The translations under genes were made by a program, and so were the position numbers. Below, one piece after another: positions 1 to 64,000 of a stretch of DNA of 64,000 nucleotides (positions within the stretch are counted from its first letter, which is position 1; every line of letters starts with the position of its first letter). A model generated the notes under the pieces. The model ran no database searches. It was not told the DNA's origin and was given only the letters and a program-made list of their open reading frames with translations. The stretch is taken from the IMG/VR virus record IMGVR_UViG_3300025849_003344. One strand, written 5' to 3'. This DNA comes from a virus (lineage: Duplodnaviria > Caudoviricetes).

Positions 1-416
1 TCTTTGTTAGCCTTTGCTGCATCAAGAATAGCACTAATACCTGTCAGGCCGGCAGTAGCCTTTAGCATCTCGCCTGCCTGCTGCATTGTACTTTGTGCAT
101 CGTTCACTGTTTGTAACGCAGCAACACCTGATGCGCCAAGCGCAACATTGTCAAATGACACACCGTCTTGCATCTGCAGTGCAGATGGCATATACAACAT
201 ACAAGATCCTCCTTTGGATCCATCATAGTTTGCACTATTATTAACGATAGTCAGAAAGTTGTTCACAAAGTTTTCAAAGAAATTACCTGAACTTGTAGGA
301 GTATTTGCATTCAGAAAATTAATAGTCTTCGTATCTTCAGACAATACACGAAACATAATCTTCGCTTTATAATCGTCTTGATCACTGAGTGGGAATCTGT
401 AACCCTGATTAGCCAT
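1..416 (-). CDS. gp48: Baseplate tail-tube cap gp48-like, 5' part only (runs off the window)
   Basis: Hand translation from ATG at 416: MANQGYRFPLSDQDDYKAKIMF...CMLYMPSALQMQDGVSFDNVALG, typical gp48 N-terminus; divergent from gp4; late promoter upstream. Confidence 0.75.
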   Translation of the reverse strand, partial: MANQGYRFPLSDQDDYKAKIMFRVLSEDTKTINFLNANTPTSSGNFFENFVNNFLTIVNNSANYDGSKGGSCMLYMPSALQMQDGVSFDNVALGASGVAALQTVNDAQSTMQQAGEMLKATAGLTGISAILDAAKANK

Positions 417-455
417 TTGAATTGTCCAATAAATACTGTATAGATTTGTTTAAAC

Positions 456-463
456 TATTTATA
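456..463 (-). promoter_or_regulatory. T4-type late promoter TATAAATA
   Basis: TATTTATA on + strand, 40 nt upstream of gp48 ATG. Confidence 0.8.
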
Positions 464-472
464 AGTATAATC

Positions 473-967
473 ATGGCATATTCTGGAAAATACACAGTTA
501 AGAACCCCGTAAAATATCAAGGTGACCCATCAAAGGTAATATATCGATCTTTATGGGAAAAATATTGCTTTAAGTGGGCTGATCTAAGTCCGGATGTAAA
601 GGGTTGGTCCAGTGAAGAGGTCGTGATTCCTTATTACTATGACATAGATAAAAAGTATCATAGGTACTTCATGGACCTAAAGGTTACATGGTCGAACGGT
701 AAGACTTGGTTGATAGAAATAAAACCTGAGAAAGAGACACAACCACCAAAGGGTGACAGACGCACAAAGCGATACCTGCAAGAAGGTATGACCTATGTTA
801 AGAATATGAACAAGTGGGAAGCTGCAAATAAATATGCGCTTGACCGCAAATGGGAATTTCATATATGGACAGAGAAGAAGCTACAGGAAATGGGACTAAT
901 GCCTAAGCCCCTTAAGAAACTAAAGCCTTTACCTAAACCTAAGAAAAAGCCAAAGAAAAAAGTATAA
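473..967 (+). CDS. gp4: Head completion protein gp4 (TnsA-like nuclease fold)
   Basis: MAYSGKYTVKNPVKYQGDPSKVIYRSLWE...WSSEE...RYFMD...IEIKP; start moved to ATG 473. Confidence 0.9.
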   Translation: MAYSGKYTVKNPVKYQGDPSKVIYRSLWEKYCFKWADLSPDVKGWSSEEVVIPYYYDIDKKYHRYFMDLKVTWSNGKTWLIEIKPEKETQPPKGDRRTKRYLQEGMTYVKNMNKWEAANKYALDRKWEFHIWTEKKLQEMGLMPKPLKKLKPLPKPKKKPKKKV

Positions 968-970
968 ATA
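963..970 (+). promoter_or_regulatory. Late promoter TATAAATA
   Basis: Exact motif directly before gp2. Confidence 0.75.
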
Positions 971-975
971 CCCGT

Positions 976-1560
976 ATGAGCAATATATTTAATCAATTAG
1001 AAATCGAAGCATTTCGTGCAGGCATTACGCCCCGGACCAAGGAATCAATTAAATGGTTCCAGAAAAAAGCCGGAGCAATGGGTAAGGTTAAACGTAGTGA
1101 GTTGATGAACGAAGATCCGATCAAGCTGAGAAATCGGCATGGCGTTGGACAAATGTATATGTACTTCTATGATCCTAAGCATAAAGCTACTCTGCCTTAT
1201 TATGATACCTTTCCTTTGACTATTGTTATTGGTCCGGCCAAAGGTGGATTTATGGGTTTGAACCTGCATTATCTACCACCTCCGCTGCGTGCAAGGATGC
1301 TAGATGGGCTTATGGGAATAACAAACAACAAGAAGTACGATCAGTCAACTAAGTTTGCAGTATCATACGAACTATTACAAAAAACATCGAAGCTTAAATG
1401 GTATAAACCATGTGTAAAACATTATCTTGGCTCTCAGGTAAGAAGTAGGTTTGCACATGTACCCGCACCTGAGTGGGAAATTGCTACGTTCTTACCGACC
1501 GCAGACTTCCAGAAGTCAAGCAAAGCAAATGTTTATAAAGCTTCACGGAGTATGATCTAA
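976..1560 (+). CDS. gp2: DNA end protector protein gp2
   Basis: MYMYFYDPKHKATLPYYDTFPL...GLNLHYLPP...CVKHYL motifs. Confidence 0.9.
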   Translation: MSNIFNQLEIEAFRAGITPRTKESIKWFQKKAGAMGKVKRSELMNEDPIKLRNRHGVGQMYMYFYDPKHKATLPYYDTFPLTIVIGPAKGGFMGLNLHYLPPPLRARMLDGLMGITNNKKYDQSTKFAVSYELLQKTSKLKWYKPCVKHYLGSQVRSRFAHVPAPEWEIATFLPTADFQKSSKANVYKASRSMI

Positions 1561-2141
1561 TGTCATTTTCAGTAGACGAATTTAAAGGTGCTATCAGTAA
1601 GGGTATTGCGGTACCTAATATGTTCCGTGTGTACTTACCTGCCTTACCAGGTGTTGTGACCACTCGTCAATTGAATTTACTATGTAAAGATGTACAGCTT
1701 CCGGGCAGACAGATATTAACTAACGAACGTGTCATTGGAATGAAGCAAGTCAAGCAAGCTTATGGCTATGCATCAGAAGATGTGAGTCTGACATTCTATG
1801 TAACTAACGACTATGGCCTGCGTCAATATTTTGAGAAATGGCAAGATCTTATTATAACAGATAAGGAACTGAATTACCCGGATGAGTATGGGTTTGAAGT
1901 ACGAATAGAGCAACTGCAAAAGGGTGCAGCGCTCGACTTACCGGTAGATATTAACTTCAATCTATTTGGTTTAAACATCGATATAGACTTTGATTTATTC
2001 AAAGACGCAAAGAGTATATACACGTGTGTACTTGACAAGGCATTCCCTACCACCATGAATGCTATTCAACTGAATAATGAGCAAGGTGGGCTCGTTGAAT
2101 TGAACGTACAATTGTCCTATAAGGACTGGAGATCAGTATAA
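1560..2141 (+). CDS. gp54: Baseplate-tail tube junction protein gp54-like (tail tube fold)
   Basis: PNMFRVYLP...LLCKDVQLPGRQI...LTFYV...FEKWQD...AFPT; position before gp26. Confidence 0.75.
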   Translation: MSFSVDEFKGAISKGIAVPNMFRVYLPALPGVVTTRQLNLLCKDVQLPGRQILTNERVIGMKQVKQAYGYASEDVSLTFYVTNDYGLRQYFEKWQDLIITDKELNYPDEYGFEVRIEQLQKGAALDLPVDINFNLFGLNIDIDFDLFKDAKSIYTCVLDKAFPTTMNAIQLNNEQGGLVELNVQLSYKDWRSV

Positions 2142-2142
2142 A

Positions 2143-2853
2143 ATGGCTTTACCTAAATTAAACTCTACACCAAAATACGATATTACCATACCGTCGACAC
2201 AACAAGCTGTCCGCTTTAGACCTTATCTTGTAAAAGAAGAGAAGGTTCTGATGCTTGCGATGGAGTCACAGGACCAAAAACAATCACTTGCTGCAATCGT
2301 AGATACTATTGTTGCGTGTGTTAGCGAAGATATTGAGCGCACAAAGCTTACGACGTTTGATGTTGAATATATGTTCACACAGATTAGATCTAAGTCAGTA
2401 GGCGAAACATCTAAGGTGTCTATCAAATGCAAAGAGTGCGATCACGCCAATGAGGTTGTGATTCCGCTCGAATCAATTAAAATTGATATGCCTGAGAATG
2501 TCATCAGTCTGATAGAACTAACTGATGAAATCTCGGTACAACTAAAATGGCCAACATATTCTGATCTAGGCGATCTTGACATGGCCGATGGAGCAAGTCA
2601 GGTTACTCAAACCTTTGACATGATTGCTAAGTGTATTGACTCAGTTCTTACTGGTGATGAACGCATTAGTATGAAAGATGAACCAAAACAAGAAGTCATG
2701 GACTTCATTGAATCACTCACATCTGAGCAGTTTGATAAGATCCGTGAGTATGTTGAGCTGATGCCTAAACTAAAACACGATGTGGAGTTTACATGTGTAT
2801 CATGCAGTGACACAAATAAAATTACCTTGGAGGGTATGAACGATTTTTTCTAA
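2143..2853 (+). CDS. gp26: Baseplate hub assembly protein gp26
   Basis: MALPKL...RFRPYLVKEEKVL...FDVEYMFTQIRSKSVGE, two CxxC pairs, ends EGMNDFF. Confidence 0.9.
   Translation: MALPKLNSTPKYDITIPSTQQAVRFRPYLVKEEKVLMLAMESQDQKQSLAAIVDTIVACVSEDIERTKLTTFDVEYMFTQIRSKSVGETSKVSIKCKECDHANEVVIPLESIKIDMPENVISLIELTDEISVQLKWPTYSDLGDLDMADGASQVTQTFDMIAKCIDSVLTGDERISMKDEPKQEVMDFIESLTSEQFDKIREYVELMPKLKHDVEFTCVSCSDTNKITLEGMNDFF
2844..2850 (+). other. Putative -1 ribosomal slippery site T TTT TTC
   Basis: X XXY YYZ heptamer immediately before the gp26 stop; the -1 frame is open into the gp51-like ORF. Confidence 0.65.
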
Positions 2854-2906
2854 TAGCCCTTTCTCACGAATCTCTGATCGGATACTTTAAGACGAATTTC
2901 TCCCTG

Positions 2907-3041
2907 ATGCAACATCATCATTATTCATTAACCGAAATAGAAGAGATGATACCATGGGAAAGGGAGGTATATTTAACAATGCTCATTGAACATATAAAAG
3001 AAGAAAATGAACGAGCCAAGGAACAGCAAAGTAAAAGATAA
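2907..3041 (+). CDS. gp51: gp51-like baseplate hub assembly peptide (probably made as a gp26 frameshift extension from 2850)
   Basis: Not in ORF track; MQHHHYSLTEIEEMIPWEREVYLTMLIEHIKEENERAKEQQSKR. Confidence 0.8.
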   Translation: MQHHHYSLTEIEEMIPWEREVYLTMLIEHIKEENERAKEQQSKR

Positions 3042-5131
3042 TGGCTGATAAAATAACACTGTCTGACTTAAAAGACGAAATTGCAAAAGGTAATAAAGCG
3101 CAGTCAAATACGACTGACGCTATTATGAAGCTTAATTCTACTTTTGCAAAGCAGTTTAAATTGCAGGCACGTGGTGCTGGTGACAGACTAGAAGATAAGC
3201 TAGAAGGATCTAAAACTCCTAAGGTCGTACAAAAAGAAATGACTGGCTTTAAGCCTCTTGACAATGCTAGCGGTAATATCAATGCTTTTTTTGGTAGACT
3301 TGCTAACATCGGAAAAATGCTTGCAGGCTTTACGGCAGGCCTTGCTGCTGTAGCTGCTGCATTTGCGGGCATGCGTGGATGGGAACTTCCTATTCTAAAA
3401 CGAATTAGTAATATTAAGTTTGACAATTTGTTTCCGGAGTCATTATCCAAAACCCTTAATCAAAAATTTCTAAATGTTCGGGCACGTGTATTAAGATTTT
3501 TTAATATGAGTGCGGTTCTTCCTAAGGGTGAAGATGGCAAACAGATCACATCTATTGGTGGGCAAATAGCTAATGCATTTAAGAATGCCAAAGCAAGCAT
3601 ACTCAAAGGATTTGGTATCGGCATTGATGGAAAGCTTATTGCTTTGCAGGGCGAAGATGGTAAATTTAAGTCTCCAAGGATAGGCAGATTCCTTATCCAG
3701 ATGAAATCGCTGTTTAGTCCTATCACTAAAACCTCGGCTGCGATTGGTGAATTCTTTACGAGTGGTTTTGGATCAAAGATAGTTACCTTTATGAAGGGTG
3801 GAGCAACAAAACTTTTAGCAGTATTTGGTAAAATACTTTGGCCTATCGGTGTTCTGGTGTCAGCCTTCAAAGGTGTCACAGACTTTATTGGCACCGAAGG
3901 AACGCTATATGAAAAGTTTACGGCCGGTATTAGTACTGCACTTGCAGACTTCATTGGCGCACCGCTAAACCTTTTAAAGGATCTGATGGCATGGGGTCTA
4001 AAGAAGCTTGGCTTTGATGAAGGCGCCGAATGGCTAAAAGGTATTGACTTTGTTAAACCAATAAAAGATATGATTACTAATGTCATGGAATGGTTCGGTA
4101 CGCTGTTCACAAATCCTGTAGAAGCATTAAAGCAATTATGGACAACACTTCTTGATGGCGTGGCCAGCCTAGGTATGTGGATATATGATAATACTATAAA
4201 ACCAGTGTTTGATTATTTTACTGGTATATTCAAGTGGTCTGTAGACGGTGTAACAAAGGTTACTGATAGCATCGCAACTATAGTAGGAGATATGGTAACC
4301 GGCGCATGGGATTATGTCAAAAAGCTATTTGTATTTGATGAGGGTGTCGAAGGCATTATTGCATCACTAATCAATGTGACGACAATCGTACCTAACCTTG
4401 TCAAAGACGCAATCTTAGGTATTACATCATGGCTAGCCAGCAAACTAGGGTTTAATAAAGAAGCCGAAGAGCTTTCTAAATGGAAAGACTATAGTATAGG
4501 TGATCTTGCTGTAATGGCATTTAACGGCGTTAAAAATTGGTTATCAAGTAAGTTTAGTAGTGAGGTTAATCTAGGCGGACTGTCATTTAGCCTGTCTGAT
4601 ATAGTCACAGCTCTTAGTGATAACATTGGCCTGATGAAGGATATTTTAGTAGCACAGATATCATTCAGTGTTAAAAGGTTGGTTAACGGATTTAAGGCAA
4701 GCTTCGAAAGGGCTGCTAACTTCATAGCAAATCTTGGTGATGAAATATACTTAATGATCTCTAAGAATTTCCGATTTAAACTTCCTGAAATTAATATTCC
4801 TGAAACATTTCTTACACCGGCGTTTAATCTTATCCCAGCAATTGATGTAGGTGTAGGTGATGCAGGCACTAGAGCTGCAGCCCAAACTCGTATTGATAAT
4901 AGGGACACCGAAAGCGCTTCAAGAGTCAATAAGCTACAGAGTGAAACTGGCAATGAATTAGCAAATCTTCAGTCATTGCAAGCTCAGCTAGCATCAAATT
5001 TACAATCGGTTGTTGTTAATAATAATACAACTAATACTGCAAACAATAATTCTTCTAGTGCTAACTCCACAAACTTAAATGGGACCGCCTCTGCAGGCGA
5101 TCCCTTTGCTCTTATGCCAGGGGCATTTTAA
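3041..5131 (+). CDS. Tape measure / baseplate hub protein (gp29 positional analogue)
   Basis: 696 aa, helical with periodic W/F, follows gp26/gp51. Confidence 0.65.
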   Translation: MADKITLSDLKDEIAKGNKAQSNTTDAIMKLNSTFAKQFKLQARGAGDRLEDKLEGSKTPKVVQKEMTGFKPLDNASGNINAFFGRLANIGKMLAGFTAGLAAVAAAFAGMRGWELPILKRISNIKFDNLFPESLSKTLNQKFLNVRARVLRFFNMSAVLPKGEDGKQITSIGGQIANAFKNAKASILKGFGIGIDGKLIALQGEDGKFKSPRIGRFLIQMKSLFSPITKTSAAIGEFFTSGFGSKIVTFMKGGATKLLAVFGKILWPIGVLVSAFKGVTDFIGTEGTLYEKFTAGISTALADFIGAPLNLLKDLMAWGLKKLGFDEGAEWLKGIDFVKPIKDMITNVMEWFGTLFTNPVEALKQLWTTLLDGVASLGMWIYDNTIKPVFDYFTGIFKWSVDGVTKVTDSIATIVGDMVTGAWDYVKKLFVFDEGVEGIIASLINVTTIVPNLVKDAILGITSWLASKLGFNKEAEELSKWKDYSIGDLAVMAFNGVKNWLSSKFSSEVNLGGLSFSLSDIVTALSDNIGLMKDILVAQISFSVKRLVNGFKASFERAANFIANLGDEIYLMISKNFRFKLPEINIPETFLTPAFNLIPAIDVGVGDAGTRAAAQTRIDNRDTESASRVNKLQSETGNELANLQSLQAQLASNLQSVVVNNNTTNTANNNSSSANSTNLNGTASAGDPFALMPGAF

Positions 5132-6027
5132 TCGTCTTGAGCAAGCTTGGCAAAGTATGATAGTGTGTCATCATCATTTGATTTCTCACTAATAGACTCT
5201 GCCGTTACCGGAGCATTAATCATTGGATCAGGTGCTGGCTCATTCATTTGAGCAGCCTGGGCCAATGACTGCTGACCGGCATCTGCAGATTCACCAAGAA
5301 CTTTCATAAGCTTGGCTTTAAGCTCAGCATATGTTTTATAATTCTTAGGATCTTCAAACTCTGCTAGATCGTACATACCATTATATAGAGCTTCAAGCTT
5401 ATCCTCATCGCTAGAGATAGCTGCAGGAGAAGCAAACTCAGACTTATCGTAATTACGATAGCCTTCAACGTTACGAATCTTAAGTTTAAAGTCTGCACCT
5501 TCCCACATATCAAACGGATTTGTAGGAGTTTCGTCCGCAAACTCTGGCTGCATCATATCCATGATTTTGTCATGGATTTTCTTACCATACTGATACAAGA
5601 AGGTTTTGCCTTCACGCTCAGGATTAGCAGGATCTGATACAATTAGAATATTTGAGACATAGTGTAACCGACGCTTTTGTTGGCGTGCAGTTCCTTTATC
5701 CTCTTCGATACCTGTATTCCATAACTTGGAATTCAATTCACCGACAGGATCTGTTTGGCCAATTGATGTAAGAGACCGTTCGATGTACCATTGGCCAGTT
5801 GGGCCTTTAAAACCGTGATCCCAATACCGAACCCAAGGAAGTTCTTGGCCTTCACCGGCTGGAAGGAAACGTAGGACAGCATAGCCGTTGCCGGCTTTAT
5901 CTACTGTTGGTTTCCAGATACGATCATCACCGTAGCTTTTCTTTTCTCCACCACCGCCAGCAGTTTCGGCTGCTTGGATGAGTTTAGAGATTGAGCTTTT
6001 ATTTCGTTTTAGTTCTGCAAAAGACAT
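5128..6027 (-). CDS. gp32: Single-stranded DNA binding protein gp32
   Basis: DDRIWKPTVDKAGNGYAVLRFLPA...HGFKGPTGQWYIERSLT...DDTLSYFAKLAQDD. Confidence 0.95.
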   Translation of the reverse strand: MSFAELKRNKSSISKLIQAAETAGGGGEKKSYGDDRIWKPTVDKAGNGYAVLRFLPAGEGQELPWVRYWDHGFKGPTGQWYIERSLTSIGQTDPVGELNSKLWNTGIEEDKGTARQQKRRLHYVSNILIVSDPANPEREGKTFLYQYGKKIHDKIMDMMQPEFADETPTNPFDMWEGADFKLKIRNVEGYRNYDKSEFASPAAISSDEDKLEALYNGMYDLAEFEDPKNYKTYAELKAKLMKVLGESADAGQQSLAQAAQMNEPAPDPMINAPVTAESISEKSNDDDTLSYFAKLAQDD

Positions 6028-6075
6028 ATGATAGTTCCTCTTATTTGCTGTAGTATTGCTGTATTGTGTTTTTGT

Positions 6076-6116
6076 ATTATACCACGTTCATGCGTCGTAG
6101 TACACCGCTATTTATA
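6076..6116 (-). promoter_or_regulatory. Tandem early (TGTACT-N17-TATAAT) and late (TATAAATA, 6109-6116) promoters of gene 32
   Basis: Motifs read directly on minus strand. Confidence 0.75.
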
Positions 6117-6118
6117 CT

Positions 6119-7150
6119 TTATTCTTCGAAGACAACGGAATCTCCATCGCTATACTGATCTTCGATCTTTTTCCAATGATCGGGATCAGCGTTATTTATG
6201 GTTTGACAGGCGCCAATAGTATTACATGGATAGCCAATCTTACCATAGTTATGCATCTTAATATTGTTCATAAAGTTTCGGCGTTCAGGTGAATTCCAAA
6301 CTTCTATTAAGGTTTGCTCTTTCAGATTTCCTACAACCAAGTCCTGATTATCATCAAGGCAGCATGCATAGAAATCTCCGTTAGGTGCTACATACATAGT
6401 TTCTGTCATAACATTAACCATAGGACATTTAGAATCTGGGTGAGCTTCAAATTCTCCTGATTTAAATCGAGGTCTTTCTGCCCACATACCTGAACTGCTA
6501 TGTCTAACTACACTCAGCGAGTTGAATATATCTTCGCCTAATATTTCTGTTAGGCTTTTACATACCAAACTGTATGAGCTAAATGGTACACTTGTACCAG
6601 CCGGAATTTGAATTGGGTTCTTGTCATATACCGAGAAGATTGTGGCAGCATATTCAAAGGCAGGCATTACGTTAATACCAAAATCTAAATCAGGATAATG
6701 TTCCATCCGCAAACCTAAGAAATGTTTTAGGTTTTTCATTACAGATTTAAACGGAATACCTTTGACAGCCTTATAAGATTCGTCGTTGTGCCCATCAATA
6801 TTAACTTGAATAGAATCGAACAGTTTCTCTCTCACAAGTATCTCAGCAACCTTCTTAGACATTAGTCCAAAGTTGCTTAGCATATCAACCTTCACATTAG
6901 GAAGTTTCTTTTTAATATATCGAAGGATCTCAACAAAGTCTCTATGATATAGTGCCTCGCCATTTTCACTCATATGCATACGCTGCAATTCATACGGAAA
7001 ATCAGGGTGAGCCGCTTCATCTATAATTTTAAATACTAACTCTTTGTCCATATCAAAATTACTTTTAGTGCCACGACTTGCCGGGCACCACACACAAGTA
7101 GCATTGCATCTATTAGACAGTACAAAATTTATATTCTGAAGTGGTTTCAT
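6119..7150 (-). CDS. Radical SAM protein with C-terminal SPASM/twitch domain
   Basis: CNATCVWC (CxxxCxxC); C-terminal CP...VAPNGDFYACC...GNLKEQTLIEVWNS...C. Confidence 0.9.
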   Translation of the reverse strand: MKPLQNINFVLSNRCNATCVWCPASRGTKSNFDMDKELVFKIIDEAAHPDFPYELQRMHMSENGEALYHRDFVEILRYIKKKLPNVKVDMLSNFGLMSKKVAEILVREKLFDSIQVNIDGHNDESYKAVKGIPFKSVMKNLKHFLGLRMEHYPDLDFGINVMPAFEYAATIFSVYDKNPIQIPAGTSVPFSSYSLVCKSLTEILGEDIFNSLSVVRHSSSGMWAERPRFKSGEFEAHPDSKCPMVNVMTETMYVAPNGDFYACCLDDNQDLVVGNLKEQTLIEVWNSPERRNFMNNIKMHNYGKIGYPCNTIGACQTINNADPDHWKKIEDQYSDGDSVVFEE

Positions 7151-7153
7151 TGT

Positions 7154-7384
7154 TCACTCAAATGTTAATTCATTACCGCGTGGTAAGTAATTTAGTTTCA
7201 TTGCTTCGGCTTCAATCTTATCTTTGATAGGCGCAGATATAAACTTGCGCACATCCTGAGTATCGATATTATGCTTTTCGCAAATGTCACACACCGCATC
7301 GATGTATGACATTTTTTGTTTAATTACGGCATTCTCAATAAGAACAGAGAATTTTGATTTTGTTAAAAATTGCGTTTCTATCAT
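7154..7384 (-). CDS. gp33: Late transcription coactivator gp33
   Basis: SYIDAVCDICEKHNID...ISAPIKDKIEAEAMKLNYL; upstream of gp32. Confidence 0.85.
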   Translation of the reverse strand: MIETQFLTKSKFSVLIENAVIKQKMSYIDAVCDICEKHNIDTQDVRKFISAPIKDKIEAEAMKLNYLPRGNELTFE

Positions 7385-7917
7385 TCAACCTCGTTTTCCG
7401 CCAAATCATTCCAGACAAAACCAAGGTCTGAATAAAATACGCCATGTGTTCGTTTAATATTACCTTCTTTATCATAGGCCGGATGCAGACATCTCCACTT
7501 TACTGCGTGTTCCCTATGTTCACCATAGAAGTCATCACAGTAATCTCCGGTACGTAAGAACCTATCTAGGTTTGCAATGTATCCGGCAGTAGCAGATACC
7601 TTTGCATAAAGGCCCTTTGTATTAGGTTCTTTACGGAGGAGAGATCTATCTTCTTTCAAGATCTCTTTCTGTGTTGCCTGCCACCGTCTGATATTTTTAA
7701 GAGAGAACACATCATCTTCAGGTAATGCCAATATATTATCAGCAATGTATGCATATGTCGGTGGATTTTTTAGTAGCTTTTCGGCCCGAGCTTTAGCAAA
7801 ACGCTCAGCAACCTGCTTGCGCTGTTCCTCTGACATAGGCTTGCGTGGCTTCTTAGACTTGATTTTTATAGTATTTCTCTTAACCATGGTATCCTCCAAA
7901 ACGTTGCTATAATACAT
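7381..7917 (-). CDS. Conserved hypothetical T4-like phage protein
   Basis: 178 aa, basic N-terminus KPRKPMSEEQR; early promoter motif at about 7916-7945. Confidence 0.65.
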   Translation of the reverse strand: MYYSNVLEDTMVKRNTIKIKSKKPRKPMSEEQRKQVAERFAKARAEKLLKNPPTYAYIADNILALPEDDVFSLKNIRRWQATQKEILKEDRSLLRKEPNTKGLYAKVSATAGYIANLDRFLRTGDYCDDFYGEHREHAVKWRCLHPAYDKEGNIKRTHGVFYSDLGFVWNDLAENEVE

Positions 7918-7952
7918 CCTACAACATTATTAATAGGTTGTACACACTTATT

Positions 7953-8165
7953 TTATAATTCTGCTTCCAGAGGAATGATTTCGATTTCACCGTCAGATAA
8001 ATGCCTATGCTTTATATAGCCTTCTTTACAAAGGTATGTGATAGTGTCCTCAATAGCTCTTTCATTATCTGCATCGTGATTTGTACGAGCAATTAGATAT
8101 CCGGTCAAAGCACTAAGCCCGACACATGCAAACGCTACCCAAAATGGTTCGATATAAAAATTCAT
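7953..8165 (-). CDS. Small membrane protein
   Basis: N-terminal hydrophobic helix, 70 aa. Confidence 0.6.
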   Translation of the reverse strand: MNFYIEPFWVAFACVGLSALTGYLIARTNHDADNERAIEDTITYLCKEGYIKHRHLSDGEIEIIPLEAEL

Positions 8166-8182
8166 AAGTCAGCCTTTTACTG

Positions 8183-8211
8183 TGTACAGATATTAGAAAT
8201 GGTGGTATAAT
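8183..8211 (+). promoter_or_regulatory. Early promoter oriented against all neighbouring genes
   Basis: actgTGTACA-17 nt-TATAAT with TGn extended -10. Confidence 0.75.
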
Positions 8212-8252
8212 TAAAGAGTTCCTTTGAGGGTGGATGGATGCTAAATACCTAT

Positions 8253-8513
8253 TTATAGACTTTCAAAATCGAGCACACTATCAACTCTGAAGGATCTCCA
8301 ACCGTCAGATCCTGTATCATATACTACAACAACTTCTTCATTCAATGCACGAACTTTTTTCTGACTTAGCGCATCGTCCTTTTTAGCCGTCGGTAAGACA
8401 GATGGATGCAGCGTGCAGTACATCACACGAGATGTACCGTCTTTTTTAGTGAATGTTACTTTGCACTCATTTTCTAGCAAAGCATTTACAAGCCATTCTC
8501 TTTCATATTTCAT
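8253..8513 (-). CDS. WYL_2/DUF2693-like Sm/SH3 beta-barrel protein
   Basis: CKVTFTKKDGTSRVMYCTL...VYDTGSDGWRSFRVDSV; start moved to 8513. Confidence 0.75.
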   Translation of the reverse strand: MKYEREWLVNALLENECKVTFTKKDGTSRVMYCTLHPSVLPTAKKDDALSQKKVRALNEEVVVVYDTGSDGWRSFRVDSVLDFESL

Positions 8514-8514
8514 A

Positions 8515-8784
8515 TCAATTCCAATCATTATCAAATTTCGTTGTTTCATGTGCAGTTTCGCCATAATACATCTTTGCATATTTCGGTGCATCGGTGTATG
8601 TATTGATATTAGTCATGTCATCAGTCGGAATGAAAATGCCATGAACAAGCTTACTCTTTTTTGGCAACATATCAGAATTTAATAGAGCCTTAGATTTAGC
8701 TTTAAGATTTGCCATTTTATTGCGACGATTACCAACTTTTTTGATTAAAGCCAAACGATCTTTCATTTGTTCATCAGTCATCAC
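8515..8784 (-). CDS. Hypothetical protein
   Basis: ORF tightly packed between neighbours. Confidence 0.6.
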   Translation of the reverse strand: MMTDEQMKDRLALIKKVGNRRNKMANLKAKSKALLNSDMLPKKSKLVHGIFIPTDDMTNINTYTDAPKYAKMYYGETAHETTKFDNDWN

Positions 8785-8954
8785 TAAATTCTTCCTCCGA
8801 GTGTGGATTTAATTGCATCAGTATTCTTACGAATACTACGAATATCATCATGGTGCGTTAAAACGCGTGCTTCAACCCTAGACAATTTTGTCTCGATGAT
8901 TTTTAATTTATCAATAATGTTCATAATCTCAACTTGCATATGCTCATTAGTCAT
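8784..8954 (-). CDS. Hypothetical 56-aa protein
   Basis: Hand translation MTNEHMQVEIMNIIDKLK...TLGGRI; overlaps both neighbours at start/stop. Confidence 0.55.
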   Translation of the reverse strand: MTNEHMQVEIMNIIDKLKIIETKLSRVEARVLTHHDDIRSIRKNTDAIKSTLGGRI

Positions 8955-9181
8955 TCTTTATTCCTTGTATGGAAACTGCCTTCCGGCTGTTTGAGTGCTA
9001 GTAATAGTTCAGCGAACATCATAGGAGACATGATAATCAAGTCGTGCTCGTCCCGTGATACATTCCACTGTCTTATGTATACTTCATTTTCGTCGATGAA
9101 CATTTGCACGTCTTCGTAAGCATCGGCCTCACATAAGACAGTAGTAATACTTTCATCCCAATCAATTTCGTTTGTAAACAT
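8951..9181 (-). CDS. Hypothetical protein
   Basis: Part of coupled small-ORF run. Confidence 0.6.
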   Translation of the reverse strand: MFTNEIDWDESITTVLCEADAYEDVQMFIDENEVYIRQWNVSRDEHDLIIMSPMMFAELLLALKQPEGSFHTRNKE

Positions 9182-9363
9182 TAATCGACCACATCCATTT
9201 CTAGAGGTTCATTTTCATCCTCAAAAGTTTTGAATTCTAGCTCCTTACGTGCCAACAAGTCCGTTAACATAGTCATTGCACTACGCTTCTCATCTGAAGC
9301 GCCTTCACTAATTCCAATAATAACACTCCGAAGTGTTTCAATATCTCTGATTAAACCAACCAT
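9181..9363 (-). CDS. Hypothetical protein
   Basis: Part of coupled small-ORF run. Confidence 0.55.
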   Translation of the reverse strand: MVGLIRDIETLRSVIIGISEGASDEKRSAMTMLTDLLARKELEFKTFEDENEPLEMDVVD

Positions 9364-9527
9364 TACGCACTCTCCTCAGTTAAACATAAATCTGTCCATT
9401 GTACTTCAGCGGTAAATTGTGCACCACTCATTTCACTCATATCCAAAAAACACATTTTATCAAATATGATTTTGGCATAAGCCTCATCACATTCTAAAAT
9501 TTTCATAATCAGCTGCAGATAAAACAT
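9363..9527 (-). CDS. Small early protein, paralog of 50886-51047
   Basis: Hand translation MFYLQLIMKILECDEAYAKIIFDKMCFLDMSEMSGAQFTAEV... Confidence 0.6.
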   Translation of the reverse strand: MFYLQLIMKILECDEAYAKIIFDKMCFLDMSEMSGAQFTAEVQWTDLCLTEESA

Positions 9528-9703
9528 CACATACCTCCTCTGCGCAATGCATTAAGAAAGCCATGCTGAAAAGAACTGTCTGCAGGATCATCCTCAAAAG
9601 ATTTAATCGCGGCGAATAAGTCGAAGTCCGGATGTTTCATTTCTTCGGTGGCCGCAGCTTGACCGCTTTGATAGTTATGAAAATTAGTTAAATCAGGTTT
9701 CAT
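9527..9703 (-). CDS. Hypothetical 58-aa protein
   Basis: Hand translation MKPDLTNFHNYQSGQ...LRRGGM; ATGA overlap. Confidence 0.55.
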   Translation of the reverse strand: MKPDLTNFHNYQSGQAAATEEMKHPDFDLFAAIKSFEDDPADSSFQHGFLNALRRGGM

Positions 9704-10047
9704 GCCGCCACCTCGATTTTTTCAAAACCAAAGTTACACACCATGAAGAATTCGCCGTTATCCATTTCAAGGATATCGCCAACTGATGTTGAATGATTAC
9801 GATCGCCAATAACTTCTACAATGTGTTGGTTGTTCCAAAGATTAGTATATTCAAATGCAAGATTTTTATCATCTGTGTGAACTTGGAATGCTTCTGAGTA
9901 GAAAGCAAAGTTTTCGGTTTTAAACTTAGATGCACCAAAGAATGATACGGCCAATTTAGCTGATTGAGCAGGAACTGCATCGTGACCTTCTGCATTGATA
10001 AGGTCTACTTGAGCTTCTGTCAATTGAATTTGGTGAATCTTGATCAT
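9700..10047 (-). CDS. YodL-like domain protein
   Basis: HSTSVGDILE...FFMVCNFGFEKI; early promoter at 10080-10108. Confidence 0.5.
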   Translation of the reverse strand: MIKIHQIQLTEAQVDLINAEGHDAVPAQSAKLAVSFFGASKFKTENFAFYSEAFQVHTDDKNLAFEYTNLWNNQHIVEVIGDRNHSTSVGDILEMDNGEFFMVCNFGFEKIEVAA

Positions 10048-10079
10048 CTTGTTTTCTCCTAATCACTGTTTCTGTAATT

Positions 10080-10108
10080 AGAATAATACATCTGGAATCA
10101 TATGTAAA
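10080..10108 (-). promoter_or_regulatory. Early promoter
   Basis: aaattaactgTTTACA-N17-TATTCT. Confidence 0.7.
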
Positions 10109-10119
10109 CAGTTAATTTG

Positions 10120-10485
10120 CTATTTTTTCACTTTTTTTTCTTTTACAGTGCCATCAGTTCTGCCAATCTGTTCAATTGGTCTATCTGGCCCGCATATTTT
10201 TCTACATGCCCGCGGTGCATATTCAAGACCTTCGTTTGCTCCTTTTACTACAGCATCAGAAAAAGCTAACCATTCATCTGTCAATAGAATATCTTCGATA
10301 GACTCATTATTTGAAAGTTTAAGCTCTTCGTTCAATAATGCGCTATATAGCGGATCTGGCGGTTTGTGCTCATAGTCAATGTGACAACACGGTATTAAAT
10401 ATCCGGTAGCAGTATGAGCAAATCCTTCTTTTTTCATAAGCAAGGATTTTTTAATGAGACACATAGGTTCAAATTCATTTACCAT
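10120..10485 (-). CDS. Stand-alone SPASM/twitch-like Fe-S domain
   Basis: C...TATGYLIPCC...ACRKICG; no CxxxCxxC. Confidence 0.7.
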   Translation of the reverse strand: MVNEFEPMCLIKKSLLMKKEGFAHTATGYLIPCCHIDYEHKPPDPLYSALLNEELKLSNNESIEDILLTDEWLAFSDAVVKGANEGLEYAPRACRKICGPDRPIEQIGRTDGTVKEKKVKK

Positions 10486-11213
10486 ATTTCTTCACTTCCG
10501 TCAGGATAATATACTTTATTTAACATTGGTATCGTAGATTGGAATTCTGTGTCTGGCCTGAATTCTTCGGACGGAAATCGGTTTGAATATACCACGTTAA
10601 ATATGACGCCGATATCACGTGCCATTTTTTTACAAGTTTCAATATCATGTTGGTTGTATTTGAATACAATGTATTTCCATATGATATTATTAGGATCCAT
10701 GTATTCTGTAGACATCTTCATCATATCAAAAAGCTTTTTGCCGTCTTGCCTTACACGATACTTGTGTGAATCTTCTGGTAGTCCGTCTATTCCAAAAAAC
10801 CACGAAATATTTTCATTAGTACATTCTTCATATATTTCTTTGTACCACTTTACTGGCTTATGTGATGCTGCTGTGTGTACTGAGGCACTTTTACCATACT
10901 CTATAACCTTGTGCAATATGCCTTTAAAATCTGGATGCATAGACGGGTCTGAAACTTGTCCACTAAAATCAAAATGGTCAAAATACTTAAGATACTTTTC
11001 AAAGTCTTTTATAGAAAGTGTCTCACCTAAAACTTTACCATATTTTTTCATATGCTGTAAGCGTCTGCAACATGGGCATTCTAACGTGCATTTATTAGAT
11101 ATATCCATGTTGATAGTACGAGAAAAGTTTACGTGCGGATTAGATCTTTCAAGAAAGTGGAGTAGTGTCTGGTTCATCACAAAAGGTCCTGCATGCAGAT
11201 GGAAGAGTTTCAT
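10479..11213 (-). CDS. Radical SAM core protein (no SPASM domain)
   Basis: CTLECPCC; SGQVSDP in place of the GGEP motif; FGIDG. Confidence 0.85.
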   Translation of the reverse strand: MKLFHLHAGPFVMNQTLLHFLERSNPHVNFSRTINMDISNKCTLECPCCRRLQHMKKYGKVLGETLSIKDFEKYLKYFDHFDFSGQVSDPSMHPDFKGILHKVIEYGKSASVHTAASHKPVKWYKEIYEECTNENISWFFGIDGLPEDSHKYRVRQDGKKLFDMMKMSTEYMDPNNIIWKYIVFKYNQHDIETCKKMARDIGVIFNVVYSNRFPSEEFRPDTEFQSTIPMLNKVYYPDGSEEIW

Positions 11214-11523
11214 AGCTTTCCCATGATTCAGGAAGATCTACGTTAAACCAATCAGAAGTCAATATTTCTTCAAGGGTGTGGCCATTCAAATTATACTTAT
11301 GCCTATTCTTTTTATACTTATTTAATACAGACCCATCCTTATCCCAGCCAGACCTGTTTGATGGATCTGATAGGTTTAAGAAATTGGTATTACCTAAATA
11401 GCAACACGGTAGTACCTGACCATCTGGGTTTACGAGTATTTTTTCTTCATTTAACCACTTGCACGTAATGCATGGTTTATTCTCTGTGAGATCTGTGTCC
11501 ATGGATTGTCCAATCTTTAGCAT
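11149..11523 (-). CDS. Stand-alone SPASM/twitch-like Fe-S domain
   Basis: C...VNPDGQVLPCCY...ACRTFC. Confidence 0.75.
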   Translation of the reverse strand: MLKIGQSMDTDLTENKPCITCKWLNEEKILVNPDGQVLPCCYLGNTNFLNLSDPSNRSGWDKDGSVLNKYKKNRHKYNLNGHTLEEILTSDWFNVDLPESWESYETLPSACRTFCDEPDTTPLS

Positions 11524-12277
11524 ACTTGCTTTTGTCAGTTTTATTATGTGTTGCCATCATATTCTTTGAAGCATTATCGATCCAAGGATTTTGAATTATG
11601 TGATTTAAGTCTTTAGTTATTTCTTCAAGAACTTCTTTTTCACCAAACTCATTAATAAACTCAAACCTATCATTGATCAAAAATCTATCAGACTTAATAA
11701 TATAGACTTCTTGGGCACCGTACATTCTACACATTTTTCTTATATCATAGACATAATCTTGATTGTGTTTGAATAGAATTATAAACGCTTTTGTATGAGC
11801 ACGTGTAATAGAAAGTGCTTCCATGTTGTTAAGCGTTATGTTTAAATCTACACCTTTCCTGTACTTCTGATGCATTTCGTTATCAACACCATCAATATCA
11901 AAATATACCGTCAGGCGCTCTTTACAATAGTTTCCAAGATCTTCCCACCAAGTTTCTGTTCGCATTCCACCGTTTGTATTCAAATGTATTTGAGCATCCG
12001 AGTTATCGATAATATATTTACATATTTTGCCAACATCTTTACTCATAATAGGATCACCCCAAGTTCCACAAATTTCAAACTGTGAAACAAAGTCTATTGA
12101 TCCTGGCGGAAACTTTCGTGTAAAGTCTTCTAACGACCATTTTATAAGTGGAAGCCATGGCATCTTACCAAGCCCGTTAGGATCAGTACGGTGACATTGT
12201 GGGCAAGCTGCATTACAATATGTAGAAAGGTCTAGCGCAATTCTAACTTGCTTATTTACTAAATCAGCAAATGACAT
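11477..12277 (-). CDS. Radical SAM core protein
   Basis: YCNAACPQC, GTWGDP, LNTNGG, FDIDG. Confidence 0.9.
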   Translation of the reverse strand: MSFADLVNKQVRIALDLSTYCNAACPQCHRTDPNGLGKMPWLPLIKWSLEDFTRKFPPGSIDFVSQFEICGTWGDPIMSKDVGKICKYIIDNSDAQIHLNTNGGMRTETWWEDLGNYCKERLTVYFDIDGVDNEMHQKYRKGVDLNITLNNMEALSITRAHTKAFIILFKHNQDYVYDIRKMCRMYGAQEVYIIKSDRFLINDRFEFINEFGEKEVLEEITKDLNHIIQNPWIDNASKNMMATHNKTDKSKYAKDWTIHGHRSHRE

Positions 12278-12876
12278 GATGTTAACGCCTCCAGATACTC
12301 TAATGTTTTTTCAGGCTCTTCAAAATACCTCATCTTGTCTTCGCGCGATTCAAATACTTTATGATTTGGGTAGGTATGTAGTTGTAGTCCGATAACTTCT
12401 TCAAAAGTAATCTTCTTATCATATTGCGTCATTTTTCCTAAAGTGCGAGCTTGCATTAGATGGTAAGCAGAAACAACCGTCACATATTCATACGGTACCT
12501 TTATATCGCCAAGATTGTTTAACACTTTATTTTTATCTCTATCATATGATACTGACCAATATTGGCCATAGCCATCAGTCTCTTGTTTATATTGCATTAT
12601 AAGATTTGACATTATGTGATCAACCATATCTTCTCTTGGGGCTAGTACATGTATTTCACACTCTTTAATAATATCCTGGTAGTGTACGATATAGCGCCCC
12701 AATTGTAAAAACATCACTTTAGCGATATAAGGGTTTATATTGCTTCTATCAATTGAGTTAATAGTTTCAAGCTTTTCACCGGCATCAATAAGATTGTGTT
12801 CTTGAGCCATAGCCCTTTGATAATATGTAGATGCAGTTCTTGGTACCGATACTATCAAAATATTTTTACGGGTCAT
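12259..12876 (-). CDS. Sulfotransferase-like P-loop protein
   Basis: ILIVSVPRTASTYY resembles the 5'-PSB loop; start moved to 12876 (ATGA overlap). Confidence 0.55.
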   Translation of the reverse strand: MTRKNILIVSVPRTASTYYQRAMAQEHNLIDAGEKLETINSIDRSNINPYIAKVMFLQLGRYIVHYQDIIKECEIHVLAPREDMVDHIMSNLIMQYKQETDGYGQYWSVSYDRDKNKVLNNLGDIKVPYEYVTVVSAYHLMQARTLGKMTQYDKKITFEEVIGLQLHTYPNHKVFESREDKMRYFEEPEKTLEYLEALTSCHLLI

Positions 12877-13922
12877 GGATGTAAATCGTCTGGTTTTGAT
12901 TCTGTATAAGAATCCATTAACCAATTTGCAATTTGATCTTCTACTAAATGTCGGAGTTTATTATATTCATTGAGCTTTTTTCGCCGAGCAGTCATAGTAG
13001 ATAACTTATCATAAATGACCTTAAGCTCATCCGTAGGCAGGTTCCATATCGATAGGTGCCTCGGATAAAGCACGGTATTAAACCAAAGCTTTACATCATG
13101 CTTATGACAAAAGTCTAAGAACGATGGCATCTCTTCCCAGTTATTACGCATAGGATTTACCATAACCGATATTTGTACATCCTTCTTCTTACAGTGATCC
13201 TTAAAGATTTCTAAGTTTTCCATAACTTTACTGAGATCGCCGTTAATACGAATTTTTGAATATGCCTCAGGAATTAAACTATCAATACTAATGTTGATTT
13301 GGATGTTACAGATATCTAATAGATGGCGTACTCGCTTATTCATCACAGTACCATTTGTAGCAATACTAATAGGAAGACCAGGATTGATTTCTGCTATGTC
13401 TTCGCAAATATCTAACACTAGTTTTTGAGCAAATGGTTCTCCGCCATTAAATCGAAGCTCTTTAAGATGCGGATAGTATTCCTTTAATTGCTCTCTAAAT
13501 GAATCATCATACGGTTCTAGCATTCCACGATGATCGCCCATACCGGCTTTCTTTGCAAGGCCATTACTTAATAGTGGTGAACACATTATACATTCGAGAT
13601 TACACTGGTTGCTTACCTCAAGCTCAATCATGCTTGGATAACCATTCTTATTCACAGGTAATTCGCCATATGCCTTTGCAAGAGGCCATACGTCATTATC
13701 CATTTCGTGCTTGCACTCTTTACATCTATCTAAGAATTTGTTTTGTAATAGCGCATCACGATACTTTTGAAAATGCTCACCATTCCATATATCATTTACA
13801 GATCGATCCTTAGACCACTTGTCACCAAATCCAGGAAGCTTCCAACACGGAGCAACTTCACCTTGGGTGTTAAAATACATATTATTAAATGGAGCATTAC
13901 ATGGGGAAAATTCACCGTACAT
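12873..13922 (-). CDS. Radical SAM protein with N-terminal SPASM/twitch domain
   Basis: N-terminal CNAP...GEVAPC...CKEC; core CNLECIMC, NGGEP, TNGT. Confidence 0.9.
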   Translation of the reverse strand: MYGEFSPCNAPFNNMYFNTQGEVAPCWKLPGFGDKWSKDRSVNDIWNGEHFQKYRDALLQNKFLDRCKECKHEMDNDVWPLAKAYGELPVNKNGYPSMIELEVSNQCNLECIMCSPLLSNGLAKKAGMGDHRGMLEPYDDSFREQLKEYYPHLKELRFNGGEPFAQKLVLDICEDIAEINPGLPISIATNGTVMNKRVRHLLDICNIQINISIDSLIPEAYSKIRINGDLSKVMENLEIFKDHCKKKDVQISVMVNPMRNNWEEMPSFLDFCHKHDVKLWFNTVLYPRHLSIWNLPTDELKVIYDKLSTMTARRKKLNEYNKLRHLVEDQIANWLMDSYTESKPDDLHP

Positions 13923-15024
13923 TATCTAATATCTCACTCCATTCAGGAAAAGCTTTTGCAAAATTATTGTCTCTCAGTTCATCATAGTATTTTATATGTG
14001 CTCGAAAGTGTTCGATCTTATTAACGCCTTCTAAGTTCATTCTATTAAGTATCAACTGAATTCGTTCGTCTTTATTATCTTTAAACTTCTTGTTTACGAT
14101 TGCTTTTACTTCAACCGGCAAATTAGTGATATTTAGATTCACCGGTTGTTCAACATATTGAATTGAAACCGGTGTGCCAAAATCATCAGCATATTCTAAA
14201 AACTCATCTATGTAGTATATATTGTACCAGTTCATAGTACAATTAAACATTACTTTATCCGGAAAATTGTTTATAAATTTTATAAAGTTTTTTTCTATAA
14301 CTTCAAAGTCTGAGCCTTCACGCTGATAGTTATTTCTTTCATAGATATCATCTAAACTTATTCTAATATCAAGCGACTTCAGTTTTTTTAGCTGAGAGAC
14401 AAACTTAGTATTCCAGTGAGTTCCGTTTGTGACCATTAAAGTTCTTATGTCATTAAGACCTTCTTCGTCTATGTAATCCATAATCTTTTTAATTTCTTGA
14501 TTTACAAATGGTTCGCCACCTGCAAATAGGATATAATCAGCTTGCTTCAGCCAATCGCGTATGATTGGCTCGTGATGTGTGCCGAGTATTTTATGAGCTA
14601 GATAATGTGCTCTCACGTCAGGCGTTTCGGTTTCTTTTGCAATTTGACTAGAATTGAATGATCCACACATACGGCATTTAAGGTTGCACACATTTGTAGT
14701 TTTAAATTCCCAAAATACAGGCGGAGTATCTAAAACGGCGGACTTGAATTTTTCGGGCAGTAACTTATCATCGGTCCAACGATTTATTACCTGCCTAAGA
14801 CTTTCAATACCTGATTCTTCGGCCTTCCAGCAATCATTACATTCTTTAGGTTTTTCACCATCTAAAAACCTTTGACGAAGATCTTGGAATTTTTCATTAT
14901 TCCAGCCTTCATCAATTCGCTCATCTTTCATATCCGATAATGATTTTGGATATCGACAGCATGGCAATAGCACGCCCCTGGGATCTATAGACAATTGTGT
15001 AAAAGGTGCACTGCAAAAGCTCAT
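13912..15024 (-). CDS. Radical SAM protein with N-terminal SPASM/twitch domain
   Basis: N-terminal CSAP...GVLLPCC...CNDC; core CNLKCRMC, AGGEP, TNGT. Confidence 0.9.
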   Translation of the reverse strand: MSFCSAPFTQLSIDPRGVLLPCCRYPKSLSDMKDERIDEGWNNEKFQDLRQRFLDGEKPKECNDCWKAEESGIESLRQVINRWTDDKLLPEKFKSAVLDTPPVFWEFKTTNVCNLKCRMCGSFNSSQIAKETETPDVRAHYLAHKILGTHHEPIIRDWLKQADYILFAGGEPFVNQEIKKIMDYIDEEGLNDIRTLMVTNGTHWNTKFVSQLKKLKSLDIRISLDDIYERNNYQREGSDFEVIEKNFIKFINNFPDKVMFNCTMNWYNIYYIDEFLEYADDFGTPVSIQYVEQPVNLNITNLPVEVKAIVNKKFKDNKDERIQLILNRMNLEGVNKIEHFRAHIKYYDELRDNNFAKAFPEWSEILDNVR

Positions 15025-15066
15025 AACAAATCCTTAATTAAATAGGCTATTAGATACAAAAGTATA

Positions 15067-15074
15067 TATAAATA
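15067..15074 (+). promoter_or_regulatory. Late promoter TATAAATA
   Basis: Exact motif upstream of 15146 ORF. Confidence 0.7.
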
Positions 15075-15145
15075 GTTTTGACTCATATTATTTTATATCA
15101 TTTCTTTGTGACTTGAAAGGGAGAAAATACAAGGTAATATAGTTC

Positions 15146-15628
15146 ATGATAGATCCGGTAACTGCAATTGGCTTGGCATCGGCTGCATACCGTGGCATCA
15201 AATCAGCCATACAAACAGGAAAAGAACTGCACGATATGGCCGGCCAACTTTCCCAATGGGCCGGCGCTATGAGCGACTTAGACTTTTCGCACAAGCAAGC
15301 TGAAAATCCACCAATGTTTAAGAAAATATTTGGAGCAAGTAAAATAGAAGCTAATGCTTTAGAAGTGTGGGGACATAAGCAAAAGGCAAAAGAATTGCGT
15401 GAAGATTTGCGCAGTCATATATCCTTATATTACGGACCATCGGCTTGGGATGAAATTGTACGCATTGAAGGTCAAATGCGGAAGAAACGTGCTGCAGAAG
15501 TTTATGCAGCCGAAGAACGCAAACAAATGATAATTGAATGGATAGTGGGCATTGTAATGGCAGTAGTATTATCTAGTGTATTAGGTGGCATCTTGTATTT
15601 GGTGGGTGCCGGAACAGGGAAATGGTAA
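15146..15628 (+). CDS. Hypothetical protein with C-terminal transmembrane helix
   Basis: MIDPVTAIGLASAA...; C-terminal WIVGIVMAVVLSSVLGGILYLV. Confidence 0.7.
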   Translation: MIDPVTAIGLASAAYRGIKSAIQTGKELHDMAGQLSQWAGAMSDLDFSHKQAENPPMFKKIFGASKIEANALEVWGHKQKAKELREDLRSHISLYYGPSAWDEIVRIEGQMRKKRAAEVYAAEERKQMIIEWIVGIVMAVVLSSVLGGILYLVGAGTGKW

Positions 15629-15629
15629 C

Positions 15630-15809
15630 ATGTGGTTATTAATATGGTTTGTGTTTATACCTGATCAAGGTATCAAATATTATCATTTAGATACTTTTAC
15701 ATCTGAGACGATGTGTAAGGTTGGAATGTCCCAGGCTGTGGTTTTGGCCTATGACAAAAAAGAAGTACTAGAGTGCATTTATATAAAGCCTACTAAAGAT
15801 AAGCTATAA
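15630..15809 (+). CDS. Small membrane/secreted protein with two Cys
   Basis: MWLLIWFVFIP...C...C; start moved to 15630. Confidence 0.55.
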   Translation: MWLLIWFVFIPDQGIKYYHLDTFTSETMCKVGMSQAVVLAYDKKEVLECIYIKPTKDKL

Positions 15810-16031
15810 ATTAAATTTTTTACATTTTGCAATGAAGGTAGTGCGCTTCAAGCCAAGGCGTTCACTTGCCTTGGTTTTATTCCAATCGTGATCTATTAAT
15901 GCTTTCTTGACTTTTTCGTAAATTATATCGTCAATCTCTTCATTTAGAGAGACAAATTCAGGCTCTGGCCAAATCTCATCGAATGTATCAAAAAATACCT
16001 CTTGTTCTATTTTTGTATCAGGTTCTAACAT
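15804..16031 (-). CDS. Fis-family HTH_8 DNA-binding protein
   Basis: KKALIDHDWNKTKASERLGLKRTTFIAKCKK. Confidence 0.8.
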   Translation of the reverse strand: MLEPDTKIEQEVFFDTFDEIWPEPEFVSLNEEIDDIIYEKVKKALIDHDWNKTKASERLGLKRTTFIAKCKKFNL

Positions 16032-16036
16032 GTGAT

Positions 16037-16075
16037 TATTTATACTGTCAAAAAGTGGACAGTTGGGTATAAATA
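16037..16075. promoter_or_regulatory. Back-to-back late promoters (minus 16037-16044, plus 16068-16075)
   Basis: Two TATAAATA motifs on opposite strands. Confidence 0.75.
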
Positions 16076-16105
16076 ATACCTGAGGGATATAAGGAAACTA
16101 GAAGT

Positions 16106-17098
16106 ATGCACAGATTTTTACTGATAGCCGCTTTTCTTGCGGCCGGGCCAGTCTATGGTCAAGTGGCTAATGATGCTGATGGTAATTATGATTCTACAAG
16201 TTATGTGAACACAGATAGCAATACGACTACTACGACCGATAGCACAGTAAATAGCACCAATACTAATAACAACACATCTGCTATTACGAGCACAAATACT
16301 AATACAAATAACAATAATAACACCTCGAATTCAACTTCGACTAATACTAATACTAACGCAAATACCAACACTAACACTAACACTAATACCAATAATACGA
16401 CAGTAAATTCTACTGGAAACAACACCAATACAAACACTAATACAAATACTAATACAAGTAATAACACAAATAATAACACAAATAATTCTACCGTAAACTC
16501 AACAAGTAATAACACAAACAATTCAACTGTAAATAGTACGTCCACCGTTGACCAGACGGTAAATTCAACTGCTACTAACACTAACACCAATACTAACACT
16601 AATAGTAACACAAATAATACCACAGTAAATTCTACTGGAAATAACACAAACACAAATCAGAACACATCCGATATTACTCAAACATTAAAGACTCCACCTC
16701 CATCGGCCATTGCGCCGACTGTTATGCTAGGCGGAAATGATACATGTACTGTTTCTTATTCAGCTGCAGTTCAAACTCAGATCTTAGGTGCTTCTGGTGG
16801 TGGTACAGTTCGTGACTTAAATTGTGAACGTCTTAAAAATGCCAAAACACTTTATAACATGGGCATGAAGGTAGCATCGGTTGCTTTGATGTGTCAAGAA
16901 AAATCAATATTTGAAGCTATGGAAATGGCCGGAACTCCATGTCCGTTCAAAGGTACTATTGGAACTGAAGCTCAAGCGTTGTGGGATAATGATCCTGCTC
17001 GGAAACCTGTGGCCCAAAGAGGAAATCAAGATAATGATGCAGTCAAGAAGATTCTTGCTGGTGTGTTATTTGTTGCTTTGTTGTCACTCGGCCTATAG
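16106..17098 (+). CDS. Exported Asn/Thr-rich protein with Cys-containing domain and C-terminal anchor
   Basis: Signal peptide, about 150 aa of TN repeats, PPPSAIAP...C...CERLK...MCQ...PCP, hydrophobic tail. Confidence 0.8.
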   Translation: MHRFLLIAAFLAAGPVYGQVANDADGNYDSTSYVNTDSNTTTTTDSTVNSTNTNNNTSAITSTNTNTNNNNNTSNSTSTNTNTNANTNTNTNTNTNNTTVNSTGNNTNTNTNTNTNTSNNTNNNTNNSTVNSTSNNTNNSTVNSTSTVDQTVNSTATNTNTNTNTNSNTNNTTVNSTGNNTNTNQNTSDITQTLKTPPPSAIAPTVMLGGNDTCTVSYSAAVQTQILGASGGGTVRDLNCERLKNAKTLYNMGMKVASVALMCQEKSIFEAMEMAGTPCPFKGTIGTEAQALWDNDPARKPVAQRGNQDNDAVKKILAGVLFVALLSLGL

Positions 17099-19157
17099 CC
17101 AAACTACAACTAATGCTGAACTAGCGCCCGAAGATCCTTATGAGGCAGTGCCTGGTGTTCCGTATATCAGTGACAATTTAGTTGAAGATCCTCTATCGTG
17201 GAGTGGGCCCGAAAGTCAAGGAGATTGTACGTATCGTCCGGCTGGTCATGGAGCGTACGCTAGCGATGAAAGAATTTTTGCGGGTGATTGGTATTCTAAT
17301 CCAGGCTATCGTGGTTGCCCCCAAATATCTGAAGATGGTACAATGCGGTTTAGTTGGCGCCCTGAAGATAATATGGGGCTGGTTAATACCATTGATGATA
17401 ATAGTATGGACAGTAAGATCGCGGCTTACGCTGCAGCCTTTGGTGATCTAGGTATCACAGTCAATGGATACACATACTCATGGATAATTAAAAGTAAAGA
17501 TGCCGAGAATGCTGAGAATACAATAGCCGAAGGGCCTTATGATAAGAAGGGTTTGGGGTATAGTCAGGATTTATTATCTATTCAAGTTGAGTTTCTAGGT
17601 GAAACTAACGAAGATGTTCTGTTCGATAAAACGTATGATTATGACTATCAAATCGCAAACTGGACCACTTTTAGTGGACAAGAAGATTTTGAACTAGATG
17701 GCAAAGATGTTAGTAAGATTCGTATGACTATCAATGGATATGATGCTGGCTATAGTATGGGGTATTATGGACCTGAAGTTCGAGATGTACAATTACAGTT
17801 GTTGTTTACTGTAAAGGAAGCGCCTATTGATTGCGCCGCTGATCCTGGATCTAGTCCTACATGCTATGGCTATCAAGATGCTTTCAATGAATCAATTGGA
17901 TTACCGACTCAAGCTGAAATGATAGCTGATCTAGAAAAAGAGTATGGAGGTTATGATGATGGTATTCCAGAGTTTGATGGGCAAGATGATGGTATTCCAG
18001 AGTTTGATGGACAAGATGATGGTATTCCAGAGTTTGAATTGACTGAAGCTGAGAAGCAAGGTATGGATGCTGAAATAGAAGCAATGGGTAGCATTGTAGA
18101 TGATGGTTCTATGAATGGGTCATTTGAAGATGACGGTTCTATACCAATGGATGGATCATTTCCTGAAGATAGCTTTTCTGGGAATTTAGCGGAAGACTAT
18201 AGCGGCATTCCTTTGGATGATTTTAGTAGTAAGCCAGAAGAGGCCTTTGATAGTGAGCCTGACCAATTCTTTGAACCACTAGAAGAAATTGACGCCACAG
18301 GCCTCCCACCGGTTGATGAGGTGTTCATAGAAGAGCTTCCAATTTTAGATGATAACTTACCAACAGATATATCCAATGAAACACAAAAGGCGCCTAGCAT
18401 TTCTATTAATCCTATTGCTATTGCAAAAGGTGCAGCAAATGCTGGAAATGTTGTGGCAACTGAAGCAACGAGTGAGGCGCTTACTTCGTCAGCTGTATCA
18501 TCAGAATCCGATATAACATTTAGCACTAATCAAAGTCTTACTGCATCAATAAACAGCAATACAATAGATGCAAACCCTGGACAGACTAATGCTTTTGGCC
18601 AGATTGAAAGTAATATGGGCGGAGGATTTGATGGATCGGATAGTGGATATGGTGATGGTGCCGAAAATATTGGATCTAATGGTGATATTGTTATAGATAA
18701 TAATGCTATTGATTTTAGTCAACAGGATTTTAATTCCAACTTTGATAATACTAATGAATATGAAGTTGTTGGAATTACTGTAGAGATTGAGATTGACGCG
18801 ATTAGTTCTAAGCTCGTAAATAATGCTATTAAAAATATAGTTAACACACTTATCGAGCAAGGACAAATAGTGCCTGAAGAAGAACAGTCTCCAGGCCTAG
18901 ATAATAATGCAGAAGACGCTTTAGTTGAAGCGGCAATATCTGGTGATACTAGTGAAGATGCTCAGTCTGCATTACTTGGTTATAATCCAAACTTTCGAGT
19001 CTATGTAACTCCTCAGATGCCAGATAATACTTTCTATCTGCCAAAGGACATTTACCCTGGACAAGAAAATTATGATAACCCGGCCGGGCGTTTCTTTAGC
19101 GGTGCTTCGGATGAAAAGCATAAAGAAATGGTCCGGCAGCAATACGAAAGAAATTAA
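17034..19157 (+). CDS. Large acidic exported protein with putative carbohydrate-binding (FBA-like) domain
   Basis: Signal peptide MMQSRRFLLVCYLLLCCHSAYS; GYDAGYSMGYYGPEVRDV; D/E-rich C-terminal half. Confidence 0.7.
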   Translation: MMQSRRFLLVCYLLLCCHSAYSQTTTNAELAPEDPYEAVPGVPYISDNLVEDPLSWSGPESQGDCTYRPAGHGAYASDERIFAGDWYSNPGYRGCPQISEDGTMRFSWRPEDNMGLVNTIDDNSMDSKIAAYAAAFGDLGITVNGYTYSWIIKSKDAENAENTIAEGPYDKKGLGYSQDLLSIQVEFLGETNEDVLFDKTYDYDYQIANWTTFSGQEDFELDGKDVSKIRMTINGYDAGYSMGYYGPEVRDVQLQLLFTVKEAPIDCAADPGSSPTCYGYQDAFNESIGLPTQAEMIADLEKEYGGYDDGIPEFDGQDDGIPEFDGQDDGIPEFELTEAEKQGMDAEIEAMGSIVDDGSMNGSFEDDGSIPMDGSFPEDSFSGNLAEDYSGIPLDDFSSKPEEAFDSEPDQFFEPLEEIDATGLPPVDEVFIEELPILDDNLPTDISNETQKAPSISINPIAIAKGAANAGNVVATEATSEALTSSAVSSESDITFSTNQSLTASINSNTIDANPGQTNAFGQIESNMGGGFDGSDSGYGDGAENIGSNGDIVIDNNAIDFSQQDFNSNFDNTNEYEVVGITVEIEIDAISSKLVNNAIKNIVNTLIEQGQIVPEEEQSPGLDNNAEDALVEAAISGDTSEDAQSALLGYNPNFRVYVTPQMPDNTFYLPKDIYPGQENYDNPAGRFFSGASDEKHKEMVRQQYERN
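17955..18037 (+). repeat. 30-bp in-frame tandem repeat, about 2.8 copies (DDGIPEFDGQ)
   Basis: gatgatggtattccagagtttgatgg(g/a)caa units at 17955, 17985, 18015. Confidence 0.95.
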
Positions 19158-19502
19158 ATGGCACAGAAAAAATTAGCCGTCAATTCAAAATATGCGGCAT
19201 ACGATTTAGATGGTGATGGAACAGTGACGGATGAAGAAATGGCAAAAGCCGAACATATGATTACAGTTGAAAATGAAGATAAAAAGCAGGACGCACAACG
19301 TAACATGGCATGGTTTGCTTTGTTTGGTATGTTGTTGTACCCATTTGCAGTAGTTATTGCAATTGCATTTGGACTTGACTCTGCCGGTACTATTCTAGGT
19401 AATATGGCACCAACATACTTTGTATCAGTTGCTGCAATTGTTGCTGCATTCTATGGTACTCAGGCATATGCAAGTAAGTCTACGAAAACAGAAGATTACT
19501 AA
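19158..19502 (+). CDS. Holin-like membrane protein with EF-hand-like loop
   Basis: DLDGDGTVTDEE followed by two transmembrane helices. Confidence 0.6.
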   Translation: MAQKKLAVNSKYAAYDLDGDGTVTDEEMAKAEHMITVENEDKKQDAQRNMAWFALFGMLLYPFAVVIAIAFGLDSAGTILGNMAPTYFVSVAAIVAAFYGTQAYASKSTKTEDY

Positions 19503-19514
19503 AAGGAGAATAGT

Positions 19515-20189
19515 ATGGCCGAGGTAGAATTTGGTGGAGTTAAATTTACTGGTGGGAAGATGGTTGCCGTGTTAACTGCGCTATCTACTCTCGGTGGTGC
19601 TACGTGGGGAGGATTTGAAGTCTATAAAGATTATATGGATATGAAAGAAATCATCCAAAATATCGATATAGATGAAATTGATGCCCGCAACAACGAAATA
19701 GAAATAAAACTCGATGCAGCTATTAGCTACACTCGAGACATTAAGAACGACCTTAAAGATGATATTGGTAGGATAGATGTTGGCTTAGATAAACTAAAGG
19801 CTAAAGTAGAAGCATCTAAAATTCACGTTGAATCTAGCGTAGAGAAATTCGAGGACAAGACTGAGATTGCTATAGAAAATTTTGAAGCAAAAACTAAAGC
19901 TCAATTAAGAGAAGCTGAGCAGGATCTTAAAAAAGCTCAGGCTGAGTTAGAAGCTATGGCAGACGAGCTTGATGCTGAGCTCGAAAAAATACGTGATACT
20001 ATGGGTGAAATCAGGTCTGAAAGCGGTGCAACCCTGCGAGACGTAGAAACGACAATGCGCGAATCTGAGAAAGACACGCGCGATATAATGAAAGGAACTA
20101 CTAAAGATATAAACGAAGCTATGGCTGCACTTAAGAAAGATATACAAGAGAGAATTGAGGAGGCCCTTGATAATCCACTAAATGACTAA
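19515..20189 (+). CDS. Membrane-anchored coiled-coil protein
   Basis: N-terminal hydrophobic segment, long charged helical body. Confidence 0.7.
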   Translation: MAEVEFGGVKFTGGKMVAVLTALSTLGGATWGGFEVYKDYMDMKEIIQNIDIDEIDARNNEIEIKLDAAISYTRDIKNDLKDDIGRIDVGLDKLKAKVEASKIHVESSVEKFEDKTEIAIENFEAKTKAQLREAEQDLKKAQAELEAMADELDAELEKIRDTMGEIRSESGATLRDVETTMRESEKDTRDIMKGTTKDINEAMAALKKDIQERIEEALDNPLND

Positions 20190-20389
20190 TATAGATCCTT
20201 AAGATCTTTGTCAGTATCCCAATGGTAACATGTGTATCCTACTATAGTCCACCCATTTTCCTCAGCTTGCGTATATCCTGCAGCTAGACTTTCTAGACAT
20301 GCTTCTAATGTAGGAAGTGGCTGGGGAAATGCCATAACACGACAGTTGCCCATTTCTAATGAACAGCCTAATATTATTGCGCTAAACAT
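20186..20389 (-). CDS. Small Cys-containing protein
   Basis: 67 aa, four Cys, hydrophobic N-terminus. Confidence 0.55.
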   Translation of the reverse strand: MFSAIILGCSLEMGNCRVMAFPQPLPTLEACLESLAAGYTQAEENGWTIVGYTCYHWDTDKDLKDLY

Positions 20390-20473
20390 TTCACTTACCT
20401 CCTAAATATTTTGGAACATCTGATTCCTTTTTAACTAGCCAAGAATCGTATGAAGTTTTAATCCATTTAATCA

Positions 20474-20716
20474 TTAGTCACCTTTATAGATTTTAGTCAA
20501 ATGCGTTTCAAACTCTTCAACCTTAGCAAGGCGATTTGGCCATAAGATATAATCCTTTTGTGGATTAGCCTTAAGATTGTTAAGCAATGGCGTTATAGCA
20601 TTATACAATGCATCAAGACGATCTTCAGCAGTTCCGGCAGCTGACGCTGCCGTTTGTACTGACTCAAGTTCATTTTCGTCTACTGCTGTAAAACCAAAAT
20701 CGAATATGTCTGACAT
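20474..20716 (-). CDS. Conserved hypothetical phage protein
   Basis: FDFGFTAVDE...PLLNNLKANPQKDYILWPNR. Confidence 0.7.
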   Translation of the reverse strand: MSDIFDFGFTAVDENELESVQTAASAAGTAEDRLDALYNAITPLLNNLKANPQKDYILWPNRLAKVEEFETHLTKIYKGD

Positions 20717-21219
20717 TATTTTGCCCTTAGTGAAACTTCTACAGGAATACGATTTCCTACTTGGTATTTATTATAAGTCATGGCAGTGCCTTCATGTCCA
20801 TTCCATGTGAACCATATTTTATAGTGTTTAATAGTTTTTTCATTGTGTGAATCATATACCGTTTGGCATTGTTGCTCTAAACGGTAGCCAGTAACCACTT
20901 GCGATGTTTTACCGCCTTGCTGAGAATTAGCGCCCATGATAGCACCAAGAACAGTCATAATGTCTTTGCCTTGTCCGCTACCAAACTGGTTACCAATAAC
21001 ACCGCCGATAATAGCACCGCCCAAAACTTCACCATCACTACTACGACGTTGGACGTTACCGTAAATAGGAACCTCAACATTCTGACATATATTGCGAGGC
21101 GTATTTACGGTCGAATTTGTATAGATTGGATCTACACGTGAAATTGTAGCGCGAACAGTGTCCGCATAAGCTGGCAATGCAATTGCAATTGCTGTCAATG
21201 TAGTCATTAAAAGTTTCAT
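20716..21219 (-). CDS. Glycine-zipper 2TM envelope protein
   Basis: Signal peptide; GGAIIGGVIGNQFGSGQGKDIMTVLGAIMG. Confidence 0.8.
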   Translation of the reverse strand: MKLLMTTLTAIAIALPAYADTVRATISRVDPIYTNSTVNTPRNICQNVEVPIYGNVQRRSSDGEVLGGAIIGGVIGNQFGSGQGKDIMTVLGAIMGANSQQGGKTSQVVTGYRLEQQCQTVYDSHNEKTIKHYKIWFTWNGHEGTAMTYNKYQVGNRIPVEVSLRAK

Positions 21220-21247
21220 GATATTTTTCCTTATGCGAACATTAAGT

Positions 21248-21397
21248 TTAATTAGGTAATTTTTTACTTTTTCGTCGGAGCTTTCTCATCTTTGAGAAAA
21301 GCCTGCTAGATTTTCCTAGCATGACTTCCTTTAAGTCTCGTCGTCGTAATCTTGCTGACTCTGACTTGGCGATACGTTCTGATCTAGTAGTTTGCAC
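21248..21397 (-). CDS. Small highly basic protein (49 aa)
   Basis: GTG start with SD; (M)QTTRSERIAKSESARLRRRDL...RKLRRKSKKLPN; early and late promoter motifs at 21427-21462. Confidence 0.5.
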   Translation of the reverse strand: MQTTRSERIAKSESARLRRRDLKEVMLGKSSRLFSKMRKLRRKSKKLPN

Positions 21398-21478
21398 TTC
21401 CTATTCCTTTCGTATGAGAGCAATAATATTTATACAATAACATATGTTATATGAGATGTAAACACTTTTTTTAATGTT

Positions 21479-21554
21479 TGGTACTCCCGGTAGGACTCGA
21501 ACCTACAACCAAAACGTTATGAGCGTTCTGCTCTGACCATTGAGCTACAGGAGT
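21479..21554 (-). tRNA. tRNA with CAT anticodon (Ile2 or Met), CCA encoded
   Basis: Cloverleaf ACTCCTG...GAACG CT CAT AA CGTTT...TTCGAGT...CGGGAGT A CCA, 76 nt. Confidence 0.92.
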
Positions 21555-21560
21555 ATTATT

Positions 21561-21638
21561 TGGTGATCTCTGTAGGACTCGAACCTACGACCTAGTCATT
21601 AGAAGTGACTTGCTCTAATCCAGCTGAGCTAAGAGACC
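21561..21638 (-). tRNA. tRNA-Arg(TCT), CCA encoded
   Basis: GGTCTCT...AGTCA CT TCT AA TGACT...TTCGAGT...AGAGATC A CCA. Confidence 0.93.
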
Positions 21639-21728
21639 AATTCTGCTATAGGAACTTAGATGTGATATTCACTACATTTGCTATAACGAGCAATATTACT
21701 ATAACCTCAAAAGAGCGCATAATATAGG

Positions 21729-21935
21729 TCAACCTACAATCTCCATTCCGTCATACTCTGTTTCAATAAGAGGTTCAGATGGATTATTATCTGCCATAAA
21801 ACCACTGCGAACCATAGCAGAGTATTTAGACAAATCCATATGGATTTGGCGGGATTGCTCTCGCGTCAGACCTTCCCATATTTGGGTTTTGCCGTCTTCC
21901 CAATTCTCTATTAACTCAACATACCACATTATCAT
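21729..21935 (-). CDS. Hypothetical protein
   Basis: ORF track; directly follows 21937 ORF. Confidence 0.55.
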   Translation of the reverse strand: MIMWYVELIENWEDGKTQIWEGLTREQSRQIHMDLSKYSAMVRSGFMADNNPSEPLIETEYDGMEIVG

Positions 21936-21936
21936 A

Positions 21937-22326
21937 TCAATCCTTATATTTTACAATAGCCAAAAGTTCTTTGACTAAAGTCTTTCCATAGTCAGTAAAT
22001 AAAATACCTTGATCCCAGACGAAGTGTTCCACACACTGTCCGCTCCAAAAGGTTTCGCTTTGGGTTAACCAATCTAATGCTTGCGTACGTGACTTAGCAC
22101 CAGAAGATATTACTTTAGCAACAAGCTCTTCAAAAAGAATAACATCTTTTTCCGCTTGATTTTTGTTGCTAATTTCGTTTTGCTTGAGTTGTTCGCAGAG
22201 TTCATCGAATATGGTATCTTTACCCGCTTTATCAAGCGAGTCAAAAGAATTTAGATAATCAGCATTAGGCCTGAAGCCGTGTACATCTTTATGTAAATCC
22301 GATATTAGATCATAATCGCCTTGCAT
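21937..22326 (-). CDS. Hypothetical early protein
   Basis: SDLHKDVHGFRP; SD and early promoter (22357-22385) upstream. Confidence 0.7.
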   Translation of the reverse strand: MQGDYDLISDLHKDVHGFRPNADYLNSFDSLDKAGKDTIFDELCEQLKQNEISNKNQAEKDVILFEELVAKVISSGAKSRTQALDWLTQSETFWSGQCVEHFVWDQGILFTDYGKTLVKELLAIVKYKD

Positions 22327-22603
22327 TAACTTTCTCCTCTTGCATCTGATATGTCCTTTATAATAGGTTTCTCAGGCAAAGTAAACAGTTAATTTCACTT
22401 ATTTTCAAGTCTTTCTTCACGGAACATCCGTAAGATCCACTCGTGGTATCGTTCTTGCTTCTCTTGGTTCATCGTGTACGTACCTTATCCATAATGTAAT
22501 GTTATCTATAATGTTATCATGCGGGTCATCAAGCTGCGCCTGCCATAGGCGCTGCTCGTCGTCATCCATTCATAATTCCGTTTATAATTTCTATTATTCA
22601 ATA

Positions 22604-23020
22604 TTATTTATAATATAGCGCAATTAGACTCTTTTCTAATGAGTTCGCTTCTATTTCCCAAGGCCTATCATCGTATTCCATGTCTAGGGGATATAGAACT
22701 TTCTCATAAAACACATCTCTTGCCCACTCTTGTTTCATCTGCTTAGTCACATATTGTTTGACGTGCACAAGCTCGTGTATTACAGTTGAGATGAGTTCGT
22801 ATTCTGATTGTGCTATATCAAGCCTAATCGTAAAGTCTCTATCTTCTTCATCCATGCAATCGCCATGAATACCTTCATTGGCTCTTAGTTTTCGCATAAG
22901 TTTAAATGTTACGCACACATTTTTGTGGCGTGGAAATAGATTCTTCTTAGCAAAAAACGCAGCTTCATATATGACATCTTCTAACTTTGCATTACGAGCG
23001 CCAATAAAATCTATTTCCAT
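22604..23020 (-). CDS. Zincin-like metallopeptidase domain protein
   Basis: HELVHVKQY...PWEIEA. Confidence 0.75.
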   Translation of the reverse strand: MEIDFIGARNAKLEDVIYEAAFFAKKNLFPRHKNVCVTFKLMRKLRANEGIHGDCMDEEDRDFTIRLDIAQSEYELISTVIHELVHVKQYVTKQMKQEWARDVFYEKVLYPLDMEYDDRPWEIEANSLEKSLIALYYK

Positions 23021-23021
23021 A

Positions 23022-23627
23022 CTATTTTAATTTATTCACGACTACTTCTACATTGTCAGGCAATGAGACCTTTGGCTTACCGTGCATGTGATGTACGACG
23101 AATTGTGTGTTAGGAAACTCACGAAATAAGCCTTCCCAAATAGGTCGCCAGTTTACGGCTAATCGGTGTGTGTTAAATGCATCTCTATTTGAATTAAGTA
23201 CAAAGTCAGTGGTACTAATTAGATTAAAGTCAAATATTGAATCAAATCCGTACATATGGATCTCATCGCAGTTAAGCTTGTTTGCTGTATAATGAGTACA
23301 CATATGCCCACAGTTAAAGTCGGTGTAGTTATTAGCATATCGTGGTAGATCTAAATAGAAATCTTTAATATGCCTAGAAAAGCGCATATGGAATTGTGGA
23401 TTCATCTCAGTGAATTTTTTAGGCCTTGCACCCATAATCCAATCGTATCCACGTAAGTCCACACTACCCTCTTCAATAGCGCGACACATTTTAAAATCTA
23501 CGATAGCTGTACCATACACATTATCAATGGCGGTAGGTGGCAGATTGCATGTGAGCTTTAAGCCCTTAGCGGGTTTATAGAACCTGTAACTATCACCATT
23601 ACCAATAATATGAGCAACCTTAGGCAT
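23022..23627 (-). CDS. Glycan-cluster protein with IIGNG motif (DUF115/GT-like)
   Basis: AHIIGNGDS...NCG...EIHMYGFD. Confidence 0.55.
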   Translation of the reverse strand: MPKVAHIIGNGDSYRFYKPAKGLKLTCNLPPTAIDNVYGTAIVDFKMCRAIEEGSVDLRGYDWIMGARPKKFTEMNPQFHMRFSRHIKDFYLDLPRYANNYTDFNCGHMCTHYTANKLNCDEIHMYGFDSIFDFNLISTTDFVLNSNRDAFNTHRLAVNWRPIWEGLFREFPNTQFVVHHMHGKPKVSLPDNVEVVVNKLK

Positions 23628-24288
23628 TCATTAAACTCCGAATATGTTCTTTACCCTTCGCACCAGTGTGATGCTTAATGCGGATATCTTTAACTTTGTT
23701 ACCATCAAGTCCATCTAATCGTAGGTAGTTATATTGTGGTGGTAACCTGTTTATGTATATAGCCTTTGCAAGAGGATCTAACATAGCGTGTAAGACTTCT
23801 TGATCTCCACGTTGCTGTGGATTTTCGAAGCATGCCTGTGCCCACCTTCTTAGCATCTCAGGTTTACCCTCAAATGCGACAACGCCTGAGTTGTACCATT
23901 CTTCTCCTGACCGTTTAGTCCATGGTGTATCCATACACATATTCAGTTTTTGTGCTAAACAATGATTCCAAATATCTGAAATATTACCAACCACTTCACA
24001 ATCAACATCAACCCATACTGTTCGTTTGTATGGTGAGTTCATCATTGCGCCAGGTTTTTTAAACCATGTTGCTTGACCAGTTGCTTGCTCAAGGTGTCCA
24101 ATAGAACTAACTTTTGTTTCAACATAGTCAATCATTTTTTGGGACATACCAAAATTTATAACTGACAATGGCATATCATTATGTTTATAATAATTCTCAA
24201 TAAACCAAGGGAGCATCCATTCAGCTTCTCTATCACATCCGGTTAGGACGCATTCACTTAAATCAGGTTTAGACATCAATAATCTCAT
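23620..24288 (-). CDS. GT-A glycosyltransferase (GT8/GT77-like)
   Basis: WFKKP...VWVDVDC (DxD)...YNSGVV...GDQEVL...HHTG. Confidence 0.8.
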   Translation of the reverse strand: MRLLMSKPDLSECVLTGCDREAEWMLPWFIENYYKHNDMPLSVINFGMSQKMIDYVETKVSSIGHLEQATGQATWFKKPGAMMNSPYKRTVWVDVDCEVVGNISDIWNHCLAQKLNMCMDTPWTKRSGEEWYNSGVVAFEGKPEMLRRWAQACFENPQQRGDQEVLHAMLDPLAKAIYINRLPPQYNYLRLDGLDGNKVKDIRIKHHTGAKGKEHIRSLMNA

Positions 24289-24922
24289 ATCTTTGGTTAA
24301 AATTATGTTTGGCTTGACAACCGGCCGGAGCTTGAATTGTAGTAAATGTATCTTTGGCTTCTACAGGCCATGGATATATTTCTTCAAGGAAGGGAAAAGT
24401 CGCTTTATTTAGAAACACGTCTGTAGGACGAGCTTCCATAATTGCTTGTTGAATAAGCTGTTCAGCTCCCGCCGGATTTACTCTATACGCATGCGCACCA
24501 GGGAAATACGGTTTAGACACCAACGGTTGAACACCAAACCGTATAGGTTGATTGAACCTGCCATAAGACGGTTGTCCTAACGATACACATCCTTTAAACA
24601 CCATATTAGAACTAATATTATTAATACATATTGCGTCATGTTCAAAGATAGTAATCGATTCTTTGGTGCGTACACATTCTTGCCATAAGCTGAAATGTGA
24701 TAGGAATGCAGCAATACAATTTTCCGTACGAGAATATACTTCATCCATTGCTGCAACATTAATGCCAAAGGCTTTTACTATACCATTTAAATCATCGGCC
24801 GGAGTAGTAGCTTTCCATTTTTCAATAGTAAGTCCACCTGTGCTTAAACCAGATTTAATACACCGCTCTGCAGCCTTAACAGACTTTTCGTTATCAGCTA
24901 TAGTAATTACGTAATGTTTCAT
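24269..24922 (-). CDS. Glycosyltransferase family 25-like
   Basis: AFLSHFSLW...IFEHDA...GAHAYRV. Confidence 0.8.
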   Translation of the reverse strand: MKHYVITIADNEKSVKAAERCIKSGLSTGGLTIEKWKATTPADDLNGIVKAFGINVAAMDEVYSRTENCIAAFLSHFSLWQECVRTKESITIFEHDAICINNISSNMVFKGCVSLGQPSYGRFNQPIRFGVQPLVSKPYFPGAHAYRVNPAGAEQLIQQAIMEARPTDVFLNKATFPFLEEIYPWPVEAKDTFTTIQAPAGCQAKHNFNQRYEIIDV

Positions 24923-25617
24923 AATGTAGTTGTACTAGGAAGTCCTTGTACCCTTGTATAATATCGTTTGGTGACCCGTAGGAAATTAAAGTTCTGATAA
25001 CAAAGAAGCGCGTCGTTTGGCCATGCTCCAATTCTATTAACAGTTTCGATAACCTTCTTAGCTGCGCTTGGTGTAATTATATATGCACTGTTTCCGGCTA
25101 ACCCTTGAGGCACATCCCATGTGTCAATCTTAGGTAATTGTTGTATTACCTTATCATTTTTTTGTATAATATCGTGGAATAATCCTGCCATACGTGTAGC
25201 ACCACGAGGATCATTGATGCCCAGCACACAGTCATATCCTGGCTCAGCCTCGCCAGGATCAACTAGCTTATTAGTAAATATTGCATCATGTTCTAGAATT
25301 AAATAATTCTCAGATGATTTAGCAGCTTCTTTCCACAACCTATAATGACTCATAAAACATGCTACGCGTTTACGCGGATCTGCACCAGAGTATGCACTTA
25401 GTTTCAAACCTGTTGCTATATCAGATTGCTGACCTTCCCACGGATAAGTCCAACGTAAACCTTCACGTGTAAAAAGCTTATTACTTTCATCTGCCGTAAT
25501 AGCATCGAAGGTTTTAATATCAAACTCATTCTCAAATAAGGCCGAAGATTCTCTTAATACTCCGGCCCCTGTTTCAGAAAGATGATTGCCTTTAATAGTT
25601 ATTACTCTAGCTTGCAT
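24919..25617 (-). CDS. Glycosyltransferase family 25-like
   Basis: ACFMSHYRLW...ILEHDA...GNSAYIITPSAA. Confidence 0.8.
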   Translation of the reverse strand: MQARVITIKGNHLSETGAGVLRESSALFENEFDIKTFDAITADESNKLFTREGLRWTYPWEGQQSDIATGLKLSAYSGADPRKRVACFMSHYRLWKEAAKSSENYLILEHDAIFTNKLVDPGEAEPGYDCVLGINDPRGATRMAGLFHDIIQKNDKVIQQLPKIDTWDVPQGLAGNSAYIITPSAAKKVIETVNRIGAWPNDALLCYQNFNFLRVTKRYYTRVQGLPSTTTL

Positions 25618-26239
25618 TTCTTAACTCAATAATATAACTGTCAGGTGCTCCAGTTAGCTTACGCTGATCATGACGCTTGATATTCATACCAGATTTTTCT
25701 ATTGTTCCAAGGAACATCTCATTATCAAGATGGTTATATCGGTCAGGATATTTCTGTAACCATTCTAGTTGTAGTTCTTTAGTAGTCATAATCTCTAGTG
25801 GAAACACATCTTCAATAAAGAAGACACCATCGTCAGCTAAAAATTGTGATAGATTTTTAAACGTCTGCATGTTGGCTTTAGGTGTATGCATTCCGTCATC
25901 AATGATAACATCAAACTTAATGTCTCCCCACTTCGAACGAATTTCACGTGCAATAGATGGATCAGTACTACTCGCTTTAATCCAATCAGCACGGTCATAC
26001 GTGTAACAATTTAAATCTTGAGGTTTAGTTCGAGTAAAAATGTCTACTCCATACATATTAGCCATAGGTAAGTATTGGAGAAAAGCTTCTGTGCTATGGC
26101 CGTTAAATACGCCGACCTCAAGAATGTTGATACGCTTATTCATCATCGTATCCATCACTGGTGCATATACACGATCATATTGATGCTTACGCGTTTTGTC
26201 ACATCCATACTTATTAAATAGATCGCCTAGTTCACTCAT
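25607..26239 (-). CDS. Class I SAM-dependent methyltransferase
   Basis: ILEVGVFNGHS...GVDIF...FDVIIDDGMH...GVFFIED. Confidence 0.85.
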   Translation of the reverse strand: MSELGDLFNKYGCDKTRKHQYDRVYAPVMDTMMNKRINILEVGVFNGHSTEAFLQYLPMANMYGVDIFTRTKPQDLNCYTYDRADWIKASSTDPSIAREIRSKWGDIKFDVIIDDGMHTPKANMQTFKNLSQFLADDGVFFIEDVFPLEIMTTKELQLEWLQKYPDRYNHLDNEMFLGTIEKSGMNIKRHDQRKLTGAPDSYIIELRNAS

Positions 26240-26927
26240 TATCTAATCTCCAATAGTTTTTGGTCGCAGCACTATTAAAATCAAATCCCCAATGGTCAAT
26301 ATCTTTCTTGTACCAATCAGCGACAATTTGAATCGTCTTATCATTATATATCTTCTGATAAGTGCCCTCATTTAGTGCTGTTACATTCCTAGCACGAGAC
26401 ATTTGCGGAATTTTAAAATACGCAATTAATTCGGCATTAAGATGTTCGAATCTTAACATATCGCATTTAACATTACCCTTTTCATCTGAGACGTGGTCAA
26501 ACGCCGGATACCAACCACGAATAGCACGATGCCACATGAATGGATGATTCCCCCATTTGTGACGCTCTTCAAGAAATGCTTCAAAGCTAGAAACATCTGC
26601 ATAGGTTGGGTCAGCCTTTTTTTCTACTTGGATTACTTTTTTTGCGAAAAAATATCGAGATACCACACGACTCCAAGGGTTCCTAATAATGCCGAAAGCT
26701 CCAAATTGTTTAGTGTAATCTGGGTTAAGATCTCTCCAACGGGCATGCTCAATTCCATGATGATCTCCTGTCATTGCCATAGTATCTAGTAGCTCTTGAG
26801 TATATTCACGACTCTTGTGTGTATTTTGATTATTGACTAAAATCTTATCTCTTAAGAATGGGCTATGACGAATGGTCATGCCAGCATTTTTAGGGATATG
26901 AACAAAAATCTTTTTATTATCCAACAT
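26232..26927 (-). CDS. Sulfotransferase family 2 protein
   Basis: FVHIPKNAGMTI (5'-PSB) and RNPWSRVVSRY (3'-PB). Confidence 0.85.
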   Translation of the reverse strand: MLDNKKIFVHIPKNAGMTIRHSPFLRDKILVNNQNTHKSREYTQELLDTMAMTGDHHGIEHARWRDLNPDYTKQFGAFGIIRNPWSRVVSRYFFAKKVIQVEKKADPTYADVSSFEAFLEERHKWGNHPFMWHRAIRGWYPAFDHVSDEKGNVKCDMLRFEHLNAELIAYFKIPQMSRARNVTALNEGTYQKIYNDKTIQIVADWYKKDIDHWGFDFNSAATKNYWRLDNE

Positions 26928-27714
26928 GTTTCATTAATTCCTCTACATTTTCTCCACGGTTTGGCAACTTGTCTTTCAAAAAGAAGTGTACAAAATTGCA
27001 CTCAGGAACTTTATTCATTTCAATTCCAGTAAACAAACCATTCCAATTGAAAGTTAGGTTTTTTACCATCATCTTTGATTCCTTTACCCAAACATTTAGT
27101 AGCGTCTGATCTGTTGACCATTTCCAATTACCAATTCCATCTATGAAAGCTTTAAATTCAGGACGCATAAGAAATTGCATCGGCGTTTGATTACGAGTAT
27201 GTTGTAGGATACCTTTATTTAGTACCATCATCCCCATGTTGTAAAAGTCAGCCCCAGCTCCACTCTTATGCTTCCAATCAAACAAATGATTAATGTTTGA
27301 CATGCCATATTGCATACGAGAATAGTTTGCAATCTTATGAAGGTACTGTGGAGTGACAGGCATGTCTCGTTCAAGTACTCCGCCAAAATCATATTCCATC
27401 GGCACTTCATCAAAAATATTAGGAGATCCTGGACGAATCCAAATATCTGAGTCAATGATTGCCACAGAGTCATATTCTTTTAGATAAGCAAAAGCATTTT
27501 CTTTTTCAAAAATAGGCAGATATCCGCCATGCTTTTCATAAGATTCTTTACTACGATTTGTAGCAAAAACATCAGGCTTAATGCGCAAAATAGGCTGGCG
27601 CTGAATAACATGGTCTATATTATGTGCTTTACAATATTCTGCTACAGAAGCCGTACACGCATCATATAACTTTGATTTCTTACCGACATATACCTGGTAG
27701 ATCAAACGTTTCAT
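26917..27714 (-). CDS. GT-A glycosyltransferase (GT8-like)
   Basis: FEKENAF...IIDSDIW...YNMGMMV...DQTLLN...FVHF. Confidence 0.8.
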   Translation of the reverse strand: MKRLIYQVYVGKKSKLYDACTASVAEYCKAHNIDHVIQRQPILRIKPDVFATNRSKESYEKHGGYLPIFEKENAFAYLKEYDSVAIIDSDIWIRPGSPNIFDEVPMEYDFGGVLERDMPVTPQYLHKIANYSRMQYGMSNINHLFDWKHKSGAGADFYNMGMMVLNKGILQHTRNQTPMQFLMRPEFKAFIDGIGNWKWSTDQTLLNVWVKESKMMVKNLTFNWNGLFTGIEMNKVPECNFVHFFLKDKLPNRGENVEELMKHVG

Positions 27715-27717
27715 TAT

Positions 27718-27942
27718 TCACTCCCCTTCAAATTCGCAAATAATATATTTTGCGATATGCATTGCTCTATCATATGATGGTCTAAGTCTATTAGAAGATC
27801 GACTGTTATTAATAAACCATATGAGACTATGTATACCACTGTTCTTATGCTCTTCAGGAATCTTATAGTTTCGTGTAATAGAGTCGAATTCAGTTCTAAG
27901 ATTTAGAATATTAGCTAGGCTGATAGGGTGTGATAAGTTCAT
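27718..27942 (-). CDS. Hypothetical protein
   Basis: Start moved to MNLSHP at 27942. Confidence 0.5.
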   Translation of the reverse strand: MNLSHPISLANILNLRTEFDSITRNYKIPEEHKNSGIHSLIWFINNSRSSNRLRPSYDRAMHIAKYIICEFEGE

Positions 27943-28531
27943 AGAGTGACTTCCAATCTGTGCAAACCTGGATACTATTTGGATTATGTTTTTCTTCCCG
28001 CATGTGCATATTATGTCCATGTTCTATAAGATATGATTCAAGACCTAGTTTAGAACCAAGCTCAGCATTCTCAACCTTGTCTTCAACCCAAATTAATCCA
28101 CTATCTCTATATGGTTCTAGCACTTCATCCTTATCGGCCCCAGTATCACAAAAAATAAATTTAGTGAATGTTGTTTCGCCAAATAGCTTTTTAGTATTAG
28201 CAATGCGTAAATCCTGAGCATGAGTGTCTAAGGACAAGGAAGTAATCATATGAAATGTAAAACCATGCAGCCTATGAAGGAGATCTACGTAATACATTGC
28301 ATCACGAAGAGGTGGAAGAAATCCAATTGCGGCTGATTCGTTGAAGATCTTAACTACACTCTTTTTTTCAGTATTATTTAAACCATATCGTTCACCCATA
28401 TCATAGGCATATTTGTTCTCAGGTTTAATAGTATAACCTCTGTGCGACATCCAAGTATTGAACGCAAATTCCCAATTCATTAGTACGCCATCACAATCTG
28501 TGAGTATTACTTTATCCATATTGTTAATCAT
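27911..28531 (-). CDS. HAD-family phosphatase / 5'-nucleotidase
   Basis: TDCDGVL (DxDG), ITS, VEDK. Confidence 0.85.
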   Translation of the reverse strand: MINNMDKVILTDCDGVLMNWEFAFNTWMSHRGYTIKPENKYAYDMGERYGLNNTEKKSVVKIFNESAAIGFLPPLRDAMYYVDLLHRLHGFTFHMITSLSLDTHAQDLRIANTKKLFGETTFTKFIFCDTGADKDEVLEPYRDSGLIWVEDKVENAELGSKLGLESYLIEHGHNMHMREEKHNPNSIQVCTDWKSLYELITPYQPS

Positions 28532-29211
28532 CCGAACAACACCTCTTTCTTTTGGCTATTATATAGTTCAATAGTTTCATGCAATTTTTGTGTCCAATTG
28601 TCTCTATGCTCTTTAAAGACAATAGGTTTGCCACCATCTACGTCCATAAGAATAGCAAGATTAGGAATAGCCATTCCGGTTTGCTCTTCCCACATGATAG
28701 CATATGCCGCGGCTTGTTGAAAATATCCACCAATCATAGATTTTTTCTTAGGCCATTTAGAAGTCTTAAAGTCTACGATAGTAGGAACACCTTCAAATAT
28801 ACAAACACAATCACATGTGCCTGCCATTTTGAGATGATCACTAAAAAGCGCAACCTCTAGCTCATAGATTTTTTCTATGCCATCATTTAAAATTGGTTTT
28901 AGATTTACTAGACTTTGCATAATATGTGGCGAGATGCCCTTAGCATAGTCTGGATTATTTGAAAGATATTGCTCTATCAAATCGTGAACTGCGGTTCCAC
29001 GCTTGGCGGCTTTACTGCCGATCTTATTGGCCTCTTCTTCGCCTACTCTTGCTTTCCATTTAGCAATACTTGCAGCGCTTAGAATGCCAGTAACTGTTGT
29101 TACTGAAGGATAGGCCACTCCATCGGGTGTAACGTATCGTCTGCCATTGTCTGTAGTTTCTCGATTAAGAGTATCATAACCCTTTGAGATCTTTTCATGT
29201 ATAAACTGCAT
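28528..29211 (-). CDS. PD-(D/E)XK exonuclease (RecB/Cas4-like)
   Basis: YPSVTTV...RGTAVH...AGTCD...IVDFKTS...QAAAY; early promoter 29237-29265. Confidence 0.9.
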   Translation of the reverse strand: MQFIHEKISKGYDTLNRETTDNGRRYVTPDGVAYPSVTTVTGILSAASIAKWKARVGEEEANKIGSKAAKRGTAVHDLIEQYLSNNPDYAKGISPHIMQSLVNLKPILNDGIEKIYELEVALFSDHLKMAGTCDCVCIFEGVPTIVDFKTSKWPKKKSMIGGYFQQAAAYAIMWEEQTGMAIPNLAILMDVDGGKPIVFKEHRDNWTQKLHETIELYNSQKKEVLFG

Positions 29212-29268
29212 GTGATTCCTAACATAATATTTTACTATTATACCATATCACATGCAGCTTGTACACAC

Positions 29269-30135
29269 TTAACCTAGAAGTTTTTCTAACGTATTTGGTC
29301 CAGCAATACCATCAGGAGTTAAACCTTTTGACGCTTGCCATTTTTTAAGCGCTCGCTCAGTTCCTGGTCCAAACGAACCGTCAGCTCCGATGCCTAATGC
29401 TTCTTGCATCATTTTTACACCAGCACCACGTGAACCTTTACGCAATACACCAATGTCATCAACATCAGGTGCATCATCATTATCATTTAATGAGTCAAGC
29501 ACGACAGGAGCACCAAGGACAGCCATCGCTTTTACATAACGAGCTTGGCGATCAGCCAAACCAATATTACCACCATTGATTTTTTTGGTCATACGTACTA
29601 CATCATCAGTGTCTGCAATATCATTTAGATTGTTTGCATCCCAAAACCAACAAGCACTTTCGACAGCGCCTTTTGGCGTAGCAACATACCGTGAAGCTTT
29701 TTCAGCATCCATACCGACTGACTTACCAAATCGCGTATAGTTCTCACGACCAGTAAGTTGTTTCAATCCACGACCTCGGAACATCCATCCATCTCCTGGA
29801 TTTACGTTACCCATTTTATATTTACGAAACTCATCCTGATATACGTAGTTTGCAATCTTTTCTGGTTTGCGTGCATATTCGGCAGCATTACGTTTAGTTC
29901 CGCCTGTACCAAAATACCGGCCGAATACAGCGTTCAAAGCTTTTTCACTATAGTTTAGATTTTCAGATAAACTACGGAAGTTGTTTGATTCGTGTGCACA
30001 CTGAGAAATGAAATGTGCGATCCTTCGTTTAGAAGTAATACCATACTTTGGCATAATGGCAGCCAAGGCTTCATGCCACGCTTTCACATCTTTGTTACCT
30101 GGGATTAGTTTTGCTAGTTCTGCTTCGTTTAGCAT
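29269..30135 (-). CDS. GH19 endolysin with C-terminal peptidoglycan-binding domain
   Basis: QCAHES...FRGRGLKQLTGRENY...TKKING; DGSFGPGTERALKKWQ...DGIAGPNT. Confidence 0.92.
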   Translation of the reverse strand: MLNEAELAKLIPGNKDVKAWHEALAAIMPKYGITSKRRIAHFISQCAHESNNFRSLSENLNYSEKALNAVFGRYFGTGGTKRNAAEYARKPEKIANYVYQDEFRKYKMGNVNPGDGWMFRGRGLKQLTGRENYTRFGKSVGMDAEKASRYVATPKGAVESACWFWDANNLNDIADTDDVVRMTKKINGGNIGLADRQARYVKAMAVLGAPVVLDSLNDNDDAPDVDDIGVLRKGSRGAGVKMMQEALGIGADGSFGPGTERALKKWQASKGLTPDGIAGPNTLEKLLG

Positions 30136-30144
30136 AGTGATTCC

Positions 30145-30846
30145 TTATAGGTTTAACATTTCTTTTGTCATAATATAATCTCTAACAAAATCAGATCGGA
30201 CAATATCTTCCCACCCAAAATTGATAATATCAAAATTCTTAAGTTGTTCTACAATCGATACAAATTTGTATATTCCTGATCTGTCATCGCTGTATTTAAA
30301 ATCAGTTTGAACCGAATCTCCTGAAAAGATTATTCTTGAGTTTTTGCCGACACGGGTTATTACGGAATCAAGTTCGTGGAAGTTAAGATTCTGCATTTCA
30401 TCAACAAGGATAACAGCATTATCTATAGTCACGCCACGAATAAATGATGTTGATTGAAATTCTATTCGTTTAGTATTTATCGCTTTACTCCAAGATCCCT
30501 TATCACCAAACAATTCATCACAAATTGCTTTGTATGGCGCAGTGTAAACATCTTCTTTTTCTTCTTTAGTGCCAGGAATGAATCCCATGTCACGCGTGGG
30601 AACCATAGATCTAATTACGATTAACCTATCCTGTAATGTTTCAGCATCAAGAATACATTCAAGTCCGAGATACATTCCCATAAAAGTTTTACCTGTTCCG
30701 GCAGATCCAGTAAGTATTAGATTATCACCTTCATCCCAACTTTCATAAGCTCTTGCTTGATTGTTAGTAAGAGGTTCATATTCCAATAGATCATCGATTC
30801 TAACCTGCATAGTTCGGTGCGGCTTTGCCATTTTACGAGTCTTCAT
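30145..30846 (-). CDS. phoH: PhoH-family ATPase
   Basis: GSAGTGKT...FIRGVT...VDEMQN...GDSVQTD. Confidence 0.92.
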   Translation of the reverse strand: MKTRKMAKPHRTMQVRIDDLLEYEPLTNNQARAYESWDEGDNLILTGSAGTGKTFMGMYLGLECILDAETLQDRLIVIRSMVPTRDMGFIPGTKEEKEDVYTAPYKAICDELFGDKGSWSKAINTKRIEFQSTSFIRGVTIDNAVILVDEMQNLNFHELDSVITRVGKNSRIIFSGDSVQTDFKYSDDRSGIYKFVSIVEQLKNFDIINFGWEDIVRSDFVRDYIMTKEMLNL

Positions 30847-31079
30847 AATTTAATTGTGTTTCCTCTTCCCGAGCCCTTTTTGATTTCACCTAGATGATCT
30901 TTCCAAGCATTATCGGTTTTGTTAATCATATTTCCTGTACTAGTAACAAAATTTGGCGTGGAGAGACATTGCTCTAACTTATATTCTTCGCACATTTCTT
31001 GTAATTCTTTATAAGAACATCGTACTTCCCAAGAATTACTATCTTCTATGTCACTGCGCTTTACTCGATAAATCGGCAT
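30843..31079 (-). CDS. Hypothetical protein (FmdB-like N-terminus, no CxxC)
   Basis: MPIYRVK...; usual position before phoH. Confidence 0.55.
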   Translation of the reverse strand: MPIYRVKRSDIEDSNSWEVRCSYKELQEMCEEYKLEQCLSTPNFVTSTGNMINKTDNAWKDHLGEIKKGSGRGNTIKL

Positions 31080-31089
31080 TATGAATTCC

Positions 31090-31350
31090 TCACTTTTTTC
31101 TGCGTGATGCTATAGACTCAGCAGTTTTTTTCCACTTTGACCAAGCTTCATCAACATTGTATCTATACATCACATTCCATTGCTTAGACATATTAGACCA
31201 AAGTTGGATGTGTTTTATTTCGGCCTTATTAGAAAGGCAAACGAGTCTAAGCATAGTGTCACCTATGTTGACATTTTCAAGAATGTCGTAGTCTCGTTGA
31301 AAGAACCCAGCGTCCTCGGCGGTGCGTTTTTCTTTTTTACCTTTGACCAT
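31090..31350 (-). CDS. Hypothetical protein
   Basis: ORF in operon. Confidence 0.55.
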   Translation of the reverse strand: MVKGKKEKRTAEDAGFFQRDYDILENVNIGDTMLRLVCLSNKAEIKHIQLWSNMSKQWNVMYRYNVDEAWSKWKKTAESIASRRKK

Positions 31351-31645
31351 ATTTATCCCTTAATGATTCTAATCCACCTTGCACTCTAGATGGATAATCT
31401 CCAATAAAAGTGCCAGCAGTGAGTGTATCTATCGATAGGTAATCTTTATGAAAGTGGTGAATATTCATCCAATCGTCAAGCATAACTTTAGACATATTAT
31501 CAAAAAACGCATCAGACAATATTGGATTATCTTCGACATAATAAGCATATGATGCCATAAGATACCATGGCACCATCATACTAATGTTTTTGTCAAACAA
31601 AGATTGAGCTTGAGTATCAAGCATAAGCATTGATGAAGTTTTCAC
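31337..31645 (-). CDS. Stand-alone LigA domain Ia-like protein
   Basis: YAYYVEDNPILSDAFFD matches YYxxDxPxxSDxEYD. Confidence 0.6.
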   Translation of the reverse strand: MKTSSMLMLDTQAQSLFDKNISMMVPWYLMASYAYYVEDNPILSDAFFDNMSKVMLDDWMNIHHFHKDYLSIDTLTAGTFIGDYPSRVQGGLESLRDKYGQR

Positions 31646-31874
31646 CAGCTAATGTGACGTATGCATAACCGTCTGATGGGCTAATGTGACGAGAAATAAA
31701 ACCAGCATCAATAAGCTGCTCCATTTTAGCACAATATGTTGCATATGATTTAGAGAAACCAGAAAGATCTGTACCAAAGTTGCTAACGTGAATCGGCTTA
31801 CGTACGCCATGTTTTGCTTCAGAAGCAACTGCGTTTTCAAGGATTTCACGCTGGATTTTTACGAGCTTTTTCAT
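31617..31874 (-). CDS. Hypothetical early protein (possible winged helix)
   Basis: QLIDAGFISR...YVTLAG; early promoter 31910-31938. Confidence 0.55.
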   Translation of the reverse strand: MKKLVKIQREILENAVASEAKHGVRKPIHVSNFGTDLSGFSKSYATYCAKMEQLIDAGFISRHISPSDGYAYVTLAGENFINAYA

Positions 31875-31972
31875 TTTGATCTCTTTCTTGTTATCTTGTT
31901 TCTATAACCAGAATAATACATTTGAGAAGTCTTGTACACACTTATTTTCACTTATTTTCACTTTTTTTGCAT

Positions 31973-32539
31973 TTAAGCGGCAATAATATTAAACCATTGT
32001 GGAATAGAACGCTTTGACCATACCATATTAAAACGATCTTGTTTAGTCTGATAGTATTCTTTATAAGATCGAACAGGATCACCCTCATACATACATTGTG
32101 GTTCATGTTGCATAGCAAGAGGAAAGTCTGTATATAGGTTAGACCATTTAATACCGCTAGGTGGTTTACTTAGCATATCACGTAGCTTAGTCTCTGTGGC
32201 ATGGATTTTACCATAACGATGTGTGTATTCTTCGCACAGCGCCACAAAATGTTTATAATGCCATTCGTAATTAGCATTTGTCTGCATAGTCCATACAGTA
32301 CACGGGTGACCATGATGTACTGCTTTATATAGTAATTCTTCGTGTGAATGCTTTGGATGGACCCAGTAATTAGACATACGTTTGCCTGATTTCGATGGGC
32401 GTTTTTCCACGTAGCCGTCAAGCATACGGTGTGCAGTAGATAGCATTTGTGCTGACTCTACAATCATTTTTACAACATGTTTGTCACATTGTAGTTGTGC
32501 CGCTTTTACTGGGCAAGTATCTAGTATAAAGATATTCAT
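31973..32539 (-). CDS. denV: Pyrimidine dimer DNA glycosylase / endonuclease V family
   Basis: MNIFIL...CDKHVVKMIVESAQMLSTAHR...HPCTVW...EYTHRYGKIH. Confidence 0.85.
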   Translation of the reverse strand: MNIFILDTCPVKAAQLQCDKHVVKMIVESAQMLSTAHRMLDGYVEKRPSKSGKRMSNYWVHPKHSHEELLYKAVHHGHPCTVWTMQTNANYEWHYKHFVALCEEYTHRYGKIHATETKLRDMLSKPPSGIKWSNLYTDFPLAMQHEPQCMYEGDPVRSYKEYYQTKQDRFNMVWSKRSIPQWFNIIAA

Positions 32540-32569
32540 GTATTATCCCCTCCAACAGAGTACACTCTT

Positions 32570-32597
32570 ATTATACCACGTTGGAGGGAAATGTAAA
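32570..32597 (-). promoter_or_regulatory. Early promoter embedded in an RBS-sequestering inverted repeat
   Basis: TTTACA-N16-TATAAT; 9-bp arms at 32548-32556 and 32580-32588. Confidence 0.7.
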
Positions 32598-32604
32598 CCC
32601 CTTA

Positions 32605-32760
32605 TTAAGTTAAAGATTGATTAATGCGACTGTCAAGATAGACTTGTTTTGCTAAGATCTTTTGGTAAAGAACATCCTTGCCACGTTGTTTGAGCTTTTC
32701 TGCATATTCACGTAGCTCAGTGGAATCTTGGATCAAGCGGTCTAATTGAATTTTTGACAT
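32605..32760 (-). CDS. Hypothetical 51-aa protein
   Basis: Hand translation MSKIQLDRLIQDSTELREYAEKL...NQSLT. Confidence 0.55.
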   Translation of the reverse strand: MSKIQLDRLIQDSTELREYAEKLKQRGKDVLYQKILAKQVYLDSRINQSLT

Positions 32761-32802
32761 TCATATTTCCTTAATTTACTTAAAGTTTATAATATCACTT
32801 TC

Positions 32803-33237
32803 TCATAACGAATCTTTCAACAACCCTGGAAAAGCTTCTTCCACGGCGGGTCGTGAAATTCCTTTAGGTGCTCGCTTGTTCGTCATATCAACGACAAGCT
32901 GGGCATCCTTTGGATGAATTCCTTCGATGATTTCAAAGAAAATTCTCTCTCTTTTATATGCAGGCATAGCATCATGTTGCGTACCCTTTACAAAGTATAC
33001 AAAACGCTTATGCTCTTTAATTAAATTTTTTGGTGCGCTATGATCCTCTCCTGGCGTGTATGGTGGATCGCCAGGGGGTAACGCAAACTCTACGGTAGAA
33101 TCCATAGATCCTCGTAGTATGTCTTTAAGTGCCCAAGTTTCGTTTGCTTGTAGTACAGCAACAACTTCGGCTTTCGATCTTTTTCTTCGTGCTTCGTCTA
33201 GCACTTCATGAATCATTTTAGGGTAGCTATCAGCCAT
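32803..33237 (-). CDS. Conserved hypothetical T4-like protein (DUF6433-like)
   Basis: LPPGDPPY...KRERIFFEIIEGIHPKDA. Confidence 0.7.
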   Translation of the reverse strand: MADSYPKMIHEVLDEARRKRSKAEVVAVLQANETWALKDILRGSMDSTVEFALPPGDPPYTPGEDHSAPKNLIKEHKRFVYFVKGTQHDAMPAYKRERIFFEIIEGIHPKDAQLVVDMTNKRAPKGISRPAVEEAFPGLLKDSL

Positions 33238-33261
33238 CTTTTCACCTCACTATGTTTTTAT

Positions 33262-33678
33262 TTATACTTTTACTTTTACGTGTTTTGAATGTATTTTACA
33301 TCCTATGAACTCGTTATAGTAATCATCACTAAGTAATACATCATATTGAAACTGTAGCTTTGCTTCATAGTATGAGCATTCACCTTTACTTATGCATAAT
33401 CTTAGTATCTCTTTATGGTAGTTGTCTATACCCTTTTGCTCAATGAGCTTCTGTACGGCCACGCTGGAGCCCGTGTATGTGTACCAGTCAGACATAACGC
33501 GAGTCTTTACCCGCCTCTTCCTTGTCTTAGTAACGGGTAAGATTTTCGGTTTCCAGAAGAATTTCTTACCGATGTATTTTTTACCGGTATCTAACTCGGT
33601 AATGCAATAGACAAAGCCCTGATAATCCTTAAGATCATCAGGGCCAAGCTCAAAGTTTTTGTTTTCATATAACCACAT
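33262..33678 (-). CDS. GIY-YIG-like endonuclease
   Basis: GFVYCITELDTGKKYIGKK...YTGSS...YYEAK. Confidence 0.8.
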   Translation of the reverse strand: MWLYENKNFELGPDDLKDYQGFVYCITELDTGKKYIGKKFFWKPKILPVTKTRKRRVKTRVMSDWYTYTGSSVAVQKLIEQKGIDNYHKEILRLCISKGECSYYEAKLQFQYDVLLSDDYYNEFIGCKIHSKHVKVKV

Positions 33679-33691
33679 AAGGCTATCTATA

Positions 33692-33829
33692 CTAGTATTC
33701 GTCTGAGTCCATTTCTATAGCATTAGTAGTATTACCACAAAATGGACAATAGTCTGGTGCCATACCAGACTCACTTTCGACTTCACAATCTTCATCACAA
33801 AAACTACATTCAATTTCGTACTTACTCAT
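33692..33829 (-). CDS. Small zinc-ribbon protein (45 aa)
   Basis: Hand translation MSKYEIECSFCDEDCEVESESGMAPDYCPFCGNTT... Confidence 0.7.
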   Translation of the reverse strand: MSKYEIECSFCDEDCEVESESGMAPDYCPFCGNTTNAIEMDSDEY

Positions 33830-33832
33830 TAA

Positions 33833-35479
33833 TTATGCCTCACAGCTCGCGCAGTTCATGATGTCCCGTACCAACTCTTGAGCTGGATTAGCAGAACGTT
33901 GATAGTAAAAGGTCTTGACTCCAAGTTTCCAACCTTCGATGATAAGAGCATTCACGTCTTTTGCCGATACTTCTGGATGTATCATAATATTTAATGATTG
34001 CGCTTGGTCTATATATTTCTGTCTGGCAGCAGCTTGTTGGACAATAACCAGTGGTGTGATTTCGCTAAATGTTTTAAACACGCTTTTTTCGTGCTCAGTT
34101 AAGAAATCAAGATGCTGTACAGATCCACCGCGCTTTAGTATTGTTAGCCAAGTATCTTCGTCATCTCTGCCATATGTTTCTAATACAGTTTTTAGATATG
34201 GGTTTCGATAAGTAAACTTACCTTTGGCCAGATCCTTTGTAAAGTAGTTAGATGCCAGTGGTTCGATAGATGGGCTAACTTGTCCTAAAATGAAGCTGGA
34301 TGATGTCGTAGGAGCCACAGCAGTCCGCGTGAGGTTACGTTGTCCATAACCTAACATTCCAACAGGCTCTCCATATTCAATCGCTAATTCCTTAGAAGCT
34401 TCTAAGGATTTCTCATCGATGAATTTAGAAACCTTTGTTGCGGTCATATGTGCTTCAAATGATTCGAATGGAATAGATTTCGACTGCAAATAAGAATGCC
34501 AGCCAAGTTGACCTAAACCGAGAGCTCGCCACTTCATAGCAAAGTTACGGGCCGAATCCATGAACTTGATGCCATCAGTCTTCTCAATATACTCTTCCAT
34601 AACAGCATCAAGAAACCAAATCATAGTTTCGACAGCATCAGTTTCCATCCACTCGTCTGCAGTTAGAAGATTCATTGATGCTAGGTTACATACAAATGAT
34701 TCTTCTTCATTAGCAGGCAGACATATCTCTGAGCATAAATTAGATGCCCAAATATTGATGCCCTCATCTTTAAGAACTTGTGGCTTGTTATTGTTTACTG
34801 TATCCTTAAAGAACAAGTAAGGATAACCACTCTCACGGCGCTTGCGAAGTATGCGAGCCCACACAGTGCGCTTATCATTATCTCCTTCAATCATATCCTG
34901 CATCCACTCATCACCAATCGTGACGCCAAGACTTAGGTTTATAATAGAAGAACCTTCTTCACGCGCATCTAGAAATTCCATAATGTCAGGTGATTCTACA
35001 TCAAGATATGCAGCAAATGAACCACGGCGGACATTGCCTTGTGCAACAACATCTACAGTAGTTTCAGTTAAGTTCATAAAGTGTACAGGACCGTCTGCTG
35101 TACCACCAGATTTAATAGGCGTACCACGTGGACGCAAAGCACCAAAGTAACCAGAAGTTCCGGCACCCATTTTAGTTTGCATGCCAACTTCTGCTACTTT
35201 CGTTAGAATAGATTCCATATCATCATTAATGAATACACCATTACATGAGATAGGTAATCCCTTCTTAGTTCCAAAGTTTGACCATACCGGAGACGATAAG
35301 CTATAAAACCCTCGACTCATATAGTCATAAAACTTATCGGCAAAACCTTCTTTATCCAAGATGGTTTCTGCTGTCTGTGCAATACCCCGCACACGTTCCT
35401 CGGCGGTCATGTTACCGTCGATATATCCACGACTTAGGAAGAGTCGTGAATCGTCATTGAGCCAATCAAATGCCATCAT
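33833..35479 (-). CDS. nrdA: Class I ribonucleotide reductase alpha subunit (no ATP cone)
   Basis: LPISC, SNLCSEI, APTTSSS, KTFYY, C-terminal CASCEA. Confidence 0.95.
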   Translation of the reverse strand: MMAFDWLNDDSRLFLSRGYIDGNMTAEERVRGIAQTAETILDKEGFADKFYDYMSRGFYSLSSPVWSNFGTKKGLPISCNGVFINDDMESILTKVAEVGMQTKMGAGTSGYFGALRPRGTPIKSGGTADGPVHFMNLTETTVDVVAQGNVRRGSFAAYLDVESPDIMEFLDAREEGSSIINLSLGVTIGDEWMQDMIEGDNDKRTVWARILRKRRESGYPYLFFKDTVNNNKPQVLKDEGINIWASNLCSEICLPANEEESFVCNLASMNLLTADEWMETDAVETMIWFLDAVMEEYIEKTDGIKFMDSARNFAMKWRALGLGQLGWHSYLQSKSIPFESFEAHMTATKVSKFIDEKSLEASKELAIEYGEPVGMLGYGQRNLTRTAVAPTTSSSFILGQVSPSIEPLASNYFTKDLAKGKFTYRNPYLKTVLETYGRDDEDTWLTILKRGGSVQHLDFLTEHEKSVFKTFSEITPLVIVQQAAARQKYIDQAQSLNIMIHPEVSAKDVNALIIEGWKLGVKTFYYQRSANPAQELVRDIMNCASCEA

Positions 35480-35487
35480 ATACTCCT

Positions 35488-36471
35488 TTAAAATAAATCA
35501 TCTACGCTAATGCCTTTTCCTTTAGCGTATTCAACAGGCCGCTTCTGAAAGAAGTCTGTCATGTTTGCGCCATACAATTCTTCATCAAACCAAAACGTTT
35601 CGTCTGATAAGGCTTTGTCATACACAATTTCACTACTATCAAATCCAATTGAATCAATTGATTCTGCCATACGTTTAGCGATAAAGGCCTTAAGAATATC
35701 AGCACTTAGACCTGGAGCAGAATATCCGTCCATAATCCAATCAATTACCTTGCTCTCTGCCTTTAATGCTTCGATGCACTCTTCTTGTACACGGGCCTGT
35801 AGTTCTTCATCAAATAATTCTGGATACTCTTCACGTAGCGTCTGGATCAGCTTGATGCCTACCTGAGCATGAAGCATCTCTTCGTTACGTGTATATTGTA
35901 CCTGTTGAGCACAATCTTTCATTACTGCTTTATTACGATTAAGGTGCATAATGATATAGAATTGGCTAAACAGAGATACGTTTTCAACAAACAATGTAAA
36001 TAGCATAATAGAATAGATATATTGTTTTTTGTCATCCGCATATACTTTTTGATTGTATTTACGTAAATAATCAACACGCCCCTTAATCACATCAACGTTT
36101 AAGTTCTCTTCAAATACGTGTGTGAGATGCAATACATCTAGGATTTTTTCATAGGCCATGTTGTGAATGACTTCTGAATTGGCCATAGCGTAGCCAAGAT
36201 CCTTGATTGATGGATGTGGCAAATGATTTCCAATATCTGCCCAAAACGATTTTACTGCTATTTCAATTTGACCAATTGCGCTCATAGTCTTAACAACAAC
36301 TTCTTGCTCGGCTGGAGTCAAATCTGTTTTAAACTGCGAGTAGTCTGACCGAAAATTAAATTCATCCGGCGTCCAAAACCCCTTCCAAATTGCTTCGATG
36401 AACTGCTTCGTCCATGGATACAAATCGGGTTTTCGTGCAATTTGTTCTTCAAATAGCATTCGTATCTCCAA
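35488..36471 (-). CDS. nrdB: Class I ribonucleotide reductase beta subunit
   Basis: FWTPDEF, EVIHNMAY, ENVSLFSQF, NEEMLH, DFFQKRPVEY. Confidence 0.95.
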   Translation of the reverse strand: MEIRMLFEEQIARKPDLYPWTKQFIEAIWKGFWTPDEFNFRSDYSQFKTDLTPAEQEVVVKTMSAIGQIEIAVKSFWADIGNHLPHPSIKDLGYAMANSEVIHNMAYEKILDVLHLTHVFEENLNVDVIKGRVDYLRKYNQKVYADDKKQYIYSIMLFTLFVENVSLFSQFYIIMHLNRNKAVMKDCAQQVQYTRNEEMLHAQVGIKLIQTLREEYPELFDEELQARVQEECIEALKAESKVIDWIMDGYSAPGLSADILKAFIAKRMAESIDSIGFDSSEIVYDKALSDETFWFDEELYGANMTDFFQKRPVEYAKGKGISVDDLF

Positions 36472-36569
36472 AATTTTTGTGATTTCTTTTTACATATGGT
36501 GTATTATATATTAGAAATAATACTTCGTACATCGAATAATAGCTAATATGTCACAACATATTTTATATT

Positions 36570-36953
36570 TTATTCGTCTAATTGTGTAATAGATTTTTCA
36601 TAGTACGCAATGATTTCTTTTTGCTGTAGGACATACCTACGCAAATCATTAATACCTATCGCAAGGTTTTCATAGCCCTTTGGCGTAATAGCAATAAATG
36701 CCGGAACACCGCCTTCGGCTTCAACACGAGTAATAAACTCATCAAGATTATCTTCATTAACTACAAACCATTCAACGTCCGGCATATCAACCGGTTTCGG
36801 TGGTTCTTGTAATGCAATATTTGGTTTGACGTATTCAGTCTGAGTTACTATCTCCGGGATCAGCATCCCCGACAGGCAACCGCTCAGCGTCATCGCTAGG
36901 GTCAGTAGGAGTAGTATCTTCCAAAATTTGTTTAATGAGTCTGTCAACACCAC
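36570..36953 (-). CDS. o-spanin-like lipoprotein
   Basis: Lipobox LSGC, proline-rich, overlaps upstream i-spanin. Confidence 0.75.
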   Translation of the reverse strand: MVLTDSLNKFWKILLLLTLAMTLSGCLSGMLIPEIVTQTEYVKPNIALQEPPKPVDMPDVEWFVVNEDNLDEFITRVEAEGGVPAFIAITPKGYENLAIGINDLRRYVLQQKEIIAYYEKSITQLDE

Positions 36954-37284
36954 GGTTTATCCTTTTTTCTAAATCAGCCGGGTCAGCAAGCGCTTCCCGT
37001 GTAATATCAATTTCACTAAACCGCTTTCTAAGTCTGCTCAAACCTGCTTCAGATTTTTGCAATGCTTTTTGCAGTTCTCTGTTATTAGCTTCTTGCTGTT
37101 CAGCTTCTTTTTCTAATGTATCTATAGTATCATTTAATGTATCAGCTGCATTTTGAAGTACAAGATTATTGGCGCTCAGAGTAGCAATCTTCTCCTGGGT
37201 ATCCTCATAATACCATTTAGCTCCATAAACAACAGAACCCATAGTACCTATAACAAATAAAAAGATATAAATTCTAATCATCAA
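36835..37284 (-). CDS. i-spanin-like protein
   Basis: N-terminal transmembrane helix plus coiled coil. Confidence 0.75.
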   Translation of the reverse strand: MMIRIYIFLFVIGTMGSVVYGAKWYYEDTQEKIATLSANNLVLQNAADTLNDTIDTLEKEAEQQEANNRELQKALQKSEAGLSRLRKRFSEIDITREALADPADLEKRINRGVDRLIKQILEDTTPTDPSDDAERLPVGDADPGDSNSD

Positions 37285-38107
37285 TATACTTTCTAAACCT
37301 CTTTAGAAGTTTTGGTTGCCTGTGTGGCCCGCGTCTCCTGTCGACTACTACAATACCCTGGGGATTTGATCCGGCACCTGCAACTGAAGTTGTAGCAGTA
37401 CCAGGGGCTTCTTCCACTTTAAATTTCTTATCAGGAGTGCTAAAGTTCTTTTTGCGCATAATAGTTTTTGCGTACATCTCTAACTCCTTCTTCTTTGGAT
37501 TCCAATTAAGTACAAACGGAATATTAACATCAGATGCCAAATCGCTCATGACGCCTTCTGCATCATCGCCCATTTTAGCAATAGGTTTACCCCATTTTAT
37601 ATATTCTTTTTTAAACAAAACTGCTAACTCTTTAACAGTAATTTGTTGCTTATTACGGATATCATTTACCCGATCTAAGAAATGCTTAGTGAATTCTACG
37701 TCCATGCCTATTCTAGCAAAGACTTTATCTAAAACCTTTTCTAGTGCATTCAGCTGAAGCTTAGTGACTTTATCTTCGTTTAGCTTATAATCTACAGATT
37801 CATACCTAAACATATTTGAATAGTCAGCAACCTTTTTCCCTTGGTTATTCCATTGTCCCATTTTCATAGCTTGCTCTTTAGCATAAGCCTTCGGACTATA
37901 TGTTTCGTGCCATTCAAACTCTCTTGTGCGTTTATCCCACTCCATAACTTTCCACTCACCTCGGTGGCGTTCATTATGATCAAGTTGCTTTTCAACCATA
38001 AATCTCCGGCCGGTAGGAAACTTAATTTCCTGCTCGCCGTTTGGTCCAGCTCTTTTCCATTTAGGGATAACAGTCATGCTACTTAACCAACTCCATAGAA
38101 GATACAT
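37274..38107 (-). CDS. Hypothetical protein (probable virion-internal)
   Basis: VEFTKHFLDRVNDIRN...KTIMRKKNF. Confidence 0.65.
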   Translation of the reverse strand: MYLLWSWLSSMTVIPKWKRAGPNGEQEIKFPTGRRFMVEKQLDHNERHRGEWKVMEWDKRTREFEWHETYSPKAYAKEQAMKMGQWNNQGKKVADYSNMFRYESVDYKLNEDKVTKLQLNALEKVLDKVFARIGMDVEFTKHFLDRVNDIRNKQQITVKELAVLFKKEYIKWGKPIAKMGDDAEGVMSDLASDVNIPFVLNWNPKKKELEMYAKTIMRKKNFSTPDKKFKVEEAPGTATTSVAGAGSNPQGIVVVDRRRGPHRQPKLLKRFRKYIDD

Positions 38108-38645
38108 ATATCTCTTGATTTGTGTTTATATGTGTGGCTTTGTAAATATCAATGCCGTTAATATTTCCAACTGGGAATGAATGTTCTAATATACGAATCT
38201 TATCATTACGTCTGACTACTTCTTCACATGTCAGATTTATAGCTTTATCAGTAACAACCCGGTACGTTCCTGGTGATAGCTGTTTGCCTTCTAACATAAA
38301 CCACTGACTTTGCTCAAATAATTCTATACTATTATCTTTGTTAGACTCTATAATTATCTTATTAATACTGGAATCTGATAGCTCAAACTTCTCTTTAAGT
38401 AAAAATAAGGCTGAAGCGTATGAACCGATTTTACCGCCTGGGATAAGTTTCTTAATGTTAAACACCATCCGCATGAACGGTGTCATGGCATCTCGCTCTT
38501 CGGACGTTTTGGATTTTCTTAATCTCTTACCGTTTTCATCAATAAGACCAAGCTCAAAGGCTTTAGTCTTGTTAAACGGCGTAACAAGCAATTTTAAAAA
38601 ACGGAAGGTATAGACAAGATCTGCCGATTTCTTTAGAATACCCAT
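38079..38645 (-). CDS. Conserved hypothetical T4-like protein
   Basis: DLVYTFRFLKLLVTPFNKTKAFELGLIDENG. Confidence 0.75.
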   Translation of the reverse strand: MGILKKSADLVYTFRFLKLLVTPFNKTKAFELGLIDENGKRLRKSKTSEERDAMTPFMRMVFNIKKLIPGGKIGSYASALFLLKEKFELSDSSINKIIIESNKDNSIELFEQSQWFMLEGKQLSPGTYRVVTDKAINLTCEEVVRRNDKIRILEHSFPVGNINGIDIYKATHINTNQEIYVSSMELVK

Positions 38646-39010
38646 TATATTTTCCTTAGTGCCTCTACTACGCTCTTATTCATATGAATATCCGCGTACT
38701 TCGTATTTTCTATATATCGTAAGAAGATTAAAAAAGGCTTTATAACTGGCCAATGTTCATCATCAAGTTTTAATTCCAAGATCCTACAAGCTGGCTCAAT
38801 ACCAAACACATTAAATATAACGATAAGATGATTTAGAATCAATCTATCTGGTAAATCTTTTGCCTGTAGATACTTATTAACTAATCGTTTTACGTAAGTA
38901 AACCTTTTCAGATCTTCATAAAAGTCCTCTGAGCTTGCACCCAGAGGATTATGATAATGCTTCGCTGCGAACAGCATAACATTATGTTCGTTTATATTGT
39001 CAAAATTCAT
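38645..39010 (-). CDS. Conserved hypothetical T4-like protein
   Basis: FAAKHYHNP...FYEDLKRF...RLILNHLIV. Confidence 0.75.
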   Translation of the reverse strand: MNFDNINEHNVMLFAAKHYHNPLGASSEDFYEDLKRFTYVKRLVNKYLQAKDLPDRLILNHLIVIFNVFGIEPACRILELKLDDEHWPVIKPFLIFLRYIENTKYADIHMNKSVVEALRKI

Positions 39011-39049
39011 AATATTCTCATAAGCTATGTTTCAAACTTATTTATGTAA

Positions 39050-39400
39050 TTACTCAGTGAGTGTTTTCAACTCAGCAAGAAGTGCAGTTTTTGATTTTCT
39101 ACGATCAAGCTCAACTCCATGTTGACGCCCTACAGCTTCTAGTTGAGTCTTAGACATATCATCAAGAGCTACATTGTTTTGTGGTGCTTCGTTTAATTGT
39201 TGCACTATAACTTCCTCTACTACAGGCTCAGGGACGTGAGCTGGAGTCGGTGCAGGAGCACTAACTTCAACTCCGTTATATACATCAATATCTTCCTGCG
39301 TAAGACGTTGCGATTTAAGTAGTTCACCGGTACGAGGCTCTTGCCAACCATTTGGAGTTGGCACAGCATTCTTCGCCCAGCTTGGTGGTTGAATTGCCAT
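39050..39400 (-). CDS. Hypothetical protein with C-terminal Rho-N/LEM-like helical motif
   Basis: LDDMSKTQLEAVGRQHGVELDRRKSKTALL. Confidence 0.65.
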   Translation of the reverse strand: MAIQPPSWAKNAVPTPNGWQEPRTGELLKSQRLTQEDIDVYNGVEVSAPAPTPAHVPEPVVEEVIVQQLNEAPQNNVALDDMSKTQLEAVGRQHGVELDRRKSKTALLAELKTLTE

Positions 39401-39401
39401 A

Positions 39402-39953
39402 TTATGTTGTTCCTTTCACTGGATTAATAATAGCCTTATCACCCTTCATGTTATCACCATTACGTGCAGCCGCTTTTGGACCAACTCGCCCGGCCGCTGC
39501 TGCGTCAGTGTGACCTTTTTCTTCGGTGTCGTTAACTTCTGGTTTATGATCTGCCCGCATTTTCTTTGCAGTAACCGAATCTTTCGAGTCGATCTCTTCA
39601 GCAGGTGCGCCCTCTTTACCGTGCGACGCTTTTTCCCACATTTGCATCATAGCATGTCGCATACCTGACTGAACGCCTACGTATGTTTCTTCGATCTGTG
39701 TTTCAAGGCTTTCAAGCTCGGTAGACTCTTTAGTAGCTTCTTCCTGGCTTTTATCAGTATCCATTTTCTGAGTAGGCTTAACTTCGACTTCAGACTTCTT
39801 ATCTTTTTTGCCTTTATTACGCAGGCCTTTAAAGTCTGCAGCATCAATGTCACCATCTTTGTCGTGATCAAGTTTGTGCTGATCTCCGGCTAGTTTCTTT
39901 TCAGTGACCGCTTGGAATGCAAGGGCCATGTTTCTTATATCTTGAGTTTTCAT
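39402..39953 (-). CDS. Probable internal head protein
   Basis: KLAGDQHKLDHDKDGDIDAADFK; charged, low complexity. Confidence 0.6.
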   Translation of the reverse strand: MKTQDIRNMALAFQAVTEKKLAGDQHKLDHDKDGDIDAADFKGLRNKGKKDKKSEVEVKPTQKMDTDKSQEEATKESTELESLETQIEETYVGVQSGMRHAMMQMWEKASHGKEGAPAEEIDSKDSVTAKKMRADHKPEVNDTEEKGHTDAAAAGRVGPKAAARNGDNMKGDKAIINPVKGTT

Positions 39954-39962
39954 TTTTTATCC

Positions 39963-40244
39963 TTACATAAAAACTTGTGTTGCAATTGCACCTGTGACAG
40001 CGATTATCGTGACCCAGAATAATTTATTAATTAGCATAACAGTGTGCGCGTTGTCCTGCACCTGCTTTTCTATATTGTCGAGCTTCTCCGAAAACTTATT
40101 CATACGATTCCACGAGTCTTCCCTATAAACATTGTATGCTTCTAGTTTCTCTTCGAATCGGGCTATTTGAATAAGAGCATCTGCCAACTTATCAATCTTT
40201 TGTTCTATTCGGTCGAGCCGGGCTTTACCGTCATTACTATCCAT
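39963..40244 (-). CDS. Coiled-coil protein with C-terminal transmembrane helix
   Basis: RLDRIEQKIDKL...FWVTIIAVTGAIA. Confidence 0.65.
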   Translation of the reverse strand: MDSNDGKARLDRIEQKIDKLADALIQIARFEEKLEAYNVYREDSWNRMNKFSEKLDNIEKQVQDNAHTVMLINKLFWVTIIAVTGAIATQVFM

Positions 40245-40265
40245 ATTACTAAACTTCCAATTAAA

Positions 40266-40556
40266 TTAACATTTCCAGCGGCGTAGGCTCATAGCCTTAC
40301 GTGTGGGTCTACCTTGGTCGTCTTTCATTGGACCTTTATTCCCGCTCATTCTTGCACAGAAGGATTTTCTCCTACCAGCTGCGGCACTACCTGCTTTAAC
40401 TTTACCAGTCACAGCAGTCTTCAGGTTTCCACCTGTCTTTCTATTGACGGCATCAACACCCTTTTGTGTCATACCGGCACCCTTTTCGGTTGAGATATAG
40501 TGGCCTTTGGCATCTTTACCTCGTTCAATAATAAAATGTTTAAAACTAATCATCAT
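40266..40556 (-). CDS. Basic internal head protein (DUF6321-like)
   Basis: MMISFKHFIIE...GMTQKGV...RRKSFCARM...SLRRWKC; start moved to 40556. Confidence 0.75.
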   Translation of the reverse strand: MMISFKHFIIERGKDAKGHYISTEKGAGMTQKGVDAVNRKTGGNLKTAVTGKVKAGSAAAGRRKSFCARMSGNKGPMKDDQGRPTRKAMSLRRWKC

Positions 40557-40668
40557 CGTTATTTTCTTTACTATTTTCAGAAGTATCACATTCACCACAA
40601 CAGTCCACTGTCCCGCACTTATCATGAGTCTCGGCCAAAATAGGTACAGGAGTTTCTGTAGTTGTCAT
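40546..40668 (-). CDS. Cys-rich 40-aa peptide
   Basis: Hand translation MTTTETPVPILAETHDKCGTVDCCGECDTSENSKENNDDD; overlaps both neighbours. Confidence 0.6.
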   Translation of the reverse strand: MTTTETPVPILAETHDKCGTVDCCGECDTSENSKENNDDD

Positions 40669-41858
40669 TACTGCTTTCCAAACAATCTGTTCGTGTCCAT
40701 CTTATCCATAGCTTTAGATACACCTTTTACTCTTGCTTTAGCTTTATCAGTATCTCCGGCTCCCGCCTTTTTTGCAGCATCGTCAGCAGCTTTACGTACG
40801 TATTGACCCATCTTATAATTTGAAATTTCGCTAACATTATCTTCTTTTGCAGGTACTTTAGCTTTACCAGTCAGTTTATCAACAGCGGTAGACGTACCTT
40901 TATTACGATTAACAAATGTCTTAATACCTTTTTTAGCTTGATTACTTCCTGCTTTAGCAATATCACGATCGGGTGAGCGAGAGTCAGCATATCCACGTTC
41001 AGTACTCTTTGCAGCATCTGCTGTACTTACTTGCGCCTTTTTGATATAACGGCCGGCCATACCTTTTGAGATCTCGGCAAATGTTTTAAGGCCCTCGTTC
41101 TGACGTTTTAGTACAGCTTTAACTTGAGGATGATCTGACAAACCTTTTGAAAGTTTATTAATCGTCTTAGTTGCGCCTGTCATATTTCCGCCCTTGTATC
41201 TGGGATCAGATGCAATACCGACTGCCTGCTTGACGTGCTTAGGATCGTGGGCTTCGTTCGTAGGTTTGTCATGAGTATATCCCATCTTCTTCATGCGAAG
41301 ATGATCGGCTTCCTTTTCGGCCTTATAAGCTTTTCCAGTCTTAGGATCGTACATCATGTGAGGCTCAAATGATTCTTTCTTAGGCATACGTGCTGCAAGA
41401 TCAGCCGTTGATACACTTTTCTTTCCAGCTTTACGTTCTTTTTCTTGACGTTTCTTTGCCATCGCAGTAGCCTTTTGAACGTCAGCAATTGTTAGCTCGC
41501 TAACATCTTCTTTACGAGACTTACATTTAGACTGTTCAGTCGTACATTGCGATGCTTTAAGCTGAGCATTATCATTTGGACATGTGCAGTTAGGATCTGG
41601 ATTACCTTTTTCACAACCACAATCTTTACAATACATAGTAGCTTCGGCCTGCTCTTCCATATCATCTTGGCGTGGTTTAGTAGCCTTAGCTTCTCTAGCC
41701 AATGCGGACTTAAGCCATTCAAGAGTTTTCTCTTGCTTGATAACTTCTTTATCAACCGGGACCATACGTGTGCCCTTTTTACCATCAGGCTTTGTATAGA
41801 TCTCTGGTTTTTTGTCAGCGGTCTTTACGTTTTCTCTGATCTCTTTAAAATTTTTCAT
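40668..41858 (-). CDS. Probable internal head protein with E-I-S repeats and Cys cluster
   Basis: MKNFKEIRE; SELT/AEISK/SEISN repeats; CKDCGC...CTC. Confidence 0.65.
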   Translation of the reverse strand: MKNFKEIRENVKTADKKPEIYTKPDGKKGTRMVPVDKEVIKQEKTLEWLKSALAREAKATKPRQDDMEEQAEATMYCKDCGCEKGNPDPNCTCPNDNAQLKASQCTTEQSKCKSRKEDVSELTIADVQKATAMAKKRQEKERKAGKKSVSTADLAARMPKKESFEPHMMYDPKTGKAYKAEKEADHLRMKKMGYTHDKPTNEAHDPKHVKQAVGIASDPRYKGGNMTGATKTINKLSKGLSDHPQVKAVLKRQNEGLKTFAEISKGMAGRYIKKAQVSTADAAKSTERGYADSRSPDRDIAKAGSNQAKKGIKTFVNRNKGTSTAVDKLTGKAKVPAKEDNVSEISNYKMGQYVRKAADDAAKKAGAGDTDKAKARVKGVSKAMDKMDTNRLFGKQ

Positions 41859-42097
41859 TACGCTAGATCCTTATCGTGGTTGAGACCACCTTTTTTCTTT
41901 TTTACAATAAAGGCATTGACTCTTGCATGTCCCCACTGAGATGGCGTGGTGCCAGGTCTATGACCGGTTTTCCATGCGGCAACACCGCGATTATATACTT
42001 TACGAAGCGTAGCCACAGAAATTCCAGACTTTTTAGATTTATCTGCAAACGAAGTACCTGCTTTATCTTCACTAATATAGTGTTTAAAGTTAATCAT
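41858..42097 (-). CDS. Small basic internal head protein
   Basis: MINFKHYISE...LRKVYNRGVAAW...WGHARVNAF. Confidence 0.75.
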   Translation of the reverse strand: MINFKHYISEDKAGTSFADKSKKSGISVATLRKVYNRGVAAWKTGHRPGTTPSQWGHARVNAFIVKKKKGGLNHDKDLA

Positions 42098-42267
42098 TTT
42101 GTGGCCTTATTTTTCTTTTTTGTATCTAGGATTCTTGCTCTATCCATCATACGATCATGCTTCGCCGCGTCAGTTTTCTTCTCGCGATCGATTTTCATCT
42201 TTGCAAGATCTGCAGCTTTATCTGTATCTTTATCTTCAGCAAATGTTTTGAATTTAATTATTTTCAT
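42094..42267 (-). CDS. Small charged protein (57 aa)
   Basis: Hand translation MKIIKFKTFAEDKDTDKAADLAK... Confidence 0.6.
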   Translation of the reverse strand: MKIIKFKTFAEDKDTDKAADLAKMKIDREKKTDAAKHDRMMDRARILDTKKKNKATK

Positions 42268-42614
42268 TTGCCCATCATATCCATATGGTCTCTGTCTACA
42301 TACTCAAGTTCTTTTTCAATTAAACCTATTCTTCCTTTGAGCTGTATTTGATCCCGTAGTATTTGCTGAAAAGATGCTTCCATCTCCCATAGCATTACGG
42401 TTTCCTCCCACAGCTCTTCGAGATCATCCGCATTCTCTTCAACATCTCTACGAAGATTTATATTCTCTTCAATAGCCATCTTTGAGCTCATTTCAGCTAC
42501 TGTACTTTCAAGATCAGAAATTGTTGCAGCTTGCTGAGATACCCACCACACGCCAGCTGATATCTGAGCTATCATAGCTGCAACTAATACTACTGGAAGT
42601 TTTAAATTTTCCAT
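42264..42614 (-). CDS. Membrane-anchored coiled-coil protein
   Basis: N-terminal transmembrane helix VVLVAAMIAQISAGVWW. Confidence 0.65.
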   Translation of the reverse strand: MENLKLPVVLVAAMIAQISAGVWWVSQQAATISDLESTVAEMSSKMAIEENINLRRDVEENADDLEELWEETVMLWEMEASFQQILRDQIQLKGRIGLIEKELEYVDRDHMDMMGK

Positions 42615-43744
42615 TACTCTTTGTCCCCGTACATCTTTTTAAACTTTTTAGTCCATTGAGATGTTTTAGTTTTTCCTTTTGCATCACCAGGCGCTGGCTT
42701 ATAAGCACTAGCATCATTATCTGCTTTTTTCCCGTGTTTCTTAAAGTGCCGGTCTCTAGCAACTTTTGTAGCTTTCTTTAGGCCTTTATGATACGCTTTA
42801 GGCTGTGATCCTTCACGATCCTTAATGTCAGAATCTTGAGGTGTACTCTCATTCTGTCCAGGTGTAGTCTTTTTCATATACTTTACTGAAGCATCAGTTC
42901 CATAATCATACTTTGCTTCTTCTACAATCTTCTCAACAGAATCCAGCCATTGTCTTGTAGTCTTATCAGAGGTTTCTACAATTACATAATTAGATCCAAT
43001 GACCGTAATTTTACCAACTTCGGATGTGCTTTTAATAATGACATGTTCACCGAGCTCAAAGAGTTCACCTTTAACAAAAGCTTCTCTAGTTTCTGATACA
43101 GATTCTAATTGAACATGTCTTTTAAATTCGTATTCTTCTTTTAAACCCATACCGCTGCGAACGGCATTAAACATTTTACGAGCATCAGGATTTGATATAG
43201 CTTTAGTTAGACCTTGGGCAAATCCTGTAAAGTCATTATCTTTAGCATACCCTCTTTGCTTAGTACCAGATGCACCTTCGGCACCTTTACCATCTGGATC
43301 TCTCTGCCCAGCACTTACAACCTTAACGCCACCGTCAAAGTTATAGAACCCATGACCACCCTTTTTACCATTATATTTGTTTAAGCGCAAATCATATTCT
43401 TGTACACGATCTGAACCGGCAACTAAAATGACTTTCTTAAATCCTGCATTATACATAGCCGACAAAGCATGAAAGGGTGTTGTTACCTTAGCATCGATAA
43501 TAATAGATCTTGCATGCCTAGTAAACATCTTACGAGCAAACTTTACTTTGTCTGAATAAGTAAGAGGATTGTCTTTTTTATCATTAGATTGTGACAAATA
43601 GATACGATATTGTGCTCGACCAGCAACCGCTGCGAGCTTGTCTAATAACTTACCATGTCCAATAGTAGGAGGATTCATTCGGCCAAACACCAAATAACCA
43701 ACCTTTTCTTCTTCAACTAAGTATTGACTAAATCTATTAATCAT
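42614..43744 (-). CDS. Cytidylyltransferase-like (HIGH-family) nucleotidyltransferase
   Basis: FGRMNPPTIGHGKL...VAGSDRV...SGTKQR. Confidence 0.85.
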   Translation of the reverse strand: MINRFSQYLVEEEKVGYLVFGRMNPPTIGHGKLLDKLAAVAGRAQYRIYLSQSNDKKDNPLTYSDKVKFARKMFTRHARSIIIDAKVTTPFHALSAMYNAGFKKVILVAGSDRVQEYDLRLNKYNGKKGGHGFYNFDGGVKVVSAGQRDPDGKGAEGASGTKQRGYAKDNDFTGFAQGLTKAISNPDARKMFNAVRSGMGLKEEYEFKRHVQLESVSETREAFVKGELFELGEHVIIKSTSEVGKITVIGSNYVIVETSDKTTRQWLDSVEKIVEEAKYDYGTDASVKYMKKTTPGQNESTPQDSDIKDREGSQPKAYHKGLKKATKVARDRHFKKHGKKADNDASAYKPAPGDAKGKTKTSQWTKKFKKMYGDKE

Positions 43745-44175
43745 TTACCGTGTGCCGCCTTACGTACCTGAGGAAGGAGTTTCCTTGTAATACGATTTAC
43801 TCTAGGCTTCATTTTCTGAATACGCTTTTCGAGTTCAGCCTTTTTGCCCGGTGTTAAATCTTTACGAGGAATACCTTTTGTTAATTTCTTATAGATGGTA
43901 TCTATCGCTTGCTTCCGAGCACGTTTCTTAATGCGCTCAGGATTAGCAATACGCTTACTCATTCGAGCACGGCCAATTTTTAATTTATTTTTATTTTTGC
44001 GCATGTCACGAGAACGCTTACGGCGAGACGCCATAGATAACGCCTCGTCAGTAGATTCTTCTTCTACTGCTGTTTCTTCGTACATGTGTTTGCGACGTTT
44101 CATCGCACGATACTTTAGGTACTCGTCTTCGCCATCTTCAATAGGCGTAATCATTAGTTCTTTAAAACTATACAT
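43741..44175 (-). CDS. Basic hypothetical protein
   Basis: EALSMASRRKR...RARKQA; Arg/Lys-rich. Confidence 0.7.
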   Translation of the reverse strand: MYSFKELMITPIEDGEDEYLKYRAMKRRKHMYEETAVEEESTDEALSMASRRKRSRDMRKNKNKLKIGRARMSKRIANPERIKKRARKQAIDTIYKKLTKGIPRKDLTPGKKAELEKRIQKMKPRVNRITRKLLPQVRKAAHGK

Positions 44176-45422
44176 TAGTTTCTTCCCGGTTTATCCCATC
44201 CCTTTAATATATCCTTGCTAAAGTTGTTGTACGAAAATTCCATTCGATCAACAATCTTAACAGCATCACCACCAAGTTTATCAATTGCAACGTAACCTTC
44301 TTCTCCGGTTACTTTGTATCCATTCTGCGTCTTTACAAAGGTTTTTACCTTTGCTAAACCATTTAATATATTTATAAGTTTTAATTTCGCTAATACAATA
44401 ACTTTTTGCAGCTCAAACATTTGTTGTAAACTTTTTTTGTTTTCATCAGAAAAAAAATCTAAAATAGTTGTTAGTTTATCTCGTTGAGCTGTTTTACCTT
44501 TTTCGGTTTTACGCTTAGCAATTTCTTTTCCATATCGTAATCTAATCCACCTAATGAGCATGGATACGTGTCGCCTTGTATCTGTAATAACATCTCCGCG
44601 TCTGACGTATTTGTTTCCGAATGTTTCAATGAGGCCCGGTAACTCACTATGCGATTCGAGCTGTCGTAGGGTTGTCCCTGAAATTTTGTTAAATATTTTC
44701 CCAGCTTGCGATAAATATTCGTCAACATCATTAGTGTCCTTTTTACTCATAGTCATATTAGTCAAATCACGTAGCATGGCATCTTGTGACCATACCTTTT
44801 TTGATTTCTTAAACTTAGATACATCTACTCCGTAACTTGCTCTAAGTCCTTCAAAGGTGTTACCTTTATATGTTGTGTGCCAGACAATTCCGATTTGAGC
44901 GGAACGTACGGCTCTCGCAGCTTCAGAATTACTAGGGACAGCATAAACAATAGTATTAGGATGAAAAGTAATATACGACTCACCATTAATCTTTTCTTTC
45001 TTTAAATCGCCAGGTCCATATAAGAAGTCACCTTGCACGATACCCTTGATACCCAAGGAAGGGAGCTCTCGCAAAGCGACTTTGAGCTTGTCAGCAAGAT
45101 CACCACTTGTATCAGCGTCAACATCAGCAGGAGTCTTATAGACCTTGGGATTCTTGTTAAAAATACCTTTCTTTGCAACAAAGAAACGTCCGTCATTAGG
45201 ATCAGTGCCTGCAAAAATAGCAGGAGCGCCATCCCATTTAACAGATACATTACCAGCATGATCACCTTTCAACATATTACGAAGTTCGCGTAGTGCATTA
45301 ATTGCCTCGCGAGTTCCTTTTACGCCACCATAAATTACTTTATCCTCAACATGAGTCATGTGAGTGTTCTTCTGTTCAGACAAATACGACTTAAAGCTTT
45401 CCATATTAATCTTCGTTGCCAT
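44175..45422 (-). CDS. DUF6267-like protein with ligase-type nucleotidyltransferase motifs
   Basis: KNTHMTHVED; KWDG, QGD, EGYV, VKIVDR. Confidence 0.7.
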   Translation of the reverse strand: MATKINMESFKSYLSEQKNTHMTHVEDKVIYGGVKGTREAINALRELRNMLKGDHAGNVSVKWDGAPAIFAGTDPNDGRFFVAKKGIFNKNPKVYKTPADVDADTSGDLADKLKVALRELPSLGIKGIVQGDFLYGPGDLKKEKINGESYITFHPNTIVYAVPSNSEAARAVRSAQIGIVWHTTYKGNTFEGLRASYGVDVSKFKKSKKVWSQDAMLRDLTNMTMSKKDTNDVDEYLSQAGKIFNKISGTTLRQLESHSELPGLIETFGNKYVRRGDVITDTRRHVSMLIRWIRLRYGKEIAKRKTEKGKTAQRDKLTTILDFFSDENKKSLQQMFELQKVIVLAKLKLINILNGLAKVKTFVKTQNGYKVTGEEGYVAIDKLGGDAVKIVDRMEFSYNNFSKDILKGWDKPGRN

Positions 45423-46792
45423 TACGCTTGCTCCGCTTTTACATATGCTGACGAATCATTTGTTTTCGCAGCCATAACATTTACTACTTCAGATGTGAAT
45501 GCGTTTCTTTGTGTTTGACTAGCACTCATAATAGCTGTACCTATATGAGCTGCAGCAAGTAATGTATGAACAAAGCCTGCATTTTTTTGTTTCATTTCAG
45601 ACTCGAATTGTAATCTGTCAGTTTTAGGATGAATTTTTTTGACAAGATTAAAGAAGTCTGTTACTAATTTTTCGGGAGGTTTATTACTAACTAATAATTT
45701 TGCTTGTGTTATAAGCTCTTTGTTTGTTGGTAAAATCTTTTTTAAATGTATAGCAGAAGAATACATTAATTGACCATAACCAGTTCTACCTGCTCTAGCA
45801 CCTGTACCTTTTAGTTCAAAGTTTAATGCACCAAATACACTAGGAGATCTGACTTCAGCCTTTTTACTATTGTCATAAATGAAAAAACCGTATTTAGACG
45901 ACCAAATGCTTTTACCTGCTGCTGTTTCTAACGTGAATCTAGAAAACTTATGAGTGTCTAATATTGCGTCTTCAATATTATAATCACCTAATTTTACTCT
46001 TTTATTTTTTCCAACCTTTTTAAGCGAAATGCCAACTATAGTCTTATTTTGAAAATGCTTTAATATTAATATATTTAGCTCAGCTAATGTTTTAGCCTTT
46101 GCAAATAGAGCTTTAGGATCTATTCCTCTTTTTACTGCCCAGATATCACCTGGATTCCATTTGTCGCTATTAAGGCTTGGTTTACCCTCTAATTTTCTTA
46201 CTCTATCTTTTGCTTTATAAATTGCTTCCATGACAGAATCACCCCTATGAAGAGTATGATTTTTTGTTACATATTTTTTCTTAATTAAAGCTTGGGCTAT
46301 TTGATACGCAGATGCATGCCAATCGCCATCAATAGTAACATAAGATTTGAATGACTCACTTACTGAAACTTTATCTTTATATTTTTCTAATGTATTATAT
46401 GTGAAATGTGAAAACTCATTATTCATACCCTCGCCTAGAATAGCTGCTATGTACAAACAATGTAATGATTCAAACCTTGCTGTGTCTCCTGTAGCTCCAC
46501 CACCGGCACCTTGTCCACCAAATAATGGAGATTTGCCAATCATATTAGAAAGTATTGTATTTCCATTTTTTAAGTCAAAGGCAACAGTTGGACCTGAATC
46601 AGGATCAGCAACATAATTTTTTATAGCATCTATGTTTTTCTTAGTATTAGCAATAAATACGTCTTTTCCGTTAATATCGCTTACGGGATCTCCTGCCTTT
46701 ATTGCATTAATAAAGACTTCAACTCTTTCTTGATTAGATCCACGCACAGGTTTATCCCACTCTGCACGAGCCATTTTAGCAAACGTAGCCAT
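45422..46792 (-). CDS. Hypothetical protein, possible PD-(D/E)XK nuclease fold
   Basis: FESLHC...WNPGDIWAV...GISLKK; late promoter at 46817-46824. Confidence 0.55.
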   Translation of the reverse strand: MATFAKMARAEWDKPVRGSNQERVEVFINAIKAGDPVSDINGKDVFIANTKKNIDAIKNYVADPDSGPTVAFDLKNGNTILSNMIGKSPLFGGQGAGGGATGDTARFESLHCLYIAAILGEGMNNEFSHFTYNTLEKYKDKVSVSESFKSYVTIDGDWHASAYQIAQALIKKKYVTKNHTLHRGDSVMEAIYKAKDRVRKLEGKPSLNSDKWNPGDIWAVKRGIDPKALFAKAKTLAELNILILKHFQNKTIVGISLKKVGKNKRVKLGDYNIEDAILDTHKFSRFTLETAAGKSIWSSKYGFFIYDNSKKAEVRSPSVFGALNFELKGTGARAGRTGYGQLMYSSAIHLKKILPTNKELITQAKLLVSNKPPEKLVTDFFNLVKKIHPKTDRLQFESEMKQKNAGFVHTLLAAAHIGTAIMSASQTQRNAFTSEVVNVMAAKTNDSSAYVKAEQA

Positions 46793-46825
46793 ATCTTCTC
46801 CATAGAAACTTATCTCTATTTATAT

Positions 46826-46850
46826 AAAAAGAAAGCAGCCGAAGCTGCTT
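46826..46850 (-). terminator. Intrinsic terminator with UUCG tetraloop
   Basis: AAGCAGC-TTCG-GCTGCTT-TCTTTTT on minus strand. Confidence 0.85.
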
Positions 46851-46940
46851 AGTTGAGGGAGAAAAGGGTGCTAGTGAGTGCCATGACTAACCATGAGTCC
46901 ACTCACTAGCTCGCGACGGGCGTCCCCGAGAACCTTAGTC

Positions 46941-47183
46941 CTATCTCTCATAAATGTACGCATCGACTCTGTCGGCATACTTGAGAGGTAATGACTGGTT
47001 GTACCGGCGAACGCCGCGGCGATGACCACGTGCTTGAAGTTTGAGATAGTACCGTTGGTACTTACCGTCCTCTTTCAGCATTCTGTTACACTTAGATACG
47101 AAGGATCTAAGATCAGCAATTTGAGGATCTTGACAATCACTAAAAGTTGCTATATACGAATCAGATGTCCGGGTCGTGTACAT
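46941..47183 (-). CDS. Hypothetical early protein
   Basis: 80 aa, coupled to upstream ORF. Confidence 0.6.
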   Translation of the reverse strand: MYTTRTSDSYIATFSDCQDPQIADLRSFVSKCNRMLKEDGKYQRYYLKLQARGHRRGVRRYNQSLPLKYADRVDAYIYER

Positions 47184-47401
47184 TATAATACCTCCGCTTG
47201 GAGGTTACGCTCTTCACGATCAATGTTTTTTATGAGATCTTCGATAATCATATCGAGTTCAACTTGAATGTCTGACTTAGACATGTTAAACGTATTCGAG
47301 CGGCGAAGTACGCTTGCAAGCTTATTCTTCATTACAAGTGCATCGTGTAGGTCTCTTACTATAATCATACTATTCTCCTTATCATGTAACCATACTACCA
47401 T
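47183..47401 (-). CDS. Hypothetical early protein
   Basis: Early promoter 47392-47420; true start probably the MIIVRD downstream of the SD. Confidence 0.55.
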   Translation of the reverse strand: MVVWLHDKENSMIIVRDLHDALVMKNKLASVLRRSNTFNMSKSDIQVELDMIIEDLIKNIDREERNLQAEVL

Positions 47402-47439
47402 ACTTTTAACGAGATGTACATAAAAAAATGCGGTTAAAG

Positions 47440-47467
47440 CCGCATTAATTTAGAGTGTATCATTTAT
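47440..47467. repeat. Direct repeat R copy 1 (ccgcattaatttagagtgtatcatttat)
   Basis: Identical 28 bp at 47440, 47761 and 48890. Confidence 0.95.
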
Positions 47468-47468
47468 A

Positions 47469-47684
47469 TTACAATAATTCGTTTGGATTGTTTTTGTAAG
47501 TTTTAATAAGTTGTGAAAGTGTTAGATTGAAAAAGATAGTGGTTTGAGGGTTATGAGGAGGGAAGATTAGAAAATCGGTAGTAGATGGAAGTTTAAGTGA
47601 TTTGATATATTTAATGATTTCGGGAATAGTGTTGAAAGATAGTGGTTGATTGTAGTTAGATGGGTTAATAAGTGTATAAGTCAT
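47469..47684 (-). CDS. Small protein encoded by an almost G-free coding strand
   Basis: 71 aa; SD AGGAG and early promoter 47713-47741; 5 G in 216 nt. Confidence 0.65.
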   Translation of the reverse strand: MTYTLINPSNYNQPLSFNTIPEIIKYIKSLKLPSTTDFLIFPPHNPQTTIFFNLTLSQLIKTYKNNPNELL

Positions 47685-47760
47685 GTATTTCTCCTTTTTG
47701 ACTGATATAACCTTTCTACCACATGTTAAATCGTTTGTACATAAATTAATGCGGCGTTAA

Positions 47761-47794
47761 CCGCATTAATTTAGAGTGTATCATTTATGTTACT
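47761..47794. repeat. Direct repeat R copy 2, one arm of a 13-bp stem-loop adjoining an early promoter
   Basis: taaattaatgcgg-cgttaa-ccgcattaattta; 34 bp shared with copy 3. Confidence 0.95.
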
Positions 47795-48833
47795 TTACGA
47801 CGGAAGTTTCCTCTAATACTATTTCGTCACCGTCTTTATACGTATCAGACATTCGTTGTAAGGCATTATCGGTTATACCGAGTGTTTGACAAGCACCAAC
47901 AGTGTTGCATGGATATCCTATTTTATCGAACCTTTGCATCTTTAAATTATTAACAAAGTTTATACGATCTTGAGACTTCCAGATTTCTAACACAGTGCTC
48001 TCTTTAAGGTTACCAAGAACCTTGTCGTTATTATCATCTAAGCAACAAACATAGTAATCTCCGTTTGGAGCAATAAACATTTCCTCTTCAACTCGCTTGA
48101 TTAAGGGGCACTTCAAATCAGCATCGATTGCAAACTCACCAGTCTTAAATCGTTCTCTCTCTGCCCACAACCCAGGTTTGCTATGTCTAAATGTAAACAA
48201 TTCGTCATACAAATCTTGGCCCAAATAATCTAATACAGATTGTTGTGTTAGTTCAAAGGAACTAAAAGGAACAGATTCGCCGGGTGGGTGTTGGATAGGG
48301 TTCTTATTAAAAGCGTTAAACACAGCTAGTGAATATTCAAATGCTGGCATAACATTAATGCCAAAAAACATTTCAACGCCAAGTTCTTTTTTGATCTCTA
48401 AGAACTCTTTTACATTCTTCATTACAGAAGAGAAGCTAATCCCTTTTACCGATCTATATGCTCTATCGTTGTGCCCATCTACGTTGACTTGAATAGAGGT
48501 CAGTAGATTCTCTTCAAGTAATACACGCGACATTCTCTTAGACATTAAGCCAAAGTTGCTCAACATATCAATTTCTGTGTTGGGCAAATTCTTTTTAATA
48601 TAACGGAGAATGTCTACATAACTTTTATGATAAAGACCCTCACCATTCTCACTCATATGAATATTTTTAATCTCATATGGAAAATCAGGATGTGAGACCT
48701 CATCTATAATTTTATAGACAAGTTCAGCATCCATATCAAACGCAAGTTTAGTGCCCCGTGAAGTAGGGCACCAAACACATTTTGCATTACATCTATTAGA
48801 TAGCGCAAAGTTTAAGTTACGTAGTGGTTTCAA
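47790..48833 (-). CDS. Radical SAM/SPASM protein, paralog of 6119-7150
   Basis: TTG start; CNAKCVWC; IAPNGDYYVCC; 53/69 identities over the N-terminus by manual alignment. Confidence 0.9.
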   Translation of the reverse strand: MKPLRNLNFALSNRCNAKCVWCPTSRGTKLAFDMDAELVYKIIDEVSHPDFPYEIKNIHMSENGEGLYHKSYVDILRYIKKNLPNTEIDMLSNFGLMSKRMSRVLLEENLLTSIQVNVDGHNDRAYRSVKGISFSSVMKNVKEFLEIKKELGVEMFFGINVMPAFEYSLAVFNAFNKNPIQHPPGESVPFSSFELTQQSVLDYLGQDLYDELFTFRHSKPGLWAERERFKTGEFAIDADLKCPLIKRVEEEMFIAPNGDYYVCCLDDNNDKVLGNLKESTVLEIWKSQDRINFVNNLKMQRFDKIGYPCNTVGACQTLGITDNALQRMSDTYKDGDEIVLEETSVVK

Positions 48834-48853
48834 TTAAAATTCCTGTACTTAAG

Positions 48854-48923
48854 TTTAGGCAGCAGTGGCATACGCCACTGCTGCCTCTGCCGCATTAATT
48901 TAGAGTGTATCATTTATGTTACT
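48854..48923. repeat. Copy of the DUF932 gene 3' end fused to direct repeat R copy 3
   Basis: 48854-48894 matches 49935-49975 at 37/41; R at 48890-48923. Confidence 0.9.
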
Positions 48924-49884
48924 AGTATAGTCCGTTAGGAACTATGGCATAATGGATTGCTAATACAACACCGACTGATGCTGCAAGACCAACCATCATT
49001 TTCAGAAAGTCTTTTCCAATAAGTGGGAATACCACTTTGAATTTTTCTTTTCCAGTTACAGTAGCCATAGCAAGTTCACGTCCACACAATAAGCCAACAA
49101 ATACCCATGTCGTTGACATTGGAATATCATTCAACTCTTTAAAGAAGAATAAGATAAGCCAATAAACACCATCAATAATTGTAGCAGATCTTACATAACG
49201 AGTATTATGTTTTTCGAGAACGATCTGCTGGATTTTACCACCACCTTCTCTGAACATATACCAAAGACCAAGTACGAAGACTGCACTAACGACAATCATT
49301 AGATCGACCGGTATTTGTCGTGGTAAGAATACTGCGATGTTAGCTACATCATGCGAAAGCCATGTAAACCACAAAAATCCTGTAGTTACCCATTGACCGA
49401 TTCGCCAATATCGTTTATGTTCTTCTTTAACAGGTTTTGCTTCGTCTAATATTTTACTTACTACGATCCATATTGCATATGCCGCTACTGCAGCGACTGC
49501 ATATCCCATCATAGATTTCATAAGCATTTTTTCTAAAATAAATGTAGAAGCAAATGCAGATAAAACTAAAAAAGACGTGCTTACTGGTACGCCTATTCGA
49601 GTCAAGATTAGCAATAAACCTGGTGCCATTGCATGATACCATTGGATTTCTTGAAACGGAATCTTATTCAAACGACCATAACTAATGTCGCCTCCGTTCA
49701 TATACCAACCGTACCATAAGGTGTAAAGCAAGACAGCCGAAGCTGATCCCCACATTACTTTCCAGTTTACTCTCTCATTGTTTGATGCGATCCATGTACC
49801 GAGAGTCTGTACAGAATCATTAGCAATAACTGAATAAGCCGCGAATAAAAATCCGACGGCCATCCAGAGAGTTACAAGTTCCAT
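48922..49884 (-). CDS. PiT-family-like inorganic phosphate transporter
   Basis: Polytopic; ANDSVQTLGT and SHDVANIA resemble the two PiT signatures; PVSTS and PMSTT. Confidence 0.65.
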   Translation of the reverse strand: MELVTLWMAVGFLFAAYSVIANDSVQTLGTWIASNNERVNWKVMWGSASAVLLYTLWYGWYMNGGDISYGRLNKIPFQEIQWYHAMAPGLLLILTRIGVPVSTSFLVLSAFASTFILEKMLMKSMMGYAVAAVAAYAIWIVVSKILDEAKPVKEEHKRYWRIGQWVTTGFLWFTWLSHDVANIAVFLPRQIPVDLMIVVSAVFVLGLWYMFREGGGKIQQIVLEKHNTRYVRSATIIDGVYWLILFFFKELNDIPMSTTWVFVGLLCGRELAMATVTGKEKFKVVFPLIGKDFLKMMVGLAASVGVVLAIHYAIVPNGLY

Positions 49885-49935
49885 TGTAATTTTTCTCCTA
49901 GTTGTTACAATGAAACTATATATGTAAAATTAACT

Positions 49936-50886
49936 TTAGGCAGCAGTGGCGTATGCCACTGCTTTCTCTGCCGCAGTTACTTTTTTGGATTGATTGTAAC
50001 CAAACCACTGATTGTGAAGACGATTCTCTGAGTTCCGTCCTTGCAGGTGATCAGTGTAGTAAGTCACACTGTTGAATGCCTGCCACCATGTACCAGCGGC
50101 GAACTGAGCACCTGGCTGAACCTCAAGAGCATCGTAACACATCTTTGCAGCTTTAGACAAATCATCATAAACTGCAACCGGAGTTTTTTCCTCTTTACGA
50201 GATGTAGTTGGAAACACATCGTTGTAATATTGGATAAGAGACTCTGCGGTAATTTTACGGGAACCTAAGAACTGAGCCATCTCTTTGTACTTAGCAAACT
50301 TTTCAGAAGCAATACCAAGAGTTTCTTTTACAGTATCAGCATCAAATGCTGTACGATGACCAACTTTGACAGAACGCTTTGCATCCTGCTGGAGAGAGAA
50401 AGTCAATGTGTTATTGCATACAACACGAATTGGAGTAAACCGAACGTCTACTGCTTTTCCGTACTGATGCGGATTTGAAAAGAGAAGGAAAGATTCGATA
50501 GTGTCTTCACCAAACACATCAAAAGACTCTTTGACTTTTGCCAAAGCCCACACATTACGACCTTCTTTCAAAGATCCTGCTGTGTGCATTTCCATATCAC
50601 CAGCAGCAACAAACTCTGAGAAGAAAGTAAATGCTTCTTCGTTCTGTACTGGCTTCCAATCTTTACCTGTGACGTCAAGCAAAGTATTATCTGATGTACG
50701 GACAAGAGCAACCTTGTCATTGATTTCGAGACCAGATTCGGTAACGATTTTTTGCTGTTCAACTTCCCAGTCGACTCCAGCTTTTTGCATCATTTGTAAT
50801 GGTGTCAAGTCATTGCTAACTTCTGTTCCAAGACCGTGCCATGGAAGTTCACCTGCGTAAGCCATTGTTTCTACTTCATGTGACAT
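49936..50886 (-). CDS. DUF932/DUF945-family protein
   Basis: MAYAGELPWHGLG...VQNEEAF...TAGSLKEG...TPIRVVCNNTL. Confidence 0.9.
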   Translation of the reverse strand: MSHEVETMAYAGELPWHGLGTEVSNDLTPLQMMQKAGVDWEVEQQKIVTESGLEINDKVALVRTSDNTLLDVTGKDWKPVQNEEAFTFFSEFVAAGDMEMHTAGSLKEGRNVWALAKVKESFDVFGEDTIESFLLFSNPHQYGKAVDVRFTPIRVVCNNTLTFSLQQDAKRSVKVGHRTAFDADTVKETLGIASEKFAKYKEMAQFLGSRKITAESLIQYYNDVFPTTSRKEEKTPVAVYDDLSKAAKMCYDALEVQPGAQFAAGTWWQAFNSVTYYTDHLQGRNSENRLHNQWFGYNQSKKVTAAEKAVAYATAA

Positions 50887-51047
50887 TATATAACTCCTTG
50901 TTCAATTAGTTCATTAACCATCTTTACTTCAGCATTAAACTGTCTTGTAGTAGACTGCGAAAAGTCAAGCACCATATTATCAAATACTTTTTCTGCTTTT
51001 TCCATATCGCAGCTTAACAGCTTCATGATGTCTTTTAGATATAACAT
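50886..51047 (-). CDS. Small early protein, paralog of 9363-9527
   Basis: Hand translation MLYLKDIMKLLSCDMEKAEKVFDNMVLDFSQSTTRQFNAEV...; early promoter 51079-51107. Confidence 0.65.
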   Translation of the reverse strand: MLYLKDIMKLLSCDMEKAEKVFDNMVLDFSQSTTRQFNAEVKMVNELIEQGVI

Positions 51048-51197
51048 TAACGATTCCTCTCATTCATTTGATAAGACCATTATAGCACAGTACTTATCAT
51101 ATGTACACAGTTAATTTGCGTTTTTTAAACTTTTTTTTCATTTTGTTAGCACTAACATTTTATAGATATTTACATCTTAAACAAAAGGTGTGACAAA

Positions 51198-51452
51198 ATG
51201 TGCAGCCCATGGAAACGTAAAGAAGCCAATCGATTATTTTGGATGGTTAAAGGACATCTTATTCCTAAGAGTGAACCAGATGATGTTGTTGAAGGTTACT
51301 ATGAAAGTTATTTCAAAAGATTATGGAACAACGAATCGCAGTGTTTAAGCGAATATGAAGCCGGATTTGAACAAGCTTACAAATTAAGAGAAATAGAAAT
51401 GCTTAGTGAAGAAGTCTCACGTGTAGCAGTGCTAGGCGGGCACTTTGATTAA
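51198..51452 (+). CDS. Conserved hypothetical phage protein
   Basis: RLFWMVKGHL...YESYFKRLWNNE. Confidence 0.65.
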   Translation: MCSPWKRKEANRLFWMVKGHLIPKSEPDDVVEGYYESYFKRLWNNESQCLSEYEAGFEQAYKLREIEMLSEEVSRVAVLGGHFD

Positions 51453-51458
51453 ACCCGC

Positions 51459-51668
51459 CTAGTCAGTCCACTTCGAATCAACCGCTGAAGCATCCCAAAC
51501 CCATTGTCTGTAAGTTGGATCTCCAACTACAACAACGTCTTTGTCTCCAACTTCAGTCCAGACACGATCGTCCATCCATCTGTGATAGTATGCTGGACCA
51601 CCCCAGACTCTACGAGCTCGTTGATAAGTCGCTTCATCCATTCCTACATAGTGTACTGTTCGCATAAT
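51459..51668 (-). CDS. Hypothetical protein
   Basis: MRTVHYVGMD...; SD AAGGAG before 51668; converges on hairpin ctaggcggg/cccgcctag. Confidence 0.55.
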   Translation of the reverse strand: MMRTVHYVGMDEATYQRARRVWGGPAYYHRWMDDRVWTEVGDKDVVVVGDPTYRQWVWDASAVDSKWTD

Positions 51669-51874
51669 ATAACTCCTTACCTCATACGCCCAAGCTAGTA
51701 TATCCAATCTCTCCGCACGGCCTTATTGACATTGCCGCTCTAGTTTGATTGAAACTAACATCTCATAAAAGATTGTGCTTTCAGGTGGCCTGCCCTCCAC
51801 ACGGACGTATGAGGAAAAGAGTTATGCTACTAACTCTTTAAACCTCTTAATCTGTAACCCAATCCCAAAAGGGA

Positions 51875-51913
51875 TCATAAACTTCCATCATAAACTTCCA
51901 TCATAAACTTCCA
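51875..51913. repeat. 13-bp tandem repeat, 3 copies (tcataaacttcca)
   Basis: Exact copies at 51875, 51888, 51901. Confidence 0.95.
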
Positions 51914-52133
51914 TTCCTGTAAAACCTTCTTGAGTCCAACCACGAGCGTCAGCATGAGCGGCGACCATATGAATATAATCCATTTGAGGCCAATGACCTT
52001 CCTTCAAAGCCCACTGTTTCATATCTGATTGAACAGCGATTGACTGCTCGCCTTGAGCAGTCTCGGCATAAATACGTTCAGCCTCAGACTCAACCATGTT
52101 CCATTCGGTGTTTTGCGTTTCAAAATTTGTCAT
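51888..52133 (-). CDS. Hypothetical early protein; C-terminus lies in the 13-bp repeat
   Basis: ORF track. Confidence 0.6.
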   Translation of the reverse strand: MTNFETQNTEWNMVESEAERIYAETAQGEQSIAVQSDMKQWALKEGHWPQMDYIHMVAAHADARGWTQEGFTGMEVYDGSL

Positions 52134-52375
52134 TATACTGTTTCTCCAAAAAAGTTATCAACTAGAACTTCAAAGCACTCATACAGATATTCTGAAGTGT
52201 ACCACAATGAAAGTTCTAAGTTTAGGTCAGCGTCAACAAAGTTCCAGTTAATACCACCCGATGAATTAATATTCTCAGGATTCGTAGTAGCTTTGTTAAA
52301 AGCTTCGATTACGTCATTCTTGATCATTGCACCGTTTGATAATAACATGGTTATCTCCTCATTTGATATATACAC
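52133..52375 (-). CDS. Hypothetical early protein
   Basis: INWNFVDADL; early promoter 52374-52402; true start probably near 52345 after GAGGAG. Confidence 0.6.
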   Translation of the reverse strand: MYISNEEITMLLSNGAMIKNDVIEAFNKATTNPENINSSGGINWNFVDADLNLELSLWYTSEYLYECFEVLVDNFFGETV

Positions 52376-52440
52376 TATACACTATCTAAAAGGTAATGTA
52401 CATAAAAAAATGCGGTTTTTTAAAAAATAGTTTTGTTTAA

Positions 52441-52626
52441 AAGCAAAGGTTTATAATTTTATGCGAGAATTTAATTAGTGGTATAGAAAAAGCTCCTAAT
52501 ATGTGTCAAATATTCTGTAAGAAGATACATACTAAAACCATAAATGGCTCTCCTAACTGTGCGATAAATAGAACTAGAGTTAAATTAAAAGATGATAACA
52601 ATTATTTGGTGAAGTATGACAATTAG
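52441..52626 (+). pseudogene. Possible remnant of a SPASM-domain C-terminus
   Basis: Open frame ...LCENLISGIEKAPNMCQIFCKK...; stop overlaps the oxygenase start. Confidence 0.4.
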
Positions 52627-53272
52627 CGAAGAACGATTAGAAGAAGTAATTTATTGGAACAGACTCCAGAGCATGTCTGACTGGCAGGAGTTTCACGGAT
52701 TTAGCGCAAACAGAATTAAAGAAGAGCTTAAGCCGTTTGAAAATGATTGGGTACGATATAATCCTAAGAAACCAAACAACCGCTGGGGCTTAAGTGTTAC
52801 TAGTTTAGATGGTGGACTTAGTGGCATTCCAGATCTCACAAGTTTAAAAGACTGGGAACTTCAAACAGGTGAAGTATTAGCAAACCACGACATTACAACT
52901 CCCACCCGTGTGTGGACGGAAAGTGAACATCTTTCGCAGATGCTCGAACCATGGAAACAGTGGATAACGCGTTGTCACTTTCTTAGAATGGACCGCGGTA
53001 GCTTTTTTCCAGATCATCACGATATAAACAAATCAGACTTATCATATGATGAAGTAAGACTAACTGCGTTTATCGATTGTGATGAATATAATTTTAAATG
53101 GATTTACGACGATAAAATTGTAAAGTGCAATCCTGGTTCAATGTGGTATTTTAATGCTAACAAGCGCCACAGCGTTCATTCAACACGAGATGGAGTAATC
53201 ATCTTAGTGATTTGTTTAGCGTTTGACAAGGATCTTTTTCTATATATGCAGGACGCTGGACTAGTTAGTTGA
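52616..53272 (+). CDS. Asp/Asn beta-hydroxylase-like 2OG-Fe(II) oxygenase (cupin)
   Basis: RCHFLRMDRGSFFPDHHD (HxD)...GSMWYFNANKRHSV. Confidence 0.8.
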   Translation: MTISEERLEEVIYWNRLQSMSDWQEFHGFSANRIKEELKPFENDWVRYNPKKPNNRWGLSVTSLDGGLSGIPDLTSLKDWELQTGEVLANHDITTPTRVWTESEHLSQMLEPWKQWITRCHFLRMDRGSFFPDHHDINKSDLSYDEVRLTAFIDCDEYNFKWIYDDKIVKCNPGSMWYFNANKRHSVHSTRDGVIILVICLAFDKDLFLYMQDAGLVS

Positions 53273-54528
53273 TTTATGCGCTATTCGGCATTCTTGCCGG
53301 AACAGTCTTTGGCATTATTCCAGGCGCTGGTCCTTTCCTAGCAATTGCCACACTTTATCCCATACTTGCCACATTTGATCCAATTGGGATTATGATATTT
53401 TATGTGGCTTTGCTTATTACATCAAACTATACAAACAGCGTAACTGCTATTCTTTATGGAATACCAGGAGATGCAGGAGCTGTAACTACTGCAAGATACG
53501 GCCATAAAATGTTTCTAGAAGGCAAAGGACATTATGCGGTAAGTAGTAACGCAATATCGAGTACGATAGGATCTATTTTTGCAATCGTGGTATTTCTAAT
53601 ATCACTTCCATTTATATTTCAGTTATTTAAATTTTACAATTCTACGATTCAATTAATTGTTATCAGCATTGCTATTATATTCCTAACAATAATGACAAAG
53701 CAGGCTTATTGGAAAACCATAGTTCTTTTTATTCTTGGTGGAATATTAGCCAAGATCGGATATGATAATCTGACAAAAGAAACATGGGGAACATTTGGAT
53801 TTACATATCTAACCCTTGGCATACCTTTTAGCACAATTATGATTGGTCTCTATATTGTCCCTGAGTTACTTAAGTTTGCTGAGAAAGATTTTACTGGTAA
53901 AAATAAAATTACAAAGTTTGCGTATGATCTAAGCACTTGGAAGGCTACGGCCACCGGTAGTTTTGTAGGATTTTGGTGTGGCTTAGTTCCTGGAATTACA
54001 AATGTTTTAGGCAGCTATCTAAGCGCTAATTTTATGAAGAAGGACATAGATAAAATAGCTGCAGCAGAAGCTGCTAATAATAGTGGAGCATTAAGTTCTC
54101 TTCTTCCGCTTATTATTTTAGGAATACCGATTGTTGGAAGTGAAGTACTAATATATTATCTTGTAGTTACTCGTGGATTTACTTTTGATTTAGAAAACAT
54201 TTACATGCTACAAGACGTATTGTATTATATTCCAATCGTATTAGTAGCATGCTTAGTTTTATCATGGTTGTATTTTAATCAACTAGGATATATTGCGGAT
54301 CTATATAAAAGATATAAGCACTATTTTATTATTGGCATTTTTGTATTCATCTCTGTTATGAGCATATACATATACCCAATAAAATTTTGGATAATAACAT
54401 GTCTGATAGTCACAACTGGAATTGGATTTCTTATAAGAAAGTGGGAAACGTTCCCAATTCTGTATGGATTCTTTTTAACTGATTTATTCTATAACAACCT
54501 ATTACGAGTCATAGCGATATACACATGA
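53269..54528 (+). CDS. tctA: Tripartite tricarboxylate transporter large subunit, TctA family
   Basis: FGIIPGAG...YGIPGD...GLVPG...AAAEAANNS...LIILGIP. Confidence 0.85.
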   Translation: MIYALFGILAGTVFGIIPGAGPFLAIATLYPILATFDPIGIMIFYVALLITSNYTNSVTAILYGIPGDAGAVTTARYGHKMFLEGKGHYAVSSNAISSTIGSIFAIVVFLISLPFIFQLFKFYNSTIQLIVISIAIIFLTIMTKQAYWKTIVLFILGGILAKIGYDNLTKETWGTFGFTYLTLGIPFSTIMIGLYIVPELLKFAEKDFTGKNKITKFAYDLSTWKATATGSFVGFWCGLVPGITNVLGSYLSANFMKKDIDKIAAAEAANNSGALSSLLPLIILGIPIVGSEVLIYYLVVTRGFTFDLENIYMLQDVLYYIPIVLVACLVLSWLYFNQLGYIADLYKRYKHYFIIGIFVFISVMSIYIYPIKFWIITCLIVTTGIGFLIRKWETFPILYGFFLTDLFYNNLLRVIAIYT

Positions 54529-55679
54529 ATAATTTAATATTAGGATACAAACGAGGGTATTATCGGTGCCAGGCTATTCAAACAGCGTTAGCTAAATTTC
54601 AGCAGAAGTCAACTATTATAACTGATGAAGATGATTTTGAAAAGATCGAAGGCAACTATGATCGAATATTTACAATGTCAGAAAGCTTACTGCCATTACA
54701 ATACAAATTAGAACAGCAATTAGGAATTAATAACCTAACAAAAGAGTCAGTTGAAATACTTACTAATAAATTTAAAATGGATGAATACGCCAGATCTTTA
54801 GGGTTTACTATTACACCTAAAAGTGTATTGCCTGAAAATGCTGAAGATCTAAACGCATTTGGAGATAAACCTGTTTTTGTAAAACCTGTTGTTGGATCTG
54901 GCACAAAAGATCAGCATCATAACTTTCCATACACTGCATTTAAAAATAAAGATGAATTGTTAAAGCATGTAAGTTTTAATACATGGATTGATAAAGACTT
55001 TAACAACACGCAAAATCAATTGATGGTTCAAGAACATTTACCAGACAACTCAGAGATATACGCGCTTTATGCTTATGTCAATTCTTCTGGAAGAGTCACA
55101 CCTCTCTATTGGTGTAAAGGCATCATAATGGTGAATAATAGGACTGAGACACATTGGCAACCAAGAAATTACTCATTTGAAGGAATACCCACAAATGAAG
55201 TTCCAGGAAAAATAAAACATACCGTGACTTATTTCTATCAAAAATTAGTAGACGGACTTAAAATAAAAAATCTATCAATGGTTGCTGACTTTTATTATTT
55301 TGATGACACGATTAAATTCATTGATTTAAATCCACGTATCGGCCAAGGAATGGTTATGTACGACGATTTATGTGACAATGAATTTTTACCTAATGTCTTT
55401 GCAGAAATGCCTTTACCAGAATTTAAAAGACATTTGTGGAAAGAAACTAAGTTAAAGGCCGGAACCATAAAAAGTGTTGGCGATTATAAATCTGTAGAAG
55501 GAGCGGGCGTTGCTTCAAATTTTCATTTGCATGATGGTGTTGTAATACCGGAAGAATACTGTTTATCAAGTCAGGATTTTCATTTTTCATTATTCGTATC
55601 TGGAAAAGAAAAAACCGATATGTACGAAACATATCGGTCTTCCCATAATCAATTACAAGCTTGTATAGAATATTATTGA
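54525..55679 (+). CDS. ATP-grasp domain protein
   Basis: LTNKFKM, VFVKPVVGSGT, VQEHL, FIDLNPRIG. Confidence 0.85.
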   Translation: MNNLILGYKRGYYRCQAIQTALAKFQQKSTIITDEDDFEKIEGNYDRIFTMSESLLPLQYKLEQQLGINNLTKESVEILTNKFKMDEYARSLGFTITPKSVLPENAEDLNAFGDKPVFVKPVVGSGTKDQHHNFPYTAFKNKDELLKHVSFNTWIDKDFNNTQNQLMVQEHLPDNSEIYALYAYVNSSGRVTPLYWCKGIIMVNNRTETHWQPRNYSFEGIPTNEVPGKIKHTVTYFYQKLVDGLKIKNLSMVADFYYFDDTIKFIDLNPRIGQGMVMYDDLCDNEFLPNVFAEMPLPEFKRHLWKETKLKAGTIKSVGDYKSVEGAGVASNFHLHDGVVIPEEYCLSSQDFHFSLFVSGKEKTDMYETYRSSHNQLQACIEYY

Positions 55680-56443
55680 GTATTGAGAGCTACAGCAGCT
55701 TTAACTTTATCAACAATCATATTTGCATTTGCATCATTTACGACATAAGTCTCAGTTCCTTCAAATGCTGCCAACCATTCATCAGTTGACATTAGTTCGG
55801 CTACGGCTGCGCGCGCTTGCCATACAACGGCCTCTGATGCATTAACGGCAAGAATAATATCAACAAATGCAAAGTCTAGATCACCATTTGCGCTAAAGGC
55901 AAAACAATTTCCGTCTGCTTCAATTTTTTCTTGTCGTGTTTGAATAGTAAAAATAGTATCTGCATCATTAGCAAGATAACCACGAGTTGTTCCGCCTGAA
56001 CCTTCATATGGAACAATCTCAAAATTTACATTATTTGCTTCACCTAACTCATTAATAAATTTAGTTACAGCATCAACGCCACCCCAAGTTGCGACCTTTA
56101 CGGTCTGACCTGCCATATCATCAACCGAGTTGAATGTACGACTGCACATTACTGTTTCATATGTTTGAAGAGCTACGATGGTTGAATCATCAATTGCCAC
56201 TGTTGGCATTTCTGAATCACCTGGCCATTCTGTACTCCACATTGTGAGCACATCGCCACCATCAAAGTAGGTAGACGCTACCACTGGATTTCCAGCTTGT
56301 ACAAAATTATGATCGATTTTAGTACCAACCATATCTAGTACTGCTTTAAACCCGCCCGAATCAGATCCGGTATTAACAATTGTAGTAGCATTTGCGAGAG
56401 GAGCAGCCAAGGAAAAGGCTGCGGCTAGAATAACATTTTTCAT
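55673..56443 (-). CDS. TctC-like periplasmic substrate-binding protein
   Basis: Signal peptide (ANA-T); FEIVPYEGSGGTTRGYLANDAD resembles the TctC PYxG motif. Confidence 0.65.
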   Translation of the reverse strand: MKNVILAAAFSLAAPLANATTIVNTGSDSGGFKAVLDMVGTKIDHNFVQAGNPVVASTYFDGGDVLTMWSTEWPGDSEMPTVAIDDSTIVALQTYETVMCSRTFNSVDDMAGQTVKVATWGGVDAVTKFINELGEANNVNFEIVPYEGSGGTTRGYLANDADTIFTIQTRQEKIEADGNCFAFSANGDLDFAFVDIILAVNASEAVVWQARAAVAELMSTDEWLAAFEGTETYVVNDANANMIVDKVKAAVALNTQ

Positions 56444-56532
56444 TATCAGTCCTTATTTACAAAAAATTATAAAGTGTGGGGCTAACCTCGGCCCCACGCG
56501 CATCCGATAGTGGATGATACTTCTTCTATATA

Positions 56533-56901
56533 TTAGAAAGAAAAGCTAGCGCCAATTACGACATCGCCGCGAGTTTCGTTTTCTAAATCATAATCAGTTT
56601 CAACATATACTTCTGCGTTGTCGAAGATACCATAACCGACTTTAAAGTCAAGTGTTGGATTTGTATCCATGAATACAAACTCGTCGTTGTAAATCATGAG
56701 ATCAGTTGAAAGTGTAAAGTCCATGCCGTAAAGACCATAACCCATTTCTGGAGTAAGTTCAACGGTCATGTTTTCAACATCGACATTATATTCAGCAGTT
56801 GTTGTAGCACCAAGTGAGATACCAGTGGCTCCAAGCTCAGCGGCTTGAATAGTTGTTGCTGAGGCCAGCAACACAGCAGCAGTAATAGCAGCAAATTTCA
56901 T
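56533..56901 (-). CDS. Small outer-membrane beta-barrel/porin-like protein
   Basis: Signal peptide, amphipathic beta strands, C-terminal IGASFSF. Confidence 0.7.
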   Translation of the reverse strand: MKFAAITAAVLLASATTIQAAELGATGISLGATTTAEYNVDVENMTVELTPEMGYGLYGMDFTLSTDLMIYNDEFVFMDTNPTLDFKVGYGIFDNAEVYVETDYDLENETRGDVVIGASFSF

Positions 56902-56925
56902 TAGTTTATTTCCCTTATAAGAAAG

Positions 56926-57156
56926 TTATTTTCGATTCCAGATTTCGTATAGAACCCAAACAGCAAGTAAACCTACAAGGCCTTGTGATCCCAATGCGGC
57001 TATCATAGCACTTACATTAGCCACAACGCTTACAGCAGGAATGAATGGAAGTGTTCCCACGCCCAATACTTCAAGTACAATCATGAGAGCGGCGATACTA
57101 ATACCGACTTCTGCTAGTCCAGCAGCCCATGTTTTTACTTTGTTTAGAATGTCCAT
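56926..57156 (-). CDS. Small membrane protein
   Basis: Two hydrophobic helices. Confidence 0.65.
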   Translation of the reverse strand: MDILNKVKTWAAGLAEVGISIAALMIVLEVLGVGTLPFIPAVSVVANVSAMIAALGSQGLVGLLAVWVLYEIWNRK

Positions 57157-57174
57157 AGTTGTCCCCTTAGAAGT

Positions 57175-57430
57175 TAAAACGCCACACTTCTGTTACTAGG
57201 CAGTGGCCGCCCTCTTAATTATGCAGCTAGTGCGTAATCAGATGGTGCAAAATTATTGTTTGCATTTGTAGTGATTGACCTATTTCGCAGTCAGCCGGTA
57301 AACTCCACGTCACTTTCACACCTGTCGATCCTATTTCAGCCCCATCAAAAATACACATTATGTACTTATGGTGGAGCTGCCGGGTACCGCCCCCGGGTCC
57401 AGTATGTGTCTACGTTGCTTCAACGTTTAC
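57175..57430 (-). ncRNA. ssrA: Circularly permuted two-piece tmRNA
   Basis: Acceptor piece ...GACCCGGGGGCGGTACCCGGCAGCTCCACCA (ends 57369), 25-nt spacer, coding piece GGGGCTGAAATAGGATCGAC from 57343, tag ANNNFAPSDYALAA* (57263-57219); outer ends approximate. Confidence 0.92.
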
Positions 57431-57524
57431 AAGATTATTTATGACGTATTTGGCGTAATCCCTGACTATACGTGGGCTGTGTGATATAATTATCACTCGT
57501 CCGTCTTCGCCATAAGCTGTGTAT

Positions 57525-57881
57525 TTATTCTTCCTCTTGACTATCGTGTACATGTAATTGTAATAGCGCGTAATGAATGACTTTTAGAAGATCCTTGCGC
57601 GCATCCTCTCTAGTACCTTTTTTGCCATAACGATTTGCGTACTTGTCAACATTACCCATACAGAAACCAGTACCGTGACCTCTAGCAATAATAACTTCAG
57701 TCGATTGAAACTTATTTGTAGCGTAGTGACCTTTATACGTCGAGTCAATATATTCTTTTAGCTCTTGCATATATTTATCTTCACCGAACTTATAATCAAT
57801 TAGATCGAGTTCTGGGAAATCAAATGTAGTATCACCTAGAGTTATAGTTAAGTTGTCTGTCGTCATGATTGAATCCTTCAT
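57525..57881 (-). CDS. DUF3310-like protein
   Basis: YKGHY...GFCMGNVDKYANRYGKK...DLLKVIHY. Confidence 0.75.
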   Translation of the reverse strand: MKDSIMTTDNLTITLGDTTFDFPELDLIDYKFGEDKYMQELKEYIDSTYKGHYATNKFQSTEVIIARGHGTGFCMGNVDKYANRYGKKGTREDARKDLLKVIHYALLQLHVHDSQEEE

Positions 57882-58370
57882 TTATTTTTCCCAGTAAAAT
57901 ATGTGTGCTCCGATACGAGCAATACGGTTAAGTTTCTTTGACCAGAATGGTTTAGCATAAGTAGCGTGATAGTGTGTTGCGCCTTCAGTAATTCCACGAA
58001 ATTCACCATGGATATACATGTCCCGAGCAAACTTACGTGATTTTTCCCATGCTTCATCATCGTGTGGAGTATCTGATTTGCCATCACAATACCAGCTAAA
58101 TTGGCAATAACGGTTGCCTTTTTTATATCCTTGATGAACTACATCGCATGGTGTGTTTGGATAACGTGTGCTTTCTACACGATTTAAAACAACATCAGTG
58201 ACTGCCATTGCATCCGCTAAGCTACGAGAATGTGTCTCATAATAAACGTTAAGCGCTAAGCATTCTAATTGTTTTTCTTGTTCTACCTTTTCTGCCGCGT
58301 CTACTCCGATAGCCATAACGCTTGTTGCAACTATAGTGTTAATCATTACTGATGCGATTAACTTTTTCAT
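57882..58370 (-). CDS. SleB/Hydrolase_2 cell-wall hydrolase
   Basis: CLALNVYYE...VVLNRV...CQFSWYCDG...GATHYHA...IGAHIFY; early promoter 58402-58430. Confidence 0.9.
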   Translation of the reverse strand: MKKLIASVMINTIVATSVMAIGVDAAEKVEQEKQLECLALNVYYETHSRSLADAMAVTDVVLNRVESTRYPNTPCDVVHQGYKKGNRYCQFSWYCDGKSDTPHDDEAWEKSRKFARDMYIHGEFRGITEGATHYHATYAKPFWSKKLNRIARIGAHIFYWEK

Positions 58371-58433
58371 GGTACTGCCTCATTTTTTTATATATGAGTA
58401 TACCTTAACATGTTTTAAAAGCAATGTACACAG

Positions 58434-59114
58434 TTAATTTAGCTTTATTGGAAATATTTTTTCAATAGCTTTACCTACTTCGATAGCCAAATCCATATGT
58501 TCTTTCTGTGTTCCATTTGCAGATCGAAGTTCGATATAATGAATCCATGATCTAATAGTACCATTCACATACAATCTAGAAACGGTATTGCCTTCTGGCA
58601 GAACAGCTCTGGCTTGCTCTTTGGCAATGCCTGCTTCAATAGCCCAGTCATAAGCATGCTTCGCCGCTTCGATTACTTTTTGCTGATGGGCATGCCACGC
58701 TCTTTGAAGATGTTTATCATCTGTATCAATTGAGTTCTGGCGGTTCTTAGTATCTTGTAGGCGCGCCTCTCGAATTACAAAATTATTACCAAGATCACGT
58801 ACATCAGCATAGCGCTGACTAAACTCCTGAAAAGAAAACGAACGATGCCGGAGTAACTGTCTGGCGATGTCTCTTGTCGTGGTGACTTCGATGCACGCTG
58901 ACGCCATTTCGAATGGTGACCAGTGCTTGTGCTTGACGAGGTACTCCAAGAGTTTTTGTGTTGTCTTTGTGTTCCGCTGATTCGACGGATTGGAGACACG
59001 GGCGGCAAACGCGATGAGATCCGCAATGTTATCTAAACCTCCTATTGCCAATTCTCCGCCATGAATACGGTAAGATGGCTGACTGTGTGAAATTAGGCGA
59101 GCTTCCATGGTCAT
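58434..59114 (-). CDS. thyX: FAD-dependent thymidylate synthase
   Basis: HWSPFE...RQLLRHRSFSFQEFSQRY...RSWIHYIELR. Confidence 0.95.
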   Translation of the reverse strand: MTMEARLISHSQPSYRIHGGELAIGGLDNIADLIAFAARVSNPSNQRNTKTTQKLLEYLVKHKHWSPFEMASACIEVTTTRDIARQLLRHRSFSFQEFSQRYADVRDLGNNFVIREARLQDTKNRQNSIDTDDKHLQRAWHAHQQKVIEAAKHAYDWAIEAGIAKEQARAVLPEGNTVSRLYVNGTIRSWIHYIELRSANGTQKEHMDLAIEVGKAIEKIFPIKLN

Positions 59115-60475
59115 AGTTTAAAGTCCTCAAATCTTTTATTTGCTTCTGATTTATCAAATACTGGAGTATCATCCATTAGAGATTGGTTATTTTCGTCTAC
59201 GTCAAATAGACGCATCTTAGATCTATCTATTCCTAGAATAAACCTTTTCTTATATGTTGGATCATTATAGCGATTCTTCAATTGCTTAACCATCAGTTGT
59301 CCTTGTTGTTCAAGTTCTTCGGTTGAAACAAGTGCGAACATAAGGTCGGCCGTTGCGGGTAATCCAAAAGACTCGGACGTATCTTCAAGCCCAACATCTG
59401 AGTTAGAGTAACCACTACGCGTCGTCTGAGTTGCAGATACGACCGGAACGTCAAATTCAACTGCAAGGCCTCTAAGTTCTTCTGCAATCGCTTTGACATA
59501 AGTGTAAGAGTTGATAGCACCGCCCATACCTTTCATACGTGAAGACGAACAGATATTTAAATAATCAATAAAGATAATATCTGGTTCAAATTTCTTTTTA
59601 AGTTTTAACTCATTTAGTAATGCCCTAAAGTGCCCAGAGTGTGCTGAACCCGTTGGATATTCTTTTACGATCAATCGGCCAGTTGTTTGTTTTGCTAGTT
59701 GAGATACCTTTTGTGAAAACATATCTTTCGAAAGTTTGTCTAGCTGATCAATAGGGATATTAAGAAGATTAGCATCAATGCGTTCAGCGATACGTTCTTC
59801 TGCCATTTCCATAGTAATATACAAAACATTTTTTTGGTCAGTCAATGCTGCAGCGCCCATGTGGCACATAAACAAAGACTTACCGACACCGGTGCCAGCC
59901 AAAGCAATATTCAATGTCTTGTTTGGCAAGCCGCCCTTAGTAATCTTATTAAAGTAGTCGAGATCAAAGGCAATACGTTCTTCTTCTTTATGGTAAAACT
60001 CATAACGATCATTGAAGTTTTCAATATAGTCATGACCGATATTCGCGTCAAAGTTAACTGCCAGAGCATCAGAGAGGATCTCTGGTAGCGCATTCTTTGA
60101 AAGCGTTTGGTGTTTACCGTCAATAATACTGATAGATTCCATTACTGCATTGTGCAATGCTCTATCTTGACACCACTTCTCGGTTTTATCGATTAGCCAT
60201 TCATAATCAATATCTTCGACTTTAAAGATCTCTGGTAGGATCTCAACAGCATGCCGATATTGTTCATCGTTAAAGCTATCAGAATCATCTAACTCAATCT
60301 TAAATGATTCCTGAGTTGGTAGTTTATTATATTTAGAAACGTATTTGCCGACTTCCTTAAACAGCTGACGATAGACACCTTCAAAATATTCATTATGTAT
60401 AAAAGGTAAAACCTTCCGCATGAATTTATCATTCACCAAAAGGTTTCTCAAAATTGTTTGTTCAATGTTCGTCAA
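59111..60475 (-). CDS. gp41: Replicative DNA helicase gp41
   Basis: AGTGVGKS, ITMEMAEE, IDYLN, ESFGLPATAD, QLKNRY. Confidence 0.95.
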   Translation of the reverse strand: MTNIEQTILRNLLVNDKFMRKVLPFIHNEYFEGVYRQLFKEVGKYVSKYNKLPTQESFKIELDDSDSFNDEQYRHAVEILPEIFKVEDIDYEWLIDKTEKWCQDRALHNAVMESISIIDGKHQTLSKNALPEILSDALAVNFDANIGHDYIENFNDRYEFYHKEEERIAFDLDYFNKITKGGLPNKTLNIALAGTGVGKSLFMCHMGAAALTDQKNVLYITMEMAEERIAERIDANLLNIPIDQLDKLSKDMFSQKVSQLAKQTTGRLIVKEYPTGSAHSGHFRALLNELKLKKKFEPDIIFIDYLNICSSSRMKGMGGAINSYTYVKAIAEELRGLAVEFDVPVVSATQTTRSGYSNSDVGLEDTSESFGLPATADLMFALVSTEELEQQGQLMVKQLKNRYNDPTYKKRFILGIDRSKMRLFDVDENNQSLMDDTPVFDKSEANKRFEDFKL

Positions 60476-60882
60476 AGCATTCCCTCTTCACGCATTTTTG
60501 CACGGATTTTTGTAGCACTAATATTATGAATATCATTACCAAGATCGTGCTGCGTGAAGGTATATCCGACGCCACGACCATAGCTAATGTCTACGATGTT
60601 TGGTACCTCCATTATAACATATTCTTTATTGATAGTAAACCCCTCACGGGCCAATCCTTCAACAATTTGTGAAGAAACAAAATCAAATCCAAAGGGATTA
60701 TCAGTTTGAGCTTCTGTCCTTCCACCGCCAGCATCTTCACCAACAATCCCGCCAACATCACGAACCATAATAACAACTTGCCCGGTTTGACCCAAAGCTT
60801 TTTTAAATAATTCCGTGTGGCCTTTATGCCAAGGCTGCCATCGCCCTAACATTTGCGCCGACGGCTTTTTCCAATCAAACAT
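60472..60882 (-). CDS. Cytidylyltransferase-like HxGH nucleotidyltransferase
   Basis: MLGRWQPWHKGH...ISATKIR. Confidence 0.8.
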   Translation of the reverse strand: MFDWKKPSAQMLGRWQPWHKGHTELFKKALGQTGQVVIMVRDVGGIVGEDAGGGRTEAQTDNPFGFDFVSSQIVEGLAREGFTINKEYVIMEVPNIVDISYGRGVGYTFTQHDLGNDIHNISATKIRAKMREEGML

Positions 60883-61294
60883 GGTATGTCTCCTTCATCC
60901 GGTTAGCTAAATCTAGGATCCACTCATCAGATTGAAATGCGTCAATAACATAATCAAAGTCGGTTGGCTCTTCGAAGATCTTGTTGGTATCATCAAACCG
61001 GCCTGCTTCGATAGTGTTCATCCAAATTATGATATCGGCGTTGAACTCTTGACGAGTAGCACCTGTTGGACAAACAAAGTCACATATGACAGTACGACCT
61101 CTAGTACCTTCAAATGTTGCAATCGTATTCATACGCTCTGATTGTCGCCTACGACCAGCATCACTAAAGTCCCAGTCATTCGCCATTTCCCGTACTTTAT
61201 CAGCATTGTACCAAGCACAATTCAGATGGATCTGTAGCCGCTTGGCTAGATGTGTTTTACCAGAACCTGGCAATCCCATTATTAGTATTTTCAT
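60875..61294 (-). CDS. cysC: Adenylylsulfate (APS) kinase-like protein
   Basis: MGLPGSGKT...NADKVR...WDFSDAGRRRQ...DFVCP...FEEP. Confidence 0.75.
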   Translation of the reverse strand: MKILIMGLPGSGKTHLAKRLQIHLNCAWYNADKVREMANDWDFSDAGRRRQSERMNTIATFEGTRGRTVICDFVCPTGATRQEFNADIIIWMNTIEAGRFDDTNKIFEEPTDFDYVIDAFQSDEWILDLANRMKETYHV

Positions 61295-61596
61295 TTTTTG
61301 TCTTCCATAAGCAATTCATCTTTTAAGATTGCCATTTCAATCACGTCGTGCAGTACTAATCCGGTATATTGTTGAAAGTTTTCGTCGTCAGTATTTAAGG
61401 TATCATCAGGCGTTTCAATGATTTCAAAATTATAATGAATAGCTTCATCTGGCCCATTAATTGTAATAGCGCCAAATTGTATTACTGTTTCAACGTATGG
61501 ACCAGTAAGAACTCTGATCCACCAAGACTGATCGTTTTCTGGTGATGGAATTAATTCGTAATCTACCCCTTCTGAGAGTTTGTCGATATTAATCAT
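61291..61596 (-). CDS. Hypothetical protein (position of T4 gp40)
   Basis: Between uvsX and gene 41. Confidence 0.55.
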   Translation of the reverse strand: MINIDKLSEGVDYELIPSPENDQSWWIRVLTGPYVETVIQFGAITINGPDEAIHYNFEIIETPDDTLNTDDENFQQYTGLVLHDVIEMAILKDELLMEDKK

Positions 61597-62642
61597 TATG
61601 CTTCCTCAATGATTTCATCCATGGATACTTGTTCTCTGTGGCCGATCGTGTATTGCTTTTTCAAGAACTCTTTAAAATCCGTATCAGCAAAGATTGGGTC
61701 CCAGAAGGACTGATCGAGAGTGGCATCGTGCCGAACTTTTGGTCCAACTTCGCCAGTAGTTTGATCGACCATAGCATACCAGCCATTGGAAGGCTTAGTA
61801 ACATAACCACCAGCAAGAGCGCAATCGAGCAAACCAGAATACTTACGGACACCACCGTCCCAAGAAACAGTAATAGGAATTTTAGATTTTTCTTTAACAT
61901 AGCGTGATTTCTCTACATTGATTACAAAATGGTACCCTTGAATCTCTGTACCCTTTTTGTCTTGCTGACGACCAAGGATCCAAATATTATCTGCAGAATA
62001 ATAAATGCCTGTGCCACCAGAAACAATAGCTTTAGGGAACAAGCCGATTTCTTGGTACGTATGATTAACTGCTAACATAGGAATGTTTTTCATAGCAAGA
62101 TATGGCGTGGCCATACGGAACAATCCTTTAAGAGCTTTTGCTCTTGACATATCAGCAACTGACTTTTCGTTTAGTGCATCTTCCATTTCTTTTTTAGAAG
62201 CAAGGTTGCCAATAGAATCAATGACGACAATTACTTTATCACCGCGGTCTAACGATTCTAATTGACCAATCATATCGAATTTTAGTTCTTCTACGTTTGT
62301 AATTGGTGTATGAAGAACACGAGATGTATCAACTTCAAATTGCTCAAAGTATGCCTGAGGTGAACCAAACTCTGAATCATAGAACAACATTACAGCATCT
62401 TTATGCTTTTTCAAATATGCTGCTGCCATAATCAAAGCAAAAGAAGTTTTAAAATGCTTTGAAGGACCTGCAAGAACTGTAAGACCAGAAGCCAAACCTC
62501 CATCTACAGATCCAGATAGCGCCACGTTAATCATTGGCGAATCTGTCGGAGTCATATCTTTTTCATTAAAGAATTTTGACTCAGAAAGAACCTCCGTGTT
62601 TTTTAACTTAGAATTCTTTTTGAGTTTGTCCATTACTGACAT
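61596..62642 (-). CDS. uvsX: UvsX RecA-like recombinase
   Basis: AGPSKHFKT, YDSEFG, IDSIGNLASKKE, VNHTY, EKSRY. Confidence 0.95.
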   Translation of the reverse strand: MSVMDKLKKNSKLKNTEVLSESKFFNEKDMTPTDSPMINVALSGSVDGGLASGLTVLAGPSKHFKTSFALIMAAAYLKKHKDAVMLFYDSEFGSPQAYFEQFEVDTSRVLHTPITNVEELKFDMIGQLESLDRGDKVIVVIDSIGNLASKKEMEDALNEKSVADMSRAKALKGLFRMATPYLAMKNIPMLAVNHTYQEIGLFPKAIVSGGTGIYYSADNIWILGRQQDKKGTEIQGYHFVINVEKSRYVKEKSKIPITVSWDGGVRKYSGLLDCALAGGYVTKPSNGWYAMVDQTTGEVGPKVRHDATLDQSFWDPIFADTDFKEFLKKQYTIGHREQVSMDEIIEEA

Positions 62643-62653
62643 ATGTGTGTCTC

Positions 62654-63592
62654 CTAATTTACGTTATAATATTGTTTGTACCATGATACAAATTCAGCAA
62701 TACCAGTTTCAATATTTGTCATAGGTCTATAACCCAGTTTCTTGATCTCTGATATATCAGCTAATGTGTGACGAATGTCAGCTTTATGCATATCACAATA
62801 ATTAATGTCTGCTTTACGTTCTAGATTTTCTTCAATAAGATTTACGAATTTCATAAGCGGAATTGATTTTCCGCTGCCAATGTTATAGATTTCGTGAGAC
62901 TTACTTCTAAGCACTTTATCTATTAACAATTGTACACCATTTACGATGTCTTGTACATAGGTAAAATCGCGGGACATTTCGCCAAAGCCATAAACATCAA
63001 TTGGTCTACCTTTGATGATATTGTTTGTAAATCCATGTAAAGCCATGTCAGGTCGTCCATAAGGTCCATAGACTGTAAAAAATCTAAAGCCAATTGACGA
63101 AGGCAATTTACTGCTTTTAAATTGGCATTCATTTGCATATTTAGTCCAAGCATAAGGATTTAAATGATGCTTGAATTGCATATCCTCAACAAATGGAGGT
63201 TCTTGTCCTGCATAGACGCTAGAACTAGAAGCATAGACAACAGGAATATTAAGTTTTTCTGCCTGATCAATTACTCGTTGTGTTCCATTGATATTATTAT
63301 CAATATAGGTGTACGGATCGTCCAGCGAGTTTCTTACTCCAGCCCAAGCAGCCAAGTGAACAATTACATCTACGTCATCTAGATAATCTTGAAGGTAATT
63401 AAAATGCCGTATATCATCAGCATACGTTTGTATAGCCGAATCATTTAAAATCTTTGCTCGATCCATTTTTAGGTTTTTATCATAATAAGCGTTAAAGTTA
63501 TCTACACCTAAAATAGTATGCCCGAAAGCTTTAAGCTCACGGGCCAGATGAAACCCGATAAAGCCAGTTATTCCTGTTATGAATACTTTCAT
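62654..63592 (-). CDS. NAD-dependent epimerase (UDP-glucuronate 4-epimerase-like)
   Basis: TGITGFIG, HLAAWAGVR, YASSSSVY, YAWTK, FFTVYGPYGRPDMA. Confidence 0.9.
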   Translation of the reverse strand: MKVFITGITGFIGFHLARELKAFGHTILGVDNFNAYYDKNLKMDRAKILNDSAIQTYADDIRHFNYLQDYLDDVDVIVHLAAWAGVRNSLDDPYTYIDNNINGTQRVIDQAEKLNIPVVYASSSSVYAGQEPPFVEDMQFKHHLNPYAWTKYANECQFKSSKLPSSIGFRFFTVYGPYGRPDMALHGFTNNIIKGRPIDVYGFGEMSRDFTYVQDIVNGVQLLIDKVLRSKSHEIYNIGSGKSIPLMKFVNLIEENLERKADINYCDMHKADIRHTLADISEIKKLGYRPMTNIETGIAEFVSWYKQYYNVN

Positions 63593-64000
63593 CGTTCATT
63601 CACGTGTGCTATTTCGCCAGTCATATTATACTGAATGTTTTGTTCTTTTTCTCTATCATCTTTTTCATATTCAGATCGATACTTATTATTACGATCCATG
63701 ACATATTCAAGCAACGGCATACGTGTAGTAAAGTTTATAAACGCCGAAACATCTTTTGGAAAACAAGCACCGCCAAAACCACGCTTGCCGTCAAAGCCAG
63801 GGACACGAGTATGGGCATGCCCAATTCTTGGATCAGTACCAATTGCATTTGCGATACGACCATAATTACCTCCGAACTCTTTTATCGAATCATAAAATTC
63901 GTTAAAGAATGTTAGTTTAGTTGCTAGAAAAGTATTGATTCCATATTTAACAAAGCTAGCATCAGTTGCTGCCATATGATATGAAGGACATGGTTTACAT
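63589..64000 (-). CDS. ugd: UDP-glucose 6-dehydrogenase family, C-terminal part (starts beyond window)
   Basis: VKYGINTFLATKLTFFNE...DPRIG...GFGGACFPKD. Confidence 0.9.
   Translation of the reverse strand, partial: CKPCPSYHMAATDASFVKYGINTFLATKLTFFNEFYDSIKEFGGNYGRIANAIGTDPRIGHAHTRVPGFDGKRGFGGACFPKDVSAFINFTTRMPLLEYVMDRNNKYRSEYEKDDREKEQNIQYNMTGEIAHVNER

Follow-up and report, generated by a model that had tools for sequence, protein, structure and literature searches.

A seven-gene operon of radical SAM enzymes and a sulfotransferase-like protein as a candidate carbohydrate-tailoring cassette of a marine T4-like phage

The prototype of the twitch radical SAM enzymes is BtrN (PDB 4m7s/4m7t), which acts as 2-deoxy-scyllo-inosamine dehydrogenase in butirosin biosynthesis and has one auxiliary [4Fe-4S] domain, patterned C-x17-C...C-x2-C. 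Many other SPASM/twitch radical SAM enzymes act in peptide maturation, and RiPP maturases and the sulfatase-maturing anSME combine a radical SAM core with a Cys-rich auxiliary domain, with several genes clustered. Among sulfotransferases, the mycobacterial trehalose 2-sulfotransferase Stf0 and the Nod-factor sulfotransferase NodH both act on carbohydrates, and TPST and RaxST put sulfate on a tyrosine or hydroxyl group. Marine T4-like phages are reported with as many as 12 radical SAM genes in a genome, with radical SAM cassettes that vary between close relatives, and with GT8 or LPS-related genes (Nishimura 2017, PMC5332604; Zaragoza-Solas 2020, PMC7029224); both studies list the genes, without architecture, split enzymes, a sulfotransferase link or function.

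The operon described here belongs to an uncultured phage of that same kind. Like BtrN, its enzymes feature twitch-type auxiliary domains, but BtrN has its twitch fused at the C-terminus, whereas genes A and B carry it at the N-terminus and in E and G it forms its own polypeptide; the cores show no specific likeness to that of BtrN. In contrast to the RiPP maturases and anSME, the operon has no RRE domain, precursor or full 7-Cys SPASM motif and scores far under every equivalog cut-off.

Organization and conservation of the operon

Between positions 10120 and 15024 of the window (the whole analysed stretch of 64,000 nucleotides), the minus strand holds seven co-directional, intact ORFs at the coordinates first reported (Table 1). 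The tight overlaps of the original prediction are borne out: from the sequence they amount to 11 nt for A/B, 4 nt for B/C (ATGA), 19 nt for C/D, 26-47 nt for D/E, 65 nt for E/F (53 nt in the diverged relative L010) and 7 nt for F/G. No internal terminator was found within the seven-ORF operon, and gene order is kept both in L010 and in relatives of 97-99% nucleotide identity; the L010 proteins are 74% (B), 40% (C), 84% (D), 78% (E), 60% (F, start shared) and 66% (G) identical. By its overlaps, shared direction, uninterrupted layout and preserved order, A-G is one unit. Many small ORFs (55-115 aa) lie downstream of it.

Table 1. Genes of the operon (A-G) and related genes elsewhere in the window (H, I)
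Gene	Coordinates	Strand	Length	Assignment
A	13912..15024	-	370 aa	Radical SAM with N-terminal BtrN-like twitch domain
B	12873..13922	-	349 aa	Architecture of A repeated: N-terminal twitch + Radical_SAM
C	12259..12876	-	205 aa from likely start Met17 (12876); ORF 12259-12924, 221 aa	Predicted sulfotransferase fold
D	11477..12277	-	266 aa	Radical SAM core, own auxiliary-cluster domain absent
E	11149..11523	-	124 aa (117 aa from Met8, 11502)	Detached twitch-type auxiliary-cluster domain of D
F	10479..11213	-	244 aa	Second radical SAM core, CX3CX2C at 42-49
G	10120..10485	-	121 aa	Probable detached twitch domain of F
H	6119..7150	-	343 aa	Radical SAM with C-terminal BtrN-like twitch; Pfam Radical_SAM + SPASM
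I	47790..48833	-	347 aa	Paralog of H; C-terminal SPASM/twitch

The Fe-S ligands are complete, with every CX3CX2C motif and every four-Cys auxiliary set in place, so the ORFs are not degenerate. Compared with relative L006, A, B, D, E, F and G together differ by 43 synonymous and 7 nonsynonymous changes, a mostly synonymous pattern that points to purifying selection on these six genes, and the stretch is found near-identical in marine metagenomes from several studies.

Fused and split radical SAM enzymes

By their motifs and scores, genes A and B are paralogs (26% identity, BLASTP E 5e-20) within the uncharacterised NCBIfam family NF033640 (N_Twi_rSAM, twitch domain-containing radical SAM protein), with which they share the N-terminal four-Cys twitch, CX3CX2C, GGEP and NGT. 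In A these comprise Cys4, 22, 62 and 65, CX3CX2C at 113-120 and GGEP at 169, with Pfam matches to SPASM (residues 4-66) and Radical_SAM and 289.3 bits against NF033640 (cut-off 170); in B, Cys8, 26, 67 and 70, CX3CX2C at 107-114 and GGEP at 160, with 168.8 bits, short of the cut-off by 1.2 bits. What sets this locus apart within the family is that two members accompany split radical SAM enzymes and a sulfotransferase-like gene. The twitch part of the N-twitch family profile matches BtrN 4m7s with E 5e-10, and the nearest solved relatives of NF033640 and of the D/E family match at superfamily level only. The C-terminal domain of gene H, which lies on the same strand 3 kb downstream, likewise matches 4m7s (E 6e-7); H is related to the operon genes, and operon membership is not implied. 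With H and its 60% identical paralog I, the eight such ORFs originally counted in the window are all recovered.

The remaining radical SAM genes are best understood in pairs. Gene D features CX3CX2C at 21-28 and GTWGDP at 71 (Pfam Radical_SAM, 37.5 bits), and its homologs in more than 569 clusters include both split (~250-270 aa) and fused (~350 aa with SPASM) forms; in one fused 354-aa homolog, residues 242-324 align with E (E 9e-15). Gene E itself matches Pfam SPASM at 23.5 bits (cut-off 21.5), with the motif order CX13GX4C(C), then CX3C, and invariant C21, NPDGQVxPCC, C111 and C115. By sequence comparison, E is thus the detached C-terminal domain, or subunit, of the upstream core D. Gene F is a D paralog (28% identity, BLASTP E 5e-12) that falls under the Pfam Radical_SAM cut-off with 18.9 bits and matches phrog_21308 with E 5e-16. 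Gene G has no match to any family model searched, and its Cys9, 33, 34, 94 and 98 follow the motif order of E; hhalign places it against the E family with E 0.008 over 75 columns, aligning GxxxPCC, I.DIL..W and CxxxC. The predicted F-G complex scores 0.90 (best control 0.00); runs agree on no fewer than 78% of contacts, and partner pLDDT is 78 or higher. In calibration, 58 of the 80 solved complexes reached this mark, as did 2 of the 110 mismatched pairs, although the F-G pass may echo intramolecular radical SAM/SPASM packing learned by the model. G is therefore, according to these models, a probable detached twitch domain of F. Both small proteins hold 4-5 Cys, one auxiliary cluster's worth, which makes them twitch-type rather than full 7-Cys SPASM domains. 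The original prediction of six radical SAM/SPASM ORFs with free-standing SPASM domains accordingly gives way to a better reading: since E and G look like detached domains of the cores directly upstream, the operon would encode four radical SAM enzymes, not six, and one sulfotransferase-like protein.

That two of the four enzymes are split, that family models give F and G low scores and that gene C shows a nonsynonymous excess could suggest a decaying, non-functional paralog array in which the split genes are frameshift debris and no enzyme is active. This is very improbable and largely refuted by the prevalence of synonymous changes in six of the seven genes, by the near-identity of the stretch across marine metagenomes, by the D/E-type split pairs present in dozens of viral contigs, and by the persistence of split forms with whole frames and ligands in lineages sharing merely 36-40% identity in C.

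A predicted sulfotransferase fold in gene C

Gene C matches no Pfam or NCBIfam model at cut-off, with Sulfotransfer_3 reached at E 0.003-0.1 only, and carries a PSB-like loop (VPRTASTYY) with conserved R81, D86 and S90. Its AlphaFold model (pLDDT 82.6, from a 20-sequence alignment) best matches Stf0 (1tex) in VIA-align, with Z 9.4 and rmsd 3.3 over 155 residues, followed by SULT1B1 (Z 8.9) and NDST1 (Z 8.0), where Z 8-9.4 barely exceeds the tool's stated noise level; sulfotransferases make up 9 of the top 11 matches, and P-loop kinases align with residues 1-166 alone at Z 7.7 or less. NodH is matched with probability 1.0 and TM 0.46. The model thus points to a sulfotransferase fold closest to Stf0 and NodH, which share with C the PSB-like loop and the Arg...Ser 3'-phosphate motif but differ from it by an identity of ~10-11% and by C's shorter length. 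With 7 nonsynonymous and 0 synonymous differences from L006, C is fast-evolving, and it is present in only 3 of the 78 viral D/E-family loci, so that sulfation would be a lineage-specific addition outside the core chemistry.

Gene neighbourhoods and the likely substrate

The 78 marine viral loci with the D/E family also feature SGNH-like (41%), GT8 (36%) and carbamoyltransferase (28%) genes, none of which occurs at 80 control loci around uvsX in the same phage group; the loci are mutually related, so that Fisher P values overstate independence, and the controls represent this one position. Individual loci follow the same theme. In L012, where D is 70% identical, C-D-E is followed by a KdsB-like cytidylyltransferase gene; L017 carries, in this order, GT8, D-like, E-like, radical SAM and carbamoyltransferase genes; in KVP40 a GT1 gene and an N-twitch radical SAM gene are grouped with a small ORF; and Vibrio phage K566 interleaves four N-twitch radical SAM genes with two GT8 and one GT4-like gene. 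Bacterial N-twitch genes are abundant in chromosomes, in tandem arrays within glycan-type loci, recurrently beside GT1/GT4, NAD-dependent epimerase/dehydratase, carbamoyltransferase, methyltransferase and GDSL genes. The window itself encodes, as originally noted, glycosyl-, methyl- and sulfotransferases (two GT25, Methyltransf_24 and Sulfotransfer_2 at 24.3-26.9 kb), as well as a NAD-dependent sugar epimerase and an APS-kinase-like ORF. The substrate of BtrN is carbohydrate-like, in agreement with this sugar context. A tailoring pathway acting on glycan, DNA or protein had been put forward; tailoring fits, and the neighbourhoods favour a carbohydrate substrate over the other two. No Moa, Que or Pqq family model is matched at cut-off, and the one named family, that of A and B, is uncharacterised. 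With its ligands complete and no known pathway family matched, the operon is neither degenerate nor placed in a described route.

It is also important to consider that the cassette could mature a peptide or protein, introducing crosslinks, epimerisations or formylglycine-type oxidations into a phage or host protein or small precursor, with C sulfating a tyrosine or hydroxyl. The commonest bacterial N-twitch neighbours, B12-binding radical SAM (8 loci) and PhyH dioxygenase (7 loci), are also known from peptide natural-product clusters; SPASM/twitch enzymes often serve as maturases; NCBIfam models such as CcpM, PapB and WgkB match weakly (E 1e-12 to 1e-5, all far under cut-offs); tyrosylprotein sulfotransferases appear among the fold matches of C (Z 7.2-7.6); and many small ORFs of 55-115 aa come after the operon. 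We nonetheless consider maturation unlikely: a Pfam search of A, B, D and F yields no PqqD/RRE domain, the small ORFs are not linked to the cassette (of the 78 loci, 9 have the 115-aa ORF and at most 4 have any of the others, and different genes come after the cassette in L012), and sugar enzymes, rather than any peptidase or exporter, recur among the annotated neighbours.

Direct action on DNA bases, nucleotides or tRNA, as in hypermodification or anti-restriction, seems similarly doubtful. Phage thymidine hypermodification pathways do include radical SAM enzymes, one fused D/E homolog adjoins NT5C, IMPDH-like, aminotransferase and 2OG-oxygenase genes, and nucleotide-metabolism genes (RNR, ThyX, gp32) are plentiful in the window; yet the associates of the operon families are GT8, SGNH and carbamoyltransferase genes, not hydroxymethylases or DNA transferases, the N-twitch family abounds in bacterial chromosomes and glycan-type loci, and sulfated DNA bases are not known to us. 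Modification of a DNA-linked sugar counts under carbohydrate tailoring.

On balance we lean towards the operon being a translationally coupled carbohydrate-tailoring cassette, whose target is most likely an unusual sugar. From the computed gene structure, domain architecture, ligand conservation, split/fused relation, fold of C and neighbourhood associations, we infer a substrate class, reaction types, PAPS use and acceptor as follows. Each of the four radical SAM enzymes would hold one SAM-binding [4Fe-4S] and one BtrN-type auxiliary [4Fe-4S] cluster, the latter supplied by an N-terminal fusion in A and B and by a small subunit from the next gene in D+E and F+G. SAM cleavage would yield a 5'-deoxyadenosyl radical that abstracts hydrogen from a sugar C-H, and the electron would pass, BtrN-style, to the auxiliary cluster, leading to sugar oxidation, epimerisation or deoxygenation. 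The Stf0/NodH-like protein C may then add sulfate from PAPS, and the phage glycosyltransferases (two GT25 and a GT8-like gene at 23.6-25.6 kb) could use the edited sugar to decorate a host envelope glycan, a virion protein or a DNA-attached sugar as candidate acceptors.

An overlapping seven-gene operon with intact iron-sulfur ligands

The window derives from an uncultured marine T4-like phage encoding RNR large and small subunits, UvsX, a gp41-type helicase, ThyX, and PhoH, and in close relatives (97-99% identical) the T4 baseplate genes follow just past gp32. Seven ORFs, termed here A to G, run in one direction on the minus strand from 15024 to 10120: A, B, D, and F are radical SAM cores, C is sulfotransferase-like, E is a small auxiliary-cluster ORF downstream of D, and G is probably another, downstream of F. 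Every junction overlaps when the sequence is read directly, by 11 nt at A/B, an ATGA at B/C, 19 nt at C/D, 26-47 nt at D/E, 65 nt at E/F, and 7 nt at F/G, which bears out the seven-ORF operon of the original prediction. Nor have several of the ORFs lost their Fe-S ligands, an eventuality raised together with that prediction: the CX3CX2C motif (A 113-120, B 107-114, D 21-28, F 42-49) and a GGEP-type SAM motif are kept in all four cores, as are four cysteines in all four auxiliary domains.

Near-identical copies of the cassette turn up in several independent metagenome contigs and in marine metagenomes of several studies, beyond possible source samples. Relative to one close contig (L006), the six genes other than C differ by 43 synonymous and 7 nonsynonymous substitutions, while C differs by 0 synonymous and 7 nonsynonymous ones (Fisher P = 1.3e-5). 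In a diverged relative (L010), the order B-C-D-E-F-G is kept with identities of 74, 40, 84, 78, 60, and 66%, and together these comparisons mark C as the fast-evolving member of the operon and D as the most conserved one. The operon is thus real, intact, and conserved, and the view that it is a decayed array, contradicted as it is by the conservation data, is scarcely credible. Short contigs of a marine metatranscriptome partly overlap A, C, D, and G, with DNA carry-over possible; the operon DNA has no match among 50,697 phage records, and a promoter and terminator scan was uninformative, with site numbers not above those of shuffled sequence. Some relatives (L007, L008, and run X7) carry a 7-nt insertion at window position 10134, near the G 3' end, which alters the C-terminal tail (126 aa vs. 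121 aa) and leaves the cysteine motifs untouched.

In Pfam searches A, B, and D pass the PF04055 gathering cut-off of 29.5 bits (35.6, 55.5, and 37.5 bits); F scores 18.9 bits, under the cut-off, and is supported otherwise by 28% identity to D (E 5e-12) and a match to phrog_21308 (E 5e-16). A belongs to NF033640 N_Twi_rSAM (289.3 bits, whole-protein cut-off 170), for which B is borderline at 168.8 bits, and in both proteins a SPASM match (residues 4-66 in A, 8-71 in B) precedes the Radical_SAM domain, which is the only Pfam domain of D. The cores resemble solved structures at the superfamily level only (CteB, viperins, MoaA, BlsE), and PDB sequence searches with A and with a fused D/E homolog returned nothing at E <= 0.01. 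Known cofactor models (MoaA, QueE, PqqE, NirJ/Ahb, anSME) score at best 30-76 bits against cut-offs of 231-650, and with the RiPP equivalog models, too, the operon cores stay far below threshold.

Split enzymes and three placements of the twitch domain

The same prediction had counted six radical SAM/SPASM ORFs, including free-standing SPASM domains, around the sulfotransferase-like gene; we instead read them as four enzymes, since E aligns to the C terminus of a fused D/E homolog (residues 242-324, 34% identity, E 9e-15). D homologs form more than 569 clusters, many of them ~250-270 aa long like D itself and others ~350 aa with a C-terminal SPASM match. E passes the Pfam SPASM model (23.5 vs. 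a cut-off of 21.5 bits), and across split and fused forms its domain keeps C21, NPDGQVxPCC (C40/C41), C111, and C115 invariant, arranged as a C21-x13-G-x4-C40 hairpin followed by C111x3C115. The full seven-cysteine SPASM motif (CX9-15GX4C ... CX2CX5CX3C ... C) is found neither in the E family nor in A and B, where C4, C22, C62, and C65 (A numbering) are invariant among the two proteins and five phage homologs; with only four conserved cysteines, all of these domains would hold a single auxiliary cluster of the twitch type.

The N-terminal part of a profile of A, B, and their five Vibrio-phage homologs matches the BtrN twitch (165-259; E 5e-10), and the same BtrN region is matched by the C-terminal domain of H (E 6e-7), a radical SAM protein encoded outside the operon that is 60% identical to a second one, I, likewise with a C-terminal twitch domain; the E-family profile returned nothing meaningful against PDB sequences. 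The window therefore holds the BtrN-like twitch in three topologies, namely fused at the N terminus (A, B), fused at the C terminus (H, I), and detached (E, G). To our knowledge, a radical SAM core split from its twitch domain, with the latter encoded as a subunit of its own, has no published precedent.

The assignment of G to the twitch type is more tentative and draws on weaker evidence, an hhalign match to the E family (E 0.008) and a complex prediction, with a motif order (GYLIPCC, I.DIL..W, CRKIC) that follows that of E. The predicted F-G complex scores 0.90 in 3/3 runs against 0.00 for the best control, with at least 78% of contacts common to the runs and a partner pLDDT of at least 78; in calibration, the corresponding mark was reached by 58/80 solved complexes and 2/110 mismatched pairs. 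In the model, G residues 19-28 lie against the F strand immediately preceding CX3CX2C. Solved radical SAM/SPASM enzymes pack likewise within one chain, so that the pass may reflect learned intramolecular packing, and we take the prediction to indicate likeness to intramolecular packing, not binding. A programmed frameshift from D into E or from F into G was considered and set aside as unlikely: the reading frame of E is offset by +1 from that of D and the frame of G by -1 from that of F, so that one mechanism would not serve both pairs, and the ATGGTAA at F/G is an ordinary start-stop overlap. Many relatives also keep the genes apart, with the split seen again in dozens of viral contigs. The split architecture lends itself to studies of the docking between an auxiliary cluster and a radical SAM core.

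Gene C and other genes of the window

The likely start of C is Met17 of the listed ORF, giving the 205-aa form found in public collections and gene-finder calls. An exhaustive HMMER search returned 4 representatives only, which makes the family very narrow, and the 23 proteins recovered with a profile all come from marine samples. C, like G, has no family match in Pfam, NCBIfam, or PHROG searches; none of the PF13469, PF09037, and PF00685 cut-offs is reached, with Sulfotransfer_3 at 13.3 bits (cut-off 27) and at E 0.003-0.1 in 3/6 family members, and the C profile recovered nothing relevant among PDB sequences. An AlphaFold model built on a 20-sequence alignment (pLDDT 82.6), which replaced an unusable single-sequence model (pLDDT 42), finds its best VIA-align match in the trehalose sulfotransferase Stf0 (Z 9.4, rmsd 3.3 over 155 residues). 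Sulfotransferases make up 9 of the 11 top VIA-align matches and span residues 1-205, whereas P-loop kinases align to residues 1-166 only, with Z at most 7.7. Foldseek, independent of VIA-align, places sulfotransferase 3rnl first among PDB entries (E 7e-4), and NodH is the best-fitting Swiss-Prot model. Across 20 homologs R13, A15, S16, R81, D86, and S90 are invariant, residues that we take to resemble the PSB (5'-phosphosulfate loop) and 3'-PB motifs for PAPS, and a Walker A GxxxxGK[ST] with its lysine is absent. With modest Z values and no family cut-off reached, the modeled fold nonetheless makes C a probable PAPS-dependent sulfotransferase.

Compared with relatives ~98-99% identical in the gene, C shows 7-8 nonsynonymous and 0-2 synonymous differences, those in its six neighbors being mainly synonymous. 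This substitution pattern indicates diversifying or relaxed selection on C.

Further genes are collected in the table below. The run of glycosyltransferase, methyltransferase, and sulfotransferase matches, of which the GT8 one is weak, constitutes another glycan-type cluster, 8 kb away from the operon, and its gene order is kept at 52-76% identity in a more distant T4-like contig (L012). The orthologue of the APS kinase-like ORF in a 151-kb relative (G002) matches PF01583 at 28.3 bits (cut-off 21.1), and this ORF, together with the adjacent HxGH nucleotidyltransferase, could be a source of PAPS for the two sulfotransferase-like genes of the phage. The 330-aa and 748-aa proteins have no Pfam match and may be the counterpart of a curli-like region that has been reported in pelagimyophages. 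The Cas4-like, DUF932, DUF6267, and DUF5824 genes are ordinary accessory genes for a marine T4-like phage.

Coordinates of the operon and of other features of the window
Feature	Coordinates	Strand	Remarks
gp32	5128-6027		
H, radical SAM gene	6119-7150		outside the operon
115-aa ORF	9700-10047		
Operon A-G	10120-15024	minus	
330-aa protein	16106-17098	plus	signal-peptide-like start, long Asn/Thr repeats (NTNTN...)
748-aa Asp/Glu/Ser-rich protein	16911-19157	plus	overlaps and follows the 330-aa gene
GT8 (weak), GT25 (two), Methyltransf_24, and Sulfotransfer_2 matches	23.6-26.9 kb (run 23022-26927)	minus	overlapping 200-230-aa genes
Cas4-like PD-(D/E)XK nuclease	28528-29211	minus	
Cytidylyltransferase-like/DUF5824 protein	42614-43744	minus	
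DUF6267 protein	44175-45422	minus	
I, radical SAM gene	47790-48833		outside the operon
DUF932 protein	49936-50886	minus	
136-aa HxGH nucleotidyltransferase	60472-60882	minus	after the P-loop ORF; weak NMNAT-like matches
139-aa P-loop ORF, APS kinase-like	60875-61294	minus	adjoins uvsX; PDB 2yvu E 1.2e-3
NAD-dependent epimerase	62654-63592		

Sugar-linked neighborhoods and a proposed function

We clustered all neighboring ORFs at 78 viral loci with an E-type domain and took 80 loci around uvsX in the same phage group as controls. The cassette loci hold on average 3.6 radical SAM and twitch pieces each, and their recurring non-backbone neighbors are GT8 (28 loci), SGNH-like (32, called from block motifs and a TesA match), and carbamoyltransferase (22) genes, each found at 0/80 control loci; enrichment P values are 3e-8 or smaller, in which the independence of these interrelated loci is overstated. 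Two other candidates were discarded: UDP-glucose dehydrogenase as a cassette partner, present at 64% of control loci vs. 14% of cassette loci, and the 115-aa ORF as a peptide precursor, which accompanies the cassette at 9/78 loci only and is devoid of core-peptide features.

Individual loci point the same way. In the distant contig L012, C-D-E alone occupies this genomic position, followed by two ORFs of unknown family and then a KdsB-like cytidylyltransferase (126 bits on NF003952, below the cut-off), with the GT25/methyltransferase/sulfotransferase cluster and an A-type Fe-S carrier gene nearby. A locus (L017) of a 151-kb contig has GT8, D-like, E-like, radical SAM, SPASM protein, and carbamoyltransferase genes in that order; among cultured phages, KVP40 groups GT1, a small ORF, and an N-twitch radical SAM gene, and in Vibrio phage K566 four N-twitch genes are interleaved with two GT8 genes and one GT4-like gene. 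The carrier (PF01521; 7956-8237 in L012, also in contigs L013 and L014) lies ~2 kb from C-D-E, and no homolog was found in the window. The two ORFs between C-D-E and the KdsB-like gene (L012 11901-13060; 201 and 185 aa, no family match) may be paralogous, their C-terminal stretches being alike by eye.

N-twitch genes also occur at 79 bacterial loci, mostly in Bdellovibrionota, Bacteroidota, Acidimicrobiia, and Planctomycetota MAGs, with at least two copies within 13 kb at 60 of them and up to eight; such tandem NF033640-like arrays are seen especially in Bdellovibrionota (examples L067, L071, L026, L055). Recurring neighbors include B12-binding radical SAM, PhyH, GT1/GT4, radical SAM-SPASM, and NAD-dependent epimerase/dehydratase genes, as well as carbamoyltransferase, methyltransferase, and GDSL genes, which is mostly a polysaccharide-locus signature. 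Maturation of a peptide or protein would share part of it, as the B12-binding radical SAM and PhyH genes also fit peptide clusters, but Pfam searches of A, B, D, and F turn up no PqqD/RRE domain and no small ORF or precursor travels with the cassette, and we consider this explanation unlikely. Direct modification of nucleic acid, to which a single nucleotide-metabolism context among D/E homologs would be congenial, strikes us as equally improbable.

On balance, it is somewhat more likely than not that the operon acts on a carbohydrate substrate, and we class it with the twitch-type radical SAM tailoring systems, as a variant whose function we infer. The four BtrN-type enzymes would oxidize, epimerize, or deoxygenate a sugar, which C would in this lineage sulfate, with the host envelope, a virion protein, or a sugar on DNA as candidate acceptors. 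Sugar-acting radical SAM enzymes are few, and each (BtrN, DesII, AprD4, NeoN, BlsE) has brought new chemistry. More speculatively, and with considerable doubt, abundant marine phages may encode a hitherto unknown carbohydrate-editing radical SAM class, including two-subunit enzymes with a separate auxiliary Fe-S protein, that together with a fast-evolving sulfotransferase and an APS-kinase-like gene would build a sulfated, radically edited Kdo/heptose-type sugar re-coating the infected cell or virion; if true, both the enzyme chemistry and this form of surface warfare between phage and host in the ocean would be new.

Many radical SAM genes or cassettes have been mentioned, without analysis, in marine T4-like phages (PMC5332604; PMC7029224), and we found nothing specific in the literature on phage radical SAM genes with sulfotransferase or GT8. 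New relative to the literature found are the split core/twitch architecture, the three twitch topologies in one genome, the control-based neighborhood comparison, and, for C, the Stf0/NodH-like fold and the fast rate of evolution. A whole set of uncharacterized families is here tied to glycan genes, in phages common in seawater as well as in predatory and other bacteria. KVP40 and its relatives, cultured phages with the N-twitch family beside a glycosyltransferase, provide a tractable model. If sugars are indeed edited, these families would define how large marine phages alter the surface of the cell or the virion, a question relevant to superinfection exclusion, to the masking of receptors, and to escape from grazing or defense.

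Follow-up and report, generated by a model that had tools for sequence, protein, structure and literature searches.

The stretch analysed, hereafter the window, comprises 64 kb of DNA from an uncultured marine T4-like myovirus. The phage carries T4-like genes for gp32 (PF08804), a UvsX-like recombinase, a DnaB-like helicase and ribonucleotide reductase (RNR), and its best protein relatives are those of marine T4-like phages. Megablast and blastn searches of 46.8-50.0 kb against 50,697 phage records returned no match, and therefore no close cultured relative is available. The locus described here is an array of genes, all on the minus strand, that is punctuated by a 34-nt direct repeat (R). The features of the array and its surroundings are:

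47183..47368, minus strand: o72 gene, 61 aa from the second ATG (the probable true start), a divergent allele swapped exactly at the ORF boundaries
47366..47420, minus strand: predicted early-type promoter 1 region (-35 TGTACA at 47415-47420, 17-nt spacer, TGG and -10 TAGTAT at 47392-47397)
47420..47446, minus strand: stem-loop 1 (AATGCGGC / GCCGCATT) with a seven-T run, intrinsic terminator predicted by folding and a terminator scan
47439..47472, minus strand: R copy 1, containing the TAA stop of the 71-aa 'G-poor' ORF (47469-47471) and a TATAAATG box
47469..47684, minus strand: o71, 71-aa cassette gene between R2 and R1 (from the ORF and relatives)
47713..47773, minus strand: stem-loop 2 and predicted promoter 2 (14 paired positions within 47742-47773; -35 TGTACA at 47736-47741, -10 TAGAAA at 47713-47718)
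47760..47793, minus strand: R copy 2, containing the TAA stop of the radical SAM gene (47790-47792)
47790..48833, minus strand: radical SAM/SPASM cargo gene with a TTG start (Pfam PF04055 and PF13186)
47795..49936, minus strand: 2,142-bp block (PiT-like gene, R3, H2, radical SAM gene), from blastn collinearity with contigs L006 and L037
48849..48901, minus strand: H2, non-coding duplicate of the final 44 nt of DUF932 and 9 nt past its stop, from sequence comparison with H1
48889..48922, minus strand: R copy 3, which begins on the coding strand with the G of the TAG stop of the PiT-like gene (48922-48924)
48922..49884, minus strand: PiT/PHO4-like permease cargo gene (Pfam PHO4 match weak, E 0.0019, below the cut-off)
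49930..49982, minus strand: H1, the original DUF932 3' end, from which H2 derives; its hairpin lies within the coding sequence
49936-50886, minus strand: DUF932 gene (ORF), upstream neighbour of the cargo block
52374..52413, minus strand: half unit (3' arm, T-run and TGTACA-N17-TATAGT promoter motif, lacking R and the 5' arm) that heads a minus-strand gene block

The radical SAM protein of the array shares 60% amino acid identity with the resident radical SAM protein of the phage (6119-7150), and its gene is a second, foreign copy of the resident one. The donor was not found in IMG/VR or metagenomes, where the best homologues were 67-78% identical. Close homologues with downstream sequence on their contig (61-69% identical) lie upstream of gp32, none with R, and no close homologue was seen beside R in the other contigs examined. 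The atlas neighbours of the PiT-like protein belong to viral 'phosphate/sulfate permease' clusters. At the other end of the array, o72 shows 40-73% nucleotide identity to its counterpart in L006 against 93-100% for the flanks, the limits of divergence being the SD/ATG and the stop codon.

On the plus strand R reads GCCGCATTAATTTAGAGTGTATCATTTAT(A/G)TTAC. The first-pass annotation had reported three occurrences in the window, each close to the stop codon of a different gene, and both observations were confirmed, with copies starting at 47439, 47760 and 48889 and with stop codons that fall within R1 and R2 and share one base with R3. Pairwise, the copies differ at 1-2 of 34 bases (R2 and R3 are identical at 33/34). 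A search of the 64-kb window yielded no fourth copy, while 100 shuffled sequences contained no match, in line with a chance expectation of zero. The likeness of copies 1 and 2 extends beyond R, over 89 nt at 78% identity. The array is tiny, consisting of three copies and the half unit, and the homology within it is short (34 nt, or the 89 nt at 78%).

In copies 1 and 2, R is part of a larger intergenic unit that begins at the TAA inside R and ends at the ATG of the following gene. Read along the coding strand, these two units contain a stop codon, an ATAAAT box, a GC-cored stem-loop followed by a T-run, the motif TGTACA-N17-TAGnAt, a ribosome site and a start codon. The 3' end of R (AATGCGG) forms the 5' arm of the hairpin, directly after which comes the promoter motif (TGTACA-N17-TAGTAT or TAGAAA). 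Folding and motif searches thus agreed, for copies 1 and 2, with the earlier description of R as a hairpin arm abutting an early promoter, which in our analysis is a predicted one. Stem-loop 1, with a stem of 7-8 bp and T7, folds at -14.6 kcal/mol (z -3.2) and was called by the terminator scan. Stem-loop 2 folds at -18.8 kcal/mol (z -4.9), has an interrupted T-run (TTAATTTAT) and may be a poor terminator. Both hairpins fold far better than shuffled sequence. Upstream of the 61-aa gene, a Shine-Dalgarno sequence (SD) AAGGAG at 47375-47380 precedes the ATG at 47366-47368 (minus strand). The pattern gTGTACA-N17-TAnnAT also heads about eight other gene blocks in the window and therefore represents the predicted early promoter type of this phage. 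We infer promoter and terminator activity of the units from these sequence features. Among the aligned units, stem pairing was kept in 96.9% of cells and one compensatory GC-to-AU change was present (GCGGC/GCCGC versus GCAGC/GCTGC), a single compensatory pair that does not exceed shuffled alignments. An Rfam search gave nothing relevant, its sole hit being a sub-threshold alpha_tmRNA inside the PiT-like gene, taken as chance.

Copy 3 is arranged differently. R is followed by another hairpin (48857-48886), whose stem is 13 bp long and which has neither a T-run nor a promoter behind it, and the terminator arm is absent; judged from its sequence, this copy is an incomplete cassette, R alone without terminator arm or early promoter. 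The hairpin belongs to H2, which is 85% identical to H1 and to which R3 is joined at a 6-nt microhomology, TGCGGC. By its sequence, H2 is best described as the scar of an illegitimate join that stacked two cargo genes.

R is limited to one locus of a narrow clade. It was present, always at this locus, in 11 relatives (10 IMG/VR contigs and one MAG-binned contig). The scan of GTDB genomes gave two AT-rich chance hits (Salegentibacter and C. difficile) and a phage contig binned in a Hellea MAG. R was absent from the nearest record, G001 (18 kb), which matches only 7.1-11.6 kb of the window. That cargo between copies of R changes, as the first-pass annotation had supposed, was borne out: rather than sharing identical cargo without R-bounded indels, the relatives differ at R. 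Six gene arrangements were distinguished among the 11 R-bearing relatives, with seven different sequences upstream of R. Including that of the window, the arrangements are:

window: DUF932-PiT-R-H2-rSAM-R-o71-R-o72
L006, L007, L037 and L165: DUF932-R-o71-R-o72
L008 and L023: DUF932-c5-R-o71-degraded unit-o72
L009, L003 and L164: c5-R-o72
L013: c8-c5-R-c20-R-o72
L012: short spacer-R-o72

The closest relatives are without the PiT-like and radical SAM genes, and the extra 2,142 bp of the window lie exactly between the DUF932 stop codon and R. The o71 gene is present in L006, L007, L037, L008 and L165 and absent from L009, L012 and L164, where it was lost together with one unit; its exact protein is encoded on 49 public contigs. 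In L013 it is replaced by an unrelated 60-aa ORF (c20), exchanged between the ATG and R. Across related loci the interval from DUF932 to DUF6267 varies from about 0.1 to 5.9 kb, and in relatives the same hot spot holds a Na+/Pi-cotransporter-family protein. MITE-like or homing-endonuclease mobility was dropped as a candidate, there being no endonuclease gene and no target-site duplication.

The aligned units are recombinant mosaics. Spacer type (A or B) and -10/leader type (o71 or o72) occur in all four combinations, the window's R1 and L165_a are chimeric between types a and b, and crossover points are scattered through the units. The R copies within L006 differ from one another by 6 bases, versus 1-2 among the three of the window, and at the o71-o72 junction the R of the window differs from that of L006 by 4 bases.

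Very probably, given these sequence features, R forms the stop-proximal 5' portion of an intergenic regulatory cassette, 75-110 nt long, of the PeSL (promoter-early stem-loop) kind. PeSLs consist of an upstream stop, a stem-loop, an AT-rich tract, a sigma70-type promoter, an SD and an ATG (PMC4122927, PMC2839356), and have been described in RB49/phi1 (Arbiol et al., 2010, PMC2839356) and in PST/T4 and nt-1/KVP40 (Comeau et al., 2014, PMC4122927); recombinant junctions between such elements were shown by inverse PCR (PMC2839356). Another trait of PeSLs is that neighbouring elements recombine to give mini-circles, and PeSLs have been assayed in promoter and terminator reporter vectors. The likeness to PeSLs, pointed out in the first-pass annotation, is strengthened by the unit layout, the variable T4-like region and the R-bounded gene changes in relatives. 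As in PeSLs, a stem-loop, predicted to be terminator-capable in copies 1 and 2, stands just upstream of an AT-rich tract with a sigma70-type -35/N17/-10 motif, followed by an SD and start, the early promoter and SD of these two copies likewise being predictions. The units form a cluster among small non-essential genes, in a part of the T4-like genome that varies (three copies and the half unit within 5 kb, a low copy number compared with published cases), and some of them are 'half' or degraded. Where close relatives differ by an insertion, deletion or replacement, units form its bounds, with crossovers at various points inside them. In other respects the array departs from the published systems. 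It is very small and confined to one locus, unlike the dozens of PeSLs per genome reported elsewhere, its repeat reaches 22 nt past the hairpin on the upstream side, taking in an ATAAAT box that is invariant and resembles a late promoter, the -35 hexamer is TGTACA, and one copy is R alone, fused to a duplicated gene end. Host and phage, moreover, are uncultured and marine.

Under this PeSL-type explanation, each unit would run from the upstream gene's stop through an (N)ATAAAT(A/G) box, the stem-loop and T-run, the early promoter and the RBS to the start codon. The stem-loop and T-run would terminate or insulate the upstream transcript, and the host sigma70-type early promoter (TGTACA, 17 nt, TGn-TAGnAt) would serve the next gene, so that the cassettes would punctuate a variable region between conserved genes. 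The units are the only sequence common to otherwise unrelated neighbour genes and would therefore offer portable homology for the general recombination of the phage, whose own recombination system, including the UvsX-type recombinase encoded in the window, might use them. Through crossovers inside units, genes would then be exchanged, deleted and inserted with ORF boundaries as the exact limits. Joins at the 5' edge of R, which lacks homology, would be made at short microhomologies and would have been kept because a stop codon remained. In the window, the PiT-like permease and the foreign radical SAM gene, alternative cargos at the 'DUF932 stop | R' site, would have been stacked by an illegitimate join in which the end of R was fused, at TGCGGC, with that of a second copy of DUF932, leaving H2. 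We infer this recombination pathway, and any circular intermediates, from the arrangements observed. The mechanism has already been described for T4-type phages and no new one is revealed here. The array would widen the range of PeSL-type shuffling beyond cultured T4-type phages of enterobacteria and Vibrio to a marine T4-like lineage that is abundant and uncultured, and would be an unusually clean natural example, with an exact 2.1-kb insertion and an internal scar recording the stacking of two alternative cargos. The cargo is ecologically suggestive, with a PiT-like permease here and the Na+/Pi-cotransporter-family protein in relatives, in addition to the second, foreign radical SAM gene.

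The position of R at or inside every upstream gene's stop codon, its place in a hairpin-forming sequence and the cargo that varies between copies among relatives recall the attC sites of integrons, and the first-pass annotation had raised an integron-like site, at which a recombinase would capture and excise promoterless cassettes at a fixed stop-adjacent point. That suggestion fared poorly, and we regard it as very improbable: no PF00589 tyrosine recombinase and no IntI-type integrase was found in five related phage records (two complete; the positive control succeeded in 14/14 genomes), nor a tyrosine recombinase domain in any of nine neighbouring ORFs. When the 12 aligned units were inspected, neither core sites R''/R' (RYYYAAC ... 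GTTRRRY) nor core-site symmetry was seen, the conserved part being asymmetric, with its 22 nt all to one side. A promoter motif of its own is present in two of the three cassettes, junctions are variable, with crossovers scattered along the unit and microhomology joins at R3-H2 and DUF932-R, and the setting is a lytic T4-like phage. The same microhomology joins give some weight to a view of the repeats as passive by-products of duplication, with turnover by microhomology events and by allelic exchange via the conserved flanks. It is the DUF932 stop codon, and not a unit, that limits the 2,142-bp insertion on the left, R3 meets H2 on just those 6 nt, the DUF932-R join in L006 is readable as a CTA microhomology deletion, and R is short and restricted to its narrow clade; given such joins at its 5' edge, R may be a frequent neighbour of indels and not their cause. 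We nevertheless think it unlikely that the repeats are merely passive, because the mosaic units (with all four spacer and leader combinations and the a/b chimeras in R), the homogenised R copies of the window, and the o71/c20 replacement and o71 loss, both ends of which lie in units, need crossovers inside units. An assembly chimera of two strains joined at repeats could also yield the order PiT-R-H2-rSAM, since the near-identical R2 and R3 and the similar H1 and H2 might confuse an assembler, and the window's exact junctions were not reproduced in any contig examined. This, too, we hold to be scarcely credible. A k-mer join would need more than the 6 nt that the R3-H2 junction has in common with either parent, and the junction must therefore exist in real DNA. 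Public contigs with the exact PiT-like protein number 48 and those with the exact radical SAM protein 23, with 7 more as a 314-aa call, some of these contigs reaching 151-207 kb, and L006, L007, L037 and L165, from separate samples, agree on the basic R-unit layout.

Compatible with the PeSL-type explanation, and to our minds possible though somewhat doubtful, is that R functions through its 5' half as a T4-type late promoter (NATAAATA), giving cassette genes both early and late expression; R3 would then drive the radical SAM gene, which otherwise has no promoter, and H2 would form a hairpin in its 5' leader. T4-type late promoters read TATAAATA, and NATAAATA is the late promoter of marine T4-like phages and cyanophages (PMC2984593). 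The 5' half of R holds (C/T)ATAAAT(A/G), with ATAAAT invariant in 13/13 R copies (12 aligned and L165_a) and the exact NATAAATA in 7/13, all in relatives (L006_a, L007_a, L165_a and b-type copies). In the window, 10 ORFs are preceded by TATAAATA at a distance of 5-84 nt and one more by CATAAATA. Apart from R3, no promoter-like element lies within 90 nt of the radical SAM start, and after the closest PiT homologue (L019), too, TATAAATA comes first and a hairpin next. As a word, however, TATAAATA is no commoner than base composition predicts (12 seen, an estimated 14 or so expected), and only its placement is telling. The three R boxes of the window, which read CATAAATG, CATAAATG and TATAAATG, all end in G (C/TATAAATG), unlike T4-type late promoters. 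In copies 1 and 2 the box stands upstream rather than downstream of a terminator-type hairpin, which would stop most transcripts after about 40 nt, whereas elsewhere in the window the terminator comes first (46833-46850) and the late box TATAAATA after it. A further, rather improbable reading makes the ATAAAT box at the 5' edge of R the actual joint for the capture of foreign ORFs. Recombination between boxes would move an ORF with its stop codon in front of a ready-made terminator-promoter unit and, if real, would account for the fact that every cargo ends exactly at R; promoter boxes would then form a genome-wide cassette-exchange code without a dedicated recombinase. In these marine T4-like phages, boxes of the NATAAATA form often stand directly after stop codons, as at the junction of the resident radical SAM gene with gp32 (about 6120) and after the PiT homologue of L019.

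A repeat search placed three copies of a 34-nt direct repeat, R, among genes of the minus strand, on which every gene between about 40 and 52.4 kb lies:

47439-47472, among minus-strand genes, R copy 1 (R1)
47760-47793, among minus-strand genes, R copy 2 (R2)
48889-48922, among minus-strand genes, R copy 3 (R3)

On this coding strand R reads GTAA(C/T)ATAAATGATACACTCTAAATTAATGCGG(C/T), with 1-2 mismatches between any of the three copies; there was no fourth copy within the 64-kb window and no match to R in shuffled sequence (0/100 shuffles). Positions 2-4 of R1 and R2 form the TAA stop codons of a 'G-poor' 71-aa ORF (o71) and of a radical SAM gene, respectively, and the first base of R3 is the last base of the TAG of a PiT-like (PHO4-like permease) gene. 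The first-pass annotation had described three copies close to the stop codons of different genes, and this description proved correct.

Copies 1 and 2 are part of a longer 89-nt repeat (78% identity). In the coding direction, R leads into the loop of a hairpin and its 3' arm; next come a run of T (TTTTTTT for unit 1 and TTAATTT for unit 2), a promoter motif (TGTACA, 17 nt, then TGG-TAGTAT or TGG-TAGAAA), an AAGGAG site and finally the start codon. The last 7-8 bases of R (AATGCGG) provide the 5' arm of each hairpin. Both hairpins fold much better than shuffled sequence (z of -3.2 and -4.9 for units 1 and 2), and that of unit 1 (SL1) is a predicted intrinsic terminator by consensus scan. About eight further gene blocks of the window are also headed by gTGTACA-N17-TAnnAT, in many cases with TG ahead of the -10, and this motif occurs 3' of the radical SAM homologue of marine phages other than this one, which argues that it is the host-type early promoter of this phage group. 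A half unit (3' arm, T-run and promoter; 52374-52413) heads the whole minus-strand gene block. A second dispersed repeat family without R (55-79 nt, 60-73% identity) carries, on the minus strand, an A-rich tract and then (T/G)TACA-type early promoters heading gene blocks:

10067-10145, second repeat family
22360-22414, second repeat family
31897-31975, second repeat family
51066-51144, second repeat family
58405-58459, second repeat family

R was carried by ten IMG/VR contigs and by a contig from the bin of a Hellea MAG, at the same locus every time; two large relatives, 135 and 152 kb long, have it at the array locus only. It is absent from more distant relatives (DUF932 at most 77% identical), some of which show repeated hairpin-promoter units of their own in this part of the genome.

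Gene order at R in the window and related contigs (L numbers). H2, non-coding copy of the DUF932 gene 3' end; o72, 72-aa ORF; c5, c8 and c20, other cargo ORFs.
Window: DUF932, PiT-like, R, H2-radical SAM, R, o71, R, o72
L006, L007, L037, L165 (DUF932 97-99% identical): DUF932, R, o71, R, o72
L008, L023: DUF932, c5, R, o71, degraded unit without hairpin, o72
L009, L003, L164: c5, R, o72
L013: c8, c5, R, c20, R, o72
L012: short spacer, R, o72

Across these six gene orders R is thus preceded by seven different upstream sequences. Collinearity of the window with L006 runs to the stop codon of DUF932 and resumes at the first base of R2; what the window has in addition is a single exact 2,142-bp block (47795-49936).

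The array radical SAM/SPASM gene (47790-48833) shares 60% protein identity with the resident radical SAM gene (6119-7150), which sits immediately before gp32 (5128-6027), a placement shared with other marine T4-like phages, and 67% with the equivalent gene of those phages. Similarity to the resident copy sets in with base 2 of the start codon (TTG vs ATG), so the array gene appears to be a foreign second copy, an ORF-sized piece captured from another phage. The PiT-like protein has a weak PHO4 match and resembles viral 'phosphate/sulfate permease' clusters. In relatives c5 (L008:1588-2061, L013:1518-1991), a 157-aa single-repeat Na+/Pi-cotransporter-family protein (PF02690, 58.7 bits), occupies the same hot spot after DUF932 as the window's PiT-like gene (48922-49884), the two being alternative phosphate-transporter-like cargos at one site; c5 is frameshifted in L009. 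Counted by protein only, the exact PiT-like protein occurs on 48 public contigs and the exact radical SAM on 23 (+7), and a one-off assembly error is therefore an unlikely source of the window's arrangement.

R3 is followed by a 13-bp hairpin without T-run or promoter. This hairpin, H2 (48849-48901), copies the 3'-terminal 44 nt of DUF932 and 9 nt past its stop codon (85% identity to 49930-49982), and joins R3 at TGCGGC, common to R (..AATGCGGC) and the DUF932 end (..ACTGCGGCAGAG). The simplest history would involve two related genomes in which the stretch from the DUF932 stop to R held alternative cargo, the PiT-like gene in one and the radical SAM gene in the other. One illegitimate crossover at the TGCGGC microhomology, or a circle integrating by way of the DUF932 end, would have placed the two cargos one behind the other and left a second copy of the gene end. 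The DUF932-R join in L006 may reflect a deletion at a CTA common to both sequences. Because these joins lie at microhomology, recombination at R's 5' edge is probably illegitimate; that within units appears homologous.

An AA-to-GC change in H2, absent from every DUF932 allele, lengthened the stem from 9 to 13 bp, and two T-to-A changes made that of unit 2 (SL2) perfect. The hairpins on either side of the newly acquired radical SAM gene (47742-47773 and 48857-48886) have perfect 13-14-bp stems, arising from paired substitutions found in no relative; the changes look like palindrome-templated correction. The last ~30 nt of DUF932 coding sequence form a hairpin (window 49936-49982, minus strand), also at the equivalent site of L016, L018, L020 and L021. 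Its retention in distant relatives by compensatory synonymous changes (GCAGTGG/CCACTGC, GCGGTGG/CCACCGC, GCAGTAG/CTACTGC) suggests a selected RNA hairpin in the gene end.

Alignment of 12 units showed all four combinations of spacer type (A/B) and -10/leader type (o71/o72), which requires crossovers between them. The first five bases of R1 are b-type and the rest a-type, and the a unit of L165 is a further a/b chimera. Homogenisation or recent duplication of R within the window's lineage is indicated, because the window's copies differ by 1-2 bases, the two of L006 by 6, and those at the equivalent o71-o72 junction of L006 and the window by 4. Cargo is also exchanged: c20 replaces o71 between ATG and R in L013, and o72 is only 40-73% identical in nucleotides to that of L006, the closest relative, between flanks of 93-100%, with break points at the SD/ATG and the stop codon. 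The 72-aa ORF (47183-47401) probably starts at its second ATG (47366-47368), which follows AAGGAG and gives 61 aa, the length of homologues. The unit stem is preserved across a GC-to-AU double change, and the loop of the unit a hairpin is flipped between L006 and L007 (TTTG vs CAAA), the palindrome being reverse-complemented (L006:7137-7150, GCAGCTTTGGCTGC; L007:2195-2208, GCAGCCAAAGCTGC).

Proteins encoded in the window include gp32 (PF08804), a UvsX-like recombinase, a DnaB-like helicase, ribonucleotide reductase and a DUF6267 protein whose best relatives are in Phage C48C1, Stenotrophomonas phage DLP6, Methylophilales phage Melnitz, Pelagibacter phage HTVC008M and cyanomyoviruses. Ten ORFs are preceded, at a distance of 5-84 nt, by the T4-type late promoter TATAAATA, and an eleventh by CATAAATA. 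Judged from its sequence, the phage is an uncultured marine T4-like myovirus. L165 (JABGVR010000149.1, 3.9 kb; L006-type arrangement) was binned in a Hellea sp. MAG, as mis-binned phage DNA or as a weak hint of an alphaproteobacterial host.

In PeSLs (promoter-early stem-loops) a stem-loop terminator immediately precedes an AT-rich tract and sigma70-type promoter, with an SD after these. Such elements are grouped in the hyperplastic regions of T4-type phages, mark the ends of indels and cross over at differing positions along their length, and 'half' PeSLs are known (PMC4122927; PMC2839356). Every sequence-level hallmark was found in the R array of the window and relatives. The PeSL reading of the first-pass annotation is supported by the stem-loop/promoter layout, the T4-like phage and the gene-content differences bounded by R units; its integron-like alternative found no support. 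No tyrosine recombinase was found in five related phage records or among neighbouring ORFs, and no integron core sites in the 12 aligned units; cassettes 1 and 2 have, at motif level, their own promoters, contrary to integron cassettes. The evidence supports the array as a further example of the PeSL kind, with a well-documented insertion scar and an already known mechanism.

ATAAAT is invariant in R, and 7 of the 13 copies examined have the exact NATAAATA, a late promoter of marine T4-like phages (PMC2984593), so that R3 could drive the promoterless radical SAM gene. That the 5' half of R is a working late promoter is nevertheless doubtful, since the boxes of the window's copies end in G and, in units 1 and 2, lie upstream of a terminator-type hairpin. 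In the usual order the terminator precedes the late promoter: a terminator-like hairpin at 46833-46850 (AAGCAGC TTCG GCTGCTT and T-run) is directly followed by TATAAATA at 46816-46823, 24 nt before a 456-aa gene, in a stretch 100% identical to L006.

Follow-up and report, generated by a model that had tools for sequence, protein, structure and literature searches.

Why would a phage gene be written almost without guanine, and does selection keep it so? This question is raised by an open reading frame (ORF) at 47469..47684 on the minus strand of a 64,000-nt stretch of Caudoviricetes DNA (IMG/VR record IMGVR_UViG_3300025849_003344; hereafter, the window). A direct count of its sense strand (216 nt, encoding 71 amino acids) gave A81 T70 C60 G5, a G fraction of 2.3% (5/216), and the five guanines sit in ATG(1), GAA(22), GAT(37), GAA(69), and TTG(71), in exact agreement with an earlier sequence-only reading that had placed five G in one ATG, two GAA, one GAT, and one TTG codon. 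That reading had also described nearby genes as far richer in G. Over 100 putative genes of the window, the mean G fraction is indeed 0.212 (21.2%, sd 3.4%, i.e., 0.034), which places this ORF (0.023) 5.6 sd under the mean, and the second-lowest value is 0.124. Seen from the plus strand, no 216-nt stretch of the window is poorer in C (the minimum is 4, compared to a mean of 44 with sd 7.8). The lost G was replaced mostly by C (60 C vs about 40 expected), and the strand asymmetry is strict, with 60 C in the sense strand of the ORF compared to 5 in the template.

The depletion is two-layered, acting through codon choice and amino-acid choice. Where a choice of codon exists, G-containing codons were used once in 40 cases, compared to 9.1 expected from the codon usage of the window (P = 2.8e-4); AAG, CAG, and NNG codons are nearly absent, and the remaining G is found mainly where Asp, Glu, or Met demand it. 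At the amino-acid level, only 3 of 70 residues require a G-containing codon, compared to 43% in the proteins of the window (P = 3e-13), and all other 70-residue stretches in the window contain at least 14 such residues. Translation bore out the earlier statement that Gly, Ala, Val, Arg, Cys, and Trp are missing from the protein; Met occurs only as the start residue.

Judged by its pattern of divergence, the ORF is a real translated gene under purifying selection on the protein. In a codon alignment of six sequences, variable columns were distributed 29/17/50 over the three codon positions, pairwise dN/dS was about 0.09–0.35 (dS 0.14–1.5), and both the frame and the length (70–71 codons) were always kept among the homologs aligned. 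The codon-position pattern and dN/dS rule out a non-coding RNA or DNA element, and a search of Rfam returned nothing in the region of the gene. An AlphaFold2 model built from the six sequences (pLDDT 85.4, pTM 0.74) has a beta-beta-alpha-beta-beta-alpha fold, and the product is thus predicted to be a small, folded alpha/beta protein despite the use of only about 11 amino-acid types. A 306-nt marine metatranscriptome contig spans 47361..47666, covering most of the gene, which is weak evidence that amounts to presence in an RNA library only. Short contigs of the region were present in four metatranscriptome runs, and the others span only the neighboring 72-aa gene or the upstream radical SAM gene; being assembled contigs, they tell that the sequence was in an RNA library but carry no information on strand, transcript ends, or level, and gaps in their coverage have no meaning.

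Several functions of the opposite strand and of the DNA itself were considered and dropped. Inside the gene, the plus strand has no ORF of at least 30 aa and only generic 9/12 sigma-70-like matches, no more than in shuffled sequences. A G-quadruplex or R-loop on the G-rich plus strand would have only four short, widely spaced G runs to draw on, and GGA motifs for CsrA on the antisense strand (counted by eye) are about as many as composition predicts. A template hardened against UV was likewise dropped, given that the template strand is T-rich and TT dimers are not avoided.

No known family was recognized for the protein. Pfam, PHROGs, NCBIfam, and PADLOC gave no match for the 71-aa protein or for its two small downstream neighbors, and the GenBank phage records searched gave none, either by megablast with the region or by tblastn with the protein. 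Apart from members of the family and a truncated copy of it, a profile search of 1.84 billion representatives recovered just two proteins, both giant, of low complexity, and rich in Asn and Thr, which are regarded as compositional matches. The best fold scores were all weak (Foldseek E 0.16 in PDB and 0.025 in BFVD, VIA Z 4.4, Atlas TM 0.59), the matches were mutually unrelated (ERH, GYF, and ligase subdomains), and an ESM Atlas feature search returned uninformative scores of at most 0.84. A role in host takeover or counter-defense, suggested by the small size of the protein and its place in an early cassette, is a reasonable guess but no more than that.

Homologs were collected by a word-indexed search that found five protein clusters (97–69% identity), their DNA was taken from marine assemblies in ENA, JGI, and Logan, and IMG/VR added 13 loci. 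In total, 16 distinct DNA alleles of the gene were obtained from independent marine metagenomes. Because the same gene with the same G poverty recurs in many independent assemblies, an assembly artifact is excluded. Each of the 16 alleles contains 2–5 G and none has a normal G content, even though synonymous sites are near saturation among them (dS up to 1.5). The G-poor state persists in homologs down to 66–69% protein identity. In the truncated copy, which the profile matched over 42 residues, the 126 nt contain 5 G, and each of these falls in an ATG, GAA, or GAT codon. The sequence-only reading had proposed selection on the nucleic acid and asked if homologs keep avoiding G while the protein diverges; they do, as both the 66–69% identical homologs and the 42-residue truncated copy demonstrate, with G staying at 2–5 while protein and synonymous sites change. 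Neither outcome that it had set against its own proposal was encountered, since no homolog has normal G content and translation is supported by the codon-position pattern, dN/dS, and the confident fold.

Changes were counted by parsimony on a maximum-likelihood tree of the 15 full-length alleles. The 161 changes include nine that create G: six at first positions, none at second positions, and three at third positions (3/90). Third-position changes that touch G number 5 of 90. There were 6 A>G changes compared to 42 A>T and 27 A>C, and C<->T transitions were common (61). The control consisted of three ordinary neighboring genes compared between the window and a close relative (L009), in which 76 of 213 synonymous third-position differences touch G (36%), 58 of them being A<->G. 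At the rate of the control genes, the binomial probability of five or fewer in 90 is P = 1.4e-11. The scarcity of G-touching synonymous changes relative to the neighboring genes shows that G avoidance is actively selected on the nucleic acid, at synonymous and non-synonymous sites alike and separately from the selection on the protein. For this one translated phage gene, purifying selection at the level of a base is real, and its statistics are unambiguous.

As a consequence of selection against G, the protein is confined to an alphabet of 11–13 residues. Acidic residues are few, the remainder being F, L, I, S, P, T, Y, H, Q, N, and K, and amino-acid replacements between homologs stay inside the G-free codon set (P/H/Q, S/T, K/N/T/S, etc.). 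The surviving G is confined to residues that cannot be encoded without it (Met1, between one and four Asp or Glu, rarely Val or an internal Met) and to one or two terminal or drifting third positions. In six genomic contexts, the purge begins at the ATG and stops at or shortly past the stop codon, with flanks of 3–9 G per 30 nt. From the third-position G content (about 2% vs 17%), we estimate a scaled selection of about 2.3 per site; by our own estimate this is comparable to strong codon-usage selection, so that a weak benefit would suffice in a very large population.

These substitutions bear on the suggestion that G is not selected against at all. The gene could instead be a by-product of an odd protein composition combined with codon or mutation bias, a precursor peptide of a radical SAM/SPASM enzyme, or no gene. 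Residues for which G-free codons are available (N, T, I, L, P, S, and F) do abound in the protein, but synonymous sites avoid G independently of the protein. A local mutational bias would not respect the limits of the reading frame in six different genomic contexts, from the ATG to the stop codon, and it is A>G that is purged here, in a gene where C<->T is common and next to genes where A<->G is common. The idea of a precursor draws on the upstream gene of the window, which encodes a radical SAM/SPASM enzyme resembling peptide maturases, and on aromatic-X-Asn/Lys triplets in the ORF; the product, however, is predicted to be a folded domain, and a precursor of a ribosomally synthesized and post-translationally modified peptide (RiPP) is rejected because only the allele of the window has the maturase-like gene next to it, the other alleles all lacking such a neighbor. 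The clear coding signatures oppose a non-gene. We give this group of explanations hardly any chance, as the by-product, RiPP precursor, and non-gene readings are largely excluded by the substitution evidence and the absence of the radical SAM gene beside the other alleles. Hypermutation of a deaminase type (G>A) was also considered and is a misfit, the lost G being replaced mostly by C and the state being held against A>G transitions.

The gene lies in a compact expression unit, for which the sequence-only reading had described a Shine-Dalgarno sequence, an early promoter, and a repeat-bounded cassette, all of which were recovered. Direct inspection of the sequence gives the Shine-Dalgarno sequence AAGGAG (47690..47696, minus strand), separated by 7 nt from the ATG, and its GGAG or GGA is kept in all homologs; the 5' UTR retains one or two further G. 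An early-type promoter-like site, identified by consensus match only, lies at 47713..47741 on the minus strand (-35 TGTACA, N14, extended -10 TGgTAGAAA). The motif TGTACA-N14-TGnTA recurs before five or more other gene starts of the window and is also present upstream of homologs. Upstream of the promoter-like site, a stem-loop at 47748..47767 (minus strand; AATGCGG-TTAACG-CCGCATT) ends the radical SAM cassette and resembles the terminator part of the promoter-early stem-loop (PeSL) elements discussed below. On the other side of the ORF, hairpin scanning and folding found an intrinsic-terminator-like hairpin (47427..47446, minus strand; 7-bp stem with 4 GC, followed by T7) 22 nt past the stop codon, and a repeat search found an exact 26-nt repeat after the stop codon (47442..47467, plus strand), the other copies of which are at 47763..47788 and 48892..48917, each of the three located just past the stop of a different gene. 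The next promoter-like site, again a consensus match (TGTACA-N14-TGGTAGTAT; 47392..47420, minus strand), would serve the downstream 72-aa ORF at 47183..47401. The stem-loop accompanies the cassette in some copies, several homologs have no hairpin after the ORF, and in one locus (L001) the next gene begins 29 nt downstream of it.

Among the carriers, the gene is present in at least five different neighborhoods. One copy (L015) is cut after codon 42, exactly at a stem-loop/promoter unit, and the 97%-identical L009 lineage is missing the radical SAM cassette that the window has. Beside all other alleles the radical SAM gene is absent, and a 152-kb relative encodes only a 26%-identical one, 35 kb away. 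The cassette of the G-depleted gene moves between hyperplastic regions of marine T4-like phages, and the varied neighborhoods, the cut at the stem-loop, and the missing radical SAM cassette fit shuffling mediated by PeSLs. PeSL cassettes are known from T4-type phages (Arbiol et al. 2010, PMC2839356; Comeau et al. 2014, PMC4122927), and they have the same layout, in which a small ORFan of a hyperplastic T4-like region lies between recurring units that combine a terminator stem-loop with an early-type promoter. Of their defining features, a T4-type genome, a repeated stem-loop/promoter composite (here by consensus match), and insertion or deletion end points at the motifs are all present. In contrast, PeSLs account for the shuffling and expression of such genes, not for their composition, and the abstracts on them mention no cargo gene purged of a base.

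What property of the nucleic acid could be under selection? The sequence-only reading had suggested expression under GTP starvation or the stringent response, escape from a G-specific RNase or from a C-targeting enzyme on the template strand, or a sensor or anti-defense role, all of which are hypotheses, and had not considered RNA structure. Without G only A–U pairs are possible, and for this reason the ORF RNA has essentially no structure, with a minimum free energy (MFE) of -1.9 kcal/mol compared to -47.5 +/- 9.0 in 100 other sense-strand 216-mers (least stable, -26.7). When the whole transcript was folded, only the terminator hairpin formed. In addition, the ratio NNC/(NNC+NNT) is 0.38–0.55 in the alleles compared to 0.28 for the window, and the allele of the window has the highest value of any window gene. 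Our leading reading, which we hold tentatively, is that selection may have favored a structure-free, highly translatable message. Removal of G would abolish all G–C and G–U pairs and leave the ORF RNA essentially unstructured; the message would also be without Shine-Dalgarno-like sites or G-dependent pause or cleavage sites, and C-ending codons would be preferred as well. Ribosomes would then load on and traverse the message exceptionally well, and the earliest transcripts would immediately yield a small host-takeover protein. A G-free design could be afforded only by a protein that is very small and tolerant of its composition, which would be why this is the only such gene in the genome.

Support for a structure-free message comes from the purged unit being the ORF, and from the preference for C-ending codons and the moderate per-site selection, which resemble translational selection. 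In E. coli, translation efficiency is set by ORF-wide mRNA structure (Burkhardt et al. 2017, PMC5318159), and the unstructured unit is there, as here, the ORF from start to stop; the E. coli differences, however, are graded and made with four bases, whereas here one base is dropped from the alphabet. Other observations count against this reading. It gives no reason why an ORFan, and not capsid or other abundant proteins, should need to be so extremely translatable; where mRNA structure is known to affect initiation, the effects concentrate near the start codon, so that a purge as long as the ORF exceeds what the model needs; A and U are unskewed, although a skew would reduce pairing further; and the 5' UTR keeps its one or two G outside the Shine-Dalgarno sequence. 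The takeover part is guessed from position and size, the 71-aa protein being without a recognizable family or fold relative. Finally, the composition fits models with a cost per G, and also a loading site for Rho, equally well.

The resemblance to Rho-loading sites is considerable. Rho utilization (rut) regions, such as rutA/rutB of lambda tR1, are C-rich, G-poor, and unstructured RNA, and the features used for their prediction have been described (PMC6144790). The ORF RNA, with more than 80 nt that are C-rich, G-poor, and unstructured (C 60 and G 5 in 216 nt, MFE -1.9 kcal/mol), has this textbook composition (C/G = 12 over 216 nt), and C is raised at synonymous sites too. If it were a rut region, the tract would tie the cassette and downstream transcription to ongoing translation of the ORF, or soak up Rho. 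Such polarity could matter in the several homologs that lack a hairpin and in L001 with its closely following gene. Unlike a rut region, however, the tract is a translated ORF under purifying selection on the protein, which ribosomes would normally hide and which might be exposed only if translation fails. The ORF of the window, like those of its closest relatives, is directly followed by an intrinsic terminator and a fresh promoter, so nothing downstream would be altered, and the downstream arrangement is not conserved among the carriers. YC dinucleotides (35, vs 35.7 +/- 3.3 from composition) show no excess. We therefore regard Rho loading as the selected property with considerable doubt, as a slim prospect.

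Among the explanations with a cost per G, one places the cost in the message: the mRNA could have been purged to escape an RNA attack that requires G, launched by the host or by the phage itself. Candidates for the attacker are a G-cleaving endoribonuclease, a G-preferring ribosome-dependent mRNA interferase, or a base-modifying toxin, and the small protein would be an antidote or a factor needed in exactly that state. ACA-less mRNAs survive MazF, and phage genomes avoid restriction sites. A message immune by its own composition would be the natural counterpart of ACA-less messages, the feature being removed at synonymous sites in both cases, but here a whole base and not a motif of 3–6 nt is removed, and the protein alphabet is reshaped. 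We know of no cognate enzyme for avoidance of the whole base G and, to our knowledge, no G-specific anti-phage RNase or RNA modifier has been described in marine Alphaproteobacteria or other likely hosts, which counts against this escape. In its favor, it is G itself that is avoided, whatever the codon position or context, as expected from a cost per G, and the explanation offers the best gene-specific logic for a single gene in the genome. Base-specific attack on nucleic acids does exist in conflicts between T4-like phages and their hosts, where guanine in phage DNA is ADP-ribosylated by DarT1, against which T-even phages have AdfN (PMC11257639). Pierisin-type ADP-ribosyltransferases modify G and C in DNA and RNA (PMC12945103), and sequence-specific toxin RNases have been reviewed (PMC5408214). 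The Shine-Dalgarno sequence (GGAG), start codon, and terminator hairpin nevertheless keep their G, and a cut in the Shine-Dalgarno sequence would still kill the message. Moreover, no nuclease or toxin gene travels with the cassette, the neighbors of which differ in every lineage, and the protein has no PADLOC or Pfam match. Altogether, escape from a G-requiring attack on RNA seems unlikely, although it deserves to be taken seriously.

A cost per G in the message is at the same time a cost per C in the template, which directs attention to the DNA of the carrier phages. The window belongs to a marine T4-like phage encoding a UvsX-like recombinase, a gp41-type helicase, class I RNR, ThyX, PhoH, and DenV-like and SegE-like proteins. 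Its distant tblastn matches are only to T4-like cyanophages, Melnitz, and phiM12, and it carries a permuted tmRNA of alphaproteobacterial type. A few genes downstream of the G-depleted gene, the carrier L005 encodes a dCMP hydroxymethylase of the T4 gp42 type (match to PDB 1b49, E 4e-64) in which the specificity Asp in NDYAW is kept, and homologs of it are present in the records of two relatives, one being the 152-kb relative. None was found in the fragmentary relatives G003 and G004, which at 22–44% completeness are uninformative. Because they encode this enzyme, the carriers in which the question can be addressed most probably have hydroxymethylcytosine (hmC) DNA.

Given such DNA, the selected feature could be a template strand nearly free of cytosine in phages that very probably contain 5-hydroxymethylcytosine or a derivative of it. 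With 5 instead of about 45 template (hm)C, transcription would be independent of the modification state and insensitive to lesions at modified C (by glycosylase, deaminase, or ADP-ribosylation) and to C-sensing termination of the T4 Alc type. The hydroxymethylase in L005 and in the records of two relatives slightly favors template C as the target, and so does the strict asymmetry of the ORF (60 C in the sense strand vs 5 in the template). However, the duplex still holds 65 (hm)C, so that an attack on double-stranded DNA is not avoided, and the template C of the UTR and the terminator is unpurged. T4, the model hmC phage, has no G-free stretch of at least 80 nt, and its hmC templates are read normally by the host polymerase. 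We consider selection on template C improbable, with a small chance of being correct.

The per-G avoidance would also be expected from a natural counterpart of the G-less cassette, i.e., a unit that can be transcribed when GTP is scarce, during a stringent response or a drain of guanine nucleotides induced by the phage or by a defense. RNA polymerase would need GTP at only about 15 positions of the unit. Near the gene, relatives encode proteins similar to MazG-like pyrophosphohydrolases, dATP/dGTP pyrophosphohydrolases, SpoT-type HD_4 proteins, and PTPS (QueD-like) proteins, and so these phages do touch the guanine-nucleotide and alarmone pools. Against this, none of these four protein types was found in the window and none is a constant neighbor of the gene, the UTR keeps GGAG and other G, and translation itself consumes GTP, so the protein product would gain little. 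We know of no defense that depletes GTP. Transcription under GTP scarcity thus has little chance of being the selected property.

One wider interpretation connects the composition with what the protein does. An ORF written in a three-letter alphabet (A, C, U) could be an insulated expression channel that stays readable when messages containing G or templates containing hmC are blocked, its product acting on that very state; in a variant of it, the gene may have been born de novo from a G-free RNA element. We view such a channel as possible but doubtful. If it were true, it would represent a new principle of phage counter-defense or takeover, in which targets are avoided at the level of the base rather than the motif. 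More generally, if selection can hold a working gene at about 2% G, it can act on how much of one base an individual message contains, which goes beyond composition as a genome-wide mutational background, and a folded protein, as predicted here, can be written with about 11 amino-acid types. The gene is also a natural experiment on the limits of early phage expression in abundant marine bacteria, as they may be set by ORF-wide RNA structure, G-directed attack, Rho, and nucleotide supply, and a G-free design may serve robust expression in synthetic biology.

ORFs purged of a single nucleotide provide a simple search criterion for genes built for expression under duress. The sequence-only reading had suggested scanning relatives for G-depleted ORFs, and the gene stands alone in the relatives scanned. 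Nine related loci contain no other ORF of at least 40 codons with less than 8% of any base, and in the 152-kb relative (83% complete) and three further related records, the G-depleted gene is the only one with G-free runs of at least 80 nt on either strand. T4, Melnitz, phiM12, and P-HM1 have zero such runs. A full-text literature search found no comparable guanine-free, G-less, or G-depleted phage gene, and we found no described precedent for a near-G-free message kept by natural selection. The very AT-rich pelagiphage HTVC008M has a single G-free run, which is AT-rich and 83 nt long. The window has a second G-poor stretch (16226..16637), which encodes low-complexity (Asn-Thr)n sequence in a secreted protein and is different in kind.

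A diverged and truncated copy of the G-free gene was identified in a 633-nt TARA scaffold (L015, positions 223-444). It is cut after codon 42, exactly at a stem-loop/promoter unit, to which it is fused in frame, and looks like a snapshot of a deletion mediated by PeSL (promoter-early stem-loop) elements. Immediately upstream of the G-free gene in the window, a separate PeSL-type cassette encodes a 347-aa radical SAM/SPASM enzyme (47790-48833, minus strand) that resembles peptide or cofactor maturases; the closest relatives lack this cassette at the corresponding place. Downstream, two small ORFans of 72 aa (47183-47401) and 80 aa (46941-47183), both on the minus strand, have normal base composition and returned no family match in Pfam, PHROGs, NCBIfam, or PADLOC. 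The 72-aa gene is covered by RNA-library contigs from three runs (two studies).

The stretch that ranks second in G poverty within the window encodes a 330-aa protein (16106-17098, plus strand) with a signal-like N-terminus, an (Asn-Thr)n low-complexity region of about 170 residues, and a hydrophobic C-terminal tail; the cause here is trivial and compositional.

Relatives encode a T4 gp42-type dCMP hydroxymethylase (metagenomic locus L005, 4900-5899; related phage record, G002:C1:132774-133454) adjoining a dATP/dGTP-pyrophosphohydrolase-like protein, ThyX, dCMP deaminase, and a MazG-like enzyme. Based on this gene content, the DNA of these marine phages very likely contains hydroxymethyl-C, or a further modified form. 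In the window, a SegE-like GIY-YIG homing endonuclease gene (33262-33678, minus strand) adjoins the RNR genes, with a DenV-like pyrimidine-dimer glycosylase gene (31973-32539, minus strand) close by.

The window also carries a permuted (two-piece) tmRNA of alphaproteobacterial type (57178-57475, minus strand; Rfam RF04321, 126 bits; RF01849, 106 bits), with the tag ANNNFAPSDYALAA. Phage tmRNAs of this kind are probably already known, given that those of pelagimyophage-like phages and Melnitz have been treated previously (PMC9004378). The alphaproteobacterial type hints at a host of alphaproteobacterial (SAR11-like) lineage.
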